A DNA stretch of 64,000 bases from an uncultured Spirochaetaceae bacterium (lineage in GTDB: Bacteria; Spirochaetota; Spirochaetia; SZUA-6; DRHE01), in assembly GCA_964390045.1 (NCBI GenBank), contig CAYMGP010000001.1, positions 28,748 to 92,747 of the forward strand. Direction: 5' to 3'. A program made the position numbers and the translations under genes. Below are positions 1-64,000 of the stretch, piece by piece; positions within the stretch are counted from its first letter, which is position 1; every line of letters begins with the position of its first letter. A model generated the notes under the pieces. It worked only from the letters and a program-made list of their open reading frames with translations. It ran no database searches and was not told the origin of the DNA.

Positions 1-200
1 TTGCGGACGTACAGCTCCAGCTCCGAAAAAACCTCCACGGCATGATCGCCCCGGTTGGTGAACTCGAAGATGCGAAGGCCTCCGTCGAAGCAGGCCTGCA
101 ATACCTTTTTCGATACCTCCAGATCGGGATTGTAGAACACCGGGACAAGCCCGCTATCCACCATCGAGCCGAGGACCTTCATTCGCGTAAAGCGTGACAT
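1..200 (-). CDS. eda: KDPG/KHG aldolase (Eda-type), N-terminal part; the gene runs off the window start
   Basis: Absent from the ORF track because it is truncated. The reverse complement of 1-200 starts at an ATG (complement of 198-200) and reads MSRFTRMKVLGSMVDSGLVPVFYNPDLEVSKKVLQACFDGGLRIFEFTNRGDHAVEVF... This matches the conserved N-terminus of Bacteroides-type 2-dehydro-3-deoxyphosphogluconate aldolases (VPVFY, KKV..AC.DGG.R.FEFTNRGD). Confidence 0.6.
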   Translation of the reverse strand, partial: MSRFTRMKVLGSMVDSGLVPVFYNPDLEVSKKVLQACFDGGLRIFEFTNRGDHAVEVFSELELYVR

Positions 201-381
201 TTTACTATCCTCCGTTGACAATATCTTTTCTGCATTAAATTCGCACCTTGAGTAAAGCCTCTGCAGCCTTCCCTGTCAAGAAGCGGGCCGGGATGCACAC
301 TGGGACGCTTCGGCAAGGTACCTAAAAAAAACAGGCTGTACTACAATAAAAAGGACTCCGCTTGCGTCTCTTAGCAATGAA

Positions 382-927
382 ATGGAGGCAGTACTAATGG
401 GGCGCCTCGAAGGGGCGTACAGAAAAGAACGCAAAGCTCTGCTGGGTTTCATACGCTCACGCACCCGCACAGCTGAAGAGGCGGAGGATCTGCTTCAGGA
501 CGTGTTCTTCCAGGCTCTGCGCAACGTAAATGCCACAGAGCCCATCGAAAACATCCTGAGCTGGCTGTATACGATTGCCAGAAACAGGATCATCGATCTG
601 TATCGCCGCCGGCGGGACACCGTCTCCCTGCAGACAGAGGTGGAAGAGACAACCCTGGAAGCGCTGCTTGAGGACAGCGGAATCGATATCGAAAGGCAGT
701 TCGTCCGCAGCGCCGTGATGGACGCCCTGATCGAAGCCCTGGACGAGCTTCCCCAAGAACAGAGGGATGCGTTTGTTCAGCAGGCCATTGAGGGTAACAC
801 TTTTCGGGAAATCTCGGAGAGAACAGGCGTGCCCCTCAATACGCTGATCGCCCGCAAGCGCTACGCTGTCCAGTTTTTACGAAAACGCCTTCATGAGCTC
901 AAGGAGATAATCAACGAGTTGGCCTGA
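382..927 (+). CDS. RNA polymerase sigma-70 factor, ECF subfamily
   Basis: 181 aa. A sigma-70 region 2-like segment (DLLQDVFFQAL, ARNRIIDLYRRRR) and a region 4-like HTH (QRDAFVQQAIEGNTFREISERTGVPLNTLIARKRYA). The alternative start at ATG 397 has a GGAGG 8 nt upstream and may be the true start. Confidence 0.85.
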   Translation: MEAVLMGRLEGAYRKERKALLGFIRSRTRTAEEAEDLLQDVFFQALRNVNATEPIENILSWLYTIARNRIIDLYRRRRDTVSLQTEVEETTLEALLEDSGIDIERQFVRSAVMDALIEALDELPQEQRDAFVQQAIEGNTFREISERTGVPLNTLIARKRYAVQFLRKRLHELKEIINELA

Positions 928-1010
928 TTACAGGGGCCGAAGAACCACCGCCCGTTTTCGAGGGCGAACATTTCAAGCAAGCCGGGGTCAGACCCCGGAG
1001 GAGGTAAGGA

Positions 1011-1388
1011 ATGACAACATTCATGAGACAGCCTCTGAAGAGGATCGGTGTAATTATAGGAGGAATTGTACTGGCAGCCGCCCTGGCTTTCATTTTCGGC
1101 CTGCTGGTGATGCTGCTTTGGAACTGGATCATGCCCGAAGTCTTCGGATTGAAGCCTTTGACCTACTGGCAGAGCTGGGCAATTGTTCTCCTGGCACACC
1201 TGCTGTTCAAGGCGGGAGGCCATAGGGACGTCGGACACCCCAGATCCCGTGATGAAGCGTGGAAGGACAGGTTTCGGGAGCGCTTCAAAAGACGCTTCTG
1301 GGACGAGGGTCCGGAAAAAGGCGCTGCGCCGGAAGCTCCACCGGAAGAAGCACCGCAGACACCACCGAATACCCCGGATCAGCAGTAA
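1011..1388 (+). CDS. small membrane protein cotranscribed with the ECF sigma (putative anti-sigma/partner protein)
   Basis: 125 aa. GGAGG RBS 6 nt upstream. Two hydrophobic helices (IGVIIGGIVLAAALAFIFGLLVMLLW; WQSWAIVLLAHLLF), followed by a charged RF-repeat segment (RFRERFKRRFWDE) and a Pro/Glu-rich tail. It sits 83 bp downstream of the sigma gene. The anti-sigma role is inferred from position only. Confidence 0.45.
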   Translation: MTTFMRQPLKRIGVIIGGIVLAAALAFIFGLLVMLLWNWIMPEVFGLKPLTYWQSWAIVLLAHLLFKAGGHRDVGHPRSRDEAWKDRFRERFKRRFWDEGPEKGAAPEAPPEEAPQTPPNTPDQQ

Positions 1389-1459
1389 AGATTGGCATCG
1401 CAATCTCAGGACCGCTTATCGTCCAAGCCACTGCAAATCAGATAAGCCCACAACCGTTC

Positions 1460-1495
1460 GGCCCGCCTTTGGAAAAGGCGGGCCGAGCTCTTTTC
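1460..1495 (+). terminator. rho-independent terminator after the sigma/membrane-protein pair
   Basis: A perfect 8-bp stem GGCCCGCC (1460-1467) / GGCGGGCC (1477-1484) with a 9-nt loop, followed by a CTCTTTTCG T-tract. Confidence 0.5.
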
Positions 1496-1635
1496 GAAAG
1501 TAAGATTGAAACCTCCAGTAAAGATAACAATACAAGCTGCCTTGACAGTATATTCGGATACCTGTTACTATAAATTTGTCTGCTAAGCAGTAAACTTAAA
1601 TTTTCCGGCTCGCACGCGGGACGAAATTATTATCG

Positions 1636-2913
1636 ATGAAAAGGACTATAACTTTTCCCTATAAAAAATACGAATCAGCAAGCATTCCGGAACAAAACCT
1701 CTTCGCCGTACTCCAACCAAAGCAGGGATCGGCGAGCGCTGAAGACGAGCTCGAAACGATCCGTTCGGGACTGAAAAATCCGATAGGAACTCTTCCTCTG
1801 CGCCGGCTGGCTCAGTCTAAGAAAAGCGTTCTAATCCTTGTAGATGATTATACCCGCACCACCCCGACACATCTGATTCTTCCGGAAGTGATCGCAGAGA
1901 TCGAAGCAGCCGGAGTCGCCAAACAGCGAATCAGGCTTCTAATCGCTTCCGGAACACACCGTGCCATGACTCGGAAGGAAAAGATCGATAAGTTCGGCCG
2001 GGGGATCGTCTCGAAGTTCCGCCTGTTGGATCATCACTGGGAGCAAGAGGAGCAGCTCGTGCACCTGCCTGCTACACCAGGCGGTACCGAAGTGTTCGTC
2101 AACAAGCATCTTCTCGAGGCTGATTTCGTGATCGGTATAGGACATATTGTCCCCCACCGGGTGGCTGGTTTCTCAGGAGGTGCCAAGATCGTTCAACCCG
2201 GAGTTTGCGGAGCGACAACAACGGGCAGAACCCATTGGATGAGTGCCCTCTGTGAAGGCAGTACGATCATGGGAACCATCGACAATCCCGTACGACGAGA
2301 AATCAACTCGGTGGGAAAACAGGCGGGCCTGAAATTCATCGTCAACACGGTGCATGACGGCAGGGGAAAGGTGCGGCGCTGTGTCTGCGGCGATCCCATC
2401 GAAGCCTTCAGCGCAGGCTGTGCCACAGCATCGGAGGTCTACGGCGCAGCGCTCCAAGAGCAGGCAGACATCGTGCTGGCCGACGCTTTTCCCGCAGATG
2501 CAGAGCTCTGGCAGGCTGCCAAAGGGATCTTTTCCGCCGATCTTGCCTTGTCTCCCGGCGGCGTATTGATACTGGTTTCTCCCTGCCCGGAAGGGGTTTC
2601 TGTAGAACACCCGGCGATTGTAGATATCGGCTACAAGCCCTTCGCAGAGGTGGAAGCGATGGTTCGGGAAGGAGCGATTCGCGACCTGACGCTCGCCGCT
2701 CATCTGGCACACGTGGGCCGAGTCATTTGCGACAAAGGACAGGGGATCCTCGTAAGCAAGGGGATCGATCGCAGTACCGCCGCACGGTTGGGTTTTCGGT
2801 GGACATCCACCCCTCAGGAGGCCCTCGATCTGGCCTTCGCCATGAAGGGAAAACAGGCCCGGGTAGTGGTTCTCAAAAACGGAGGAGAGACCATGCCCGT
2901 ATTGAGACCATGA
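1636..2913 (+). CDS. LarA-family protein (nickel-pincer-cofactor dependent lactate racemase-like 2-hydroxyacid racemase/epimerase)
   Basis: 425 aa, the same length as LarA. DUF2088-like N-terminal domain (LILVDDYTRTTP, ASGTHRAMT). The HRVAGFSGGAK segment resembles the conserved His/Lys cofactor-tethering region of LarA. Confidence 0.7.
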   Translation: MKRTITFPYKKYESASIPEQNLFAVLQPKQGSASAEDELETIRSGLKNPIGTLPLRRLAQSKKSVLILVDDYTRTTPTHLILPEVIAEIEAAGVAKQRIRLLIASGTHRAMTRKEKIDKFGRGIVSKFRLLDHHWEQEEQLVHLPATPGGTEVFVNKHLLEADFVIGIGHIVPHRVAGFSGGAKIVQPGVCGATTTGRTHWMSALCEGSTIMGTIDNPVRREINSVGKQAGLKFIVNTVHDGRGKVRRCVCGDPIEAFSAGCATASEVYGAALQEQADIVLADAFPADAELWQAAKGIFSADLALSPGGVLILVSPCPEGVSVEHPAIVDIGYKPFAEVEAMVREGAIRDLTLAAHLAHVGRVICDKGQGILVSKGIDRSTAARLGFRWTSTPQEALDLAFAMKGKQARVVVLKNGGETMPVLRP

Positions 2914-4427
2914 GCAACTTTTCAGTCGATCACATCATCGGGATTGATATCGGTACCACCCGGGCAAAGGCCCTCCGCTATGAGCTGGGCAGAGGGATCG
3001 TGGGCTGGGCAACCGAGCAATATCCAACCCACTACCCGCGGCCCGGCTTCATCGAGCAGGATCCGGACACGATACTTCAGGCTGTGATCAGGGTATTAAA
3101 AGCTGTGGTTGACAGCAGCGACAACCCTCCTCAAACGATACGAGCCGTGGTGCTCGGCGGCGTCTGGCAAAGTCTCATTCCGGTAGACAGGAAGGGAGAG
3201 GCGCTCGCTCCCGCTTCGACCTGGGCCGACTCAAGGGCGGGGCGGCAAAACGAGCACTTGAAAGAGAAGTTTTCAGGGCAGCGGATCAAGCGAAGAACGG
3301 GATGCGCCCTGCACCCTATGTATTTTCCGGCCCGACTGCTCTGGTACAGAGAGGAAGCTCCGGAGATTTACAAAAAGACGTACAAATTCATCTCCGTGAA
3401 GGAGTACATCCTTTACCATTTATTCGGCCAGTTCCTCGTCGACAAGTCGATCGCCTCCGGAACCGGCGTCTGGCGCATGTCGGCCATGGACTGGGACAAA
3501 GAGTTACTGGAGGAGCTGGAGATTCCAGTTGACAGGTTCTCCCGTATTGTCGAGCCCACCGAAGTCATCGGCGATCTCAGCAGGGAGGCTTCCCGGCAAA
3601 CGGGCCTCCTTCAGGGCACTCCGGCTGTCGCGGGGGCGGCGGACGGAGCCCTCTCTCACCTCGGAAGCGTCGGCCTATCCGACCAGAAAATGAGCATGAC
3701 CGTGGGAACCGGCGCAGCCCTGAGGAAGCGTCTCAGCCAACCCGCCATCTCCGAAGGCAGCCAGGCCTGGTGCTACTATCTCACCGAAGGCAACTGGCTG
3801 CTCGGCGGGATCGTTCAAGATGCAGGAAACGTGCTTACCTGGTTCTCCGAAAACCTCAGATGTCCCTGCGAGAACGATGAACGTGTATACCAAGAGATGA
3901 ACGAGCTGGCCGCAGAAGTAGGACCCGGCGCCGAAGGCCTGCTCTTTCTCCCTCTCCTGGGGGGCGAACGCTGTCCGCTGGATAATCCCCAAGCCAGAGG
4001 AGCCTTGTACGGTCTTACTTTCAGCCACAAACAAAAGCACATCATTCGGGCCTTGATGGAGGGGCTTTGCTTCAGACTGCTCACGGTATACGAGATGCTT
4101 GCCGGCAGCTCCAATCCCGACCTGGTGGTGACCGGTGGGTTGCTCAGATCTCCAGCGTGGTTGAAGATCGCGGCGGATTTTTTCGGTAGAAAGCTGTGGA
4201 AACCGGACATCGAGGAAACCTCGGCCTGGGGCGGGCTGCTGGTGGGCCTCAGATCCCTCGGTGTCATCGACTCGGTTGACAGGATCAACGATTGGGTCAA
4301 ACTGAAGGGGTATCAGGACCCGGACCCCCAAGCTCATGCGTTGTACCGGGAAGTACGCAAAGCGTACGGGGAGCTGTACCGGAGATTGTTCTGCGATGCT
4401 GCGAAAAACAGCAAACCTGATAACTGA
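2910..4427 (+). CDS. FGGY-family carbohydrate kinase (gluconokinase/xylulokinase-like)
   Basis: The ORF track extends this to 2727, but that part overlaps larA. The real start is the ATG at 2910 (MSNFSVDHIIGIDIGTTRAKA), which overlaps the larA stop in an ATGA arrangement. The FGGY N-terminal signature DIGTT and the C-terminal FGGY domain (GGLLRSPAWLKIAADFFG) are both present. Confidence 0.85.
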   Translation: MSNFSVDHIIGIDIGTTRAKALRYELGRGIVGWATEQYPTHYPRPGFIEQDPDTILQAVIRVLKAVVDSSDNPPQTIRAVVLGGVWQSLIPVDRKGEALAPASTWADSRAGRQNEHLKEKFSGQRIKRRTGCALHPMYFPARLLWYREEAPEIYKKTYKFISVKEYILYHLFGQFLVDKSIASGTGVWRMSAMDWDKELLEELEIPVDRFSRIVEPTEVIGDLSREASRQTGLLQGTPAVAGAADGALSHLGSVGLSDQKMSMTVGTGAALRKRLSQPAISEGSQAWCYYLTEGNWLLGGIVQDAGNVLTWFSENLRCPCENDERVYQEMNELAAEVGPGAEGLLFLPLLGGERCPLDNPQARGALYGLTFSHKQKHIIRALMEGLCFRLLTVYEMLAGSSNPDLVVTGGLLRSPAWLKIAADFFGRKLWKPDIEETSAWGGLLVGLRSLGVIDSVDRINDWVKLKGYQDPDPQAHALYREVRKAYGELYRRLFCDAAKNSKPDN

Positions 4428-4442
4428 ATCGGGGGAAAAGAT

Positions 4443-5156
4443 ATGGAATCGCTCTCTAAGATAAAACTCTCAGATATGGTGGCCAAAGCGTTAGTCAACT
4501 TCATAATGGAGAACAATCTCCGCGCGGGTGACAAGCTGCCCACAGAAAAGAAGATTTCCGAACGCCTCGGAATCGGCAGAACGAGTGTGCGCGAAGGCAT
4601 CAGGCGGCTGGATGCGGTCGGGCTGCTCGAAAGTCATCAGGGAGACGGCATCTACCTGCGCGACGTGACGATCGATTCCCTTTTTCAGCTGCAGACGAAG
4701 GCTCCTTTGAATCATTTCCTCGTCCTGAGCGAACAGGAAATCATCGATCTCTTGTCGGTGCGCCTTATTATTGAATCGGCAGCCTGCCGACTGGCAATTC
4801 AAAGAATTACAGACGAGGAAATCGCCAACCTGAGACGTCTCTGCAAGAACATGGAAGATACCCTCCGGCAACCTGAGATGTACATGGAACATGACTTGGA
4901 GTTTCACAGGCAGCTTATCAATGCCAGCGGGAATATAATCCTGCCCAAGATCTTTACGCTCATCCGCGACCTCTATTCGAAACAGTTTTCAATATCCGCC
5001 CATCCAAAAGCTCTCGAGGACGCTTTGAGATTTCACCGCGAGATCCTGTCGGGAATCGAACAACGAGACGAGAAAAAAACGCTGCTGCATCTCGAAGCGC
5101 ACCTCAAGGAGGTCAAACGTCTGGTGCACAGCAAGCTCCGCGAAGAGCCGCAGTGA
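4443..5156 (+). CDS. GntR-family transcriptional regulator (FadR/FCD subfamily)
   Basis: 237 aa. N-terminal winged HTH (GDKLPTEKKISERLGIGRTSVREGIRRL) and a C-terminal all-helical FCD-like domain. Confidence 0.85.
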   Translation: MESLSKIKLSDMVAKALVNFIMENNLRAGDKLPTEKKISERLGIGRTSVREGIRRLDAVGLLESHQGDGIYLRDVTIDSLFQLQTKAPLNHFLVLSEQEIIDLLSVRLIIESAACRLAIQRITDEEIANLRRLCKNMEDTLRQPEMYMEHDLEFHRQLINASGNIILPKIFTLIRDLYSKQFSISAHPKALEDALRFHREILSGIEQRDEKKTLLHLEAHLKEVKRLVHSKLREEPQ

Positions 5157-5166
5157 GGAGACGAAT

Positions 5167-6801
5167 ATGGGTGAGAAATTAGAAAGCCTGCCGCGTTTCA
5201 CACGGGCGCTGATGAAGAGCCATTTGCTGGCCTGCGGTTTTACCTACGAAGACACGAGCAGGCCGATCATCGCCATCGCCAACTCCTGGAACGAGTTCAA
5301 CCACGGGCACCTGCTGCAGCGTGATCTGGCTGAAAAGGTAAAGCAGGGGATCCGTTCGCGGGGGGGAATGCCTCTCGAGTTCAATACCATCGCGCCCTGT
5401 GATGCTCTGGCTCAAGGCTATATAGGGATGAATTATATCCTGCCGAGCCGGGAGATCATTGCCGACTCTGTAGAAGCAATGATTCGCTCGCAAAACATCG
5501 TCGACGGCATGGTGCTGATCTCCTCCTGCGACAAAATAACCCCGGGAATGCTCATGGCGGCGCTGCGCCTCGATATTCCCTGCATCCATATCTGCAGCGG
5601 CACCTGCGTACCGGCGATATCCTTTGCCGAGTCGAAGCGGATTCGTAAGGATTTCCTGGCCGGCGATATCGACGAACAGGAGATGGCTGAACGCAATGCA
5701 CTTCTGTATCCCCAACCCGGGATCTGCCCTTACATGGGCACGGCCAATACGATGGATATCTTCGCCGAAGCACTGGGGCTCGCTCTGCCCGGATCCGCCC
5801 TGATTCCCGCCGGAACAGGGGAGAGATACCGCTCGGCAGAACAAACAGGTGAAGCGGTAATGAAGCTGGTAGCCGCCGGGACCCGGCCGTCGAAAATCAT
5901 AAGCCGTGGTTCTGTGGATAATGCTTTGAAGGTGTTGGCGGCACTGTCTGGATCTCTGAATCACCTGCTTCATGTTCCAGCCATAGCCCGCGAGCTGGGT
6001 ATGAAGATCGACTTCGACTATATAGGCAGGATCAACGAGCAAACCCCGCTGCTCTGCGCCGTCAATCCCAACGGCGTGCACTCCACGGCCGATCTGCACA
6101 GGGCCGGCGGCATTCCCGCAGTCATGAAGGAACTGCATACCCTGCTCGACTTGAACACAGTCAATGTAGAGGGTAGGACTCTGAAGCGGATAATCAGCGA
6201 GGCCGGGGTCCTGAACCGGGAAGTCATTCATCCCTTCAGCGAACCTCTCGCTCCCGAGGGGGGCATCGTCATACTGAAGGGCAACATCGCCCGCGAGGGA
6301 GCGGCGGTACGTCTATCCACGATTCCCGAATCCATGATGCGATTCGCCGGTCCGGCTCAGGTTTTCGACGGCGAGGATCAAGCCACGGAAGCCATCGAGC
6401 AAGGCCGGGTCGAGGAAGGAAGCGTCGTCATCATTCGCTATGAGGGACCGAAGGGCGGCCCGGGAATGCGGGAAATGCATCGGGTTGCCGGGGCCCTGCG
6501 TACGATAGGCGAACGCTTTGCCGTGATCACCGACGGGCGCTTTTCAGGTGCCACCGGCGGTCTTTCCATCGGGTACTTGAGCCCCGAAGCAGCCAGTGAC
6601 GGGGAGCTCGCTATTGTGGCTGGCGGTGATCGGATCGAAATCGATGTTAAAAAACGAACACTCAACGTCTGTTTGAGCGATGAAGAGATAAAAAGCAGAA
6701 TGGAAAAGCATCGCTCGCCGAAAGGGCCTGGTGAAACAAGACTGCTCAGGAACTATGCCGGCAGAGTGAGCTCTACCTTCTCGGGAGCAATAAGCACATA
6801 A
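5167..6801 (+). CDS. IlvD/EDD-family dehydratase (sugar-acid dehydratase, e.g. aldonate dehydratase)
   Basis: 544 aa. Conserved ILVD/EDD motifs (ANSWNEFNHGH, SSCDKITPGMLMAA, GSALIPAGTGER). Its position between a GntR regulator and a DHDPS-type aldolase suggests a sugar-acid dehydratase rather than IlvD of branched-chain amino acid synthesis. Confidence 0.85.
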   Translation: MGEKLESLPRFTRALMKSHLLACGFTYEDTSRPIIAIANSWNEFNHGHLLQRDLAEKVKQGIRSRGGMPLEFNTIAPCDALAQGYIGMNYILPSREIIADSVEAMIRSQNIVDGMVLISSCDKITPGMLMAALRLDIPCIHICSGTCVPAISFAESKRIRKDFLAGDIDEQEMAERNALLYPQPGICPYMGTANTMDIFAEALGLALPGSALIPAGTGERYRSAEQTGEAVMKLVAAGTRPSKIISRGSVDNALKVLAALSGSLNHLLHVPAIARELGMKIDFDYIGRINEQTPLLCAVNPNGVHSTADLHRAGGIPAVMKELHTLLDLNTVNVEGRTLKRIISEAGVLNREVIHPFSEPLAPEGGIVILKGNIAREGAAVRLSTIPESMMRFAGPAQVFDGEDQATEAIEQGRVEEGSVVIIRYEGPKGGPGMREMHRVAGALRTIGERFAVITDGRFSGATGGLSIGYLSPEAASDGELAIVAGGDRIEIDVKKRTLNVCLSDEEIKSRMEKHRSPKGPGETRLLRNYAGRVSSTFSGAIST

Positions 6802-6849
6802 GCTTTTCTTGAAAAAGCATAAACAACAACCCAAGCGGAGGATACTAAA

Positions 6850-7749
6850 ATGAAAGCAAGAGAGTATAAAGGAATTATTCCTCCCATCCTGTCGTCATTC
6901 ACCAGGGATGGGGAGATCTATGAAAAGGGCATGAGGGAGATCATCAAGTTCACGCTGCCGCACGTCAACGGATACTATCCGATCGGCACATACGGCTGCG
7001 GACCGTTGATGTCTCAAGACGAACGAAAGAAGGCACTCGAGATCATCCTCGATGAGGTGGCGGGGAAAGTACCTGTGGTTGCCCACGTGGGTGCAGCGGG
7101 CACGAGACCGATGGTCGATCTGGCCAAGCATGCCAAGGCGGCCGGCGCACAGGGAGTCGGGGCGATTTCTCCCTTCTATGCCCCCCACCTGCCGGAAGAG
7201 AATCTCTACAGACACTTCGCCAGTTTGCTCGACGCGGTCAACGAAGAGGAGTTTCCTGTCTATGTGTACAACAACAGTCATTATTCACAGAACGTGATCA
7301 CCCCCAAGCTGTTGAAACGATTGGCCGATCACGGCCTGCGGGGCTGCAAGGACAGCTCTTTCGATTTGGTGAACTTCTTCTTTTTCCAGGACGCCGTGGC
7401 TGAGTATCCCGACTTCAATGTCATCGTGGGCACCGAAGCGATATTCATGGGTGCTTTTGAGGCCGGCGCGATCGGAATGGTGTGCGGCATGGGCAACATC
7501 TTTCCCGAATTGATGCAAAAAATGTATCAGGCCTTTATTTCCGGCGACAAGGATTCTGCCATGAAAATCCAGCGCCTGACGTTGAAATTGCGCGCCATCA
7601 CAAAAGCCGGGCCCACCGTACCGATCATGCATGAGATCCTGAGAATGAGAGGCGTGGATGCGGGCTACCCGCGCAGTCCGTTCATCGAAATTGACCAGGC
7701 TACGAAAAACAAAGTGAAGCAGGGCTTGCAGGATCTCGATCTGCTGTAG
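6850..7749 (+). CDS. DHDPS/NAL-family aldolase (2-keto-3-deoxy-sugar-acid aldolase-like)
   Basis: 299 aa. DapA-family fold motifs (GIIPPILSSF, GYYPIGTYGCGPLMSQDERKK, VVAHVGAAGTRPMVDLAKHA). It lies downstream of the dehydratase. Confidence 0.8.
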   Translation: MKAREYKGIIPPILSSFTRDGEIYEKGMREIIKFTLPHVNGYYPIGTYGCGPLMSQDERKKALEIILDEVAGKVPVVAHVGAAGTRPMVDLAKHAKAAGAQGVGAISPFYAPHLPEENLYRHFASLLDAVNEEEFPVYVYNNSHYSQNVITPKLLKRLADHGLRGCKDSSFDLVNFFFFQDAVAEYPDFNVIVGTEAIFMGAFEAGAIGMVCGMGNIFPELMQKMYQAFISGDKDSAMKIQRLTLKLRAITKAGPTVPIMHEILRMRGVDAGYPRSPFIEIDQATKNKVKQGLQDLDLL

Positions 7750-7754
7750 GACAG

Positions 7755-8600
7755 TCAGGCGTTCTTGGGAAACTCTTTCTGCCAAACATCGAGCTTTTCG
7801 GGTGGGATACCGCAGAAATCGCTGTCTCCCACCCAGCCGCCGTCGCAGGAGACGGTTGTACCTGTAACATAACTCGACAGATCCGAAGCGAGGAACAGAG
7901 CCACGGCGGCGATCTCTTCAGGCTCGGCCATGCGACCGAGAGGAGTTCGATAGCAAAGAGCCGCTTCGAGGGAGGGTTTGTCTTTTATCACCCGAAAGGT
8001 AGGCTTGGTGAGCGTGACCCCGGGGGCGATCGCATTGACCCGAATCCCGTGGGCCGCCCATTCGGAGGCAAGGCACTCTGTCATCATCTTTACACTCGCT
8101 TTGGCCGCGCAGTAACAGGAGTTGTCCGCGCATCCCACGATGCCCATTTTCGAACTCACGTTTATGATGCTGCCTCCTGTGGCCGCTTTCATTCGCGAGG
8201 CAGCCTCTCGACAGCCCAAGAAACAGCTTGTCACATTGATCCTGAAGAGCCGCTCCCACTCCTCTGCGCTCAGCTGAAAAGCCGGGGTGACCAGGTGCAG
8301 GCCGACATTGTTTACCCAGATATCAATTCCGCCCAGCTCGCTCTGCGCCGCCTCGGCAAGGGTTCCCGCTTGCGCCTCAACGGTCATGTCCGCGGCCATA
8401 ACCTTGGGCTCGACTCCCGCCGCATCGGTGATCTGCTTGACGGTTTCCTCGAGCTCCCGACGGGCTTCCTCATCTTGCCTGCGGCCGCTGTGGTTTACCA
8501 CTACTCTCGCGCCGGCCCGGGCGAATGTCACGGCGATGGCCCGCCCGATTCCGCGGGTTGAACCCGTCACCACTGCATTTTTTCCCGCAAGTAGTTTCAT
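7755..8600 (-). CDS. SDR-family oxidoreductase
   Basis: 281 aa. TGSTRGIGRAIA Rossmann motif and an SDR active-site region. Convergent with the aldolase gene, separated by only 5 bp. Confidence 0.8.
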   Translation of the reverse strand: MKLLAGKNAVVTGSTRGIGRAIAVTFARAGARVVVNHSGRRQDEEARRELEETVKQITDAAGVEPKVMAADMTVEAQAGTLAEAAQSELGGIDIWVNNVGLHLVTPAFQLSAEEWERLFRINVTSCFLGCREAASRMKAATGGSIINVSSKMGIVGCADNSCYCAAKASVKMMTECLASEWAAHGIRVNAIAPGVTLTKPTFRVIKDKPSLEAALCYRTPLGRMAEPEEIAAVALFLASDLSSYVTGTTVSCDGGWVGDSDFCGIPPEKLDVWQKEFPKNA

Positions 8601-8665
8601 CTCTTTCTTCCTGTCCTGCGCTCCACCGAAGCGGAGGGCTAATGTCTGGCCTGCGCCTGTATCAG

Positions 8666-9643
8666 CTACACGGAATAGAGGGGCCGGCCTTTGCTCAGCA
8701 TTTCATAAACATTGCGGGCCGTTTTACTTTTCAGGTCGGCAATCGATTCCTCGGAGTACCATCCCGTATGCCGCGTCACGAAGACCCGCTCTGGATACTT
8801 CATCACTACGGAGTTTTCATACTCCCCATCGGGACAATCCAGCACGTCGAGGCCCGCCATGGCTACCTTTCCGCTTTCCAGGGCCCGGCTCAGGGCCCGT
8901 TCATCGACCAGACCTCCCCTCGACGTGTTGATCAGGATCACACCGTCTTTCATCTGTCTGAATTTCTCCTCATTGAGCAGGTGATGCGTCTGCTCGGTGT
9001 GCGGGGCATGAACGGAAACCACATCGGAGCGTTTCAGGAGCTCCTCGAGCTGTAAAAACTCGATCCACGGATAACGGGACCGGTCGCTGAAAAACGGATC
9101 GTAGGCCAGCAGCTGCACCCCGAAGGAGCGCAGCTTCTCCGCCACCCGCTTGGCAATATTGCCGAAGGCGATAAGCCCGACGCTCAGGCCGGCAAAGCGA
9201 TAGAGCGGGCGAATACCTTCGTAGGACCACCGGCCTTGGTGCAGCAGGTTGTTCGCCAGCGTTACTTTGCGCAGACAGTTGAACATATGGGCTATGGCAG
9301 TATCGGACACCTCCTCTATGCAGTAGTCGGGAACATTGGCCACCGCGATGCCTTTTTCCTTGGCGGCCTTGACATCGATGGTATCCACACCGATTGCGTA
9401 GCGGCTGATGATGCGGCAGCGCTGCAGACCTGCGATGACCTTTCTTGAGATTTTTGCGAACTGCACGATCATGGCGTCGGCGTCAACGCCGTGCTCCAGG
9501 ACCGCCTCTTCGCTCTTCACCCCTCCTTCTACTATCTGTGTGCAGTCTACGATCTCTACATCGCCCAGCGCGTTCAGGATTTCCCGTTCCCTATCGATGT
9601 TCGGATAGTAGTAATCTGTAAACACGATTTTGTATTCGGCCAA
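8666..9643 (-). CDS. D-isomer-specific 2-hydroxyacid dehydrogenase family protein (CtBP/PGDH-like)
   Basis: 325 aa. The NAD-binding GLIAFGNIAKRVAEKL segment and the catalytic region (LINTSRGGLVDERAL, HTGW) are typical of the D-2-hydroxyacid dehydrogenase family. Confidence 0.85.
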   Translation of the reverse strand: MAEYKIVFTDYYYPNIDREREILNALGDVEIVDCTQIVEGGVKSEEAVLEHGVDADAMIVQFAKISRKVIAGLQRCRIISRYAIGVDTIDVKAAKEKGIAVANVPDYCIEEVSDTAIAHMFNCLRKVTLANNLLHQGRWSYEGIRPLYRFAGLSVGLIAFGNIAKRVAEKLRSFGVQLLAYDPFFSDRSRYPWIEFLQLEELLKRSDVVSVHAPHTEQTHHLLNEEKFRQMKDGVILINTSRGGLVDERALSRALESGKVAMAGLDVLDCPDGEYENSVVMKYPERVFVTRHTGWYSEESIADLKSKTARNVYEMLSKGRPLYSV

Positions 9644-9657
9644 ACCGATACTCCTCT

Positions 9658-10689
9658 CTAGGCCAGCAGGCCAGCCCGCCTGGCCAGCTCGAGGGCTCCG
9701 CTGATGCTGAGATTGTCGACCTGCTCGTCGTCGCTGATCTTGAGAATCTCACCGCTGAAGCCGCGTTTCTCCCTGAACAGCCGTTCATAAATCGAGCATC
9801 TACGGTCATTTCCTATCAATACAAAATCTGTCTTCAACGGAAAGCCGAGCGTCTCGAACTGATCGAGAGATCTCAGGTCTTCGGAGGCGATGGCGCCTTC
9901 TACAAAGAGCTTTCTTTCGTACCAGTGGGTATCGAGCAGGGTGTCGAGGAAGCGCGGCATCAGCATGGAGCGTAAGAAACCGGATCCCATTACCCAGTCA
10001 TACGATGCATCGAGCACCTCCGGATCTAGATAGCCGCTGTCGTCGAAATCATCGCCGGGCTGGATCGACTTTCCAATAGAAGTCTGCTTGACGAGCGCTT
10101 CGTAAACCTGGCCCGACAGGGTGGTGACGCTCCCCAGAACCTTGCCCGCCCTATCCAGAGCTACAAACTTCGTGTGGGAAGAGAGCACCACCACGGTCAG
10201 GGGCAGTTTTGGCGAATGGCTGGCCAGCAAACCGGCCACCTGGACTTCCTCACCCCGCATGAAGTCCAACCTGCCGACATCCGGTATCCGGGCGCTCTCG
10301 GGATCGTAGCGGTTTTTGATCCCCCTGATGAAATAGATCGGGATGTCAACGGGGAAAACAGCCGGGTCCCTCACCTCGACCAGATTGGCGGCCAACTCCT
10401 CCAACCCGGCCGGCGCCCAAAGATGGGGTATCTCCATAAGGCCGATCTCCGATGTGATCATGCCTGAGGAAATGACGAAGCGAACATCGATTAGCTGCAA
10501 AGCGGCCTTCTGCAAAGCGGAGTAAAACGTCTCTTTCAACCCCTGTTTCAAGGTTTCATTGCTGCCGCTGATGGCCGTGTCACGCACCCCCACCTTTCTG
10601 GCAGCTTTGGCGACAGTTTCTCCCTTCTCGTTTACGATGTAGACCCGGGAGTTGGTTGTTCCGCAGTCGATGGTAGCCAGGTACATCAC
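9658..10689 (-). CDS. 2-dehydro-3-deoxygalactonokinase (DgoK)-family sugar-acid kinase
   Basis: 343 aa. The N-terminal IDCGTTNSRVY aligns with the DgoK IDWG(S/T)TNLRAW motif. The second motif (VISSGMITSEIGLMEIPHLWAPA) matches the DgoK MAGMVGSxxGWxxxPYxxxPA region. Overlaps the upstream aldolase gene by 4 bp. Confidence 0.6.
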   Translation of the reverse strand: MMYLATIDCGTTNSRVYIVNEKGETVAKAARKVGVRDTAISGSNETLKQGLKETFYSALQKAALQLIDVRFVISSGMITSEIGLMEIPHLWAPAGLEELAANLVEVRDPAVFPVDIPIYFIRGIKNRYDPESARIPDVGRLDFMRGEEVQVAGLLASHSPKLPLTVVVLSSHTKFVALDRAGKVLGSVTTLSGQVYEALVKQTSIGKSIQPGDDFDDSGYLDPEVLDASYDWVMGSGFLRSMLMPRFLDTLLDTHWYERKLFVEGAIASEDLRSLDQFETLGFPLKTDFVLIGNDRRCSIYERLFREKRGFSGEILKISDDEQVDNLSISGALELARRAGLLA

Positions 10690-11573
10690 AGCACGTGCAA
10701 TTCTTCCAGCGCCCGTTTGATCTGGTCTTTTTCCTGCTTGCCAGCGGGAACGAAAGGAGATCGCGGGAAGGCCGAGATCACGCCGCGAATCTCGAGCATG
10801 GCGTAGACGGCCAGTTGGGTCGAACGGGCCAGATACATGACATCCCGCATCCTGTTGACCTTGAACTGTGTTTTTCTACAGGCTTCGAGATCCCCATCCA
10901 TCCCCTCTTTCCACATCTGTCCGCAGATCTCGGGGAAAGCGTTTCCCAGTCCGGGGATGTACGCTTCACCGCCCAGGGCCCGGGCTGACAGCCACATCGA
11001 TTCGGTGCCAAGGACGATATCCATGCCCTCGGCTGCCAGCTCCCGCATGTAGGTGGCGAAGGTCAGAATATCGAAGGTGGCGTCTTTGACGCCGTGGAGT
11101 CCCTTTTCACGCAGCTTCCTGATTGTCTGCAGCGCTATCGGATACCCGGAGAACTTCGGATTGTGATAGAGATATACAGGGTAGCCCTTGGGCACCGCCT
11201 CGAGCATGGCTCCGTAGAAAGCGAGCAGGGAATCCGCGTTGTGATGAAAGTAATACGGTCCCACAGCGGCTACGCCTTCACAGCCGATCGACTCGGCATG
11301 CCGGCACAACTCCACCGTATCCCGGGTATTTGTCGTACCCGCATGGGCGATGATCGGGATCTTTCCGTTTACAACCTTTACCGCCACTTCCGCCACCTGC
11401 TTGCGCTCCTGTACGTTCATCAAAGGACCGCTGCCGTAGGAACCGCAGATGTACAGGCCGTTTACCCGACCTTTCAAAAAATCGAGGAGTTTTTCCAAGT
11501 TGTGGATGTCTACATTACCCTCTTCATCGAAGGGGGTAATCATCGGTGGTACAACTCCTTTGAGCTTAAACAT
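10686..11573 (-). CDS. DHDPS/NAL-family aldolase (paralog A)
   Basis: 295 aa (MFKLKGVVPPMITPFDEEGNVD, GLYICGSYGSGP). Roughly 75% identical by eye to the ORF at 53930-54817. Confidence 0.85.
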   Translation of the reverse strand: MFKLKGVVPPMITPFDEEGNVDIHNLEKLLDFLKGRVNGLYICGSYGSGPLMNVQERKQVAEVAVKVVNGKIPIIAHAGTTNTRDTVELCRHAESIGCEGVAAVGPYYFHHNADSLLAFYGAMLEAVPKGYPVYLYHNPKFSGYPIALQTIRKLREKGLHGVKDATFDILTFATYMRELAAEGMDIVLGTESMWLSARALGGEAYIPGLGNAFPEICGQMWKEGMDGDLEACRKTQFKVNRMRDVMYLARSTQLAVYAMLEIRGVISAFPRSPFVPAGKQEKDQIKRALEELHVL

Positions 11574-11588
11574 GTAGTTTTCCTATCT

Positions 11589-12572
11589 TCAAGTTTTTCT
11601 TCCTTTCTTGCTGAAATAGATGCTGATCATGATAAGAATGATGACCCCGTTAGCGATGCGCCGGCCCGCCTCGGGCATCTTCATTACCGTGAGTATGCTC
11701 TCGAGCAGGACCAGGATCACTGCACCGGCGATCGTGCCGAGGTAGCCTCCCTTGCCTCCTGTCAGGGCGGTGCCCCCGATCACCACGGCTGTGATCGACC
11801 AGAGGGTGTACTCATTGCCGATGCCAAGGAACGCTGTGTGGGTGTATCCGGCCATCAGAGCGCCCGTCAACGCAGCGGTAGCTCCACTGATTGTATAAGC
11901 GAGGGTTTTTACACCCTTGACCCTTATACCTGACATGAAGGCCGCCCTCTCATTGGCTCCGACGTAGTACAGCTTCCTGCCGAAAACGCTGGACCTGAGA
12001 AAGATAATTACAAATATCCCCAGTACGAGCCAGATGAGCACCACGATAGGGATACCGAAAAGAACGGTTCCCACGGAGATGTAGCGCAGGATTGGGGAGG
12101 CGAGTCCCTTCGGAGCTCCCTGGCTGAATATGAGGGTCAAGCCCGTGACGAGCGATCCCACGGCAAGGGTCATGACGAGGGGCGAAATCTTCAGATGGGT
12201 CACGCCCAAACCGCTGAGGGTCCCGAAGAGCGCGCCTAAGGCCACGATAACCACCAGGACCCAAAACGTGTTCTCATTGAGACCGTTCATGAACATACAG
12301 GTGAATACATTTCCTGCAGTAATCAGCGGTCCGACGGACAAGTCGATTCCCGCCGCTAAAATGACGACGGTCTGGCCGATGGAAACGATGCCCAGAAACG
12401 AGGCTGTCCGCAGTACCGCGCCGACATGGTCGAAAGCCAAGAACCCGCTGGAAACGATCTCGCCGAATACAAACAAAGCGATGATCAAACCAAAGAGCAA
12501 CGCAATGATCTTATCTCCCAGAATTATGCCTACGCGATCCCAAATGCCCGTGCTGTTTCTCGTTTTCATCAT
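11589..12572 (-). CDS. ribose/monosaccharide-type ABC transporter permease
   Basis: 327 aa. Multi-pass hydrophobic protein with the RbsC/BPD family 2 signature (GIDLSVGP, GGTALTGGKGGYLG). Confidence 0.85.
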   Translation of the reverse strand: MMKTRNSTGIWDRVGIILGDKIIALLFGLIIALFVFGEIVSSGFLAFDHVGAVLRTASFLGIVSIGQTVVILAAGIDLSVGPLITAGNVFTCMFMNGLNENTFWVLVVIVALGALFGTLSGLGVTHLKISPLVMTLAVGSLVTGLTLIFSQGAPKGLASPILRYISVGTVLFGIPIVVLIWLVLGIFVIIFLRSSVFGRKLYYVGANERAAFMSGIRVKGVKTLAYTISGATAALTGALMAGYTHTAFLGIGNEYTLWSITAVVIGGTALTGGKGGYLGTIAGAVILVLLESILTVMKMPEAGRRIANGVIILIMISIYFSKKGRKT

Positions 12573-13576
12573 GCCTTTCCCCGTCCTGCACGAAGCTTGT
12601 TTGGCAACAGATAACGCCGCAGTACCTCCCTGACATCCAACCCTCCGCTGCTAGAGGTAATCGCCAGAGCGATGATCAGCACCAGTCCTTTGGCCACGTA
12701 CTGATAGAAGGTGGATATGGCGAGCAGATTCAAGATATTGTTGAGAAGGTGAAAGATATAGGCGCCGCCGATGATGCCTACAACACCACCGCGGCCGCCG
12801 ATCAGGCTGGTACCTGCTATTACAGATACCGCGATCGAGTTCAGAATGTACGGATCGCCAACAAGGGGATCTCCCGAATACATCCAGGCGGAAAGGAACA
12901 TCCCGGCAAAGGCACCCAACAGGCCACTGCAGCTGTAGACCCATATCTTCACCTTCTGTCCGGGAATGCCCGATTCGTAGGCGATCTCCTCGTTTCCCCC
13001 TATAGCGTAGATCGAACGTCCGAAGGCGCTGCGCTTCAATAGAAGATGAAAAACGACCACGAATCCCAAAAAGATAATGAGAGGCGCCGGCACAACTTTG
13101 AAGAGGTTTCCCGTCACCCCGAGAGCCACACCGAGCGAGACGCTTCCCCCCGGCACGGGAAGGATAAACAGGCTGAGTCCCTTCCAGATGGCGCCCGTGG
13201 CCAGAGTCACGATAAGAGGGGGGAAACCTCCCTTGGCGATTATGAATCCATTGGCCAGACCCAGAGCCAGACCGGCCGCCGGCGGTATCAGCAGCCAGAG
13301 GAAGATGTTCGGGACCTTATCCACCCACGGCAGGCTGACGGCGATCACATTGGTTAAGCCGATGATGCCCCCGATGGACAGGTCTATGCCGCCTGTAAGG
13401 ATGACCAGGGTCTGGGCGATTCCCGCAATGATGAGCGGAGTAATGCGGGTGAAAAGATTTACATTATTGTTCCAGGTGAAAAAGCTCGGTTCGATGAAGC
13501 AGGCAATCACATAGATCAGCACAAATATTGCGTAAACCGGCAGGTACATTCCCCAGCTGCGTTGTCTCTCGGTCAT
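12569..13576 (-). CDS. ribose/monosaccharide-type ABC transporter permease
   Basis: 335 aa (GGIDLSIGG, GGRGGVVGIIGGA). Its stop overlaps the next gene by 4 bp. Confidence 0.85.
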   Translation of the reverse strand: MTERQRSWGMYLPVYAIFVLIYVIACFIEPSFFTWNNNVNLFTRITPLIIAGIAQTLVILTGGIDLSIGGIIGLTNVIAVSLPWVDKVPNIFLWLLIPPAAGLALGLANGFIIAKGGFPPLIVTLATGAIWKGLSLFILPVPGGSVSLGVALGVTGNLFKVVPAPLIIFLGFVVVFHLLLKRSAFGRSIYAIGGNEEIAYESGIPGQKVKIWVYSCSGLLGAFAGMFLSAWMYSGDPLVGDPYILNSIAVSVIAGTSLIGGRGGVVGIIGGAYIFHLLNNILNLLAISTFYQYVAKGLVLIIALAITSSSGGLDVREVLRRYLLPNKLRAGRGKA

Positions 13577-15108
13577 GCTTGGCCCTCCTTCGTGAGCAGG
13601 TCGACGTTGCTCACAGAGGCTTTCATGATGTTCTCCTCGGTGATTTGCCCTACCTTCAGCTCGGCTGTCAGGTAACCGTGATTCATGATCAGCACCCGAT
13701 TGCAGAGCCCGATCAGCTCCAGCATGTCACTGGTGTTAAGGATTACAGCGACTCCCGCATCGGCCAGCCTGCGGATCAGTACGTAGATCTGCTGTTTCGT
13801 AGCTACATCGACCCCTTTCGTCGGTTCGAGCATCACAATTACTTTAGGATCGAATACCAGCCATTTACCGATTACCAGTTTTTGCATGTTGCCGCCGCTC
13901 AGTGACTGAGCCGTCTGCCTGGTAGAGGTGACGCGGATCGAAAGGTTATCGACGATATTGTCAATTTCCTCCCTCTCTTCTTTTTTCTTCACCCAACCGA
14001 ATTTCTTCCGTCTGTCGATCGTCGGCGCGGAAAGATTCTCGAGAGCCGAGAGGATAAGAAAAACTCCCTCCTCGCCACGGTTTTCGGGAATCAAGCCGAT
14101 ACCGGCTTTCATTGCTTGAATCGGATTCCTGGCATAGACCGGCCTGCCCAGCACCTCCATTTCCAGACGATCACAGCCTCCCAGACCGAAGATCGATTCC
14201 AGAAGCTCGAACTGGCCCTGACCCTGCAACCCTCCGATTCCCAGCACTTCACCCTTATAAAGGTTAAAGGCCACCTCGTGCTGCGAGCGTTTCAAGACTC
14301 CCGAGTATTCGAAAATCCTTTCTTTTTCACTTGGTGAGGGCTTCTCTGGAAATATTTCTGAAAAATCTCTTCCCACCATCGAAGAAATCAGTTTATCCTC
14401 TGTGAAATCGCTCGCCTTTTCCGTTGTAACCCGGCCGCCGTCTTTCATGACCGTGATTCTGTCTGAAACCTTGAGAACCTCGTCGAGACGATGGGAGATA
14501 AAAACTACAGCTTTACCCTGCTTCTTCAAGTCTTCAAGGATTCTGAATAGGAGCGCTACCTCGTCTTTCGAGAGCGGTGCGGTCGGTTCGTCGAATATGA
14601 TCAGATCGGGATCTTCGGAAAGAACTTTGGCGATTTCCACCATCTGCCTCTGGGCCATTGGAAGCGAGCTCACCAGGATGTCCGATCCGATCTCGACTCC
14701 AATCTCGGTGAGGATCTCCCGACACTTACGTCTCGTCTCATCCCAATCAATCAAACCGAGCGATTTTTTGGGCCAGACCCCCATCGAGATGTTCTCCGCA
14801 ACTGTCAACTCGGGCAGAAGTGACAGCTCCTGGTAGACCACCCCGATCCCTGCGTTGCGTGCGTCCGCGTAGTTGCGAAATTTCTTTTCCTCACTGCGAA
14901 TGAGTATCTTCCCGCTGTCCGGGGTGTGGACACCGGCAATCACTTTTATCAATGTGCTCTTGCCGGCGCCATTTTCACCTACCAGACCATGCACCTCGCC
15001 ACCCCGGCACTGAAAATCCACCCGATCTACGGCCAGGGTACCTGGAAAAGACTTGACGATTTCCCGTGCCTCTAAAAGGGGTGCGGAGGCATTTGCCGTT
15101 TCAAGCAT
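13573..15108 (-). CDS. sugar ABC transporter ATP-binding protein (two fused ABC domains, RbsA/MglA-like)
   Basis: 511 aa. Two Walker A/signature sets (GENGAGKSTL ... LSGGNMQK) are present. Confidence 0.9.
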   Translation of the reverse strand: MLETANASAPLLEAREIVKSFPGTLAVDRVDFQCRGGEVHGLVGENGAGKSTLIKVIAGVHTPDSGKILIRSEEKKFRNYADARNAGIGVVYQELSLLPELTVAENISMGVWPKKSLGLIDWDETRRKCREILTEIGVEIGSDILVSSLPMAQRQMVEIAKVLSEDPDLIIFDEPTAPLSKDEVALLFRILEDLKKQGKAVVFISHRLDEVLKVSDRITVMKDGGRVTTEKASDFTEDKLISSMVGRDFSEIFPEKPSPSEKERIFEYSGVLKRSQHEVAFNLYKGEVLGIGGLQGQGQFELLESIFGLGGCDRLEMEVLGRPVYARNPIQAMKAGIGLIPENRGEEGVFLILSALENLSAPTIDRRKKFGWVKKKEEREEIDNIVDNLSIRVTSTRQTAQSLSGGNMQKLVIGKWLVFDPKVIVMLEPTKGVDVATKQQIYVLIRRLADAGVAVILNTSDMLELIGLCNRVLIMNHGYLTAELKVGQITEENIMKASVSNVDLLTKEGQA

Positions 15109-15171
15109 GCATCCTCCTAACCTATCGATGGGGGAGGAGATTTTCTCCTCCCCCCTAAATATCCGGTGCTC

Positions 15172-16197
15172 TCAGCGCTCGAACATCTTTTTGACCCGGT
15201 CCTCGGGAAGCTTGGAGTTGCACCAGAAGCTGTCGGGAAGATCCGGCTTCACGTACTGAGCGAGAGTATCAGATGTGATGGTCGGAATGGGAATGAACAC
15301 CTCTTTGTCCACCGACTTTCCCTCAAGTGCATCAAGGGCCACTTCCATGGCCTTGGCGCTGCACCACGTAGGCATACTGGTCGAGATGGAGTCCCAACCC
15401 GGACACGTATCCTGGGTTTCCTGCCAGATCTTCAAGAAACCATTGCCGTCCTCACCCGTGACGGGCGGAGGGCACTCGCCTCTTTCCAGATAAGCCTCCA
15501 CAACGGCCTCGGACATGGCACCGCCCTGCGACCAGACTCCGGCGATCGTCGGGTAAGCTGCCAGAAGGTTCTCCATCGCTCTCTTGGCTTTGGCGTAGTC
15601 CCAATCGGCGTACACCGTCTGAATGATGTTCACATCGGGATACCTGTCGAAAACGTTCTTGGCGCCTTCGAAACGCTCGGCACTGATGGCCGTTCCTTTC
15701 ATGCCGTTGAAAGCGATGATATCGCCTTTTCCACCCAGCACCTTCACCAACCATTCACCCTGAACGCGGCCGAACTCTTTCTGGTCCACGATTACGTGGG
15801 CGGTGACATTGTCCGTGTAGACAAGATTGTCGAAGTCGACGACCACGATTCCAGCGCTCATCGCTTTGCCCACTACGGGTACAAGAGCCTTGGGATTGGC
15901 TGCGGTTATCAGGATGGCGTCGACCTTCTTGGCGATAAGGTCTTCGATATCCGCGATCTGTTTTTCCACGGAGCCCTCCGCTTCGGTAACGATCAGCTCC
16001 CGGACAAGATCCGAATGCTGCTCTGCGCCGTACTTCGCCTCTTCGACCATTTGTACGCGCCAGGAGTTGCCCAGGCTGAAATTGCTCAGGCCTATGACAT
16101 ACCCTCCTGCTTCTGCTCCCTCCTGCTCGCCGACGGCCATTCCAAAACCGGCGGCTACGAGGAGCAGGGCAAGTCCGATTAAGATTCTCTTAATCAT
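15172..16197 (-). CDS. periplasmic sugar-binding protein (RbsB-like substrate-binding protein)
   Basis: 341 aa. N-terminal signal peptide (MIKRILIGLALLLVAAGFGMA) and a type I periplasmic binding fold. Confidence 0.85.
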   Translation of the reverse strand: MIKRILIGLALLLVAAGFGMAVGEQEGAEAGGYVIGLSNFSLGNSWRVQMVEEAKYGAEQHSDLVRELIVTEAEGSVEKQIADIEDLIAKKVDAILITAANPKALVPVVGKAMSAGIVVVDFDNLVYTDNVTAHVIVDQKEFGRVQGEWLVKVLGGKGDIIAFNGMKGTAISAERFEGAKNVFDRYPDVNIIQTVYADWDYAKAKRAMENLLAAYPTIAGVWSQGGAMSEAVVEAYLERGECPPPVTGEDGNGFLKIWQETQDTCPGWDSISTSMPTWCSAKAMEVALDALEGKSVDKEVFIPIPTITSDTLAQYVKPDLPDSFWCNSKLPEDRVKKMFER

Positions 16198-16263
16198 AGC
16201 GACCTCCTCTAAAATTTTTTCTGTTCCCGACGGAAACAGGGTTTTCCATTTGCCTTTTTGCCT

Positions 16264-16929
16264 TCACAGGTTTTCTATATCGGGAAAGGCTACCGCCCGA
16301 CAGGGTGCGCCCTCTCTTCCTCCAAGTTTTATGGGAAACGCACTGATCAAAAAATAGCGATCCTCGGGAAGCAGCGACAGATTGCACAGGTTCTCCACCA
16401 GCGGCACATCGGCGCCTAACAGGAGGTGGTGTTTTTCACTGTTCTTTGTCGCTACCGGATCGATCGCCGGCGCATCCGTCATATAGCAGCGGATCTTCCG
16501 GTCGATGAGCCACTGCAGCAGTTCTTCGCTGGGGACCGGAAAACGCTTGTTGTACTCAGCCGTTTCGGCGTAGCGTTCGATTCCCGTAGCCAGCACAAAG
16601 ATTGTGTCTTCCTCCAGATCGAATCCGCTTTCAAGCACTTCATCAAGCTGTATTTCCTGGCCATGGAGATCCCGCCCAAAGCGAAAAACTCTGGCCCGGC
16701 CGAAGAACCTCTCGATCGCCACTTCATCGATCGTGGACATTTCATCCTTGAAGTGCTTCGGAGCATCCACATGGGTTCCCGTATGCACCATCATCGTGAA
16801 CTTGGTCAGGTTTGCTCCTTCGGAGTTCGCCCTGTACACCCACTGGAACACGGGTCTCTCCATACCCGGATACACGACCATGTCCCCGCTGATTCTATAC
16901 GACAGATCCACCATCCTATGCTGCTTCAT
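16264..16929 (-). CDS. cyclase-family protein (kynurenine formamidase-like metal hydrolase, PF04199-type)
   Basis: 221 aa. Carries the diagnostic HTGTHVDAPKH motif. Confidence 0.75.
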   Translation of the reverse strand: MKQHRMVDLSYRISGDMVVYPGMERPVFQWVYRANSEGANLTKFTMMVHTGTHVDAPKHFKDEMSTIDEVAIERFFGRARVFRFGRDLHGQEIQLDEVLESGFDLEEDTIFVLATGIERYAETAEYNKRFPVPSEELLQWLIDRKIRCYMTDAPAIDPVATKNSEKHHLLLGADVPLVENLCNLSLLPEDRYFLISAFPIKLGGREGAPCRAVAFPDIENL

Positions 16930-18143
16930 TTCCAGCCTTCGCTTTCGGTAATCTTACAGGTTTTGAGCACGACGTCCGGTATCGCCGGTCCCGGACAGCA
17001 TCCGGGGATATGCACGGTTCGCCGATCCTGCTGAAAGGTTTTCGGCGTACAGTCGCCGATTACAAAATAAGGTCCCTGCTCGAGATGCTTTTCGAAATTG
17101 AGGTCCACTGCATTGAAGCCCAACATGAACGTTGGCCTGCCTACATTGTCGTTGATCCTCTCCCATATGCCGTCTCTCTGCCAAAACAGGGCCGGTCCCA
17201 TGAACCAGGCAAAACAACCCTCGCACATACCGCCCAGTACGATGTTGCAGGGAAAGCGGTTGTAGAGAACCTCGAGCGGTTTCTCCACCTCGATGGCCAG
17301 TCTCTCTATGGAAGGTCCGAGCACCTGGATCTTGTTTCTATTGATTTCCCCGACACCTTCCAGATGAGCCGTCCATGGAAAAACCAGATCTCCCTTGTGT
17401 ATATGCAGAAGATCCGCTGCAATAGAATCGAGCGCAACGGGATCGTTGGAAGAAAGCAGAACTCCGAGATAGCGCGGACGGGAAAGGTCCGGACCGTCAC
17501 CCTCGCCGACGATCACCGCGTCACCGAAGCACAGCTGCTCGGGCATAGCCCGATGCAGCTCCGCTACCAATTTTGGCAATCGGGTTTGGTGGTGCTGCAG
17601 CCTCAGGTCCTGCGAAAGAAACCCCACCCAGTTCTTCACGCAGCAGGTCATCGAGCCGATTCTGTGGGTTTTCAAGCGCGCGAAGTTGATAAGAAAATCC
17701 GCTTCCATCGCCTTGCGCGGAACGGTCAGACTGCGCACTATATCGCTTTCCGGGAGCTCGAGGACCATCCGCTGCCCCTCGGCATCGATATCGACGAGGA
17801 TACCCCCGGCTTCGGACACCGCTTTGTCCATACCCGCTGCCTGAAACGTTTCCCGCGATCTCATATACCCGGCAGAGGAATCACCTACGTAAACCTTGTC
17901 GACACCGCGCTCGAGCAGAATCTCGATCAGGGCGGCGACAAATCTCGGCTCGGTGGTGATGCTTTCTCTCGCCGTAGCCCCGATTACCACGTTCGGCTTC
18001 AAGAAAACAACGCCCCCGGATGGAATCGAGACGCCCGTTTTCTCCAGCTTCTCCAGAGAGCTTCTCACCATAACGGCGAAATCAACCTCACCGTATTCAG
18101 CTGTTTGCGCTTTGCTGATGCAGACGATGGGTTCTGCTTTCAT
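16926..18143 (-). CDS. DUF362 domain-containing protein
   Basis: DUF362 signature segments FLKPNVVIGATARESITTEPRFV and INFARLKTHRIGSMTCCVKNWVG. The start is taken at the ATG at 18141-18143 (MKAEPIV...), which forms an ATGA overlap with the stop of the upstream cyclase. The ORF-track start at 18188 would overlap the cyclase by 49 bp. Confidence 0.6.
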   Translation of the reverse strand: MKAEPIVCISKAQTAEYGEVDFAVMVRSSLEKLEKTGVSIPSGGVVFLKPNVVIGATARESITTEPRFVAALIEILLERGVDKVYVGDSSAGYMRSRETFQAAGMDKAVSEAGGILVDIDAEGQRMVLELPESDIVRSLTVPRKAMEADFLINFARLKTHRIGSMTCCVKNWVGFLSQDLRLQHHQTRLPKLVAELHRAMPEQLCFGDAVIVGEGDGPDLSRPRYLGVLLSSNDPVALDSIAADLLHIHKGDLVFPWTAHLEGVGEINRNKIQVLGPSIERLAIEVEKPLEVLYNRFPCNIVLGGMCEGCFAWFMGPALFWQRDGIWERINDNVGRPTFMLGFNAVDLNFEKHLEQGPYFVIGDCTPKTFQQDRRTVHIPGCCPGPAIPDVVLKTCKITESEGWK

Positions 18144-18820
18144 GTCTCTGCCACCAAGTTTACAGGAGAAGCATCCAGACCTTTCCACCGCAGCGGAAAA
18201 GCGTAGATCCGCTTGATCCGCTTGCCAACGATCTTTCCCAGGTTGACATCCTCGTAGATCAACAGGGGCCTCGTGTCGTACAGCTCTCCGCTGAGAAGCG
18301 TTTTGTGTACCACGAAATCCTTCTGCGGTCCTTGCAGGGGATTCTCGATGCTAAGAGTGTCAATGGCCAGCGCTTTCAAGTCGGGAAAGTTGGTTCTGAG
18401 AAAGCGTGCCGCCTCTTCGCTCAGTGCCGGAAAATTGTCGCAATAGCGTTCCTTGTCTTCCCGCTTTTTCCAGTAACCGCTTTCCAGAAGCACGATGTCG
18501 CAGCTCTCCAGCTCGGTCGAGTGGCTCTGTATATCAGGCAACGTGAACAGCTCGCCCTTGCCTAGTTGCTTTTCAATCAACAGCGGCCGTTCGTATACGA
18601 AATTTTCTATAGGAAGCTGATCTATCGTCAACCCCCCGTTCCAGAAGTGAAACGGTGCGTCTACGTGTGTTCCGCTGTGTAGATAATGGTGGATAATCGT
18701 TGTGTTTGCCTCTCCCCCCCGGCTCATACGAGAATGGGGAACTACCCTATCCTCGGGGCTCCCAGGAAAGACGGGCATCTTTTCGTGTAGCTCGTATCCC
18801 AGTTCAATAAACATCGTCAT
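18140..18820 (-). CDS. cyclase-family protein (second paralog)
   Basis: 226 aa, with the HSGTHVDAPFH motif. Confidence 0.75.
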   Translation of the reverse strand: MTMFIELGYELHEKMPVFPGSPEDRVVPHSRMSRGGEANTTIIHHYLHSGTHVDAPFHFWNGGLTIDQLPIENFVYERPLLIEKQLGKGELFTLPDIQSHSTELESCDIVLLESGYWKKREDKERYCDNFPALSEEAARFLRTNFPDLKALAIDTLSIENPLQGPQKDFVVHKTLLSGELYDTRPLLIYEDVNLGKIVGKRIKRIYAFPLRWKGLDASPVNLVAET

Positions 18821-18841
18821 TCCTCAATCTGTTGGATCGAA

Positions 18842-19708
18842 TCAATACTTCAAATACGAAAGGGACTGCCGTGTCTTCTTGAGCTTATCCCAAGACGGCG
18901 ATCCCTGTCGTAAGCTAATCGAAACGAACAGGGTTTCAATAATCGCCAGCTGCACAATCCGAGTGACCAGCGCGTCTGTTAAATAATTCATCTCTTCGGT
19001 GACCGTAGTAATACACACGTCAGCGATGCTTCCCAAGGGGCTGTTGGCGAAACCTGTCAGTGCAATCACTTTTGCAGGAGGACGGGCGTTTTCCACGGGA
19101 ATTACCACATCTTTGCTTTCTCCCGAATAGGAGATACAGAAAATAACATCACCTTCTCGCGGATCAGAAAGAGTGACTGCATTTATATGGGAATCCATGC
19201 AGAAGTAGCAGGGCAATCCGATCCTTGTGAACTTGAAAAAGGCATCATATGCGATGGCCCCGGAGGATGCGTATCCGAGGAAGATAATTCGCTTGGCTCC
19301 TTCGATCAGTTCGACCGCTCTCTGCAGGGTTTCATCTTTTACAGCCACCAGATTCTCATGGAGCGTCTGCACTGCTCCATGAAAAATCTTTTTCTTGATA
19401 TCTTTGATCTCGTCCTGCACGGTGATGTCTTCGTAGGTATGATAAAAGGAGGTTCCGGCCAACTCCGTGGCCAAAGTTACCTTGAAGTCGTGATATCCCG
19501 AAAAACCGAGAGTTTTATAAAACTTCACGATAGAGGATTCGCTGCGAACTCCCGTTTGTCCGGCCAGTTGGGTAATCGACATCTTGATCACATCGTATGG
19601 GCTGCCGATCACGTATTTGGCAATCCGTCGTTGAAGAGGCGTCATATTGACTGACTTCCGCCGAATGACGTTCAATACAGGCACCGCTTCCAAGGAGTTG
19701 ACTACCAT
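18842..19708 (-). CDS. MurR/RpiR-family transcriptional regulator (HTH + SIS domain)
   Basis: 288 aa. N-terminal RpiR-type HTH (TPLQRRIAKYVIGSPYDVIKMSITQLAGQTGVRSESSIVKF) and a C-terminal SIS phosphosugar-binding domain (IIFLGYASSGAIA, FCISYSGESKD). Confidence 0.85.
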   Translation of the reverse strand: MVVNSLEAVPVLNVIRRKSVNMTPLQRRIAKYVIGSPYDVIKMSITQLAGQTGVRSESSIVKFYKTLGFSGYHDFKVTLATELAGTSFYHTYEDITVQDEIKDIKKKIFHGAVQTLHENLVAVKDETLQRAVELIEGAKRIIFLGYASSGAIAYDAFFKFTRIGLPCYFCMDSHINAVTLSDPREGDVIFCISYSGESKDVVIPVENARPPAKVIALTGFANSPLGSIADVCITTVTEEMNYLTDALVTRIVQLAIIETLFVSISLRQGSPSWDKLKKTRQSLSYLKY

Positions 19709-19977
19709 AATCGATTCACCCAGAAATAGTAAAAAATTAAAAAAATAATTTTGTTAATTTTAGCGGAATAAACCCTCTTTGTCAAGAAAAATTTTTGTAT
19801 TTGTCAGCTTAACAGTATTCTATGCTTCTTGTCGCGACTTCTCCCACCGGGAATAAGGGGTGACAAACTACGGTCTTTCGGGTGTTGCATCAATGGGTGA
19901 CAGATATCTAACAATGAACGTGATTTTCAAAGGTATGCTATAATTATGGTTTAAGCAATTTTTGAAGGAGGAAGCGA

Positions 19978-20253
19978 ATGACGGTAAAAGAAGAAAAATT
20001 GGAAAAAGCAAGGAAAATCGCACTGAAAAAGATGGATTTCATCCGCCACTTCTTGATCTACATCGTGGTCATGGCCGTCCTGGCGGTCATCAACAACACC
20101 ACCTGGTCGGGATATCAGTGGTGGTTGTGGCCGGCTCTCGGTTGGGGAATCGGGGTGGTGGCTCATTTCCTCAGCGCATTCATCTATCAGGGCGGCAGTC
20201 TCGAAAAACGGCTGGTCGAGCGGGAACTGGAGAAGATGAAAGATGAGGAGTAA
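19978..20253 (+). CDS. 2TM domain-containing membrane protein
   Basis: 91 aa. GGAGG RBS. Matches the 2TM-family consensus (FIRHFLIYIVVMAVLAVIN ... WWLWPALGWGIGVVAHF). Confidence 0.65.
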   Translation: MTVKEEKLEKARKIALKKMDFIRHFLIYIVVMAVLAVINNTTWSGYQWWLWPALGWGIGVVAHFLSAFIYQGGSLEKRLVERELEKMKDEE

Positions 20254-21139
20254 GAGGACCTGGATCGATATCCTTGCTCCCGTATTCGGGGTGCTGACCG
20301 TTGTCCTGGTCGTGTATTCCCTTGTGCATCTTCTCTGGCTCGAACCGTTCTACCGCGGGGAGAGCTATGGTCTGTCCCGGGGCGAGCGGCGGGGCTTTGA
20401 TGTTGGACCTGGTTGGCAAAGTCAGGAGGCGAGGGAGCGTTTCGAGGGCGCATTCAGCGATCTGGAGATTAAAAACATTTCAGGCCCCGTCAACATAGAG
20501 GGTTGGAACCAGGATTCCGTCGAAGTTCACTACATCAAAAAGGCGCGTAGCGCCAAGTACCTGGAAGAGTTCGAGATTGAGATCGAAGAGCGGGGCAATA
20601 CTCTCTTCGTCCGTCCCCGGTACCGCAAGATTCCCGGATCTCCCTTCGGGTCTGTGTCCTTCGACGTGAAAGTGCCGGCTTCCATAAAAGAGATCACCGC
20701 TAGCAACGTTTCCGGAACAATTAATCTCGAAAACCTGGCAGCCTCCGTCGATCAGGTGCTGGAAACGGTTTCCGGACGGATCTCGACTGAGCTCTCGGGT
20801 AACTTGCGGGCAAAATCGGTCAGCGGCTCGATAAGCTTCGCTTCCACGGGCCGCCTCCTCGATATCCGTTCCACCTCGGGCAGGATTCGCGGAGAAATAC
20901 TCGCTCTGGACCCGAGCGGCTCCGTTGAAATCGAGACCATATCCGGGGGTGTCGATCTGCAAGCCTTCCCCGGACTGGATGCATCGCTGCGCCTTCAGTC
21001 TGTGAGCGGCTCGATCTCCTGCGACTTTCCCGTTCAGATCAGGGAGCAGAAACGAAACCGCCTCGACGGGGATATCGGAAAGGGTTCGGTCCCCTTCCGG
21101 GTGCAAACGGTCAGCGGCCGCATCCATCTGCACGAGTGA
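20243..21139 (+). CDS. DUF4097-family protein (LiaG-like putative beta-helical envelope protein)
   Basis: 298 aa. N-terminal TM segment, then degenerate SG(S/R)I repeats (VSGSISFAS, TSGRIRGE, ISGGVDLQ, VSGSISCD, VSGRIHLH) typical of DUF4097. Overlaps the 2TM gene by 11 bp. Confidence 0.55.
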   Translation: MRSKRTWIDILAPVFGVLTVVLVVYSLVHLLWLEPFYRGESYGLSRGERRGFDVGPGWQSQEARERFEGAFSDLEIKNISGPVNIEGWNQDSVEVHYIKKARSAKYLEEFEIEIEERGNTLFVRPRYRKIPGSPFGSVSFDVKVPASIKEITASNVSGTINLENLAASVDQVLETVSGRISTELSGNLRAKSVSGSISFASTGRLLDIRSTSGRIRGEILALDPSGSVEIETISGGVDLQAFPGLDASLRLQSVSGSISCDFPVQIREQKRNRLDGDIGKGSVPFRVQTVSGRIHLHE

Positions 21140-21346
21140 CTCCGCACCGGTGTAGGTTCGCCAGAAGTAAGGATTCGTCCATTTTTTCCCGTAGGTGAGC
21201 GTTTTTTCTGAGTTTTCCGTCGCTGAGCGCTTATTCCGCTAATATATATTCTTTTCATTCGCAGGGCACATCGCGGGTAGATCGGCAGAATCTTAGCACA
21301 TCAACGTGGATCTGGGGAATCTGTTGCTTCGGACGAGAAATTTTGC

Positions 21347-21649
21347 TTATTGTCCTGTCATTACGATCGTATAATCTATAGAGTAACCTTCATAACTTTC
21401 AACGACAAAATATCCCTTGTCTCCCGCAGTTGTATCCATCGTATACGTAAGGGATGATGAACCACCGCCTATCCAGAAATAGTTGCCGCCATATTTATCA
21501 TAGAACCCGAGATCGAGATCTCCTGAAGGAATCCAATCCATATCAAATTCTATGCTGCTGGCGGTGCCGGCATATCCGATATAATAGTCCTCATCTCCAG
21601 CTCCGACGGTACCTTCAATCGTGATTACACAGCCCGGAGCGGATCGCAT
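21347..21649 (-). CDS. orphan 100-aa ORF resembling a bacterial pre-peptidase C-terminal (PPC) domain; possibly a gene remnant
   Basis: No signal peptide. The sequence (DLDLGFYDKYGG..., YTMDTTAGDKGYFVVESYEGYSIDYTIV) follows the PPC-domain pattern (D.DL.LYD ... GtYyi.V.gy.g.g.Y.l). It is isolated between convergent operons. Confidence 0.3.
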   Translation of the reverse strand: MRSAPGCVITIEGTVGAGDEDYYIGYAGTASSIEFDMDWIPSGDLDLGFYDKYGGNYFWIGGGSSSLTYTMDTTAGDKGYFVVESYEGYSIDYTIVMTGQ

Positions 21650-21741
21650 ATAGGTGTAATGGGGATTACCTCTTACGGGGGCTCACGGAGGACTCGGTAC
21701 GAGCAATCTACAACTATACTACAGCCTGTAACGTTATCCTG

Positions 21742-22761
21742 CTACAACCGCCGACACGATCCCCGATCAATGAGCTGTTGTTTTACCTTCAGTACCCGCA
21801 GGTCCTGGATGTCATCATGAAGTAGATTGATAATGAGGTCTCCTGCCAGGTTGCCCAATAGGGCGGTGTTGATGCTCAAGGTTGTAATTTGGGGGGTAAA
21901 CGTTTCGCTGTACGAGAGTGTATCCCCTGGAGCTATTATTGAAACATCTTCAGGCACGGAAAGGCCCATTTTTGAAAGCACGTAGATAATCCTGGCTGCT
22001 ATATAATCATCATGCGCGAAAATCGCGGTTGGTCGCTCTTCCGATTTGAAGGGGACGGTAAGTCTATCTTCCAATTGGATGAGATCGAGTACGTCGCTGA
22101 TCGTTATCCTGGAGCTGGGTGAAAACGGGATGTCGTGCTCGTCTACTGCTTTCTTGAATCCGATATACCGATCGGCAACAACGGTGGGGACGTCGGTGCG
22201 CTGATATTCCACATAAATAATTTTCTTGTGTCCGAGTTCGATAAGGTGCATCGCCCCTTCATAGGCTCCCTGGAAATCATCGACACAGACAGTGTGAAAC
22301 CGGTTTTGTACATTGCTGTTGTTGATGATCACCACCGGGACTCCGATCTCCTCGAGCATTTCAAAGAGGTGTTCGTTGATGTAATGAATCGTGCACACGC
22401 CTGCTGCTCCGGATGCGAGTATTTTCCGAAAAAGCTCCTCCGTATCTACCTGGAGATTGATGTCCATCAAAAGGGGAAAATAGGACGCCTTGAAGAACAC
22501 CGATTCCAGTTCGGTGATAAACGGCTTGATAAACAACCACTCGTAGTCCCAGGAAAGGTAGTTGAGAACAGCAATGTATTTAAAACTTTTTTTGCCGGAA
22601 GAAGAAGTGTACTGCTTTTTGCGGTAACCGGTTTTCCAGGCAGCTTCGAGGACTCTGCTCGTTACTTCTGCGGAAATTTTTCCTTTCCCCGAAAGCACCA
22701 TTGATGCAGTAGTTATGGATACTCCCGCTTCTTTTGCTACGGCTTTTAATGTCGGTTTCAT
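21742..22761 (-). CDS. LacI-family transcriptional regulator
   Basis: 339 aa. N-terminal LacI HTH (PTLKAVAKEAGVSITTASMVLSG) and a periplasmic-binding-protein-like sugar-binding domain. Confidence 0.85.
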   Translation of the reverse strand: MKPTLKAVAKEAGVSITTASMVLSGKGKISAEVTSRVLEAAWKTGYRKKQYTSSSGKKSFKYIAVLNYLSWDYEWLFIKPFITELESVFFKASYFPLLMDINLQVDTEELFRKILASGAAGVCTIHYINEHLFEMLEEIGVPVVIINNSNVQNRFHTVCVDDFQGAYEGAMHLIELGHKKIIYVEYQRTDVPTVVADRYIGFKKAVDEHDIPFSPSSRITISDVLDLIQLEDRLTVPFKSEERPTAIFAHDDYIAARIIYVLSKMGLSVPEDVSIIAPGDTLSYSETFTPQITTLSINTALLGNLAGDLIINLLHDDIQDLRVLKVKQQLIDRGSCRRL

Positions 22762-22886
22762 GGTGCTGTATTCAGATAGTATCGAAATATTACGATTAGT
22801 GGATTTAAATAGAAATTAAACTCATGTCGATCAGTTGTGTCAATCAGAAAAACCTCCACCGACGACATTATTTTATTGAAAAATCT

Positions 22887-22898
22887 TTGTAATTACAA
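22887..22898. promoter_or_regulatory. perfect 12-bp palindrome TTGTAATTACAA, candidate LacI-family operator
   Basis: A self-complementary sequence in the divergent lacI / ABC-operon intergenic region. It resembles LacI/CcpA-type TGTAA..TTACA operators. Confidence 0.45.
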
Positions 22899-22929
22899 TT
22901 AAAAAAACTATTAATTTCATTAAAATTCG

Positions 22930-22957
22930 TTGACAATTGACTGATTCATGCTAAAAT
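22930..22957 (+). promoter_or_regulatory. sigma-70-type promoter for the CUT1 ABC transporter operon
   Basis: TTGACA (22930-22935), 16-nt spacer, TAAAAT (22952-22957). About 35 nt upstream of the GGAGG RBS and the ATG at 22993. Confidence 0.55.
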
Positions 22958-22992
22958 ATTTAGCAAATTTATAACCAAAATAGGGAGGAGTT

Positions 22993-24306
22993 ATGAAAAA
23001 AAATGTTCTCCGTAAATTAGTACTGGTTGTTGCCCTTCTGCTGGTAGGGGGGCTGCTGTTCGCAGGCGGAACTCAGGAAGGAGCAGCAAAAGAATCAGGC
23101 GCTGCCGCACAGAAAATGGAAGGTGAGATCAAAATCGCTCACGACAACCCTGAATGGCAATCCATCTGGGAAACGTTCGGCGAAGCTTCGAAAGAAGATA
23201 TCGGTATCGAAGCAATACCTGTCGAGTTCGAGACCCAGGTGTATAAATCCAGAGTCAAAGTTGATCTCGGCTCAAACCGTGCACCGGCAGTATTCAAATG
23301 GTGGTTTGGATACCGAGCCCAGGAACTCCTAGAAGCTGATCTGATTTTAGATTTAAGCGATGTGTGGGCGGAAGTAGAAGACAATTTTGCCCCCGGATTG
23401 AAAGATGCGCTTACATTTAACGGAGTTCCATATGGTTTCCCGTTTAACACCGGATACTGGGTGTGGTACTATTCAAAGGCAGCATACGATAAGATGGGTT
23501 TTGAACCTCCTGAAACCTGGGAAGATTTCGAAGAACAACTTGCCGCATTTAAAGATGCGGGGATCAGCGGAATCGGTAATACTATTGGGAATTCAAGATG
23601 GACTTCTTTTATCGTTATTCAAGAGATCCTCTACCGACTCGACGCTCAGTTCTATAGCGATCTGGTCAACGGCAAAGCCCATTACACCGACGACACCATG
23701 GTTCAGGCGATGGAAATCTGGAAATCCTGGTTGGATAAAGGATATTTTGCGCCAATGGATGCCACTTACGTAGAAGACCTGCCCCGGATGCTCAAAGATG
23801 GAAGTCTGGCCATGGCTCCTTTCGGAGATTGGTACGGCGGAATCCTCCAGCAGCAGGGACTGAAACCAGTAGAAGACTATGGGGTTATGATTCCTCCCGC
23901 AGCTACGGAAAAAGGCAAAGGAGCTATTATTCTCGAAGTAGCTCCGCTGTGTGTTGGGAAAAATACACCTAATCCTGAACTGGCAAAAGAATGGTTGAAG
24001 TGGTATGCCAGCTCTGACAGCGCCGCGGACATTCTTTGGGGGAAGCTGCGGTTTGCATCTACGCTCAATGTGACCATGGACATGATCAAACAGGACGATC
24101 CAATTCTAGCAAAAGAATATCAGATGCTCGAGGATTATCCCACTAAATTGGTTCGCTACTGGGAAGCGACTCCGGTTGAAATCGTTGAACATGCAGTTGA
24201 TGAGTTCAATACCATGTTGGTAGAACCGGATAAGTACATGGAGATAATTGAAAGTATCGAGGCCAAGGCCAAAGAAACCTGGCCGAACTACGGTGTAGAT
24301 TACTAA
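22993..24306 (+). CDS. extracellular solute-binding protein, ABC transporter family 1 (carbohydrate)
   Basis: 437 aa. Signal peptide/lipobox-like N-terminus (MKKNVLRKLVLVVALLLVGGLLFAGG) and an SBP_bac_1 fold. Confidence 0.85.
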   Translation: MKKNVLRKLVLVVALLLVGGLLFAGGTQEGAAKESGAAAQKMEGEIKIAHDNPEWQSIWETFGEASKEDIGIEAIPVEFETQVYKSRVKVDLGSNRAPAVFKWWFGYRAQELLEADLILDLSDVWAEVEDNFAPGLKDALTFNGVPYGFPFNTGYWVWYYSKAAYDKMGFEPPETWEDFEEQLAAFKDAGISGIGNTIGNSRWTSFIVIQEILYRLDAQFYSDLVNGKAHYTDDTMVQAMEIWKSWLDKGYFAPMDATYVEDLPRMLKDGSLAMAPFGDWYGGILQQQGLKPVEDYGVMIPPAATEKGKGAIILEVAPLCVGKNTPNPELAKEWLKWYASSDSAADILWGKLRFASTLNVTMDMIKQDDPILAKEYQMLEDYPTKLVRYWEATPVEIVEHAVDEFNTMLVEPDKYMEIIESIEAKAKETWPNYGVDY

Positions 24307-24322
24307 GACACTAATAATAAAT

Positions 24323-24360
24323 GCCGGGGTAATCGTTGTTTTACCCCGGCTGTTTTTTTT
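24323..24360 (+). terminator. rho-independent terminator/attenuator after the binding-protein gene
   Basis: 10-bp stem GCCGGGGTAA / TTACCCCGGC with an 8-nt loop, followed by TGTTTTTTTT. Confidence 0.7.
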
Positions 24361-24376
24361 GTAAACCAATTGTGGT

Positions 24377-25252
24377 ATGACGAAACGAACAATCAGAAGA
24401 GATAATCCATACCTGTTCCTCATTCCGGCGCTTATCCTGGTAGCACTGGCCGAGCTGGTACCAGTGGTCTACACCACCTATCTCGGATTTATGAAGTGGG
24501 ATTTGATAAATCCGCCGGAGTGGACGGGGCTTAAGAACTATATTGAAGTATTTTCAACTCCCGAACTCTTGAATGCATTGAAGAACACTGTGTTCTGGGT
24601 GGTGGGAACCCTGATATTTCCGGTTGGCCTAGCCCTGTTTATTGCGGTGATGATTAGTCGGATACGTATGCAGACCGTTTACAAGGTGGTTTTCTTTATC
24701 CCCTCTACCCTTTCCCCAACCATAGCGGGAATTTTCTGGCAGCGGGTACTGGCCAGTCAGAAAGGGGCGATCAATGCAATTTTGGTAGCTCTCGGGATGG
24801 AATCTCAAGCTTTGATTACCAACCCGGAGATCAACACCATTTTGATGATCGGGGTGTGGACCTGGCAATTTTTGGGGCTTAATCTGATCCTGTTTTTGGT
24901 CGGGCTTGAGACCATCCCCAAAGAGCCGATTGAAGCGGCCAGGATCGATGGCGCTTCACCCTGGCAGGTATTCACTAATGTGACATTTCCCCTGCTTACA
25001 CCGATCACCCTGTTGGTAGTGGCGAACTCAATTATCAATACGGTGCGTATGTTCGATATCCCCTGGATCATAATCCAGGGGGGACCGGGGAGAGCATCAG
25101 AGACACTGGCCATATCGCTATACAGGGAATCATTTCTACTCTTTAATATGGGGTTGGGTTCTGCCATTGCAGTCATCATTTCCATTATTACCCTTGCCCT
25201 CACCTACCGATACTTGGTGTCCACCGGACAATCTCAGAAGAGGAAGAAATAG
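24377..25252 (+). CDS. carbohydrate ABC transporter permease (MalF/UgpA-like)
   Basis: 291 aa. Six TM helices and an EAA-type loop (IEAARIDGASPWQVFTNVTFP). Confidence 0.85.
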   Translation: MTKRTIRRDNPYLFLIPALILVALAELVPVVYTTYLGFMKWDLINPPEWTGLKNYIEVFSTPELLNALKNTVFWVVGTLIFPVGLALFIAVMISRIRMQTVYKVVFFIPSTLSPTIAGIFWQRVLASQKGAINAILVALGMESQALITNPEINTILMIGVWTWQFLGLNLILFLVGLETIPKEPIEAARIDGASPWQVFTNVTFPLLTPITLLVVANSIINTVRMFDIPWIIIQGGPGRASETLAISLYRESFLLFNMGLGSAIAVIISIITLALTYRYLVSTGQSQKRKK

Positions 25253-25254
25253 TC

Positions 25255-26091
25255 ATGAGCCGGACGGCATCAAAATCGATTATCTATATCGTCTTGACTA
25301 TTTTTGCTTTGGTGTGGGTGTTCCCTTTAGTTACAACCTTCTTAACGATAATAAAAAGTCCGGACAGTTTTTCAGAACTGACCTTCTGGCAGCTGCCGAA
25401 ACTGAACAGCATTCCTCAAAACTTAAGATTCAACTTTGGGTATGCTCTGGAGAAGGCAAAAATCGCCATTGACCTGTTTAACAGTCTATTTTACGCGGTT
25501 ATTGCGGGGATTGGGTCTGCCTTTATTGCGGCTCTGGCTTCTTACGCTCTTGTGTTTTTAAACCTGAAGCGGCCCCAATCCTGGTTTATCGGGATTTTTA
25601 TCGGAAATCTTTTTCCCTTTCAGATGTTCCTTATCCCCCTCTATCTCTTTCTCAATTCGTTGGGGCTCTTTGATACAAGACTGGGGCTTACCATGGTCTA
25701 TGTAGGTATCTGTGTTCCATTTGCTTTGTTTGTATATCGCAATTACGCCTACACCATTCCGCAGGAAATTTTCGATGCTTCCAAAGTTGACGGAGCCTCC
25801 ACCTGGGGCGCATTTTTCAGGATATTTCTTCCCATGTCCGTACCCGCGTTCACCGTTGTGTTTATTTTTCAATTTATCTGGACCTGGAACGATCTCCTCT
25901 TCGGCCTGGTCCTCTCCGAACGATTCCGGCCGGTCATGACCGCACTGTCCAAGCTGATCGGAAGCAGGGGAGGAGTGCCGGCGACAGTTTATATCGCCGG
26001 TGCAGTATTTGCTGCAATTCCTACGGTGATAATCCTGCTGACCCTGCAGAAGCAGTTTGTTAGAGGATTTACCATTACCGCGGAGAAATAG
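25255..26091 (+). CDS. carbohydrate ABC transporter permease (MalG/UgpE-like)
   Basis: 278 aa, with an EAA loop (FDASKVDGASTWGAFFRIFLP). Confidence 0.85.
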   Translation: MSRTASKSIIYIVLTIFALVWVFPLVTTFLTIIKSPDSFSELTFWQLPKLNSIPQNLRFNFGYALEKAKIAIDLFNSLFYAVIAGIGSAFIAALASYALVFLNLKRPQSWFIGIFIGNLFPFQMFLIPLYLFLNSLGLFDTRLGLTMVYVGICVPFALFVYRNYAYTIPQEIFDASKVDGASTWGAFFRIFLPMSVPAFTVVFIFQFIWTWNDLLFGLVLSERFRPVMTALSKLIGSRGGVPATVYIAGAVFAAIPTVIILLTLQKQFVRGFTITAEK

Positions 26092-26133
26092 AACTCGATT
26101 TAGATGAAGCATGACAGAATGGAGGAGTAAACA

Positions 26134-27366
26134 TTGACAAGCCAGCAACGTGTAACAGCGGCAGTTGATCATCGTGAACCGGACCAGGTGTCGATAGATT
26201 TCGGCGGACACCGTAGCAGCGGTATTATGGCTTTAGCCTACAAAAAATTGCGTGAGTATCTCGATTTTCCAAGAAAACAGATAAAAATATATGACATGAT
26301 CCAGCAGCTGGCAATCGTCGATGCGGATGTGCTCGAGCGGTTCGGAGTTGACACCATCGAGATGGGCCGTGGTTTTGCCTTGGATGATAAGGATTGGAAG
26401 GAGTGGACGATGCCGGACGGCACCGAGGTACTTATCCCCTCCTGGGTGGACGTCCTAAAAGAGAACAACAGTTGGATTGTCAAAGCGCCCTCCGGTGTGA
26501 ATAGTGGTATTCAACGCGAAGGGATGATTTATTTCGACCAAATTTACTGGCCCTATAAAGAGGCAGTTCCGGATGACCTCTCCGAACTTCCCGATGCATT
26601 GGCCGATGTCATGTGGTCGGTGCCTACACCCCCCCATTTGGGGCAGACGAGTATCGAAGAACTGACTGAGGGGGCCAAGAAACTGAGAGAGTCTACGGAT
26701 CGATATATCATTTTTCTATTCGGAGGCAACCTCCTTGAAATATCGAGCTATCTCTGCAGCATACCTGAGTTTATGATGCTCATGGCCGGTGAGCCTGAAA
26801 GAACCCACCGATTGTTGGATGCATTGGTAGAGTTCCACAAAAAAAATATAGACACATTTATTCCCGCAGTAGCACCCTATATTGATAACGTCCTCTTCGG
26901 GGATGATCTGGGAATGCAATCCGGACCGCTGATATCCCCCGACATGTACCGGGAATACTTCAAACCGAGACACGAAGAACTGTGGAAATATGCGAAAAAG
27001 GTAAGCGGGAAAACCGTGCAGCTTCACTCCTGCGGCAGTTTACGGCTGCTTCTGGATCAATTGATTGATGCGGGGCTTGATGCAGTTAATCCGGTTCAGA
27101 TAAGCTCTGCCGGGATGGATGCAGCGGAGTTGAAACAGGAGTTTGGAGATAGGCTGTGTCTGTGGGGCGGTGGCTGTGATACGCAGCATGTTCTTCCCAA
27201 CGGAACTGCTGAACAGGTCAGAACCCACGTGTTGGAACAGTGCGAGATTCTTCAACCAGGTGGCGGATTTGTATTTCAGCAGGTGCATAACATCATGGCC
27301 AATGTTCCGCCTGAGAATATCGTGGCTATGTTTGATGCGGTCGCTGAGTTCAACGGGAAGAAATAA
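26134..27366 (+). CDS. uroporphyrinogen decarboxylase (URO-D)-family protein (MtaA/CmuA-like methyltransferase fold)
   Basis: 410 aa. URO-D-like C-terminal region (GDDLGMQSGPLISPDMYREYFKP, LHSCGS, LQPGGGFVFQQVHNIMANVPPENIVAMFDA). It is the last gene of the sugar ABC operon. Confidence 0.65.
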   Translation: MTSQQRVTAAVDHREPDQVSIDFGGHRSSGIMALAYKKLREYLDFPRKQIKIYDMIQQLAIVDADVLERFGVDTIEMGRGFALDDKDWKEWTMPDGTEVLIPSWVDVLKENNSWIVKAPSGVNSGIQREGMIYFDQIYWPYKEAVPDDLSELPDALADVMWSVPTPPHLGQTSIEELTEGAKKLRESTDRYIIFLFGGNLLEISSYLCSIPEFMMLMAGEPERTHRLLDALVEFHKKNIDTFIPAVAPYIDNVLFGDDLGMQSGPLISPDMYREYFKPRHEELWKYAKKVSGKTVQLHSCGSLRLLLDQLIDAGLDAVNPVQISSAGMDAAELKQEFGDRLCLWGGGCDTQHVLPNGTAEQVRTHVLEQCEILQPGGGFVFQQVHNIMANVPPENIVAMFDAVAEFNGKK

Positions 27367-27525
27367 TTCGATTCTATCTCCACGATTCGCAGTACAAAAG
27401 AACTAACGTTCGGGTACTTCAGTAATTCGGTCAATTGAAAAGGTGTTCTCATACACACCGTTAATCGGATCTACTTTTGATTCCTGTTTTTTGTTATCCC
27501 GGGCCGAGAATATCTATAAGGAACC

Positions 27526-28350
27526 ATGGCCAGCGAAGAACAGGCAGTCGCTCTGAGCTCGAAGGGACCCGTTACTCTCCAATCTCTGACCGCCGACCTG
27601 CGCTCGCTCGGGGTACGCCCGGGGATGGTACTGATCGTCCATTCTTCGCTCAGCGCCATGGGCTGGGTCTGCGGCGGGGCGGTGGCCGCGATCCTGGCCC
27701 TGCAGGCCGTTCTGCGCCCCTACGGGACCCTGATCATGCCCACCCATTCGGGGGACCTCTCCGATCCTTCGCTCTGGCAGAACCCCCCGGTGCCCGAATC
27801 CTGGTGGGAAACGATACGCAAGACCATGCCTGCCTACGATCGGGATCTGACTCCTACACGCGAGATGGGCAAGGTGCCCGAGTGTTTCCGCAAACAGCCT
27901 GCGGTCCTGCGCAGCTCCCATCCCCAGGTCTCCTTTGCCGCCTGGGGGGAAAACAGCCTGAAGGTTGTCCAGGAGCACAGCCTCGAGTTCAGCCTGGGCG
28001 AGCAATCCCCATTGGCCAGGATCTACGAGCTCGACGGCTGGGTGCTGCTGATCGGCGTGGATCACGGCAGCAATACATCTCTGCACCTCGCCGAGTACAG
28101 GGCTCATTTCCACGGCAAGCGCATAGAAACAAGCGGCGCTCCGGTAATGATCGCCGGCCACCGGCGCTGGAAACGCTTCAAGGATATCAACTACTACAGC
28201 GACGATTTCGATCGCCTGGGCAGGGACTTCGAACGGGAGCACAGAGACGAGATACGAAAAGGCATGATCGGCTACGCCCGCTCACAACTGTTCTCGCAGC
28301 GGCTCTGCGTCGATTACGGGGAAAAATGGATAGAGCGAAGCCGCCGTTAG
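27526..28350 (+). CDS. aminoglycoside N3-acetyltransferase AAC(3)-family protein
   Basis: 274 aa. Antibiotic_NAT signature (GVRPGMVLIVHSSLSAMGWVCGGAVAAILAL ... GTLIMPTHS). Confidence 0.7.
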   Translation: MASEEQAVALSSKGPVTLQSLTADLRSLGVRPGMVLIVHSSLSAMGWVCGGAVAAILALQAVLRPYGTLIMPTHSGDLSDPSLWQNPPVPESWWETIRKTMPAYDRDLTPTREMGKVPECFRKQPAVLRSSHPQVSFAAWGENSLKVVQEHSLEFSLGEQSPLARIYELDGWVLLIGVDHGSNTSLHLAEYRAHFHGKRIETSGAPVMIAGHRRWKRFKDINYYSDDFDRLGRDFEREHRDEIRKGMIGYARSQLFSQRLCVDYGEKWIERSRR

Positions 28351-28381
28351 AACATACGGGGAGCGGCTGTCGCCTTTAGGC

Positions 28382-28714
28382 CTAGTGATCGCAGGCGTTG
28401 TCTCCCGTTTGCAGGTCTCCCTTCAGGTAGCTGTCGACAGCCGCCTCGGGCTCCACGCTGGGCGCTCCGTAGATCACTTCGATGCCTGCCTGTTGGAACA
28501 ACTGCAGGGCCCTGTTACCCATTCCACCGGCGATGACCATGGTCACTCCCTGCTCTTTCAACCAGCGCGGCAGCAATCCCGGTTCGTGGGGGGGTGAGCT
28601 CAGATCCTCACGGCTGCTTAGGGCCCGATCCTCAACCTCAAATATCAAAAACTGCTCGCAGTGGCCGAAATGCTGGGAGAGCCTTCCTCCTGTCACGGGC
28701 ATGGCAATTTTCAT
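28382..28714 (-). CDS. NifB/NifX-family (dinitrogenase FeMo-cofactor-binding fold) protein
   Basis: 110 aa, with the family pattern MKIAMPV...HFGHCEQFLIFEV ... VTMVIAGGMGNRA. Confidence 0.7.
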   Translation of the reverse strand: MKIAMPVTGGRLSQHFGHCEQFLIFEVEDRALSSREDLSSPPHEPGLLPRWLKEQGVTMVIAGGMGNRALQLFQQAGIEVIYGAPSVEPEAAVDSYLKGDLQTGDNACDH

Positions 28715-29538
28715 GAAACTGTACCTCCTTGATCCAGTTTATCTATTATGGTACTGAAATCCTCTTTCGCTTCTTCGTATTCAAGCGCATAGGGCTTTCC
28801 TCTGTCCGTGGAGGCCACGATCTCCGGACGGATCGGGATGCGGCCGAGAAAGGGAACACCCATCTCCTTGGCGGTACGCTCGCCGCCTCCACTGGAGAAT
28901 AGATCGATACTCTTGCCGCAGTGCGGGCAGATCAATCCGCTCATGTTCTCCAAGATTCCGAAAACGGGCATGTTAACCTGCCTGCAGAAGGTGATGGACT
29001 TGCGGATATCCAGCAGGGAAATTTCCTGCGGCGTCGTTACCACGATCCCTTGCGCCTTGGGAATCACCTGGGCGACCGTCAGAGGTTCGTCTCCGGTACC
29101 GGGGGGTGAATCGATAAGAAGGTAATCCAGCTCTCCCCATTGAACATCGGCGATGAATTGCTTGATCGCTCCGATCTTTAATGGCCCCCGCCAGATCACT
29201 GCCGTATCTTTGCTGTCCAGGAGCGCAGCCATGGATATCAACTTCATGTTTTTTCCGTATGGAATCGGCAGCAGACGGTTTCCGTCCATGCGCACCGGCT
29301 CGCCCTCCAAGCCCAGCATCTTCACCGTGCTGGGGCCGTGCAGATCCACATCCATCAGGCCCACGGAAGCTCCTCGCTCGGCAAGGACGGCTGCCAGATT
29401 GATGGCCACGGTGCTCTTGCCAACCCCTCCCTTCCCGCTCATGATCATGTATATATATTTGACCCGCGAAAGTTGATCCGCGATTCGTTTATCCTGTTCC
29501 TGTCTTTCCTGTTCTCTATTCCCGGCATCGTGAGTCAT
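28711..29538 (-). CDS. Mrp/NBP35-family P-loop ATPase (Fe-S cluster carrier ApbC-like)
   Basis: 275 aa. Walker A (SGKGGVGKSTVAINLA) and a C-terminal CPHCG motif. Overlaps the NifX-like gene by 4 bp. Confidence 0.85.
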   Translation of the reverse strand: MTHDAGNREQERQEQDKRIADQLSRVKYIYMIMSGKGGVGKSTVAINLAAVLAERGASVGLMDVDLHGPSTVKMLGLEGEPVRMDGNRLLPIPYGKNMKLISMAALLDSKDTAVIWRGPLKIGAIKQFIADVQWGELDYLLIDSPPGTGDEPLTVAQVIPKAQGIVVTTPQEISLLDIRKSITFCRQVNMPVFGILENMSGLICPHCGKSIDLFSSGGGERTAKEMGVPFLGRIPIRPEIVASTDRGKPYALEYEEAKEDFSTIIDKLDQGGTVS

Positions 29539-29628
29539 AATTCTTCCTTTCTTTCACTCTTGCCTGTATTATTATGATGATACCCAAAAATCTTGTTTTT
29601 TTGGCAAGATTTTCGGGTGTCAGAAGAC

Positions 29629-29668
29629 ATCGCAATCTTCCTTTTCAGTTGCGATCGAAGATTGCGAT
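29629..29668. promoter_or_regulatory. 12-bp inverted repeat ATCGCAATCTTC / GAAGATTGCGAT (TTGCGAT motif occurs three times)
   Basis: Arms at 29629-29640 and 29657-29668 in the divergent Mrp / DUF134 intergenic region. A third TTGCGAT copy lies between them. Confidence 0.4.
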
Positions 29669-29695
29669 ATACCTTTCTGTAATATAACAAATCTC

Positions 29696-29743
29696 TTGAC
29701 AAATGAGAATATGTTCATTATACTTTTTAATGAGAATATTCTC
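29696..29743 (+). promoter_or_regulatory. sigma-70-type promoter plus downstream perfect palindrome GAGAATATTCTC (candidate operator) for the DUF134 gene
   Basis: TTGACA (29696-29701), 17-nt spacer, TATACT (29719-29724). The 12-bp perfect palindrome at 29732-29743 lies between the -10 element and the RBS. A direct repeat AATGAGAATAT occurs at 29702-29712 and 29730-29740. Confidence 0.5.
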
Positions 29744-29757
29744 AAAAAGGTTGGATA

Positions 29758-30285
29758 ATGTCCAAACCAAAAAAACACAGGAGAGTCCAGTATCCTCCTT
29801 CCGTCGTTTATTTCAAACCCCAGGGAATTCCTATGTTTCAGCTCGAGCAGATAACGCTGGCCGTTGACGAGTACGAAGCGGTCCGTCTGGTGGACAGGGA
29901 AGGCCTCGATCAGGAGCAGGCGGCCGAGCGAATGGGGGTTTCCCGGGCAACCTGCGCCCGCATCCTGGACAGTGCTCATAAGAAAATAGCAGAAGCGCTC
30001 ACCCAAGGCAAGGCAATTCGCATCGAAGGCGGAAATTTCACCTTGAGGTTGAACCGCTACCGCTGTCTAGACTGCGGCACTGTCTGGGAGCAAGACCTGG
30101 ACGGGGCAGAACAAACCGGACAGAACGCAACCCCGACCTGTCCGAATTGCAAGAGCACACGAGTACTCGATTTCGCTCGTCAGGCAGGTTGGCGTCCGGC
30201 TACACCTTGGACAGCAGAAAAGAGACATGGCGGGGAAAGCGGTGGTTTTGAAAAAGGAAGAGGAGGAGGGCTCTGGAGCTCCTGA
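29758..30285 (+). CDS. DUF134 (UPF0251)-family protein with C-terminal zinc ribbon
   Basis: 175 aa. N-terminus MSKPKKHRRVQ..., an HTH-like segment (LDQEQAAERMGVSRATCARILDSAHKKIAEAL) and a CxxC...CxxC ribbon (CLDCG...CPNCKS). Confidence 0.65.
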   Translation: MSKPKKHRRVQYPPSVVYFKPQGIPMFQLEQITLAVDEYEAVRLVDREGLDQEQAAERMGVSRATCARILDSAHKKIAEALTQGKAIRIEGGNFTLRLNRYRCLDCGTVWEQDLDGAEQTGQNATPTCPNCKSTRVLDFARQAGWRPATPWTAEKRHGGESGGFEKGRGGGLWSS

Positions 30286-30309
30286 CAGTCTTTTCATCTA
30301 TAGGAGGAA

Positions 30310-30696
30310 TTGTCTATGAAAATTGCTATCAGCGCCAGCGGAACCGATCAGAACGCCCAGCTTGATCCTCGTTTCGGCCGTTGTCAGTACTTCGTAATCG
30401 TGGACACGGAGAGCGGGGAAACGACCTCCGTTCAAAACCCCGCCCAGTTCGCCGGCGGCGGCGCCGGCCCCCAGGCGGCCCAAACCGTCGCGGATCAGGG
30501 CGCCGAGGTCGTGCTCACCGGCAATGTCGGGCCGAACGCTCATCGCGCGCTCCAGGCTGCCGAGGTTACCGTTGTCACAGGAGCAAGCGGAACAGTGTCC
30601 GAGGCGCTGCAGAACTACAAAGAAGGAAAGTACTCGGCCGCCGAAAATCCCACGGTTCGGCCCCACTTCGGCCTATCCGGAGGAAAGCAAGGCTGA
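30310..30696 (+). CDS. NifB/NifX-family (FeMo-cofactor-binding fold) protein, second copy
   Basis: 128 aa (MKIAISASG...RFGRCQYFVIVD ... VVLTGNVGPNA). GGAGG RBS. Confidence 0.7.
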   Translation: MSMKIAISASGTDQNAQLDPRFGRCQYFVIVDTESGETTSVQNPAQFAGGGAGPQAAQTVADQGAEVVLTGNVGPNAHRALQAAEVTVVTGASGTVSEALQNYKEGKYSAAENPTVRPHFGLSGGKQG

Positions 30697-30794
30697 TCGA
30701 TGTTCGGCGGAGGAGAGAAAACCGCGAGATAGCCGGTTGTATATAAATCGTGTTATATTGGGAAGGAGGAGGTGCTGTGAGCTCCCTCGATATA

Positions 30795-31139
30795 ATGCGT
30801 TGTTCTGCCTGTGGGAGTGGAGAGCCTCCACTGACCCGAGAACAGATAGAAGACTACCTTCCTCAAGTACCCGATTGGAATTTGGTGCAAAGCAACGGGT
30901 TCTACCGCCTGCAGCGCATCTTCCGCTTTCCTGATTTCACTCAGGCTTTGAAGTTTACGAACACGATCGCCGCCCTCTCTGAAAAACAGGGGCATCATCC
31001 CTCGCTTCTCACTGAATGGGGACGGGTCACCATCACCTGGTGGACCCATAAGATCCGAGGCCTGCACAGAAACGATTTCATCATGGCAGCCAAGAGTGAA
31101 AAAGCGTATCTCAAGCTGAAGCCGGTGGAGCAGAACTGA
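30795..31139 (+). CDS. pterin-4a-carbinolamine dehydratase (PCD/DCoH)
   Basis: Full canonical PCD motif E-x3-HHP-x5-W-x9-H-x8-D (EKQGHHPSLLTEWGRVTITWWTHKIRGLHRND). The start is taken at ATG 30795 (MRCSACGSGEP...); the ORF track begins at 30750. An unusual CxxC lies near the N-terminus. Confidence 0.7.
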   Translation: MRCSACGSGEPPLTREQIEDYLPQVPDWNLVQSNGFYRLQRIFRFPDFTQALKFTNTIAALSEKQGHHPSLLTEWGRVTITWWTHKIRGLHRNDFIMAAKSEKAYLKLKPVEQN

Positions 31140-31597
31140 TGTGGAAAAACACCTCCGTGATTCCGGTTATCGCCTGCCTCCTGCTGCTCCTGAGCACTTT
31201 ATCTATCTACGGCAGCGGCGGGCAAAACGGATCCGAGGGCTCTTTCAATCCTGATTTGGATTATGCCCAAGTCGGGCGCGTGCAGGCACGACAAGCTCAG
31301 AGCGGGTCGTGGCGCTTCGAAGTCACGGTCCGGCACAACGACGAGGGCTGGGATCACTACGCCGACGCCTGGCAGGTTGTCGATCCGCAAAGCGGGAAGG
31401 TATTGGGAGAGCGGATTCTGGCTCATCCTCACGAAAACGAGCAGCCTTTCACTCGCAGCCAGAGCGGGATCATTATACCGAACAGTCTCAACCAGGTGCT
31501 GGTTCGCGCCAAGTGCAACGTCCATGGTTTCGGCGGACGTGAGATCCTCGTCGATCTGTCCGAACCGGAAGTGGATGTTTCTACGGTTCAAAAGTGA
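31139..31597 (+). CDS. secreted hypothetical protein
   Basis: 152 aa. N-terminal signal peptide (VIPVIACLLLLLSTLSIYG). Its start overlaps the PCD stop (TGATG). His-rich conserved-looking segment WDHYADAW...HPHENEQPF. No family recognised. Confidence 0.45.
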   Translation: MWKNTSVIPVIACLLLLLSTLSIYGSGGQNGSEGSFNPDLDYAQVGRVQARQAQSGSWRFEVTVRHNDEGWDHYADAWQVVDPQSGKVLGERILAHPHENEQPFTRSQSGIIIPNSLNQVLVRAKCNVHGFGGREILVDLSEPEVDVSTVQK

Positions 31598-31889
31598 TCT
31601 TTCTACGGAAGTAATTACGGGACCAGTCAATACTTACAGGTATGGGAGCTTCAGCTCGCTGATACCACCTGGAAATCCTTGTTGATTACCAGGTTCGCTC
31701 TCGGCTTGTGAGCCGAAATGATCTCATGCTCGATCACCAGCACCTTTCTCAGAAACTCATCCTGGGCTTCCCGACTCCCCGGCTACACCGATGGTGTAAA
31801 TCCTCGTAGCAGATCGGATCTGCGGCAGGATTCTGTCTACGTATGGTGACAACAACGGGCAGGCCGGATCCATCAAAGGGTAGGAGCCG

Positions 31890-33128
31890 TTAAAAGAGGT
31901 ACATTGGATAGGAGTCGGGGTTTTTGCCGAAGAGCGTGATCTCGTCTACCTGTTTTATCTTGTCGCCCAAACAGAGGGCGAAAAGACAGCGCTCGATACC
32001 GAGACCTCCGCCGAAGGTCTCCGGAAACAGGGGTCGGCCCTCCTCGTCTTTCTGGTAAGCGGCCAGCAGAAAGGGTCCGTAACCGCCGAGCTCGTCTATA
32101 TTTTCGATCCTGTCCATGTCGATCTGCGGTCTGGCCGCGAGTATCTTGTTGTCGATCAGCCTCTCCACGATGGCTTCGTACAGCCACTCCCTCAAGCCGC
32201 CGGAGAGAACCTCGTAAGCCGGGCCGAATGAGTTGTCCCTACGCTGAAGGCTCTGCGCGCAGAGGTCGTAATTGTACACCATATCCGAGCTGAACTCGGA
32301 AAGAGGGATCTTGCCGCCGTCTGCCTTCAGATACGGATAGATCAGATCATAGTTCTCACGCAGCAGGCCTGTGATCCAGAAGAAGTGGCCTTTAACCGTC
32401 TTTCCCAGGGGCTGCTCGATCGCCTTGGAACCAACCTTGTTCAAGGCCTCATCCCGACGGAAACGGGGGAAGGGTGTCTTGGGGACCTTGAGAGCAACTC
32501 CGAGGGCTTCGAGATTCTCTGCATTGCGGTCGGCGACCGCCTCCATAGCTACGACGATGAGGCGTTCGAAAAAACTCAGGGCCTGCTCGTGATCCTCTTG
32601 CAGGATTTTCTTCACCTTTTCCGTACTGTGCAGATAGGTTTCCAGATCCACGCCCCGGTTGCGCCGCGCCTCGATATCCATTTGGGAAAAATCGATCAGG
32701 TACTTGTTTCTCTGGACCCGAAAGGGGCTTTCCATCTCCAGACGTATGTTCGGGGAGTCTACGAAGATCCCTTTTATCTTGGGATTAAACAGAGAGAGCA
32801 TCTTGCAGTAGATCATCGAGTGGGTCGTCATGTAGATCTGGCCCTTGTAGCGGATCGAGGGGGTATGCTCAACGTCGTGGGCTAAAGGATCGGTGACAGG
32901 GCTCAGGGAAATCCGCTCGATGTTGAACAATCCTTCCGAGGCCAGGTGAAGCTGCAGGGCATTGACCAAGGTGGTGCGGATGGCCAGGGCGTGGTAGAGA
33001 TTGTCGCCCAGCCACTTCTCAATGTAGTCTTTGCGGATAAACTCCCCGAGAGAGCTGCCGCTCTCAGTGAGGGCCGCCTGGTAGTTGAACAAGCTCTGAC
33101 CGACCTGCTCGCCGATGGATTCATGCAT
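31890..33128 (-). CDS. class II aminoacyl-tRNA synthetase-like catalytic-core protein (AsnA/AspRS-paralog type) lacking an anticodon-binding domain
   Basis: 412 aa. Motif-3-like FGGGLGIERCLFALCLGDKIKQVDEITLFGKNP (compare GGGIGIDRLVMLL of AspRS/AsnRS/LysRS-type enzymes). Motif-2-like FRVQRNKYLIDFSQMDIE. No N-terminal OB fold. Confidence 0.55.
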   Translation of the reverse strand: MHESIGEQVGQSLFNYQAALTESGSSLGEFIRKDYIEKWLGDNLYHALAIRTTLVNALQLHLASEGLFNIERISLSPVTDPLAHDVEHTPSIRYKGQIYMTTHSMIYCKMLSLFNPKIKGIFVDSPNIRLEMESPFRVQRNKYLIDFSQMDIEARRNRGVDLETYLHSTEKVKKILQEDHEQALSFFERLIVVAMEAVADRNAENLEALGVALKVPKTPFPRFRRDEALNKVGSKAIEQPLGKTVKGHFFWITGLLRENYDLIYPYLKADGGKIPLSEFSSDMVYNYDLCAQSLQRRDNSFGPAYEVLSGGLREWLYEAIVERLIDNKILAARPQIDMDRIENIDELGGYGPFLLAAYQKDEEGRPLFPETFGGGLGIERCLFALCLGDKIKQVDEITLFGKNPDSYPMYLF

Positions 33129-33144
33129 GATAGGGACTCCTCTA

Positions 33145-34110
33145 TTATGTGTATATTTCCTCGCTCAACTCGGCTACTCTCAGACCCGTCTCGCCGGGAA
33201 CCGGCGGTTCCCTGTTTTGCAGGAACGCCTGAGTAACCGCTTCGATGTAGGGCAAATGAAGGTTGGGGTGCGGCGGGTGTTCCTCTGAGCGCCGGCCCTC
33301 TGCGTTGATGACCGTCATCGCTCCGTCGTTCAACACGGGAACATGGATCGAGCCTGTGCTCCCGTAGATATCAAAGCTGTCCTGGGGCTCTTCAATGGCC
33401 CGACTGACCGCCAGCAATCCCCGGGCTTCGTTCTCGAACTCGAATACGGCCACCGTGGTATCCTCAACATCCCAGTCTGTAAGAATTCGTTCGCTGCTGC
33501 CCCAAGCCTTGGTAACGTTCCCGAGAACATTCAGAAAAACTTCTATGCGATGACATCCGAAATCCATCAGAGGTCCACCGCCTCCAAGTTCCTTGCGCGT
33601 TATCCAGTATTTGGGATCTTCCGGCTCCGGGCGAAAGCTTTCGAAGGCGCGGATCTCGGCCAGTACGGGTTTGCCGATTTCACCAGCGGCGATCGTCTCT
33701 TTGATTCTCTCGATCAGCGGATAGAAACGTCGATAGTAGGCGATGCTCAACCGCACGCCGTTACCCCTGCAGGCATCGATCATCCGCCTGCACTCCCGGG
33801 CATCCAGGGCCATGGGCTTCTCGCAGAGCACGTGCTTGCCGCAGGCAGCCGCGGAAATGGCCTGCCGGGCGTGAAGATGTGGGGGAGTGGCCACGTAGAC
33901 CGCGTCTATCTCTTTATCCTCGAGCAGGTCCTGCCAATCTCCGTACCAACGCCGGGCTCCGAACTCTTTTGCAAAGGCTTCGGCCAAATCACGGCGGGCA
34001 CGGCTGACGGCGACCAGCTCGCAGCTCTCCAGATCCCTGAGAGCGGGTGCTATCCGCTTTCGCGCGATATCCCCGCAACCAATGAGCCCCCAGCGTAATT
34101 CTTTCCTCAT
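33145..34110 (-). CDS. Gfo/Idh/MocA-family NAD(P)-dependent oxidoreductase
   Basis: 321 aa. Rossmann N-terminus LRWGLIGCGDIARKRIAPAL and a EKP motif (HVLCEKPMA). Confidence 0.85.
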   Translation of the reverse strand: MRKELRWGLIGCGDIARKRIAPALRDLESCELVAVSRARRDLAEAFAKEFGARRWYGDWQDLLEDKEIDAVYVATPPHLHARQAISAAACGKHVLCEKPMALDARECRRMIDACRGNGVRLSIAYYRRFYPLIERIKETIAAGEIGKPVLAEIRAFESFRPEPEDPKYWITRKELGGGGPLMDFGCHRIEVFLNVLGNVTKAWGSSERILTDWDVEDTTVAVFEFENEARGLLAVSRAIEEPQDSFDIYGSTGSIHVPVLNDGAMTVINAEGRRSEEHPPHPNLHLPYIEAVTQAFLQNREPPVPGETGLRVAELSEEIYT

Positions 34111-34168
34111 GCACTTGCTCCTGTGCTCCAGGCAGGCACAACCAGACTATTAGCCAGCTGAAAAAATG

Positions 34169-34393
34169 TCAATCAAAGTCAGAGAGCAGGGCGGGCTGCC
34201 TTACAGGGCTCGCAGCGACCCCGGGCAGCTTGTCTGTTACCGGACAGTGCTCAGGTATCATTTCCAGCACAATGTCCAGCTCCTCTCGGCATATCATTCC
34301 GCAGCGTAGAAGAAGCTGTAGAATCTTCAGGGTGGAATCGGGATAACCTCCGCCGGCTGAAAGCTTTCGAACAGATGCACCCGGTTTTTGCAT
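34169..34393 (-). CDS. small hypothetical protein (74 aa), uncertain
   Basis: An ORF with no recognisable domain. It sits in a 340-bp gap between the URO-D-like and Gfo/Idh/MocA genes. Its coding status is unproven. Confidence 0.2.
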   Translation of the reverse strand: MQKPGASVRKLSAGGGYPDSTLKILQLLLRCGMICREELDIVLEMIPEHCPVTDKLPGVAASPVRQPALLSDFD

Positions 34394-34452
34394 ACAGAAT
34401 CCCCTTTTAGACTGATAATACTATAAATTTGTATAGTATTTTTGGGGATTCG

Positions 34453-35448
34453 TCAACCCTTTTTCAGAGGATAGCGGCCGCAGGAGCGGGCGGTTTCGAT
34501 CATTACACGAAAGTTCTCCGGCCGTACCGCGGAGGTGATGGAGTTGCCGGAGGAAAGGATGTGACCTCCGCCGGGAGAGACGGCTGCAATCAGCTCTCGA
34601 GTCGCGTGCCTGACTTCCTGCTCGCTGCCGCGGCAGAGCAAGTCGACATCCACATTGCCCACCACACAGACCCGGTCCCCGGCGCGGCTCTTTACCTCTT
34701 TGAGATCCATGCCGGCTCCCGGCTCCAGAGGTCCGATGCCGTCGATGCCCGTGCTTACGATATCTTCGAGAATCGCCAGAATATTCCCGTCTGTGTGTTT
34801 GACGCAGTAGGCCCCCGCCGCCTTGACGTTCCGAACCGCTTCCGCAAGCTCGGGCAGCACGAACTCCCTGAAAAGAGCGGGCGACATCAGGGTGCCCTCC
34901 TTGTGGGCGTAGTCATCACTGAGGATGACCACATCGACGCCCTCCTCGATCGCCAGGCGATGAAGCTCCCGGCTGTATCCGCCGACGATTCCAGCCAGTG
35001 CCCTGGCGAACTCCGGTTCGAGCAGGTAGCTTTCCAGGAGCCTCTCCATTCCGCAGAGGTACCAGCAGGCGGCAAAATCGTTCCGGGCTACGAGGACCAC
35101 GGCGCGCTTTCCCTTGAAACGGCGAACCACCTTGCGCACAGCCTTGAGTACCGGGTCCCGCCGGGGATCCGGCACGGGGAAGTCGGCCAGCTTCTCAACC
35201 CCGAGTTCCCGGCCGATCGGATGCCCGTAGGGCAGCGGCAGTATCTCCTCGGTGATGCGCCTGCGCACTCCCCAGATATCTTTGTAGCTCTTTATCACCT
35301 TGAGCAGCAGGGGTTTCAATCCGAGCAGGTACATGACTTGATTAACAGAAACCCCCTCCAGATCGAAGCGCTCGATCATGTCGAAATACCCGGAGCAGCC
35401 CAGACCGCCGATAACCTTCCAGTCGATGGCCATCTCCATCAACGGCAC
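34453..35448 (-). CDS. URO-D-family protein (methylcobamide:CoM methyltransferase MtaA-like fold), second copy
   Basis: 331 aa. C-terminal URO-D-like signature (VVGNVDVDLL, GGGHILSSGNSITSAVRPENFRVMIETAR). Confidence 0.65.
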   Translation of the reverse strand: MPLMEMAIDWKVIGGLGCSGYFDMIERFDLEGVSVNQVMYLLGLKPLLLKVIKSYKDIWGVRRRITEEILPLPYGHPIGRELGVEKLADFPVPDPRRDPVLKAVRKVVRRFKGKRAVVLVARNDFAACWYLCGMERLLESYLLEPEFARALAGIVGGYSRELHRLAIEEGVDVVILSDDYAHKEGTLMSPALFREFVLPELAEAVRNVKAAGAYCVKHTDGNILAILEDIVSTGIDGIGPLEPGAGMDLKEVKSRAGDRVCVVGNVDVDLLCRGSEQEVRHATRELIAAVSPGGGHILSSGNSITSAVRPENFRVMIETARSCGRYPLKKG

Positions 35449-35519
35449 CCTGTCCGGAGTACCTCGTTCGAGGGCTGTTAAGATTCTCTCTCGCGGTGTA
35501 ATGGCTTTCTCCTTAAAAA

Positions 35520-36797
35520 CTAAGCTTGCTCTCTGTAAAAGGCCGCGGCCATAAAGCTGACCAGAGAGTCGTTCGCATCATCCACTGCCTGCTCGTAGCC
35601 GAGCAGGCAAGAGCTCTCGATATCGAGGACACGCAGCAGACAATAAACAGCAGGCACCCCGCATACATTACGACGGTTTCCCTGCTCCACGATACCGCGA
35701 AGAAAATCCTCTGCCTTTCCCTCGAGTATCGAGTCGATCATGGCCCTGTCCTCCGTTTCGACCTGTTTGCACAGTGCGGGGCTCACGGTTACATTCTGCC
35801 CGAAGCGCTGCCCCATGTGGCTGAGGTCCACCCCCGCGATGCAGCAGACCTCGGATCCGTTCTCGGCCAGAGCAGCCTTCAGAGCGCCGATGAACTCCTC
35901 GACTTCGGGATTCTGCTGCAGCGAATCTTCAGAATGGGCGCTCTGCTGCTCGACTCCCGACGGCAGGGAGCAGAGAATGGGAACGATGCGCAGTCTCTCC
36001 TCATCACGGTACAGGTAGCGGAGAAACAGCGTCTGGAACTCGATGGAGTGCTCGCTGCGGTGGACGAACTCATCCTCGTAGAAATCGCTTTGACAGCGGC
36101 TCGAGATAGCCTCGAGGAAATTCCTGTCTGCAGGAACAACGCCGAGAGGAGTTTCAAAATCCTTGTCCGTCAGCACGAAGCTGCGGCGCGTTGGCGCGTG
36201 GGAAATACCGAGGATCACGAATGTTCGAGCGCTGCACTCCCGGGCCAGCTCAGCGTAGCTCAGGGCAAAACAAGCTCCGCCTCTGTTCAGATCTATATGA
36301 GGAGCAATCAAGCCGCACAGACTGCCCTTGGTTTTTTTTGTTTTTTGCGCCCGGGGTCGGAGGTCTGACTGCGACTCCGGCTCCGGGACAGCGGCAAACA
36401 GGGCATCCAATTGCTGCCTGCACTCCTCCGCTCCAGCCTGGTAGGACAACCCTGCGTGAGAGGCCGGGCGAACCGATGCAGCCCGGAACTCTTCGATCGC
36501 TTTCCTTCTCTGCTCTCGAAAGCGGTCCGAGTCGAGAAACAGGGCTCCGTCCAGCTGCTCTACGATCTGTTTGACCTTGTCGCTGAACACCAGATCGCCG
36601 AAGCGGCGGGTATACTCGGCTTGAATGTCGAGAATCGAATGCCTGCCGTCGAACAGGGAGACGACGAAGAACACGGGTCGGGGAAGCAGAAGCAACTTGT
36701 CGGTGAAGCCCTGAGGATCCCTGAGACAGATCATGTTGTCCCGGGTGGGAATCGCTTCTACCTGGCGGAGTTTCGGATATTCCATTCCAGGCATCAC
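35520..36797 (-). CDS. MEMO1-family (AmmeMemoRadiSam system protein B-like) protein with about 110-aa N-terminal extension
   Basis: 425 aa. MEMO motifs RPASHAGLSYQAG, GLIAPHIDLNRGG, ILGISH, GVDLSHMG. The N-terminal extension (LLLLPRPVFFVVSLFDGRHSILDIQAEYTRRFGDLVFSDKVKQIVEQLDGALFL) resembles a PqqD/RRE-like peptide-binding domain. That resemblance is tentative. Confidence 0.65.
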   Translation of the reverse strand: MMPGMEYPKLRQVEAIPTRDNMICLRDPQGFTDKLLLLPRPVFFVVSLFDGRHSILDIQAEYTRRFGDLVFSDKVKQIVEQLDGALFLDSDRFREQRRKAIEEFRAASVRPASHAGLSYQAGAEECRQQLDALFAAVPEPESQSDLRPRAQKTKKTKGSLCGLIAPHIDLNRGGACFALSYAELARECSARTFVILGISHAPTRRSFVLTDKDFETPLGVVPADRNFLEAISSRCQSDFYEDEFVHRSEHSIEFQTLFLRYLYRDEERLRIVPILCSLPSGVEQQSAHSEDSLQQNPEVEEFIGALKAALAENGSEVCCIAGVDLSHMGQRFGQNVTVSPALCKQVETEDRAMIDSILEGKAEDFLRGIVEQGNRRNVCGVPAVYCLLRVLDIESSCLLGYEQAVDDANDSLVSFMAAAFYREQA

Positions 36798-36951
36798 AAT
36801 ATTCCGAAGCTCAAGCCTTTGACAAGATTAAAAACTGTTCGCTCGGTAATATTTGCTGCCGCAACACGATCCGGGCGGCGACCTGCGCTCGCGCCCTTGT
36901 AGCGCTTAAAGCTTTCATGCTACTAGTTGAGCTCACGGATACGCTAATAAA

Positions 36952-39810
36952 ATGAAACCTGAAGAGAACTTCGCCTGGCACACGCTGCAGGTCTCGACGG
37001 TCCTCGCTCGCTTCGGCTGCAACCCGAGCGGGGGGTTGAGCTCGCAACAGGCCGCGGCCAGGCTGCAGGAGGAAGGACCGAACGAGCTGGTAGAGAAAGG
37101 GGCCAAGTCCCCTCTACATATACTGGCCGAACAGTTTGCTTCCCTCATGGTGCTGCTGCTTATTGGGGCGGCTGTGGTGTCAGGTATCGTGCTCGGAGAA
37201 TGGGAGGACGCTGCGGTTATCCTGGTGATCGTAGCGCTCAATGCTCTCCTGGGATTCTTGCAGGAGCTTCGAGCTGAACGGGCTCTGGCCGCTCTCAAGA
37301 GCCTGGCCACGCCCAAGGTCCGGGTCTTAAGGGATTCCCGGATTCAGGAAGTTGATTCCCGACAGCTGGTCAGAGGAGACATCGTTTTGGTGGAGGCGGG
37401 CAATCTTGTTCCGGCAGATTGCCGCATCCTGGAAAGCGCCAATCTCAGAGTCCAGGAATCTGCCTTGACCGGCGAGGCTGTGGCCGTGGAGAAGAATCCG
37501 GAGGTCCTCGAGGAAAACGAGCTTCCCCTCGGGGATCGACGCAACATGCTGTACATGGGCACCATTGTCACCTACGGCCGGGCGAGCGCCGTGGTTACCG
37601 CTACCGGTATGGCCAGCGAGCTGGGTACCATCGCTACCCTTCTTCAGGAAGCAAAACCCGAGCGAACCGTGCTGCAGAAAAAGCTCGCCTCCTTGAGCAT
37701 GGTTCTCGTGTTCTCCGCTCTGGCCTTGATTGCAGTCGTAGCTCTGGAGGGCTGGCTGCTCCAGGGCCAAAATCTCAAAGAGCTGTTCCTGACAGCGGTG
37801 AGTATGGCCGTGGCCGCTATTCCCGAAGGACTGCCCGCAGTGGTAACCATTGCCCTGGCCCTCGGAGCGCAGAGAATGCTGCGCCGCAGGGCTTTGATAC
37901 GCAAGCTTCCCGCCGTGGAGTCCCTGGGCTCCGTGACCGTGATCTGTTCGGACAAAACGGGTACGCTCACTCAGAACAGGATGACCGTTACCGTCCTCGA
38001 TCTGCACGACCGGCGCATCGATCTCGGCCGAGCGAGCAAAGCTGCAGCCCTGAGCGAACAGGCGGCGGACGACAGCTCGATCTGGCTGCTCCTGACAGCC
38101 GCCGCCCTGTGCAATGATGCGGTGCTCAAATCCGAAAGCCCCGGACCTGTCGTTGGAACACAGGGCAACGAAGAGTTCGAAACCCTTGGGGATCCCACCG
38201 AAGGCGCCCTGGTGGAAGCGGCAGCCAGAGCCGGTTTGATCAAACCCGCTCTCGAGAAACTGCTTCCCCGCAGCGGCGAGCTTCCCTTCGACTCGGAACG
38301 CAAGCGCATGAGCACAGCCCACCGTCTTGTCAGGCCGGATTCTGCGCCTGCGACTGCAGACCGGCAGGCTACAGCCGAATCCGTGCAGCTGCCGCGGGAC
38401 TTCGAGCATTGGCTCGAGGAAAAGGGAGCGGATACCTTGTATTTTTCCAAGGGAGCTGCCGACAGCCTGCTCGAAGTCTGCACCTCTGTATGGCGACCCT
38501 CAGGGCCGGAGCCTTTGGATGAAAGCGGGCGGGCAGTTATTGCACGCTCCAACGAAGAGCTTGCCGCGGAGGGAATCCGCGTTCTGGGGGTAGCGTTCGA
38601 GGCGGCCGGGCTCGAAGATGGCCCGCAGAGTGCATCAGGCCAACAAAGCGAGCAAAGCGAGCAGTGGGAGAAGGATCTCGTTTTTGTCGGGCTTATCGGA
38701 ATGCTCGATCCCCTGCGTACAGAGGTCAAAGAAGCTGTGGATACCTGCCGCCGGGCCGGGATACGCCCGGTGATGATCACGGGCGATCATCCCCTGATCG
38801 CCCGAACCATCGGCAGGGAGCTGGGTTTGGACAACAGCGAGCGCTTCCTCACGGGTAGAGACCTGGCCGGAATGGAAACAGAGGAGCTCGCTGGTGAAGT
38901 CGAGAATACGAGCATCTACGCCAGGGTCGCTCCGGAGCACAAGCTCAAGATCGTCGATGCCCTGCAGGAACGGGGCCACATCGTGGCCATGACGGGAGAC
39001 GGCGTCAACGACGCCCCGGCCCTCAAATCGGCAGATATCGGTGTTGCCATGGGTATTACAGGCACCGATGTATCCAAAGAGGCGGCCGCCGTGGTACTCC
39101 AGGACGACAACTTTGCCACTATCGTGTCCGCGGTGGAGGAAGGGCGCATCATATTCGACAACATCCTGCGCTTCGTCCGTTATATCCTGGCCAGCAATTG
39201 GGCGGAGATCGTGGTCATGCTGACCGCTCCGCTGATAGGCCTGCCGATTCCCCTGTTTCCTGTTCAGATCCTCTGGATGAACCTGGTTACCGACGGGCTG
39301 CCCGCCCTGGCTCTCGGTGTAGAGCCCGGAGAGATCGATGTCATGAACCGCCCGCCCCGAGAGCCGCGCCGGCCCATTCTCACGATCGACAGCGGCGTAC
39401 ATATTCTCTGGGTCGGCCTGCTGGCCGCCGCCCTGGCTCTCGGAATCGGAGCCAGGCAATTCAGCCCGGCTCTGTCTTCCGACCCCGCGGCCTGGAGAAC
39501 CATGCTGTTTACCACTCTCGTGCTGTCCCAGCTTACCCTGGCAATGGCGGAACGTTCACGGCGAAGCTCGCTGTGGCAGATCGGTTTGTTTTCCAACAAA
39601 TACATGATTGCGGCCCTGGCGATCACCTTCGTTCTCCAGATGGGCGTGATTTACCTCCCCTTTCTCCAGGGATTCTTCGAAACCACGCCCCTTACCTTCG
39701 CTCAGCTCTGTCTCTGCCTGGCCCTCAGCGGGGTTGTTTTGGTGGCCGTAGAGACTGAAAAACTCATCCAGCGGGCCGCGCGAACGAAAGCGAAATCCCG
39801 CAGAAGGTAG
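36952..39810 (+). CDS. cation-transporting P-type ATPase (Ca2+/Mg2+-type, P2 subfamily)
   Basis: 952 aa. DKTGTLT phosphorylation site, TGDHPLIA and [10 protein letters not shown] motifs, and ten predicted TM helices. Confidence 0.9.
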
Positions 39811-39818
39811 ATCCCATC

Positions 39819-40133
39819 ATGGCACAGGTAACAGTCGATGCAGGAATCTGCGGGTGTACAACCACGATCGAGGCCGTATCTTCGGACATGCGCAAGGTGC
39901 GGATCTCCTTTGATTCCGACTGTCCCCACGTGATCAAGGCAAAGGAAGAGTTCGTTTCGCTCGACGCCCGCGCCGAGTTATTTAAAAAGCCTCACGAAAC
40001 CGTGATCTATACCGTGCTGTCGAAATACCTTCCCCATACAGCCTGCCCCCTGTACTCGGGATTTCTCAAGGCAGTGGAAGTCGCGGCGGGATTGGCCTCA
40101 CCCAAAAACGCCTCGATCGAAATCTCGCGCTAG
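39819..40133 (+). CDS. small Cys-containing hypothetical protein immediately downstream of the P-type ATPase
   Basis: 104 aa, 8 bp after the ATPase stop. Cys at GICGC, DCPH and TACP. No family recognised. Confidence 0.4.
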   Translation: MAQVTVDAGICGCTTTIEAVSSDMRKVRISFDSDCPHVIKAKEEFVSLDARAELFKKPHETVIYTVLSKYLPHTACPLYSGFLKAVEVAAGLASPKNASIEISR

Positions 40134-40167
40134 CTCGTACAAACACCCTTGCCCGCCGTGGGTATCC

Positions 40168-41190
40168 GTGCCATCATGGTTCGAGATGTGCCGGGCAAAA
40201 CGACTGTTCATCATCTTTGCTTTCATCTCTCTAGCCTATCTTCCGGCAGCAGCGCTGACCCTCAAAATCGCCACGCTCGCACCGACGGGTTCTCCCTGGG
40301 TCGAATCTCTGCGCCGGCTCGCGGTGAAGTGGGACAGGATCTCCGCAGGCAGGGTGCGTGTAAAGATCTATGCGGGGGGCGTGGCAGGCGAGGAGGTGGA
40401 CATGATTCGCAAGATGCGGATCGGCCAGCTCCAAGGAGCGGCTCTGACACAAATGGGCCTGAGCCTGCTCGACCCGGCCGTGCTCGCTCTCAGCGTACCC
40501 TTCCTGATTCGCGATGAGGCGGAGCTGGATCACGTCATGGACAGGACCAGGCCCTACTTCCAGTCCAGGCTCAAGGACAGGGGCTACTACCTTATCACCT
40601 TCTCCAAGGTCGGCTGGGTGCATTTCTTCGGCCGCACAGCCCTCATCTATCCAGAGGATCTCATGCGTTTGAAGCTGGGCGTGCCGGCCGGAGACGCGGA
40701 GTTTGTAAACACCTGGCGCCTGGTAGGCTTCAATGCCTTCAGCCTGCCCTTCGGCGATCTGCTGGCAGGCCTTCAATCGGGTATGATCGACGCCTTCTAC
40801 GCACCGCCGCTGGTGGCCGCCTCCTTTCAATGGTTCGGGCCGGCGCGCCATATGTCCGCGCTGCCCATCGCCCCGGTGATCGGCGCTGTTTTAGTGACCA
40901 AACGCTTCGTCGGGCAGATTCCCGCAGAGCTGCGGGATCCATTGTTGAAAACTTTCACTGAGTTGGAGGTCGAGCTGAACCGTGGGATGCAGTCTCTCGA
41001 GGGTGAAGCCCTCGCCGCAATGAAAGCCCAAGGCCTGGAGGTCCACCCGGTACCTCCCGATGCAGCGGCTCAATGGCAGGCCCTCGGCAACCGCGGGGTC
41101 GAGGCGGTGCTCGACAAGAGCTTTCCCGAGCAGTCCTACAGTTTGATCGTCGATTCTCTCGCCGAGCTGCACGATCACAGTCCACCTTGA
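40168..41190 (+). CDS. TRAP transporter substrate-binding protein (DctP family), orphan
   Basis: 340 aa. Signal peptide and DctP-like fold (LKIATLAPTGSPWVESL). No DctQ/DctM genes are adjacent. Confidence 0.7.
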   Translation: MPSWFEMCRAKRLFIIFAFISLAYLPAAALTLKIATLAPTGSPWVESLRRLAVKWDRISAGRVRVKIYAGGVAGEEVDMIRKMRIGQLQGAALTQMGLSLLDPAVLALSVPFLIRDEAELDHVMDRTRPYFQSRLKDRGYYLITFSKVGWVHFFGRTALIYPEDLMRLKLGVPAGDAEFVNTWRLVGFNAFSLPFGDLLAGLQSGMIDAFYAPPLVAASFQWFGPARHMSALPIAPVIGAVLVTKRFVGQIPAELRDPLLKTFTELEVELNRGMQSLEGEALAAMKAQGLEVHPVPPDAAAQWQALGNRGVEAVLDKSFPEQSYSLIVDSLAELHDHSPP

Positions 41191-41254
41191 CTTCTCCGAG
41201 GCTGGATTCCATACTGAATCCGCTATCAAAGAGAGAAAGGATCTACATACAGGC

Positions 41255-42088
41255 GTGGAAGAGATACAGTGGTATTATCCGGAGAGTCTCGATCAGCTCC
41301 CCGAGCTCCTTGCCGGGGAAGGCGTTGTGCCCCACGGCGGAGGAACGGGGATCCTGCGAACAGGTTTGAAGCAGATCAAGGGCTTTGTGGATACAAGCCG
41401 TCTCGGTTTGAAGTTCCTCGAAAAAAGGAAGGATGCGATCGTGCTCGGCGCGGGTTTGAGCTACAGCGAAGCGGCCGAGGCGCTGGCCAAAGAGAACGGA
41501 CAGCACATTCTCTGCCGATCGCTGGACCGTGCAGCTACACAACCCCTGCGAAACCGCATCACCCTGGGAGGAAGCATAGCCATGTTTCCCTATTGGTCGG
41601 ATCTTGTCGGCCCCTTGCTGGCCCTCGAGGCCGAGCTTCACCTGGCGGGAAGCAAGGAGGGCAGCTGGCCCGTCAGCGACTATGCAGCCGACCGGGAGCT
41701 TCGCCGCGGCACCTTGATTTCCTCTATCCGTTTTCAGGATATCCCCTGGCGCAGCGCCTATATCCGGTATACCCGCACGCCCACAGACAGGCCGGCATTC
41801 AGCCTCAGCATGCTGAGCCGGGGCACCGAAAAACGCCTTGAAGAGATCCGCCTGGTTGTGGTGGGTTGCTCCGGCCGCTACAGGCGCCTTACCGAGATCG
41901 AGCAACGTCTGGCAGGTAAAAGCACTACAGCAGATCCCGAGGAGCTCGCCGCTACAGCGGCGCAGGCCGTAGCCGGTCTGGACCTGGAGATACCCGCCCG
42001 CATGGGATTCAGCGGCGAGTATCTCAGCCACTGCGCCAGGGTTGAGCTCGGCCGCCTGGTAGAATCCATCCTGAGGAGACCCTCATGA
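41255..42088 (+). CDS. molybdenum hydroxylase FAD-binding subunit (CoxM/XdhB-like)
   Basis: 277 aa. FAD_binding_5 pattern (YYPESLDQLPELLAGEGVVPHGGGTGIL). Confidence 0.8.
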   Translation: MEEIQWYYPESLDQLPELLAGEGVVPHGGGTGILRTGLKQIKGFVDTSRLGLKFLEKRKDAIVLGAGLSYSEAAEALAKENGQHILCRSLDRAATQPLRNRITLGGSIAMFPYWSDLVGPLLALEAELHLAGSKEGSWPVSDYAADRELRRGTLISSIRFQDIPWRSAYIRYTRTPTDRPAFSLSMLSRGTEKRLEEIRLVVVGCSGRYRRLTEIEQRLAGKSTTADPEELAATAAQAVAGLDLEIPARMGFSGEYLSHCARVELGRLVESILRRPS

Positions 42089-42552
42089 GAGGAAAAATCT
42101 ATATAAACGGTTTGCCGGCGGAAGTCGATCTGCAGGGCGGCGAGCTGCTTCTCGACGTGCTGCGCGCCCTTGGATACACCGAGGTCAAGGAAGGCTGCCG
42201 GGAAGGCGCCTGCGGTTCCTGCCTGGTACTGCTGGACGGGGTGCTGGTCAACTCCTGTCAGGTCCTGGCCGCCTCCGCTGTGGACAGGCAGATCACCACC
42301 GTTAAAGGATTGGGAACGATTCACGAGCCTCATCCGATTCAGCAGGCCTTTGTCGATACGGGAGCGGTGCAGTGCGGCTTCTGCACTCCGGGAATGATTT
42401 TGGCAGCCTTCTCCCTTTTGAAAAAAAATCCCCATCCCGAACAACAGGAGATCCGCAGAGCCCTGGACGGCAATCTCTGCCGCTGCACGGGGTATGTAAA
42501 GATCATCGAGGCGGTGAAACTGGCCGCAGAGAGGATGGCCTCCGATGGCTGA
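42085..42552 (+). CDS. molybdenum hydroxylase (2Fe-2S)-binding small subunit (CoxS/XdhC-like)
   Basis: 155 aa. Two [2Fe-2S] motifs (CREGACGSCLVLLDG; CGFCTPG...CRCTGY). Overlaps neighbours by 4 and 8 bp. Confidence 0.9.
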   Translation: MRGKIYINGLPAEVDLQGGELLLDVLRALGYTEVKEGCREGACGSCLVLLDGVLVNSCQVLAASAVDRQITTVKGLGTIHEPHPIQQAFVDTGAVQCGFCTPGMILAAFSLLKKNPHPEQQEIRRALDGNLCRCTGYVKIIEAVKLAAERMASDG

Positions 42553-44923
42553 CAGCAAGAACAACCTCACCCACGTGGGCCGCTCCCTGACAAAAATCGA
42601 CGCCTTGGCCCTGGCCACGGGGCAGGAACGGTTCGTCGCCGATTTTCCATTGAAGGATCCGCTGCACTGCGCTCTGCTGTATTCCCCGCACGCCCATGCC
42701 GAGATTACCTCGATTGTCACGGAGGAAGCCCTCGCGCTTCCCGGGGTGGTAGACATCTTGAGCTATCAAAACGTGCCCCGGGTCCTGCACACCTCTGCAG
42801 GCCAGGGATATCCCGAGCCCTCTCCCTACGACGAGGTGCTCTTCGACAACAGGGTGCGCTTCGTGGGAGACCGGGTCGCCCTGGTCGCGGCCGAATCGAT
42901 GGAGGCCGCGCAGGATGCTCTGCAGAAGATTCGGGTAGAGTACCGTGTTCTGGAGCCTATATTTGACATCCGCCAATCCACGGCAGAAGACTCGCCACGC
43001 CTTCACGGCGGGAAAGACCACGCCAAGATTCCCGTAACTTACGAGCCGGAGCGCAATCTTACCGCCGAGGTGCAGATCGGCTTCGGAGACATGGACAAGG
43101 GATTTTCAGAAGCCGCCCTCGTCGAGGAGCAGGACTACAGTCTGCCCGCCGCATCGCACTGTGCTATGGAGCCCCACGCCGCCTTGGCCTATATCGACGA
43201 ACGGGGGCGGTTGGTCATCGTCTCCACCACCCAGGTGCCTTTCCACGCCCGCCGTATCGTGGGCCAGCAGCTCGATCTTCCCGTACACAGAATCCGGGTG
43301 ATCAAACCTAGAATCGGAGGAGGGTTCGGCGGTAAACAGGAGGTGATCCTTGAGCCCCTCGTGGCCTGGGTTGCCTGGCGAAATCAGCGAGCCGCCCGCC
43401 TGGTGCTCTCTCGAAAAGAGGTGTTCATGGCCACCCGCACCCGGCACGCAGCTCATCTGCACATGAAAACCGCTGCCGCGGCGGACGGCGGAATCACAGC
43501 CATACAGATGGACTGCCTTTTGAACGCCGGAGCCTACGGAACCCACTCCCTCACAGTGCTTTCCAACGTGGGATCCAAGGTCCTGCCTCTTTTCAACAAA
43601 GTCGAAAACATTCGCTTCCACGGCCGTTCGGTGTACACAAACCTTCCCGTTTCCGGGGCCTATCGCGGCTACGGCGCCACCCAGGGCTACTTCGCCTTCA
43701 ACCAGCAGATCGACGCCCTGACCCGGCGCTGCGGACAGGACATGGTGGAGTTCTGCAAGCGCTGGCACATCCGGGCCGGAGAAACCTCGGGCGTGTTCGA
43801 GGTTCTCGGCGAAGGCAAAGAGGGAGTCAGCCAGATCGTGGGCTCCTGCCGGCTCAGCGAGTGTCTCGACCGCGGCGCCGAGGCGATCGGGTGGAAAGAG
43901 AAACGGGACAAACGAATCCGGGTAGGAAGCAAGGTCAGGGGTGTAGGAGCGGCAGTGGCCATGCAGGGATCCGGAATCCCGCTCGTCGACATGGGCGCCG
44001 CCTCCATGAAGATGAACGAAGATGGTTCCTTCAACCTACTTGTGGGAGCCACAGACCTCGGCACCGGTTCGGACACGATTCTGGCGCAGATCGCCGCCGA
44101 GGTGCTCAAGGTCCCCTTGCAGATGATCGTTGTCCTGTCCTCGGACACAGACACCACGCCCTTCGACGTTGGAGCCTACGCCTCCTCCACTACCTATGTC
44201 TCCGGCCAAGCCGTCGAGTCCTGCGCCCGCCGCATTGCGAAAAAGATACTAAACGATGCCGCCGAGCTGCTGGATACACGGGTAGAGGATCTTGTGCTCG
44301 AGGCTGAGACGGTGCGGGATAAGAAAAGAAAGAAAAGCATCTCCCTGGCCGAGATCGCCACCACTGCCCTGTACAACCGGGACCAGCACCAGATACAGGC
44401 TCAGGCTTCGTTTGTCTGCCAGCAGTCCCCTCCGCCCTTTATCGCCCAGTTCGCCGAAGTAGAGGTGGACACCGAAACGGGGCGGATCGAGGTGCTGCGC
44501 TTTGTCAGTGCAGCCGACTGCGGCCGGGCGATCAATCCCCAACTCGCCGAAGGGCAGATCGAAGGAGCGGCTATCAACGGCATCAGCTACGCCCTGTGGG
44601 AGGAGTACATCTACGATTCCAGCGGCAGGATGACCAATCCGCGCTTCTGGGATTACAAAATCTTCACGGCCCGGGACATCCCTGAGATCGAAACGATCCT
44701 GATCGAGTCTGAGGAGCCTTCCGGTCCCTTCGGGGCCAAGTCCGTCGGAGAGGTGGCGATTAACGGTCCGGCCCCGGCCATCGCCAATGCCGTGTACGAC
44801 GCCGTTGGTGTGCGCATCCGGGATCTGCCCATCACTCCTGAAAAGGTCTGGCGGGCGCTGCAGCCTGGCGGCGAATCGGCGACAGCCGGCCCGGCGTCTG
44901 AGTCCGGCGGGGCTGCTTCGTGA
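42545..44923 (+). CDS. molybdopterin-dependent hydroxylase large subunit (xanthine dehydrogenase/aldehyde oxidase family)
   Basis: 792 aa. Ald_Xan_dh_C and C2 domains, with the XDH-type GAYRGYGATQG motif. This is not the AYRCSFR loop of CO dehydrogenase. Confidence 0.85.
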   Translation: MADSKNNLTHVGRSLTKIDALALATGQERFVADFPLKDPLHCALLYSPHAHAEITSIVTEEALALPGVVDILSYQNVPRVLHTSAGQGYPEPSPYDEVLFDNRVRFVGDRVALVAAESMEAAQDALQKIRVEYRVLEPIFDIRQSTAEDSPRLHGGKDHAKIPVTYEPERNLTAEVQIGFGDMDKGFSEAALVEEQDYSLPAASHCAMEPHAALAYIDERGRLVIVSTTQVPFHARRIVGQQLDLPVHRIRVIKPRIGGGFGGKQEVILEPLVAWVAWRNQRAARLVLSRKEVFMATRTRHAAHLHMKTAAAADGGITAIQMDCLLNAGAYGTHSLTVLSNVGSKVLPLFNKVENIRFHGRSVYTNLPVSGAYRGYGATQGYFAFNQQIDALTRRCGQDMVEFCKRWHIRAGETSGVFEVLGEGKEGVSQIVGSCRLSECLDRGAEAIGWKEKRDKRIRVGSKVRGVGAAVAMQGSGIPLVDMGAASMKMNEDGSFNLLVGATDLGTGSDTILAQIAAEVLKVPLQMIVVLSSDTDTTPFDVGAYASSTTYVSGQAVESCARRIAKKILNDAAELLDTRVEDLVLEAETVRDKKRKKSISLAEIATTALYNRDQHQIQAQASFVCQQSPPPFIAQFAEVEVDTETGRIEVLRFVSAADCGRAINPQLAEGQIEGAAINGISYALWEEYIYDSSGRMTNPRFWDYKIFTARDIPEIETILIESEEPSGPFGAKSVGEVAINGPAPAIANAVYDAVGVRIRDLPITPEKVWRALQPGGESATAGPASESGGAAS

Positions 44924-46299
44924 TCCTGCTCAAAGACTGCTACGCCCTCTACCCCGACCCGGGCGATCCGGCCGCTCAGGCCCTGAAAGGGGTGGATGTC
45001 CTGATCGAGGGCAACCGAATCGGCAGAGTTGCAGCGAACATCGTGCCTAAGGCTGCCCGGGGAAGCGACCCTGTCCGCACCATCGACGCCTCGCGCTGCG
45101 TGGTGATCCCCGGTTTCGTCAACACGCATCACCACTTCTATCAGATCCTGACCCGCAACCTGCCCGCTGTGCAGAACGCCAAGCTTTTTCAGTGGCTCAA
45201 GGTCCTCTACGAAGTCTGGAAGCACATCGATGAGGAAGCGGTGATGGTTTCCTCCCAGGCCGCCATGGGAGAGCTGGCCAAGACGGGCTGCACCTGCACA
45301 ACGGATCATCACTACCTCTATCCCAGCGGCTTCTCGACAGACCTGACGGGCATCCAGTTCGAGGCCGCTGAAGCGGTGGGTATGCGCTTCTCACCCATGA
45401 GGGGCTCGATGTCCTTGAGCAAGAAAGACGGCGGGCTGCCTCCCGATTCCGTGGTGCAGAGCGAGAAGCAGATCCTGGAGGACAGCTGCAGGGTGATCGA
45501 GAAATATCACGACCCGGAGCCGCTGGCCATGAAAAAGGTGGGTTTGGCCCCCTGCAGTCCTTTCTCGGTGACAGAAGAGCTGATGAGGGACACGGCCCGG
45601 CTGGCACGTTCCCACGGAGTACGCCTGCACACTCACCTTGCCGAGACCCGTGACGAGGACGATTACTGCCTGCGCAAGCACGGCAAGCGACCCCTCGCAC
45701 TGATGGAGGAGTGGGAGTTCGTGGGCGAGGACGTCTCTTTCGCTCACGGGGTCTTTTTTACAGACGAGGAGCTCGCGGTATTGCGACAGTCGGGAACCTC
45801 AATTTGTCACTGCCCCTCCTCGAATATGCGACTGGGAAGCGGCATTGCCCGGATCAAGGAGCTGCTGGAAAGGGGCATCACCGTATCCCTGGCCGTAGAC
45901 GGTTCGGCCTCCAACGATACCTCGGACTTTCTCGGCGAGATGCGCCAGGCCCTGCTCCTGCAGAGGGTTCGCTACGGGGCCGATGCCCTGACAGCCGCCC
46001 AGGTCTTCTCGCTGGCGATCCACGGTGGAGCCAGGGTACTGAACTTTGAAAAGACAGGCAAAATCGAGCAGGGCTGGGCGGCCGACCTGGCGCTGTTCGA
46101 CATCCACGGACTGGAGTATGCCGGCTCTCTGTCCGATCCCCTCGCTGCACTGCTGTTCGCCGGAATCAGCCACCGGGCCGCCTATACGATCACAAACGGT
46201 AGAATCGTCGTGGAACAGGGACGCCTTACGGGCGTGGACGAGGACAAGCTGGCAGAAACAGCCAACCGCATCGCAGCCCGGATTCGGTCCAAGATCTAA
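44920..46299 (+). CDS. amidohydrolase-family deaminase/chlorohydrolase (guanine/8-oxoguanine deaminase, SsnA/Atz-like)
   Basis: 459 aa. Metal-binding PGFVNTHHHFYQ and HTHLAET motifs. Start overlaps the XDH large-subunit stop by 4 bp. Confidence 0.8.
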   Translation: MILLKDCYALYPDPGDPAAQALKGVDVLIEGNRIGRVAANIVPKAARGSDPVRTIDASRCVVIPGFVNTHHHFYQILTRNLPAVQNAKLFQWLKVLYEVWKHIDEEAVMVSSQAAMGELAKTGCTCTTDHHYLYPSGFSTDLTGIQFEAAEAVGMRFSPMRGSMSLSKKDGGLPPDSVVQSEKQILEDSCRVIEKYHDPEPLAMKKVGLAPCSPFSVTEELMRDTARLARSHGVRLHTHLAETRDEDDYCLRKHGKRPLALMEEWEFVGEDVSFAHGVFFTDEELAVLRQSGTSICHCPSSNMRLGSGIARIKELLERGITVSLAVDGSASNDTSDFLGEMRQALLLQRVRYGADALTAAQVFSLAIHGGARVLNFEKTGKIEQGWAADLALFDIHGLEYAGSLSDPLAALLFAGISHRAAYTITNGRIVVEQGRLTGVDEDKLAETANRIAARIRSKI

Positions 46300-46312
46300 C
46301 TGTAGACAATCC

Positions 46313-47224
46313 ATGCCCAATCCGTCGATATCGAAACGACCACAGCCGGTAACAATCTCGGGCGAACTGCCCATGCTCCTCTCGGTGCTCGGCCTGACTG
46401 TGATGCAGGTTCTGGTTCGCTACCTCGGTCCCGCAGTCAGCTCCTGGACGAAAACCTTCTACCGCAGCATCTTCACCCTCGTGTTCGTTTTTGCCTGGAT
46501 GCTTCTGAAAAAGAAAAAGTTCCGCTTCAACAACTGGCCTCTCCTGCTGCTGCGCGGGATCGCCGGAGCCGCGACCATCACCTTCTTTTTCTGGACAATC
46601 GACCTGATCGGCCTGCTTCACGGCACCCTGTACACCTACGTCCACCCCGTCTTCGCCATACTGTTCGCCGTTGTTCTATTCAGGGAACGCTTCTCCTGGT
46701 GGATCCTGCTGCCGCTCGCTGCAGCCATGACAGGATTGTACCTGATCGTGAATCCCACCTTCGAGGGCCTGCGCTTCGGGGACGGAGTCGGTCTGGCTGC
46801 CGCTGTGCTCGGCGGTCTGGCCAGAGCGGCTCTGCGGGAGCTGAGAAAAAGTGACAGTCCCGGAAACATCGTGCTCGTGTTCATGGGCTGCGGCGCTTTG
46901 TTGTCTGGAATCGGTGTCGCCCTGCTCCCGGGACAGAGTTGGAGATTCGTCGTTTCGCCGCCGTTGACTCTGCCCTCGATCTGGCTGCTTCTTGCCGCTA
47001 TAGGGCTTTTCTCCGCCCTCTCCCATGTCCTGGTCACGATAGCCTTCCGCAGCCTTTCCACCGCAGTGGCCTCGATTATGGCCATGATGATCCTGCCGCT
47101 CACCGCCTTGGTCGCCGTTTTTTACTTTCGCGAATCTGTCACCGCCGGGAAGATCATGGGAGGGCTGCTGATCATGGCCGCCGGGAGCGGTATCGCTTTG
47201 CTCGAGCGCCGGCCTCAGCAGTAG
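46313..47224 (+). CDS. DMT-superfamily (EamA-like) transporter
   Basis: The ORF track extends to 46046 and overlaps the amidohydrolase gene. The plausible starts are ATG 46313 or ATG 46373 (MLLSVLGLTVMQVLVRYLG). Ten hydrophobic helices arranged as two EamA repeats. Confidence 0.65.
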   Translation: MPNPSISKRPQPVTISGELPMLLSVLGLTVMQVLVRYLGPAVSSWTKTFYRSIFTLVFVFAWMLLKKKKFRFNNWPLLLLRGIAGAATITFFFWTIDLIGLLHGTLYTYVHPVFAILFAVVLFRERFSWWILLPLAAAMTGLYLIVNPTFEGLRFGDGVGLAAAVLGGLARAALRELRKSDSPGNIVLVFMGCGALLSGIGVALLPGQSWRFVVSPPLTLPSIWLLLAAIGLFSALSHVLVTIAFRSLSTAVASIMAMMILPLTALVAVFYFRESVTAGKIMGGLLIMAAGSGIALLERRPQQ

Positions 47225-47796
47225 CTTTCCAGAACCAAATCCTCCAGCCTCAGCTTGGGAACGTGGTGTACTTTGTCCTCTGTTCTGTAGTAGGTAAGCG
47301 AAGTACCGACAGCTACATCTTCCAGCTCCACCTGCTCGGCAGGCTTTCCCAGGGCGATCACGAGCAAGATCTCCAATTCATCGTTCAGATCCAGGATGCG
47401 GGCGAGTTGTTCCTTGCGGATATTTCCCAGCATGCAGCCGCCTAGTCCCAGAGCACTGGCAGCCAAGAGAATCGTCTGTGCCGCGATGCCTAGATCGACC
47501 CGCAGCCAATCCCAGCTGGTTTTTTCCCCCGTGATTACTATGTATCCTGTGGGTCGTTCTCCCGCTTCCGGTCCGGGCCAGTCGGGCAGAGAGGCAGCCC
47601 AGGCCACCGTCTCGAAAATTTTATCGTTGTACTCCGGGGAGCCGCTGACCACATAGCGCAGCAGCTGACGGTTTCCAGCCGAAGGGGTGTTCCGGGCCAG
47701 GTCCACCAGGTCGAGCAGGGTCTGTTTCGATAGATTGTGACGGCCGTCGAATCGCCGGTAGGATCGGTTGTTAAGCACGATTTCCCTGTAGTCCAT
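47215..47796 (-). CDS. nitroreductase-family protein
   Basis: 193 aa. Motif RSYRRFDGRHNLSKQTLLDLVDLARNTPSAGNRQ. Confidence 0.8.
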   Translation of the reverse strand: MDYREIVLNNRSYRRFDGRHNLSKQTLLDLVDLARNTPSAGNRQLLRYVVSGSPEYNDKIFETVAWAASLPDWPGPEAGERPTGYIVITGEKTSWDWLRVDLGIAAQTILLAASALGLGGCMLGNIRKEQLARILDLNDELEILLVIALGKPAEQVELEDVAVGTSLTYYRTEDKVHHVPKLRLEDLVLESYC

Positions 47797-47938
47797 TTCA
47801 TCCTCCGCTGTCTTAGAAGTTCTGCTGTATCATTTCACCTATTACCGCGGTATGCAACACTTTCCCGCGTTCGTTCTCGCGAGCCGATCGTGCAACGATC
47901 GTGTTGAGTCTCTAGGAAATCCAGGCTATGGTGGGATA

Positions 47939-48421
47939 ATGCGCCACCGTCTAACCTTGACTTCCAATCCGCGACTGATCCTTCTGATTCTGATCCTCGT
48001 TGTACTTCCCGCAGCAGGAGTGCTGCTCTTGATTTTTGCGGGGATTGTCATAGGAATCATCGCCCTTGCCGCTGCCGGATATCTGGACTATTTGATGCTG
48101 CGCTTTTTTCGCAATCACTTGAAAAGCTGGGTTGAAACGTCGGACAGCGAGCTCACATGCAAGATGCCCGATGGAGATCTGCTCACTTTCCCGTGGGAGA
48201 AGATAACTGTGGCCGGCTGTTGCACCCCCGCCAAGGGCCGGCCGTTCCTCTTCGTATACAGAGACGAGGGGGACAAACTGGTCACGATTCCCAACGAGTA
48301 CACAGACTTCGACATGCTACAAGATCAAATCAGCAGGCGTAGACCGTTTCGTGAAATCTCCCTCGTCCAAGGGGAGTCGATTCAGAAACGGCTCAAGCAA
48401 ATACTAAATATCGAAGAGTAG
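47939..48421 (+). CDS. hypothetical membrane protein
   Basis: Start taken at ATG 47939 (MRHRLTLTSNPRLILLILILVVLPAAGVLLLIFAGIVIGIIALAAAGYL). Two TM helices, then a soluble domain. No family recognised. Confidence 0.4.
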   Translation: MRHRLTLTSNPRLILLILILVVLPAAGVLLLIFAGIVIGIIALAAAGYLDYLMLRFFRNHLKSWVETSDSELTCKMPDGDLLTFPWEKITVAGCCTPAKGRPFLFVYRDEGDKLVTIPNEYTDFDMLQDQISRRRPFREISLVQGESIQKRLKQILNIEE

Positions 48422-48424
48422 GTA

Positions 48425-49804
48425 ATGGAAAAGTTCGAATATGTAGTCATCGGATCGGGCCAGGGCGGTACTCCCCTGGCTACGGCCCTGGCCCAGGCGG
48501 GAAGAAAAACAGCCCTGGTGGAGCGCACCCACGTGGGCGGAACCTGTGTCAACGAAGGCTGTACCCCGACCAAGACCATGGTGGCCGGCGCCCGGGTAGC
48601 GTACCTCAGCCGCAGGGGCAAGGACTACGGCGTGCTCAACGAGGGCTTGAAGATCGACATGGAAACGGTTCGACGCAGAAAGCGGGCGATCGTGGACAGC
48701 TTCCGTTCGGGCTCGGAAAAGCGCCTCGAGAACCAGGAAAACCTCACCTTGATTATGGGAAGCGCCCGCTTCACAGGCACGAAAACCCTGGAAATCACGG
48801 CTGCCGGCGGATCGATTCGGGAGATCGAGGGTCAAACCATAGTCATCGATACGGGGACCAGACCCGCGTTGCCGCAGATCGAAGGAATCGAAGACCTTCC
48901 CTACCTGGACTCCACCTCGATCATGGAGCTCGCCGAAGTACCGAAGCATCTGCTCGTCATCGGCGGAGGCTACATCGGTTTGGAGTTCGGCCAGATGTTA
49001 CGCCGTTACGGCTCCCGGGTCACCGTTGTGCACCGGGGCGCTCAACTTCTCAGCAGAGAGGATGAGGACATCGCCGCAGAGGTGCTCAAGATCCTGGAGG
49101 AAGACGGGATCGCGGTGCATCTTGAAAGCCGGCCTATCAAGGTTGAGAAACACGGCTCCGACATCACATTGCACATTCGGAAAGGGGACGGGATCGAAAA
49201 GCTGACGGGAAGCCACCTTCTCGTGGCGGCCGGGCGCACGCCCAACACGGACGCACTCAATCTGAAAGCAGCCGGAATCGAAACAGACTCGCGTGGCTTT
49301 ATTCGGGTGAATGAGAAGCTGGAAACCAGCGCGGAAGGGATCTATGCGATCGGAGACGTGAAAGGTGGGCCTGCATTTACTCACATCTCCTACGATGATT
49401 TTCGTCTCCTGAAAAACAACCTTCTCGAGAAAGGCGGCGCTACGACCGAATCACGGCTCGTTCCCTATACGGTCTTCATCGACCCGCAGCTCGGCCGGGT
49501 TGGCTTGAGCGAGAAGGAAGCCAAGCGAAAAGGAATAAACTACAAAGTCGCTTCCATGCCTATGAGTTGGGTGGCTCGGGCCCTCGAGGTCGATGAATCC
49601 CGCGGCATGATGAAGGTCCTGGTGAACCCGAAATCCCGCCAAATTCTCGGCTGCGCAGTGCTGGGAATAGAGGGTGGAGAGATCATGGCCATGATCCAGA
49701 TTGCCATGATGGGGAACCTTCCCTACACCGACCTGCAGGAGGGGGTATTCGCCCATCCTACCCTGGCCGAATCGCTCAACAACCTCTTCGCGCGGGTGGA
49801 TTGA
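48425..49804 (+). CDS. FAD-dependent pyridine nucleotide-disulfide oxidoreductase, class I (Lpd/MerA/RclA-like, no NmerA domain)
   Basis: 459 aa. GSGQGG FAD motif, redox-active disulfide [13 protein letters not shown], a second Rossmann motif ([12 protein letters not shown]) and a C-terminal dimerisation domain with HPTLAE. Confidence 0.8.
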
Positions 49805-49828
49805 CAGGACAGGCAGCGCTCAGAGACT

Positions 49829-50803
49829 CTACTTTAGAACTTCAGGATTCAGCACGTTGGGGTGCCTCTTCCCGGCAAAAGTCTCAACAATGATTCTCGC
49901 GCAGATGCTGCCCATTCGCTCGAGAGACTCGTACGTGTAGGCCGCGATATGCGGCGTCGCCAGAACGTTGTCCAGGGTAAGCAGCGGATTGTCCTGAGGC
50001 GGCTCGGTAGAAAAGACATCCAGCGCCGCAGCGGCTATTCCTCTTTTCTTCAAGGTTTCATAAAGAGCCTCCTCGTCAACCAGCTCCCCCCTGGCTGCGT
50101 TGACCAGGAAGGACTCCGGCTTCATCAGAGACAGCTCCCGGGCTCCTATCATCTTTCGGGTCTGTTCGATCAGCGGGACGTGCAGCGTCACCAGATCGGA
50201 TCGTGAGAGCAGCTCGTCGAGAGGCACGTAGTGAACCCCGTACTCGGAGACCAACTCCTTCTGCTGCACCACATCGTATGCCAGGATCTGCGAGCCGAAC
50301 CCTGAAAGACGTTGTACAACGCTGGCACCTATACGTCCGGTACCTACAACACCCACGGTAAGGGCGCCCAACTCGTGTCCCACAAAGCGACTCCAGCCGC
50401 CTCTCTTGGTCGAGGCGCTGGCCGGGCAGACCCCGCGTAGAAGGTTGAGCATCAAGGTAACAGTCAGATCCGCCACCCCTTCTGTATTTGTTCCCGGGGC
50501 ATTGGCCACGGCAATCCCCAGGGACGTCGCCGCAGGAATGTCTATGTTATCGACGCCCACCCCGTGCTTCATGACCAGCCGCAGGTTTGCTGAGGCCTGC
50601 AGCACTCTCTTTCCAATCGGTTCCGCGCCGGAGAGGATCGCTCCGGGAGCTCGATCGCTTACCAGCCGGGCCATCTTCTCCTCAGTGAGTGGCCTGTCTT
50701 CCCGCGAAATAGTGAGAACCTCAAAGCCCTCGCTTTCTAGGATTTCCATTCCTGTCCGTGTAATAGTCCCAAAAGATCTAGAGCTTACCAGCACGCGTTT
50801 CAT
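49829..50803 (-). CDS. D-isomer-specific 2-hydroxyacid dehydrogenase family protein
   Basis: 324 aa (GVVGTGRIGASVVQRL, NAARGELVDEEAL). It is the last gene of the long minus-strand operon. Confidence 0.85.
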   Translation of the reverse strand: MKRVLVSSRSFGTITRTGMEILESEGFEVLTISREDRPLTEEKMARLVSDRAPGAILSGAEPIGKRVLQASANLRLVMKHGVGVDNIDIPAATSLGIAVANAPGTNTEGVADLTVTLMLNLLRGVCPASASTKRGGWSRFVGHELGALTVGVVGTGRIGASVVQRLSGFGSQILAYDVVQQKELVSEYGVHYVPLDELLSRSDLVTLHVPLIEQTRKMIGARELSLMKPESFLVNAARGELVDEEALYETLKKRGIAAAALDVFSTEPPQDNPLLTLDNVLATPHIAAYTYESLERMGSICARIIVETFAGKRHPNVLNPEVLK

Positions 50804-50818
50804 CGTTCGCTCCTATCC

Positions 50819-51613
50819 TCATCGGGCCTTCCATGGCCGCTCAACAATCATCGTGCCACCATCGATGGGCACAACCGCCCCTGTAATGAAAGATGACCTC
50901 GAGCTGCAGAGGAAAACAGCCAGTTCGGCGATCTCAGCGGGCTTTCCGAAACGCCCCAAAGAGATATGCCGTAGCTTTCGCTCGCCCCGGCTCTCTATCA
51001 GGTCCCGGGTCATCGGAGTATCAGTGACTCCTGGAGCATAGCAATTGACACGAATTCCGTAGGGAGCCACCTCGGCAGCCAGCACCCGGGTGAATATTTC
51101 CACACCACCCTTGGAAACACAATAGGCTGATAGACCGACATCGGGCATCCTGGCGCTCACAGAGCTGGTATTGAGTATTATCCCCCCGCCGGCCGCTCTC
51201 ATGTGCGGAATCACTGCCCGGCAGCAGAGAAAGGTTCCCGTAAGATTCACGGTGAGGATTTTGGACCAGGACTCCGGGTCGATCTCTTCTACCTTACCCC
51301 GGCCTACAACCCCGGCGCTGTTGATCAGGATATCGATGCGGCCGAACTCCCGCACGCACTCCTCCATTGCCCGTTCCACACTCTCCGGATCGACTACATC
51401 AAGAGAGCAGGCAACGGCACGCGGGCCCCCACTGACGTTCAGTTTCTGCGCGGTCTTACCGACGGCCTTCAGGTTCAGGTCGGCCAGCAGAACCATCGCC
51501 CCTTCTTCGTGCAGTTTGACCGCTATTCCCTGTCCGATACCCTGAGCCGCTCCGGTTACCACCGCCACTTTTCCCTCGAGCACCCCTCCCTTTATTGGGT
51601 CTCCGGTTACCAT
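50819..51613 (-). CDS. SDR-family oxidoreductase
   Basis: 264 aa (VTGAAQGIGQGIA, YCVSKGG). Confidence 0.85.
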   Translation of the reverse strand: MVTGDPIKGGVLEGKVAVVTGAAQGIGQGIAVKLHEEGAMVLLADLNLKAVGKTAQKLNVSGGPRAVACSLDVVDPESVERAMEECVREFGRIDILINSAGVVGRGKVEEIDPESWSKILTVNLTGTFLCCRAVIPHMRAAGGGIILNTSSVSARMPDVGLSAYCVSKGGVEIFTRVLAAEVAPYGIRVNCYAPGVTDTPMTRDLIESRGERKLRHISLGRFGKPAEIAELAVFLCSSRSSFITGAVVPIDGGTMIVERPWKAR

Positions 51614-52398
51614 ACCGAATATCCGCCGTCGATGATGATGTCCTGTCCCGTGAGGAAACGCGAGCTCTCAGAACTCAGGTACACGAGCAGCCCGTCCAGG
51701 TCCTCCGGAGATCCCAGACGGCCCAGTGGAACGGAATCGATGATCTGCCTGTAGGTCTGTTCTTCCGAAATTGCTTTCTCAGTAAGAGGGGTGCGCATGA
51801 TCCCCGGGCTAACGCAGTTGACGGTGATGTTATAGGGAGCCAACTCCACGGCCAGTCGCTTGGACATGCCCAATACACCTGCTTTGGAAGCCGAATAGTT
51901 GTAGCCTCCGTCGAAGCGTCGCGGCCGCGGTGCGTGCAGTGCGGCGATCGAGGCGATATTTATGATTCGGCCCCAACGGTTTGCCAGCATTTGCCGGGCC
52001 GCCGCCTGACAGCAGAGAAAAGTTCCTGTAAGATTGACATTCAACACCTGGTTCCAGTACTTGAGCTCCATCTCCTCGATCCAGCGGGCTGCCGAAATCC
52101 CCGCACTGCAGACCAGGATGTCCACCTTGGCGCTCTGCTCCGCCATTTCCTCAAAGGCACGTCGTACGGAGATGGGGTCGGTGACATCCACATATACAGA
52201 CCGTGCCCTGTCTCCGCGAGCCGTGACCTCCTCGGCCGCCTGCCGGGCTCGCTCCTCATCGAGATCCGCGAAGTAGACCTCGGCCCCGAAACAGGCCAGA
52301 ACCTGTCCGATCCTTCGACCCAGACCGGAGGCTCCACCTGTCACTACCGCGGTTCTGTCTTGCAGCCCAAAGGTCTTCATGATGATTTCGGTGCTCAT
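51607..52398 (-). CDS. SDR-family oxidoreductase (gluconate 5-dehydrogenase-like)
   Basis: 263 aa (VTGGASGLGRRIG, YSASKAG). Overlaps both neighbours by 4-7 bp. Confidence 0.85.
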   Translation of the reverse strand: MSTEIIMKTFGLQDRTAVVTGGASGLGRRIGQVLACFGAEVYFADLDEERARQAAEEVTARGDRARSVYVDVTDPISVRRAFEEMAEQSAKVDILVCSAGISAARWIEEMELKYWNQVLNVNLTGTFLCCQAAARQMLANRWGRIINIASIAALHAPRPRRFDGGYNYSASKAGVLGMSKRLAVELAPYNITVNCVSPGIMRTPLTEKAISEEQTYRQIIDSVPLGRLGSPEDLDGLLVYLSSESSRFLTGQDIIIDGGYSVW

Positions 52399-53933
52399 GA
52401 CTCGGACAACTCCCCCAACGATTCATTTGTTTTCTGAAGCGATGCGAAAGCATCTACAAAAACAGGCAATATGCTGTCATACAGCCTGCTGTTTTTCGGA
52501 TTCGGAGAATGCTCTTCGACCACGCTGGTGAATCTGTCTATCTCGTCGAAATCCTTCAACAGCCCGATACCGATCCCGCCGACCAGAGCTGCTCCCACCG
52601 TATTGGCTTCCTGCTGGGCGGAGAGGGTCAGCACGGGCTTGCCCAGGACGTCGGCGAATATCTGCTTCCACAACGCGCTGGCCGCACCTCCGCCGATGAT
52701 CCTCATGGACTCCAGCCTTCCCTTCTTCTCCAGGTAGCCGACCATCAGGCGGACGTTGAATGCTACCCCTTCGAGGGCGGCACGTATCAACTCAGCCTTG
52801 CCTACAGCCAGGCTGAGCCCCAAGAAAGCCCCTTTGGCATGGATGTCGTAGTAGGGAGCGCCGCCGGGACGAAAATAAGGCATGAATACCACACCCCGAG
52901 AACCGGCCGGGCTTTTAGCTGCCAGAGCGTCCATGCGAGCGAAGGCACGGGGATCGATCTCAGCTGTTTTTCCCTCAGTACCGGTTGCCGAAAAAATCTC
53001 GTCACGGATCCACTTGTAAGCCACCCCGGCCGAGAACATTATAATCTGCGAGCAGTAGAGGTCGGGCACCACATGACAGAGGGCCATGGGCCGTCCGTCT
53101 GAATCGATCACCGGCTCCGAGCCCACCACCGAGACCCAGCCCGCAGAGCCGATGCACATGTAGGGCACGTTCCCCATGCCGGCCCCCGAACCCGCCGTAC
53201 CGCAGGAGACATCCCCCCCTCCGAGAACGACGGGCGTTCCTTCGACAAGGCCCATCTCGGTCGCCACCTCCCGGCGCAGATGGCCGATTACCGTGGTGCT
53301 GGGCAGGAGCTCGGGCATCTTCCCGGGATCGATTCCCAGCGTTTGCAGCAGCTCTTCGTGCCAACATCTTTCGCCGAGATGCAGGAGCCCGATATCGGAC
53401 GCCTCTGAGTAATCGGTGGCGATGCGTCCGGTCAGCCAGGCGCATATCGCATCTTTGGTGCCTATGAACTTGGCTGCGCGGCGGTATAGATCCGGTTGGT
53501 TTTCCTTGATCCATGGTATCTTGGCGGCTGGGTATAATACAACATCCAGCCCGCTGCCCGTCTCGCGGTAGAAGCGCTCCCAGCCGATCTTCTCCACCAG
53601 GCGTTCGGCCTGTTCGACGCTGCGCGTGTCCGCCCAAAGCATGGTTCGCGACGATAGAGTCTCACCCCTTTCATCCACTGGCACGCAGCCCATCATGTGT
53701 CCGCTGAAAGACAGGCAGGCCACGTCGCCGGGACGCACGCCTGTCTGCTCGATGAGCTGTGCGGTGGTCCGGATTAACTCCCGCTTCCAGTCTGCAGGAT
53801 CCTGCTCGGCCCAACCTTCCTTTGGGTAATAGGTTGGATACTCTCGGTAAGCGGAGCCCAATAAAGGCCCCTGCTCGTCATAAAAGGATGTCTTGCACCC
53901 TGTGGTACCGAGATCGTAGGCGGCCAGGATCAT
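52395..53933 (-). CDS. FGGY-family carbohydrate kinase
   Basis: The ORF track gives one 614-aa frame (52395-54239) that runs through the upstream aldolase. The real start is the ATG at 53931-53933 (MILAAYDLGTTGCK...), which forms an ATGA overlap with the aldolase stop. FGGY N- and C-terminal domains are present. Confidence 0.85.
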   Translation of the reverse strand: MILAAYDLGTTGCKTSFYDEQGPLLGSAYREYPTYYPKEGWAEQDPADWKRELIRTTAQLIEQTGVRPGDVACLSFSGHMMGCVPVDERGETLSSRTMLWADTRSVEQAERLVEKIGWERFYRETGSGLDVVLYPAAKIPWIKENQPDLYRRAAKFIGTKDAICAWLTGRIATDYSEASDIGLLHLGERCWHEELLQTLGIDPGKMPELLPSTTVIGHLRREVATEMGLVEGTPVVLGGGDVSCGTAGSGAGMGNVPYMCIGSAGWVSVVGSEPVIDSDGRPMALCHVVPDLYCSQIIMFSAGVAYKWIRDEIFSATGTEGKTAEIDPRAFARMDALAAKSPAGSRGVVFMPYFRPGGAPYYDIHAKGAFLGLSLAVGKAELIRAALEGVAFNVRLMVGYLEKKGRLESMRIIGGGAASALWKQIFADVLGKPVLTLSAQQEANTVGAALVGGIGIGLLKDFDEIDRFTSVVEEHSPNPKNSRLYDSILPVFVDAFASLQKTNESLGELSES

Positions 53934-54817
53934 AGCATGCCCATGGAATCCAGAGCTTTTTTTATATTTTGCTTTTCCTCGGTTGTGGCCGCTATGAAGG
54001 GCGAACGCGGAAAAGCTTTGATAACCCCGCGGATCTCCAGCATGGCGTACACGGCCAGTTGCGTGGAGCGGGCCAGGTACATGACATCGCGCAGCTTGTT
54101 CACCTCGAACTGTGTCTTGCGACAGGCATCGAACTCTCCAGCCATCCCCTCTTTCCACATTTTGCCGCAGATCTCGGGAAAAACGTTGCCCAGACCTGGG
54201 ATGTAGGCTTCGGCACCTAGAGCCCGGGCGGACAGCCACATGGCTTCGGTACCCAGCACCACGTCGAAGCTCCCATCACCCAGCTCGCGCTGATAGATAG
54301 CATGCGTCAGGATATCGAAGGTTGCGTCTTTGATCCCGTGCAAGCCCCTGTCCTTCAGCGTCTTGATCGTTGAAAAAGGAATCTCGTAGCCGGAGAACTT
54401 TATATTGTGGTAGAGGTAGATGGGAAAACCCTTGGCTACGGCCTCGAGCATCGAGCCGTAAAACTCGATCAGCGCATCCTCTTTGTGATGGAAGTAGTAG
54501 GGCCCCACCGCAGCCGCACCGTCGCAGCCGATCTTTTCCGCGTGCCTGGTCAGCTCTACCGTATCCCGGGTATTTGTGGTCCCGGTGTGAGCAATTATTG
54601 GTATCTTACCATCGATGACGCGCACGCATACTTCGGCAACCTGTTTTCGCTCCTCGACGTTCATCATGGGCCCTGAGCCGTAGGAACCGCAGATGTACAG
54701 TCCGTTTACCCGCTCCTTTAAAAATTCCAGAAGCTTTTCCAGATTCTGTATGTCGAGCTCTCCGTTTTCTTTGAACGGGGTGACCATAGGCGGGACCACT
54801 CCCTGCAACTTAAACAT
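53930..54817 (-). CDS. DHDPS/NAL-family aldolase (paralog B)
   Basis: 295 aa (MFKLQGVVPPMVTPFKENGELD...). Roughly 75% identical by eye to the aldolase at 10686-11573. AGGAGG RBS. Confidence 0.85.
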   Translation of the reverse strand: MFKLQGVVPPMVTPFKENGELDIQNLEKLLEFLKERVNGLYICGSYGSGPMMNVEERKQVAEVCVRVIDGKIPIIAHTGTTNTRDTVELTRHAEKIGCDGAAAVGPYYFHHKEDALIEFYGSMLEAVAKGFPIYLYHNIKFSGYEIPFSTIKTLKDRGLHGIKDATFDILTHAIYQRELGDGSFDVVLGTEAMWLSARALGAEAYIPGLGNVFPEICGKMWKEGMAGEFDACRKTQFEVNKLRDVMYLARSTQLAVYAMLEIRGVIKAFPRSPFIAATTEEKQNIKKALDSMGML

Positions 54818-54855
54818 AGTTTCCTCCTAAACGGTATTTTCTTTGTTTTAAAAAA

Positions 54856-54885
54856 CCCACGTTTCTTGTTCGTGGATTAACTTCT
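54856..54885 (-). terminator. weak rho-independent terminator/attenuator downstream of the AOR gene
   Basis: Read on the minus strand: CCACG-aacaagaaa-CGTGG hairpin followed by GTTTTTTAAAAC. The stem is short (5 bp), so it may only attenuate read-through into the aldolase gene. Confidence 0.35.
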
Positions 54886-54931
54886 CAGCATAATGAGGAC
54901 CAATTCTCAAATCTTATCTGAAGTGTCGGTT

Positions 54932-56875
54932 CTACAGGACTCCGGAGTACTCCTTCAAGCCCAACTGTTCCAACCTCTCCGCGGTGGGAATGCCCCGCGC
55001 AACCTGCCAGCCTCGCTCCTCGTAGTAGTCGTCCAGCATCTTCGCGGCATCCTCCTTGGAGATCACCTTGGTTTGATAGTAGTCCTTCATCTCGATCCGC
55101 CCTTCGGGCGAGTCCATGGGCCGGAACCAGACCTCCGGCGGCCTGTCCTCCTCCCGGCTGAAGCCTTCCCGAACGTTGATGAGCTTTGCCACATTGCTGA
55201 TGCGCTCTCCGCGCTCGACAAGCTCGCCGGCGGTCAGGTTTTCCCCGCTGGCGGCATTGTACAGCCTGACCATGTCCTTGCCGTACATCAGGCCCTGGTA
55301 GGAGTAGATCGAGCAGAGCCCCAGCGAGTTCTTCACCCGCATCATGTCCTCCATGTAGCGGGTATAGCGACCTACGTTGAAGCTGCCCGCGTAGTCGGAT
55401 TCCGTGAAGATTCTCTCGACGTCTTCCTCCGGAAGACCCCAGCCCTCCACCTGCTCTCGCACCTGTTCGATTGTCTTGTTGCGGCTGTTGGTCCGCGTGT
55501 GCGAGCCCCCGTGATGCGGGCGTGGCCTGGTAAAGAACGACATCATCAGGGGATGAAAGTTCGAAGGCCGGGCGTCGTATATGAAATCCACGCCCTTACA
55601 GATCCCCGCATACCAGTACTCCTGCGGGTCCAGCCCGAAATCTTTTTTCAGCCGGAACCAGCCATCCGCCAGCACGTCTCCGAATCCCTCGCGGTTGACC
55701 GTCATTTCGTACAGCTGCAAATAGGTCTCGTAGTCGCGCTTCAGCTCCAACCCGCCTGTATCTTCTCTTGTCAGTCTGCCGATCTCGTACATCTTGGTCA
55801 CGAAATCGATAATGCGCATGCTGGTATAGAAATCTATGCCGGTACGTGAATTGGCGTCTGCCACGATGTGGATCATTTTACGGAAATCCCGCACGCCCAG
55901 CAGCATCCCCGAGGTCGCGCTCTTGCTGAAAGGAGATCCATATCCGATCTCTCCGTCGTACTCGCCGCCCTTGATCTTCCACTTCAAACGGCAGCTCAAG
56001 ACGCACGAGTTGTCCGAGATTACCTCCTCGACCGTCTCCAGCCGGGTTTTTTCCCCGTACAGCTCGTCCCACTCGTCCTTGGGCCAGATTCCCGGATACT
56101 GGGTGTGCTTGAAGGTATCCCAGCCGGCGGCCAGGCCCAGCTTGATCCAGTGCTCTCGCCGCGGCCACTTGAGGACTCTCTCACGAAGCTCCTGGGTGAC
56201 CTGCATGAACTCCTGCGGGCGGGCCACATCCACGTCACCGCTGCCATTGACCACGATGGCTTTGAGGTTCTTCGACCCCATCACCGCGCCGAGGCCTCCA
56301 CGGCCCAGGGAGTTGGCCTTGTCCACGATCGTCATGGCGTGACGGACCAGTTTTTCACCGGATGTTCCTATAACAATCACCCCGGTTTCCGGTCCTTCCC
56401 GCCCCACCAGCTCGTTGGTCACTTCTTCGATTCCCCGTCCCCACAGATCCGCGGCATCCACCAATTCGATCTGCTGATCACGAATTCGCAGGTATACAGG
56501 CTTGGGCGACTTCCCGCTTACCAATAGGTGATGACAGGCTGCGCGGTTCAGAGCGATGCCCAGATACCTTCCCCCCGTTGTACAGGCACCGATGTAGTGC
56601 TTGCCATCCTCGGAGGCAATTGTGGGAAACTTGGTGATGACTGTGGTCTTCGGTGTTCCGGCTGTCAGGGTTCCTGCCAGGATCCCGGGATTAATACAAA
56701 TTACGTTTTCCGGGGAAAACGGATCGATCCCAGGGGGGAGATTGTCCGCCATCAGCTTCCAACCGACGCCGCATCCACCGAGAAAATCGCGATCAACGGA
56801 TTCGTCGACCTGCTCCGAGCGCACTGTACCTGTTGTCAAATCCACGTAGCGTGTCCATCTTTTTGGTCGGCTCAT
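54932..56875 (-). CDS. aldehyde:ferredoxin oxidoreductase (tungsten-type AOR family)
   Basis: 647 aa. AOR N-terminal domain (VDLTTGTV..., GLGAVMGSKNLKAIVVNG) and a long C-terminal alpha-helical domain typical of AOR/FOR/GAPOR enzymes. Confidence 0.8.
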   Translation of the reverse strand: MSRPKRWTRYVDLTTGTVRSEQVDESVDRDFLGGCGVGWKLMADNLPPGIDPFSPENVICINPGILAGTLTAGTPKTTVITKFPTIASEDGKHYIGACTTGGRYLGIALNRAACHHLLVSGKSPKPVYLRIRDQQIELVDAADLWGRGIEEVTNELVGREGPETGVIVIGTSGEKLVRHAMTIVDKANSLGRGGLGAVMGSKNLKAIVVNGSGDVDVARPQEFMQVTQELRERVLKWPRREHWIKLGLAAGWDTFKHTQYPGIWPKDEWDELYGEKTRLETVEEVISDNSCVLSCRLKWKIKGGEYDGEIGYGSPFSKSATSGMLLGVRDFRKMIHIVADANSRTGIDFYTSMRIIDFVTKMYEIGRLTREDTGGLELKRDYETYLQLYEMTVNREGFGDVLADGWFRLKKDFGLDPQEYWYAGICKGVDFIYDARPSNFHPLMMSFFTRPRPHHGGSHTRTNSRNKTIEQVREQVEGWGLPEEDVERIFTESDYAGSFNVGRYTRYMEDMMRVKNSLGLCSIYSYQGLMYGKDMVRLYNAASGENLTAGELVERGERISNVAKLINVREGFSREEDRPPEVWFRPMDSPEGRIEMKDYYQTKVISKEDAAKMLDDYYEERGWQVARGIPTAERLEQLGLKEYSGVL

Positions 56876-56884
56876 CGTTCCTCC

Positions 56885-57157
56885 TCACATGCAGACGACG
56901 ATCGTGTTTTTATGCTTCAACTCCTGCAGGCTGATCGCATTGTAGGGGCACACCTTCAGGCAGGCCGGATCGCCACCACAGAAATCACAGTCCAACGGCA
57001 TAATCATAGGCACCGTGTGTCCTGTCTGGGCGTCGCGATTCATGCGGATCACGGACTTCTCCGGATTGAACACCCCGGCCCTGGCAAAGGAGCAGGCCAG
57101 CTGGCAGCTGCGGCATCCCCGGCATTTGCTGGCATTGATGTACAGAATACTGGTCAT
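56885..57157 (-). CDS. 4Fe-4S ferredoxin-type small protein (putative AOR electron acceptor)
   Basis: 90 aa. Two Cys clusters (CRGCRSCQLAC; CDFCGGDPACLKVCP). Confidence 0.7.
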   Translation of the reverse strand: MTSILYINASKCRGCRSCQLACSFARAGVFNPEKSVIRMNRDAQTGHTVPMIMPLDCDFCGGDPACLKVCPYNAISLQELKHKNTIVVCM

Positions 57158-57159
57158 GC

Positions 57160-57540
57160 TTATTCCTCCGGAGGCCGATAGACCATCTCGAGCCTGTTTC
57201 CTTCAGGGTCCTCGAAGTATCCGATCGTCCAGCCGTTGCTTGTGTTCCGTACATCATGCAGGGCTACACCCTTGGCCTTAAGATCGTCTTCCACTGCCTG
57301 GAAATCCTCGACCACCAGCCCCACGTGGCTGTAGCCGCAGTCGTTCAGCGCCCGCGTTTGCGCTTCCGCGTTGGTGGGCAGGATCTCGATCTCAAAGCCG
57401 CCTTCCCCCTTCATGAAATAGATAGGCGGCCGGTCGGCCTTCTCCAGGGTACGCACCACGGTCAAACCCAGAGTGTCCGCATACCAGCGAGAGAGCTTCT
57501 GCGTATCCCTGGCATAGATTCCAAGATGTTCGACTTTCAT
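57160..57540 (-). CDS. VOC-family (glyoxalase I/lactoylglutathione-lyase-like) protein
   Basis: Start taken at ATG 57540 (MKVEHLGIYARD...). The ORF-track start at 57561 would overlap the cyclase gene. VOC beta-alpha-beta-beta-beta pattern with a HVGLVVED segment. Confidence 0.65.
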   Translation of the reverse strand: MKVEHLGIYARDTQKLSRWYADTLGLTVVRTLEKADRPPIYFMKGEGGFEIEILPTNAEAQTRALNDCGYSHVGLVVEDFQAVEDDLKAKGVALHDVRNTSNGWTIGYFEDPEGNRLEMVYRPPEE

Positions 57541-57541
57541 G

Positions 57542-58264
57542 CTAATCCTCCACTTCTGCAAAGACTGTAACGGGCATGGCCTCCGCCCCGAACAACCTCA
57601 GCGGTATCACAAAGAACCGGCGCAGCTTCTTACCGAGCAGGATCGCTAGGTTTAGGTCCTCCAGCACAAAGGTTTTCTGCTTCTTCTTCGTTAGAAATAC
57701 TTTGTGTACGGGAAACTGCACAGGCGAGGCCACCTTTCCATCGGGTATGTTCTCGATGCCGATGGTGTCGATGCCGTAGGCCCGGATGTTGAAATTGTCC
57801 ACCAGATAGTTGGCCGCTTCCAGAGTGAAGCTCGGCTGGTTCTTTACGAATCCCTCCTGATCTTTCTTGCGCGTCTGCGAAAATCCTGTGTAGATCAACA
57901 GGATATCCGCCTTAGCCAGCTCTTCCTTGTGCGGCTCCAGTTCCTGTACCGATATCTTCTCCTTGTTCTGCTTAGGGATTTCGAGCAACACAGGGTGGCT
58001 GAAAATGAAATCATTGATCCCGAACTCGTGCAGCCTGAAGCCTTCCGGGTCCACATGGAAGGGCACATCGATGTGCGTCCCGGTGTGGGCAAAAAACTCC
58101 ATGATGCTCGTGTTGTTGTAGGATTTCCAGCGAACCTTGGAGTCCTCAGGCTCTCCGGAAGGAGCTTCCGTCATTCTGGATCTCGGTATTACCCGAGGCG
58201 GGTCTATGGCTCCCGGCATAACGATGTCATCGGGCTCTAGTGAGTAGGACGCTTCGATAAACAT
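57542..58264 (-). CDS. cyclase-family protein (third paralog)
   Basis: 240 aa, with the HTGTHIDVPFH motif. Confidence 0.75.
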   Translation of the reverse strand: MFIEASYSLEPDDIVMPGAIDPPRVIPRSRMTEAPSGEPEDSKVRWKSYNNTSIMEFFAHTGTHIDVPFHVDPEGFRLHEFGINDFIFSHPVLLEIPKQNKEKISVQELEPHKEELAKADILLIYTGFSQTRKKDQEGFVKNQPSFTLEAANYLVDNFNIRAYGIDTIGIENIPDGKVASPVQFPVHKVFLTKKKQKTFVLEDLNLAILLGKKLRRFFVIPLRLFGAEAMPVTVFAEVED

Positions 58265-58367
58265 TGAATTACCTCCATCAGGTTTTATTGGTTTCTAAAA
58301 TATCGTATTATCAATTTGTAATCTCGTCAATATGTATTTACATATTTTCAGCATTACGGCTAACCCG

Positions 58368-59330
58368 CTACTGCTGTGTCTGCAGGCGGCTATAGACGCC
58401 CACGATGACCAGAATGATAAAGCCGTTGAGCATGATCTGCCACTCCATTCCCAGGCCCAGCATGCTCAGGATACTGAACAGCACGGCCACCACCAGCACG
58501 CCCAAAAAGGTTCTCTCAACTCCGCCTCGTCCGCCTGTGAAGAGGGTTCCGCCGATGATCACCGCAGCGATGGAGTCGAGGCTCAGGGCGGCACCTACCC
58601 CGGCGCCGCTCTGGAAGGTCGGATAGGGCGTCCGTGCCCAGCCCAGGTAGAATAGGCCGGCGATAGCGGCCAGCAGCCCGCTTAATACGTACACCAAGAT
58701 CTGGACTCTGCGGTAGCGTATTCCGGACAGATGACAGGTCACGATGCTGCAACCAAGGGCCCGGATCTTCCAGCCGAAAGATGTGAATCTAAGCACGAGA
58801 AAGAGCAGAACTGTCAGGACGATCCAGACGATGGTAATGATCGGGATACCCGCTACCCTTCCAGTGCTCAAAGCGATGAGGCTTTCTGCGGCTCTACCCC
58901 GCCCGCCCCCTCCGGTAGTTACATAGAGCACACCGGTTAGAATGATCATCATAGCCAGGGTCATCACCACATGGGGAATCCTGAAAAAGGAGATGCCGAT
59001 CCCGTTCACCAGCCCGATGACACACCCCAGGACGATGCACAGCAGGGCCGGCAGGACAAAGCTGCCGTCAGCCATGAGCATGGCCCCTGTCATGATAGTG
59101 ATCCAGTAGATAGAGCCCACCGACATGTCGATACCACCGGAGAGAATCACCAATGTTTGAGAAAGCGCCAAGATCCCCAGCATGGTGTTGCAGTACATGA
59201 CGTTTGAAAGGTGCTTCAAGGTCAGGAATCCCGGGGTTATGGCCCCGGCCACGCCCATGATCACGATCAAGGCCACGATCATGATCAGAGGTTGGATGAG
59301 GTTCGACGGTATTGTCAGGGTGCGGTTCAT
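58368..59330 (-). CDS. ribose-type ABC transporter permease
   Basis: 320 aa (GGIDMSVGS, GGRGGVERTFLG). Confidence 0.85.
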   Translation of the reverse strand: MNRTLTIPSNLIQPLIMIVALIVIMGVAGAITPGFLTLKHLSNVMYCNTMLGILALSQTLVILSGGIDMSVGSIYWITIMTGAMLMADGSFVLPALLCIVLGCVIGLVNGIGISFFRIPHVVMTLAMMIILTGVLYVTTGGGGRGRAAESLIALSTGRVAGIPIITIVWIVLTVLLFLVLRFTSFGWKIRALGCSIVTCHLSGIRYRRVQILVYVLSGLLAAIAGLFYLGWARTPYPTFQSGAGVGAALSLDSIAAVIIGGTLFTGGRGGVERTFLGVLVVAVLFSILSMLGLGMEWQIMLNGFIILVIVGVYSRLQTQQ

Positions 59331-60277
59331 TTTCCTTCCTTTCCCCTCTGCACGATGTACAGTTGAATGCCGGCAACGCTGGCCAGGAGAACACCTTTAA
59401 CGATAAAATGATACCAAATGGTGATTCCCAGAAACTGCAGTATCCGACCGACGGACGAGATGATCAGGGAGGCGGCAATGGTTCCGCTGTAGCCGCCGAC
59501 TCCTCCGGTGACCAGGGTTCCTCCCATGAAGACCGTGGTGAAGGAGTCGAAAAGATAAGGGGCTCCCGCTTGGGCGTTCCCGCTGCCTATCCTGGCGGCT
59601 ATGAACAGGCCCGCCAGGGCTGAAGCGAGGGCGCTGACCACGTATACCTTGATGCGGGTTAGATCGACATCCACCCCGGACATGCGGGCGCTGGCCGAGT
59701 CACCACCCACCGCGTACACCTGTCGGCCGAACTTACGCCGCTGCAGGATCACGATTCCCACAAAGGCGGTGAGCAGCAGAATGATGAAGGGAACGAGAGG
59801 AAATTCGCCGAGCTGATACAACAGGAAGTGTTTGTAGGACTCCGGGATGTACCCGCCGGGGCTGGGACGGATCAGTAGATTTACACCGGTCAGCAGAAAC
59901 ATCATGCTCAGGGTCATGATAAAAGGATTGATGTTCAGCTTGGTGATGCCCAGACCGTTGATCAGGCCGACGCAGAATGCGGCGATGAACACGAGTAGAA
60001 TCGAAGGCAGGATTCCCTGATCCATCGTGACCGAGGCAATCGCCGTGGCCATACTGGCCACCGCCCCGACGGACAAATCGAAGCCCTGGCTGAGCACGAC
60101 AAATGTCTGAGCCAGACCGATCAGAGCGATCGGCACGGTGCTGGCGATGATATTGGAAAACGTCGAGGTTGTGCGAAAATAGGGTGAGATAGCGGAAGCA
60201 ACCAGCCAGAGAATGACGAGCACCAGATATATGTACCACTTGCCGAAAGATTTCTTCAACCAAACAGCGAATGTCAT
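59327..60277 (-). CDS. ribose-type ABC transporter permease
   Basis: 316 aa (GFDLSVGA, GGVGGYSGTIAAS). Confidence 0.85.
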   Translation of the reverse strand: MTFAVWLKKSFGKWYIYLVLVILWLVASAISPYFRTTSTFSNIIASTVPIALIGLAQTFVVLSQGFDLSVGAVASMATAIASVTMDQGILPSILLVFIAAFCVGLINGLGITKLNINPFIMTLSMMFLLTGVNLLIRPSPGGYIPESYKHFLLYQLGEFPLVPFIILLLTAFVGIVILQRRKFGRQVYAVGGDSASARMSGVDVDLTRIKVYVVSALASALAGLFIAARIGSGNAQAGAPYLFDSFTTVFMGGTLVTGGVGGYSGTIAASLIISSVGRILQFLGITIWYHFIVKGVLLASVAGIQLYIVQRGKEGK

Positions 60278-60289
60278 GCCTCTGTCCCT

Positions 60290-61795
60290 TTAACCATAGT
60301 AAGAATCGAGTAGCTCTTCTTCGTTGATTTTTTCACCGCTGAATTGTCGAACAATTCGTCCCTCGTGCATCACAAACACACGGTCCGGAAGGTTGACCAC
60401 CTCCTCCAGATCCGTGAGCACGGTTAGCGTAGGAATTCCCTCGTCGGCCAGTTGTCTCAGCAGATAGTAGATCTCCACCTTGGCCCCGACGTCCAAACCC
60501 ATGGTGGGCTGGTCGAGGAGCAGGACTTTGGGGCTGGCCAGTAGGTATTTCCCCAATACGACCTTCTGCCTGTTTCCTCCGCTGAGCTGGCGGACAATCT
60601 TGGCGATGCTGGGCGTTACGATTCTCAGCTTCTGAACCATATCCTCGACAATTTTCCTGTCTTTATTCCTGGGGATGATCCCCCAGCTCGTGCGGCTGTC
60701 CACACTGGCAACCGACATGTTCAACCAGACGTCGTGGGCAAGCCACAGCTCCTCCTGATCGCGCCGGTCTGAGACGAAGAAAACACCGTTCTTCATTGCG
60801 GTTCTCGGACTTTCTATCCGTACCGGCGTGCCGAACATCTCGATAGTTCCCTGGATTCTCAGCTCCAGTCCGGTTATCGCGCGCAGCAGGCTGCTTTGGC
60901 CCTGACCGCGCAGTCCGGCCAGGGCGACGATTTCACCCCTGTGGATCTCCAGGCTGACATCTTTGAGGTGTTTTGTGGCGGCGTTTTTAACAGAGAGAAC
61001 GGTCTCGCCAAGCTGTTGCCGCCCCAGCTTGGACGGAAAATCCAACCCCTTCTCCTTGCCTGTCATCATGCCAATGATCCGCTTGCGAAGAGCCGAGCGG
61101 TCGTTGTCCTTCGGATTGTGAATGATCCCTTCGAAGTTCCCGTCCTTGAGGACGATGATCTGCTCGCAGATCTCCAGGACCTCCTCCAGCCTGTGGGAAA
61201 TGAAGATGAGAGTTTTACCCCTACGCTTCAGGTCCTCGATAATGGCGAACAGCCTGCGCACCACATCGCTTGTGAGCGGGGCTGTCATTTCGTCGAAAAT
61301 CAGGATATTCGGGTCGCGTTCCAGCGCCTTAGCCAGCTCGACCAGACTCTTCTCGCCCTCCCGCAGCAGATCCGCAGATTCGCTAACATCGATATCCAGC
61401 CCTACCGGACGCAGCACTTCTTGCGCCCGGGATTGCAGCAGTTTCCTGTTCAAAAACCCGCCTGAGTAAAACTGATCCAACCTGTCCAAAAATATATTTT
61501 CAGCTACACTGAGGTGGGGGATCAGAGCATGTTCCTGGAACACCGCATCCAGCTTGTACTCCCCCCGAGCCTGGGTGGGATTCCTGATCTGGGCTTCCTC
61601 GCCCTTGATTCTTATCGTACCTCCGTCCGGAGCGTGCAGTCCCATAAGAATTTTGACAAGTGTCGATTTTCCGGCTCCGTTCTCGCCCACCAGGCCATAG
61701 ATATTCCCCGCTTCGAGGGAAAAGGTGATTTTTTTGAGCACCTCTACACCAGGAAAGCGTTTCTCGAGGGATTCCACGTTCAGGATTGGTTCCAT
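60290..61795 (-). CDS. sugar ABC transporter ATP-binding protein (duplicated ABC domains)
   Basis: 501 aa. GENGAGKSTL Walker A and LSGGNRQK signature; a second, degenerate ABC domain. Confidence 0.9.
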   Translation of the reverse strand: MEPILNVESLEKRFPGVEVLKKITFSLEAGNIYGLVGENGAGKSTLVKILMGLHAPDGGTIRIKGEEAQIRNPTQARGEYKLDAVFQEHALIPHLSVAENIFLDRLDQFYSGGFLNRKLLQSRAQEVLRPVGLDIDVSESADLLREGEKSLVELAKALERDPNILIFDEMTAPLTSDVVRRLFAIIEDLKRRGKTLIFISHRLEEVLEICEQIIVLKDGNFEGIIHNPKDNDRSALRKRIIGMMTGKEKGLDFPSKLGRQQLGETVLSVKNAATKHLKDVSLEIHRGEIVALAGLRGQGQSSLLRAITGLELRIQGTIEMFGTPVRIESPRTAMKNGVFFVSDRRDQEELWLAHDVWLNMSVASVDSRTSWGIIPRNKDRKIVEDMVQKLRIVTPSIAKIVRQLSGGNRQKVVLGKYLLASPKVLLLDQPTMGLDVGAKVEIYYLLRQLADEGIPTLTVLTDLEEVVNLPDRVFVMHEGRIVRQFSGEKINEEELLDSYYG

Positions 61796-61850
61796 GATTT
61801 TTATTATGATGGCGGTATCGCCAAAGCTGGCGATACCGCCTTTTCCCCTG

Positions 61851-63071
61851 TTATTTCACTACCTGGTTCAACACGTCGTCAGGCAGAGGGGTGAACACGA
61901 AGATTCCGTCCGGAGCATTCGGGCGAGCAAAGGCCTTGAACTGCTCCTTGGGAATTCCCGGGGTGGGGTAGAAGTACATCCGCGGCACGGGATAACCCTG
62001 CAGCAGCATTTCCATCAGAACCACCGAGATGGCACTGGGGATCGATGGGTGACAGGATGCATAGGCCGGGACGTTGTACTCGAGACATTTCTGCAGGAAT
62101 CCATTCTGATCCTCAGAGGCGTGCGGATAGTCGCCCGGATTCATGCCGAGCTCGACCATCGCGTCTATGATTGCCAGGGACATCTGTCCGCCAACCGAGT
62201 AGATGCCGTCGAACTCCGGATGAGCGGCCACCATGTCCGTGAAGATCTTCTTGGCTTTGTCGTAGGACCATTCGGCGTACTCGATGGCTGCAATCTCGAT
62301 ATCGGGATAATTCTCCAGCACGGACAGTCCGCCGCCGCTTCTTCCCGTGTCGATCGGGTAACCCTTCAGTCCACGGAAGAACAGGATTTTGCCTTTGTAG
62401 TTCAGCTCCTTGGCCAGCCACTCGGCGCTCAGAGTCCCAAAAGTCCATGGGTCGTTGCCGATGTAACAGTTGTACTTGGTCGTGTCGGCCGAATCATTGA
62501 ATAGGATGATGGGACAGCCCGCGTCGTAGATCTCCTCGATCGTATCGCTCAGAGCCACCGGATCGAGAGGATCGACGATGATACCGTCCAGGTCTCCAGC
62601 CTTCCACATGGTGAACATGTCCTTGAGATTATTGATCTCCGTATCCACTGATCCGGCGCTGTCCATATGCACGTATTCGTCTATCAGCGGCGAACGCTCC
62701 ACCTCTCTCTGGAACTCGGCGATGTTCACCTCCTGCCAGGGATTTCCGCGCCAGCTGGTGATGTATCCGACCTTGTAGGGGGGATCCTTCTTGTACTCCC
62801 AGATCGTGGGGGCATTGTTCCACCACTCGAGCCAGGCGTGTTTCTCCATAGCGATCTTGAAGGCGCTGTCCTTGTCCAGGTCATAGCGCTGACCGGCAGC
62901 TGCCTCCCCTTTCTCCGCCATCGCTTCATAGTCGCTTTTCAGCTGGTCGTACTCCGCTTGCGCCACCCCTTTGGGAACGACGAAGAACACGACCACCGCA
63001 ACCACCACGGCCACAACCACGGCCACGATGATGAGCGTGGCGACAGAGACATTCCCTTTTTTCTCAGCCAT
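61851..63071 (-). CDS. sugar ABC transporter substrate-binding protein with N-terminal membrane anchor
   Basis: Start taken at the ATG at 63069-63071 (MAEKKGNVSVATLIIVAVVVAVVVAVVVFFVV...), which has a GGAGG RBS. The ORF-track start at 63122 adds 17 aa with no RBS. Type I periplasmic binding fold. Confidence 0.8.
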   Translation of the reverse strand: MAEKKGNVSVATLIIVAVVVAVVVAVVVFFVVPKGVAQAEYDQLKSDYEAMAEKGEAAAGQRYDLDKDSAFKIAMEKHAWLEWWNNAPTIWEYKKDPPYKVGYITSWRGNPWQEVNIAEFQREVERSPLIDEYVHMDSAGSVDTEINNLKDMFTMWKAGDLDGIIVDPLDPVALSDTIEEIYDAGCPIILFNDSADTTKYNCYIGNDPWTFGTLSAEWLAKELNYKGKILFFRGLKGYPIDTGRSGGGLSVLENYPDIEIAAIEYAEWSYDKAKKIFTDMVAAHPEFDGIYSVGGQMSLAIIDAMVELGMNPGDYPHASEDQNGFLQKCLEYNVPAYASCHPSIPSAISVVLMEMLLQGYPVPRMYFYPTPGIPKEQFKAFARPNAPDGIFVFTPLPDDVLNQVVK

Positions 63072-63186
63072 AAATTCCTCCTTGCTGGTTTTTTGTTGCG
63101 AGCCTATGGCAGGCTCTATCAAAAAGGGTCTCGCGGCTAAGACTTCCTGCTAGCCGTGCACCCCTTTTTGCCAAGTATTTCCGGCA

Positions 63187-64000
63187 TCAGGAACTGCCGG
63201 CGGACTGCCCGCTCTTGAAATCCACCAGGTCACTGTTCACTCCTACCAGGGCGTCATAGGTCTTGTTAAAAAGCGGAAAAAGCTGCTTGTAGACAGCGAC
63301 ATTCTCCGGCTTAGGCTTTGTGGTCTGCTGTACCTTGATGAAGCGGCTGACAGCATCCCCAAAGTCAGTAAAAATACCCAGGGCTACCCCGGCGATAATA
63401 GCCGCCCCTAGCGAATTGGCCTCCTGCTGGGCTGCAAAGGTGCTGACAGGCATGTTCAAGATACTGGCCTCGATTTCCCGCCAGAGGGGGCTCTTCGAAC
63501 CTCCTCCGATCAGGCGCATCTCTTTGAAAGGCACGTCCACCTCCTTCGCCATGGCATCGGCCATGAGACGAATGTTGAAGGTGATTCCTTCAAGAACTGC
63601 CCGCAAGATGTCGCCCCGTCCATGAGCCAGGGTCAACCCGATCAGTGCCCCGTGGGTCCTGAGATTGTTGTGCGGGGCACCGCCCGGACGCATGTCGGGA
63701 AGAAAAATCAGCCCGTTCGCCCCGGGGGGAGATTTTGCGGCCAGCTCGTTCATAAGCTCAAAGGTATCGAGATCCCGTAAGCCGGCGTAGGCACCCTCCA
63801 GCAAGCAGATTTGCTCCGCGAACCAATTGTAGGCGACCCCTGCGCAGAACATGGCCAGCTGCACCACGTTCATCTCCGGCACCACGTGACAGAGGCTGAA
63901 GGGCCTCATCTGCTCATCGAGAATAGGTTTCGAGGAGGCAACGGCCAGCCACGAGGCGGAACCTATATAGTTGTAAACGCTTCCCTCACGGATCACACCC
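63187..64000 (-). CDS. FGGY-family carbohydrate kinase, C-terminal part (gene continues beyond the window end)
   Basis: FGGY C-terminal domain (LIGGGSKSPLWREIEASILNMPV, ANSLGAAIIAGVALG). The frame remains open up to base 64000. Confidence 0.75.
   Translation of the reverse strand, partial: GVIREGSVYNYIGSASWLAVASSKPILDEQMRPFSLCHVVPEMNVVQLAMFCAGVAYNWFAEQICLLEGAYAGLRDLDTFELMNELAAKSPPGANGLIFLPDMRPGGAPHNNLRTHGALIGLTLAHGRGDILRAVLEGITFNIRLMADAMAKEVDVPFKEMRLIGGGSKSPLWREIEASILNMPVSTFAAQQEANSLGAAIIAGVALGIFTDFGDAVSRFIKVQQTTKPKPENVAVYKQLFPLFNKTYDALVGVNSDLVDFKSGQSAGSS

Follow-up and report, generated by a model that had tools for sequence, protein, structure and literature searches.

We propose that an enzyme of an uncultured Spirochaetaceae bacterium is a two-domain protein of the Memo_RRE type, in which an N-terminal domain resembling a RiPP recognition element (RRE) docks a peptide or protein for the Memo domain, and that a small conserved ORF two genes downstream is a candidate for the docked client. 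We put the probability of this reading as a whole at about 0.55. Its parts differ in strength. That an RRE-like domain is fused to a Memo domain is close to certain. That the N-terminal domain docks a peptide or protein is predicted from its modeled structure, and we lean modestly towards it. That the small ORF at 34169-34393 is the client is a tentative suggestion. The architecture is already known, and the new lead is the small peptide ORF that is linked to it in one clade. The features are listed in Table 1, with positions in the window (the whole 64-kb stretch of DNA that we analyzed).

Table 1. Features of the RRE-Memo locus, in window coordinates.
Feature	Position	Strand	Basis and remarks
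Promoter-like TTGTCA-16 nt-AATATT	36798..36825	-	Consensus scan only; directly 5' of the fusion gene
RRE-Memo fusion gene	35520..36785	-	ORF, Memo HMMs; probable start ATG 36785; stop codon 35522-35520
N-terminal RRE/PqqD-like winged helix	36534..36785	-	Residues 5-88 of the 425-aa ORF
Connector helix, RRE to Memo	36480..36527	-	Residues 91-106; DSSP on both AF2 models
Memo (PCAD/LigB-superfamily) domain	35532..36470	-	Residues 110-422; Pfam, NCBIfam, MEMO1 alignment, Foldseek
URO-D-fold gene, accessory neighbor	34453..35502	-	PF01208; probable start ATT 35502-35500
Small conserved ORF, candidate client/precursor peptide	34169..34393	-	Gene call in all contigs, alignments
Gfo/Idh/MocA NAD(P)-dependent oxidoreductase	33145..34110	-	Pfam, NCBIfam, synteny; 9/12 clade loci
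AsnA-like class II aminoacyl-tRNA-synthetase-fold protein, 412 aa	31890..33128	-	Last gene of the co-directional block

The fusion ORF as listed (35520..36797 on the minus strand, 425 aa) reaches a GTG at 36797. The homologues open with M(D/E)YPKLR (MEYPKLR or MDYPKLR), so the start is most likely the ATG at 36785, which would give a protein of 421 aa. More than 120 clusters of homologues (405-445 aa, 50-65% identity) align over 98% of the query and show strong conservation of its N-terminal region, so the N-terminal extension is not an artefact of the choice of start codon. The initial annotation had described about 110 extra N-terminal residues on a MEMO1-family protein, and this is correct: the Memo matches begin at residues 110-112, and the homologues are full-length. 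The same clusters show that the fusion is conserved in relatives, which it had recommended checking. Its alternative of an internal start at MICLRD or further downstream, which would remove the extension, is ruled out because a conserved block (residues 5-21) lies upstream of MICLRD. No Shine-Dalgarno sequence is visible 5' of the gene (before GTG 36797 or ATG 36794). If the predicted promoter is genuine, then the leader before ATG 36785 would be very short or absent. Rfam had no match in the whole window, so the operon appears to have no upstream riboswitch.

The conservation of Memo proteins extends from bacteria to humans, and MEMO1 has been connected with cell motility, cancer, and metal/redox homeostasis. 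We know of no member of the family whose catalytic reaction or physiological substrate has been defined. (The PCAD-Memo superfamily was reportedly the subject of a study by Burroughs et al. in 2019.) In the window protein, the Pfam Memo model (PF01875) matches residues 112-417 (E = 9.3e-40, 137 bits against a cut-off of 27, profile positions 2-267 of 269), and TIGR04336 matches residues 110-417 (110 bits against a cut-off of 26). The NCBIfam equivalog for "MEMO1 family protein" (NF001987) gives 91.6 bits against a cut-off of 295. Alignment to human MEMO1 shows that the residues of the MEMO1-type metal site are kept, namely H167 (APHID), H200 (GISH), D324 and H327 (DLSH), and C379 (NVCG), and each of these is an invariant column of the family alignment. 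As far as the sequence can tell, the predicted His/His/Asp-His/Cys site is intact. The AF2 model of the full-length protein (pLDDT 88, pTM 0.87) has MEMO1 (3bcz) as its best fold match in the PDB (TM 0.79, normalized by target length; Foldseek E = 3e-16). Human MEMO1 (PDB 3bcz, 7kq8, 7l5c) shares this catalytic fold and metal site at about 21-22% identity. Unlike the window protein, it has no N-terminal RRE domain, and the window protein has additional loops at residues 143-154 and 282-288, which are variable and of low confidence. In human MEMO1, an ErbB2 phosphopeptide is bound in the active site, according to the account in PMC7694686 (citing Qiu et al., 2008).

The predicted N-terminal domain consists of strands at about residues 14-17, 22-26, and 35-39 (β3) and helices at 40-47, 55-66, and 72-84 (α3; AF2, ORF numbering). 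It is joined to the Memo domain by a connector helix whose F104 is shared by at least 95% of the sequences, and the pTM of the full-length model indicates that the two domains would be rigidly packed in a fixed arrangement. The likeness to PqqD and other RREs that the initial annotation had proposed is upheld by structure: the best structural matches of the predicted domain are bona fide leader-binding RREs. It is not upheld by a Pfam match of the window protein itself, as residues 1-110 and the first 120 residues alone have no match even at E ≤ 10 and the PqqD model does not match the protein. Among 22 homologous N-terminal domains, there were weak matches to PaaA-like_N (6 of 22, best E = 0.0038), HTH_47 (3 of 22), and PqqD (1 of 22, E = 0.21). 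Profile searches of PDB sequences, with full-length and with N-domain profiles, returned MEMO1 and noise and no RRE. The discrete RREs TfuB1 (6jx3) and TbiB1 (5v1u), both lasso-peptide B1 proteins, and PqqD (5sxy, 3g2b) are 13-18% identical to the domain, which in contrast to them is fused to an enzyme, is unusually conserved across phyla, lacks a significant HMM match, and is known here from its predicted fold. RRE-like winged helices also accompany other catalytic domains (methyltransferase or JmjC) in Rickettsia PKMT2 (5doo), M. tuberculosis Rv2067c (8hkr), and MINA53/NO66, and no sequence relationship between these and the window domain was detected.

Five polar residues of the N-terminal domain are invariant (R11, D27, D50, H53, and Q59). 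In 84% of cross-phylum pairs, the domain shows higher conservation than the catalytic domain (56.6% versus 51.5%), a figure that is biased by the use of the FDGxHS motif as the seed of the set. Conservation of this kind is not typical of RREs with a specific leader; it points to a universal ligand or a structural function. Nearly all occurrences of the domain are N-terminal, in Memo proteins of about 400-445 aa. (It was also seen in a 986-aa protein with weak, sub-threshold TPR matches and no Memo match; a match in a 1903-aa protein is a repeat artefact.)

The RRE-Memo family comprises 589 clusters at 50% identity (E ≤ 1e-10) and is present in at least 120 GTDB species from many anaerobic phyla, with members in Spirochaetota, Thermodesulfobacteriota, Scalindua, Latescibacterota, Dadabacteria, Methylomirabilis, and others. 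The fusion also occurs in complete genomes (for example, CP070696.1, CP070841.1, and CP113000.1). It had been thought possibly novel in the initial annotation, which is not borne out: RRE-Finder (Bregman et al., mSystems, Nov 2025, PMC12710340) names Memo-like PF01875 proteins as an RRE fusion and has an HMM dedicated to it, RREFam044 "Memo_RRE". In the parts of that paper that deal with the fusion, it was found by structure-based mining and is termed "unprecedented in RiPPs"; the model is rated at 72% true positives; and the coverage amounts to the HMM and one sentence, with no substrate, function, gene context, or chemistry. The Memo_RRE architecture (an RRE fold fused to a PF01875 domain) is the same as that of the window protein, which would, judging from its architecture and fold, be a member of this class. 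The clade-specific precursor-like ORF that we report here is absent from the description of RREFam044 in those parts.

This small ORF was overlooked in the initial annotation. It lies between the URO-D and Gfo/Idh/MocA genes and encodes 74 aa in the window and 64 aa in most relatives (range 64-75 aa). Its N-terminal part is a conserved block, L(K/R)ILQLLLRCGMICxEELDIVLEM (also given as LRILQLLLRCGM...LEMM), which is followed by a variable spacer and a conserved C-terminus (...RQSTLVFEFD in relatives, LLSDFD here). It follows RRE-Memo in all 11 of the assessable clade loci, including those that lack the URO-D gene, and its position is always downstream of RRE-Memo or URO-D. Changes at the third codon position dominate (445 versus 193 and 114), and by this measure the ORF is a real coding gene under purifying selection. 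It is rare (22 clusters among 5.8 billion proteins) and has no Pfam match, and when the six-frame ORFs of all loci were searched with an HMM built from it, every relative belonged to the Spirochaetaceae subclade. Its layout resembles that of a precursor peptide, and it is the sole precursor-like candidate in the locus. A search for precursor-peptide and radical SAM genes, as suggested in the initial annotation, turned up this one candidate for the former and, in a regex scan of the 64-kb window, none of the latter.

The rest of the neighborhood varies by clade. The Gfo/Idh/MocA gene lies 58 nt past the small ORF on the same strand, and a gene for the AsnA-like protein (NF005054, 115 bits, below the cut-off; PF00152, E = 1.8e-6) is nearby in 8 of the 12 clade loci by synteny. 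Among the annotated genes within about 8 kb on either side of the fusion, there is no leader peptidase or dedicated exporter; the transporter that adjoins the locus is a P-type cation ATPase. ORF clustering of 80 GTDB loci found no conserved neighbor across phyla. (The clustering used a crude greedy ORF caller, which preferred an antisense ORF over the URO-D gene of the window, and the key genes were rechecked by tblastn.) In Syntrophales, the fusion gene has Lon upstream, ABC transporters, and a convergent 79-aa ORF; in other Desulfobacterota, it has UPF0047, a metallophosphatase, and a HAD protein downstream; and in Dadabacteria, it has an M19 dipeptidase. No equivalent of the small ORF was found next to the fusion in other clades.

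If the N-terminal domain does dock a peptide or protein chain, then a stretch of that chain would be captured in its groove (strand β3/helix α3) as an additional β-strand, and the distal part of the docked chain would be held in the Memo metal site for a metal-dependent modification. The fusion is carried by anaerobes, so an O2-dependent ring cleavage is improbable as the chemistry. The small peptide would be the client in the Spirochaetaceae clade of the window. It might be recognized by its 26 conserved N-terminal residues and tethered by the variable spacer (25-35 residues), and the conserved C-terminal ...FEFD might be the core that is modified. The proteins of the other three genes of the block (URO-D-fold, Gfo/Idh/MocA, and AsnA-like) are lineage-specific neighbors that may tailor the product or belong to unrelated metabolism. 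More speculatively, and we are doubtful of this, the entire block (Memo-RRE, sometimes URO-D, the 64-75 aa peptide, Gfo/Idh/MocA, and AsnA-like) could be a new peptide-modification pathway, RiPP-like or cofactor-like, in which the fused RRE reads the N-terminal block of the peptide and Memo modifies ...FEFD. If this is true, then the block gives the first genetically defined substrate for any Memo-family member. A Memo enzyme with its own docking domain and a strictly co-located candidate peptide would make the question of the substrate simply testable. The arrangement may be analogous to mycofactocin (MftA/B/C) and PQQ (PqqA/D/E) synthesis, in which an RRE presents a small precursor, conserved in its C-terminal core, to a redox enzyme, with oxidoreductases nearby. 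Both pathways depend on radical SAM enzymes and on a peptidase of their own, and the window locus has neither.

The main competing explanation, which is a real possibility although we rate it below even odds, is that an ancient Memo subfamily has the N-terminal domain as a constitutive module. The domain might recognize a conserved cellular protein from another locus, in the manner of the RRE-like winged helices in PKMT and the JmjC ribosomal oxygenases, or it might shape or cap the Memo active site for a small molecule, and the small ORF, URO-D, Gfo/Idh/MocA, and AsnA-like genes would then be unrelated. This would fit a domain that matches or exceeds the Memo core in conservation across many phyla, that has invariant polar residues, that is modeled as rigidly packed against the Memo domain, and that is nearly confined to Memo proteins of one size, and it would fit the clade-varying, housekeeping-like gene contexts described above. 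On the other hand, the top structural matches are RREs that bind leaders, and at every assessable locus in the clade of the window the fusion is accompanied by a small precursor-like gene. Also, the FDGxHSxLDI block is, we take it, largely the DG-turn hallmark of PqqD-type RREs (PF05402) rather than a new site. As for an over-extended ORF (with a true start at MICLRD or later) or a winged helix that is a DNA-binding regulator, we give these a negligible chance: the fold class is indeed that of a winged helix and no Shine-Dalgarno sequence is visible, but the start-codon version is refuted by the full-length homologue clusters and the N-terminal conservation.

It is also quite improbable that the window protein is a classical AmmeMemoRadiSam component B, with its AMMECR1 and PflA-like radical SAM partners elsewhere in the genome and the N-terminal domain as an add-on. 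The Memo domain does score well above the TIGR04336 cut-off, and the source annotations (NCBI, JGI) of many homologues use this name. However, the TIGR04336 model does not include the RRE extension (its match begins at residue 110), the NF001987 score is far below its cut-off, and the three-gene neighborhood is absent here and at nearly all related loci. Regex scans of the window, which have limited sensitivity, found no AMMECR1 (LRGCIG motif) and no radical-SAM-type ORF (CxxxCxxC, at least 220 aa), and the Pfam annotation of a contig with identical proteins shows neither within about 16 kb around the gene, so the earlier statement that no such partner is adjacent was right. Other Pfam-annotated contigs with the fusion likewise lack both. 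Among 77 related loci (±10 kb, the same kind of scan), an AMMECR1 motif adjoins the fusion in one (L028), a PflA-like radical SAM motif (CNxxCxxCQN) is within 10 kb in two (L023 and L070), and 74 have neither. The database name "AmmeMemoRadiSam system protein B" should therefore be corrected, as these partners are almost never nearby.

Returning to the proposed docking enzyme, its immediate neighbor is, as the initial annotation stated, a URO-D-family ORF (PF01208, E = 7.3e-35), but the functional link that was implied is weak. The gene is present in 9 of the 12 loci of one Spirochaetaceae subclade and is absent from every other clade that carries the fusion, and its 55-60% identical orthologues occupy unrelated contexts with no Memo gene nearby. 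Compared with MtaA (4ay7), HICG is replaced by HTDG and PGCG by SGNS, so that the Zn ligands (H-x-C, C) are missing; compared with HemE (1j93), LGHG is replaced by SGNS, and the GHG histidine is missing. Scores against the NCBIfam subfamily models are far under their cut-offs (87.8 versus 235 and 43.6 versus 303). Because of the Memo-free orthologues and the missing MtaA and HemE signature residues, the URO-D protein is probably not a dedicated partner of Memo, and we consider it unlikely to take part in the same pathway as RRE-Memo. The URO-D gene is listed with a start (GTG 35448) that lies too far downstream of the conserved N-terminus, ITPRERILTALERG..DRVP, which begins at an ATT (35502-35500) that lies 6 nt past a Shine-Dalgarno sequence (AAGGAG). 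The orthologues have a conserved ATT, ATC, or ATG codon after GGAGG, and the ATT is probably the true start. Given this apparent AUU/AUC start, the URO-D protein seems to be widely annotated about 24 residues too short.

The Memo-family protein of the window, which we call RRE-Memo, does carry the N-terminal extension that the initial annotation described. (Residue numbers follow the 425-aa ORF as listed.) The Memo domain (Pfam PF01875) spans residues 112-417 with E = 9.3e-40. A second model, TIGR04336 (AmmeMemoRadiSam protein B), covers residues 110-417 and scores 110 bits (cut-off 26). Pfam finds nothing in residues 1-110, even at E ≤ 10. A search of 5.8 billion proteins with RRE-Memo gave more than 120 clusters of 405-445 aa, mostly from Spirochaetota MAGs, at 50-65% identity and 98% query coverage. 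In the alignment of homologues, the N-terminal region is among the best-conserved parts (P8, R11, A15, R26, D27, P28, D50, G51, H53, Q59, L82, and D83 are invariant). Given this coverage and conservation, the extension is real. The internal starts that would have removed it are excluded. As the homologues begin at M(D/E)YPKLR, the true start is probably the ATG at 36785, giving 421 aa; the identical-protein cluster includes one database member of this length. No Shine-Dalgarno sequence is present ahead of this ATG, and the mRNA may be leaderless or nearly so. A promoter-like TTGTCA-16-AATATT ends about 12 nt before the ATG.

RiPP recognition elements (RREs) are defined by a strand-first beta3-alpha3 topology. 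AlphaFold2 predicts this order for the extension: three strands, three helices, and then a further helix (first 116 residues, alignment of 42 homologues; mean pLDDT 87.3, pTM 0.73). In structural comparisons, the N-domain (residues 5-88) scored 10.6 with TfuB1 bound to its leader peptide (6jx3), 9.9 with TbiB1 and leader (5v1u), 9.7 with the RRE of the radical SAM enzyme TigE (8vpo), 8.7 with PqqD (5sxy), and 7.6 with the PbtF RRE (8t19). So, the RRE-like fold that had been suspected from residue patterns is borne out by the predicted structure. At the sequence level, the link to RRE families is faint: among 22 homologous N-domains, six touch PaaA-like_N, an RRE family (best E 0.0038), three touch HTH_47, and one touches PqqD (E 0.21), but the window's own N-domain matches none of them. 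An N-domain profile found nothing among PDB sequences. In the N-domain models, DSSP also assigns a two-residue beta-bridge at residues 9-10, in the conserved N-terminal tail (YPKLR) before strand 1.

The full-length model has pLDDT 88 and pTM 0.87, and such a pTM in a two-domain protein indicates that the predicted RRE and Memo domains sit in a fixed arrangement. Among PDB structures it is closest to MEMO1 (TM 0.79 when normalised by target length), then to aminophenol and LigB-type extradiol dioxygenases. The residues of the MEMO1 metal site are present and do not vary among the homologues: H167 (APHID), H200 (GISH), D324 and H327 (DLSH), and C379 (NVCG). A two-domain protein is strongly supported, its RRE fold being predicted with confidence and the metal site of its Memo domain being intact.

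RRE-Memo belongs to a large conserved family. Among 1.84 billion representatives at 50% identity, the N-domain profile matched 1328 proteins at E ≤ 1e-3, of which 589 reached E ≤ 1e-10. In the best 150 matches the domain is N-terminal and the proteins are mostly about 400-445 aa, or shorter; the three shorter ones with a Pfam match are all truncated Memo proteins. One 986-aa protein (P0165) has the N-terminal RRE-like domain (E 1.6e-29), then about 880 residues with weak, sub-threshold TPR matches and nothing matching Memo. This may be either a different kind of fusion or a chimera from gene calling. When one genome per GTDB species was scanned, the fusion turned up in at least 120 species, including Spirochaetota, Thermodesulfobacteriota/Syntrophales, Scalindua, Latescibacterota, Dadabacteria, Methylomirabilis, Poribacteria, and Sumerlaeota. 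Contrary to the earlier suggestion, the fusion is not novel, because a Memo_RRE class was published in 2025 (Bregman et al., mSystems, Nov 2025; PMC12710340). That paper counts "Memo-like proteins (PF01875)" as an RRE fusion "unprecedented in RiPPs", and its Table S1 includes an HMM specific to them, RREFam044 "Memo_RRE", rated at 72% true positives with a cut-off of 20. Our literature search found no assignment of substrate, context, or reaction for this architecture.

When we called and clustered the ORFs of 80 loci (±10 kb), no neighbor of the fusion was conserved across phyla. Other Desulfobacterota have UPF0047, metallophosphatase, and HAD hydrolase genes after the fusion, and Dadabacteria have an M19 dipeptidase. 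In Syntrophales, two ABC genes, two small ORFs, and Lon precede the fusion in that order, and a convergent 79-aa ORF and a transglutaminase-like gene follow it. (In L027, L034, L042, L045, and other Syntrophales loci, two ABC-exporter genes precede lon, and the fusion comes immediately after it. The small ORFs, about 3-4 kb upstream of the fusion, are conserved and encode a 70-aa protein with a repeated DLNxLFP motif and a 78-aa double zinc-ribbon protein. This arrangement may reflect no more than synteny at the order level.) Of 77 loci scanned by regex, a method of limited sensitivity, one has the AMMECR1 signature (LRGCIG) and two have a PflA-like radical-SAM motif; the 64-kb window has neither. 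This strongly supports the earlier view that RRE-Memo has no local AMMECR1 or radical-SAM partner. As the context does not back the database name "AmmeMemoRadiSam system protein B", this subfamily appears to be mis-named.

Across 12 distinct loci of the window's Spirochaetaceae subclade (60-75% identity), a P-type cation ATPase gene diverges from RRE-Memo, which is followed by the URO-D-fold gene, a small ORF, and a Gfo/Idh/MocA oxidoreductase (GFO) gene, with an AsnA-like class II aaRS-fold gene nearby.

Window positions of the features and their occurrence in the subclade loci
Feature	Coordinates	Strand	Length or detail	Subclade loci
RRE-Memo gene (ORF as listed)	35520..36797	(-)	425 aa; URO-D-family ORF 71 nt further downstream	next to small ORF in 11/11 assessable
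Promoter-like sequence	36785-36825	(-)	ends 36798
URO-D gene	34453..35502	(-)		9/12
AAGGAG and apparent ATT start of URO-D gene	35500-35514	(-)	ATT at 35502-35500
Small ORF	34169-34393	(-)	74 aa in window; most orthologues 64 aa	next to RRE-Memo in 11/11 assessable
GFO gene				9/12
AsnA-like gene	31890-33128	(-)	412 aa	8/12
P-type ATPase, then Cys-rich DUF6951 protein	36952-40133	(+)	952 aa; 104 aa	11/12 (ATPase); several (DUF6951)
Second URO-D paralogue	26134-27366	(+)	410 aa
LacI regulator and sugar-type ABC transporter	22993-26091
GC dip	18000-26000		GC 0.45-0.48

The small ORF is a real coding gene, judging from its codon changes: in the conserved block of 10 species, third-position changes predominate (445, vs 193 and 114 at the other positions) and synonymous codon differences outnumber non-synonymous ones (309 vs 246). 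It has only 22 clusters in the 5.8-billion-protein database, no Pfam match, and no relatives outside the subclade by HMM search. In two loci (L009 and L087) no URO-D gene intervenes and it comes straight after Memo. At the N-terminus the peptide has an invariant-rich block, L(K/R)ILQLLLRCGMICxEELDIVLEM, which is followed by a variable spacer of 25-35 residues rich in Pro, Ser, and Ala, and by a conserved C-terminus (RQSTLVFEFD; LLSDFD in the window) whose terminal residue is Asp in about 20 of 25 sequences and Asn in one. This layout looks like that of a precursor in which a recognition sequence is combined with a short, conserved core at the C-terminus, as in MftA and PqqA. The proposed search for precursor peptides yielded a concrete, clade-restricted candidate substrate. 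However, the RRE-Memo operon contains no peptidase or exporter.

We propose that the RRE groove (beta3, residues 35-39; alpha3, residues 72-84) would dock a peptide or protein segment, and that another part of the docked chain would thereby reach the Memo metal site and undergo a metal-dependent modification there. In the Spirochaetaceae subclade the client might be the small-ORF peptide, whose spacer would be long enough to bridge groove and metal site; we tentatively give this a probability of about 0.3. O2-dependent extradiol cleavage is unlikely, because the lineages with the fusion are anaerobes. Burroughs et al. (2019) reportedly tied Memo contexts to nucleotide-base or isoprenoid modification, not peptides. 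Alternatively, the N-domain could have a universal ligand or a structural role. The main argument for this is that, among 70 sequences, conservation of the N-domain exceeds that of the Memo core in 84% of pairs (mean identity 56.6% vs 51.5%), although the FDGxHS(I/V)(L/I)DI block is inflated because this motif was used to seed the loci. Conservation this high is unusual for leader-specific RREs. The candidate peptide gives inexpensive experimental access to an old question, namely what Memo enzymes do.

A URO-D-family ORF does follow RRE-Memo, as first noted, but the link is weak: the adjacency is lineage-specific and probably not diagnostic, because URO-D orthologues at 55-60% identity occur in Memo-free contexts. 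(One such locus, with a TRAP transporter, a BNR protein, a DHDPS-family lyase, and a GFO gene, looks like sugar-acid catabolism.) By its sequence, the protein is neither a canonical HemE nor a canonical MtaA: its scores with all URO-D subfamily models are far below the cut-offs, and other residues take the place of the zinc ligands of MtaA and the GHG histidine of HemE (HICG to HTDG; PGCG and LGHG to SGNS). Its gene appears to use a non-canonical start codon. The conserved N-terminus, ITPRERI..., starts at an ATT 6 nt after AAGGAG, the DNA there is identical in three independent metagenome contigs, and the orthologous starts after GGAGG (L006, L007, L010-L014) are ATC in five, ATT in one, and ATG in one. 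Many database entries of 325-328 aa, beginning at an internal MEM/MEL ATG, are probably about 24 residues too short. Thus, the analysis provides corrected gene models for both RRE-Memo and the URO-D gene.

The AsnA-like gene is the most conserved of the block (78-82% identity across the subclade), and its product scores 115 bits against the asparagine synthetase A cut-off of 309. Just behind the LacI regulator and ABC transporter genes lies a second, distant URO-D paralogue, which shares 28% identity with the first and retains an H-S-C-G motif like that of MtaA. The genes within the GC dip (0.55-0.61 elsewhere in the window) encode an RpiR regulator, a DUF4097 protein, the LacI regulator, and the sugar ABC transporter.
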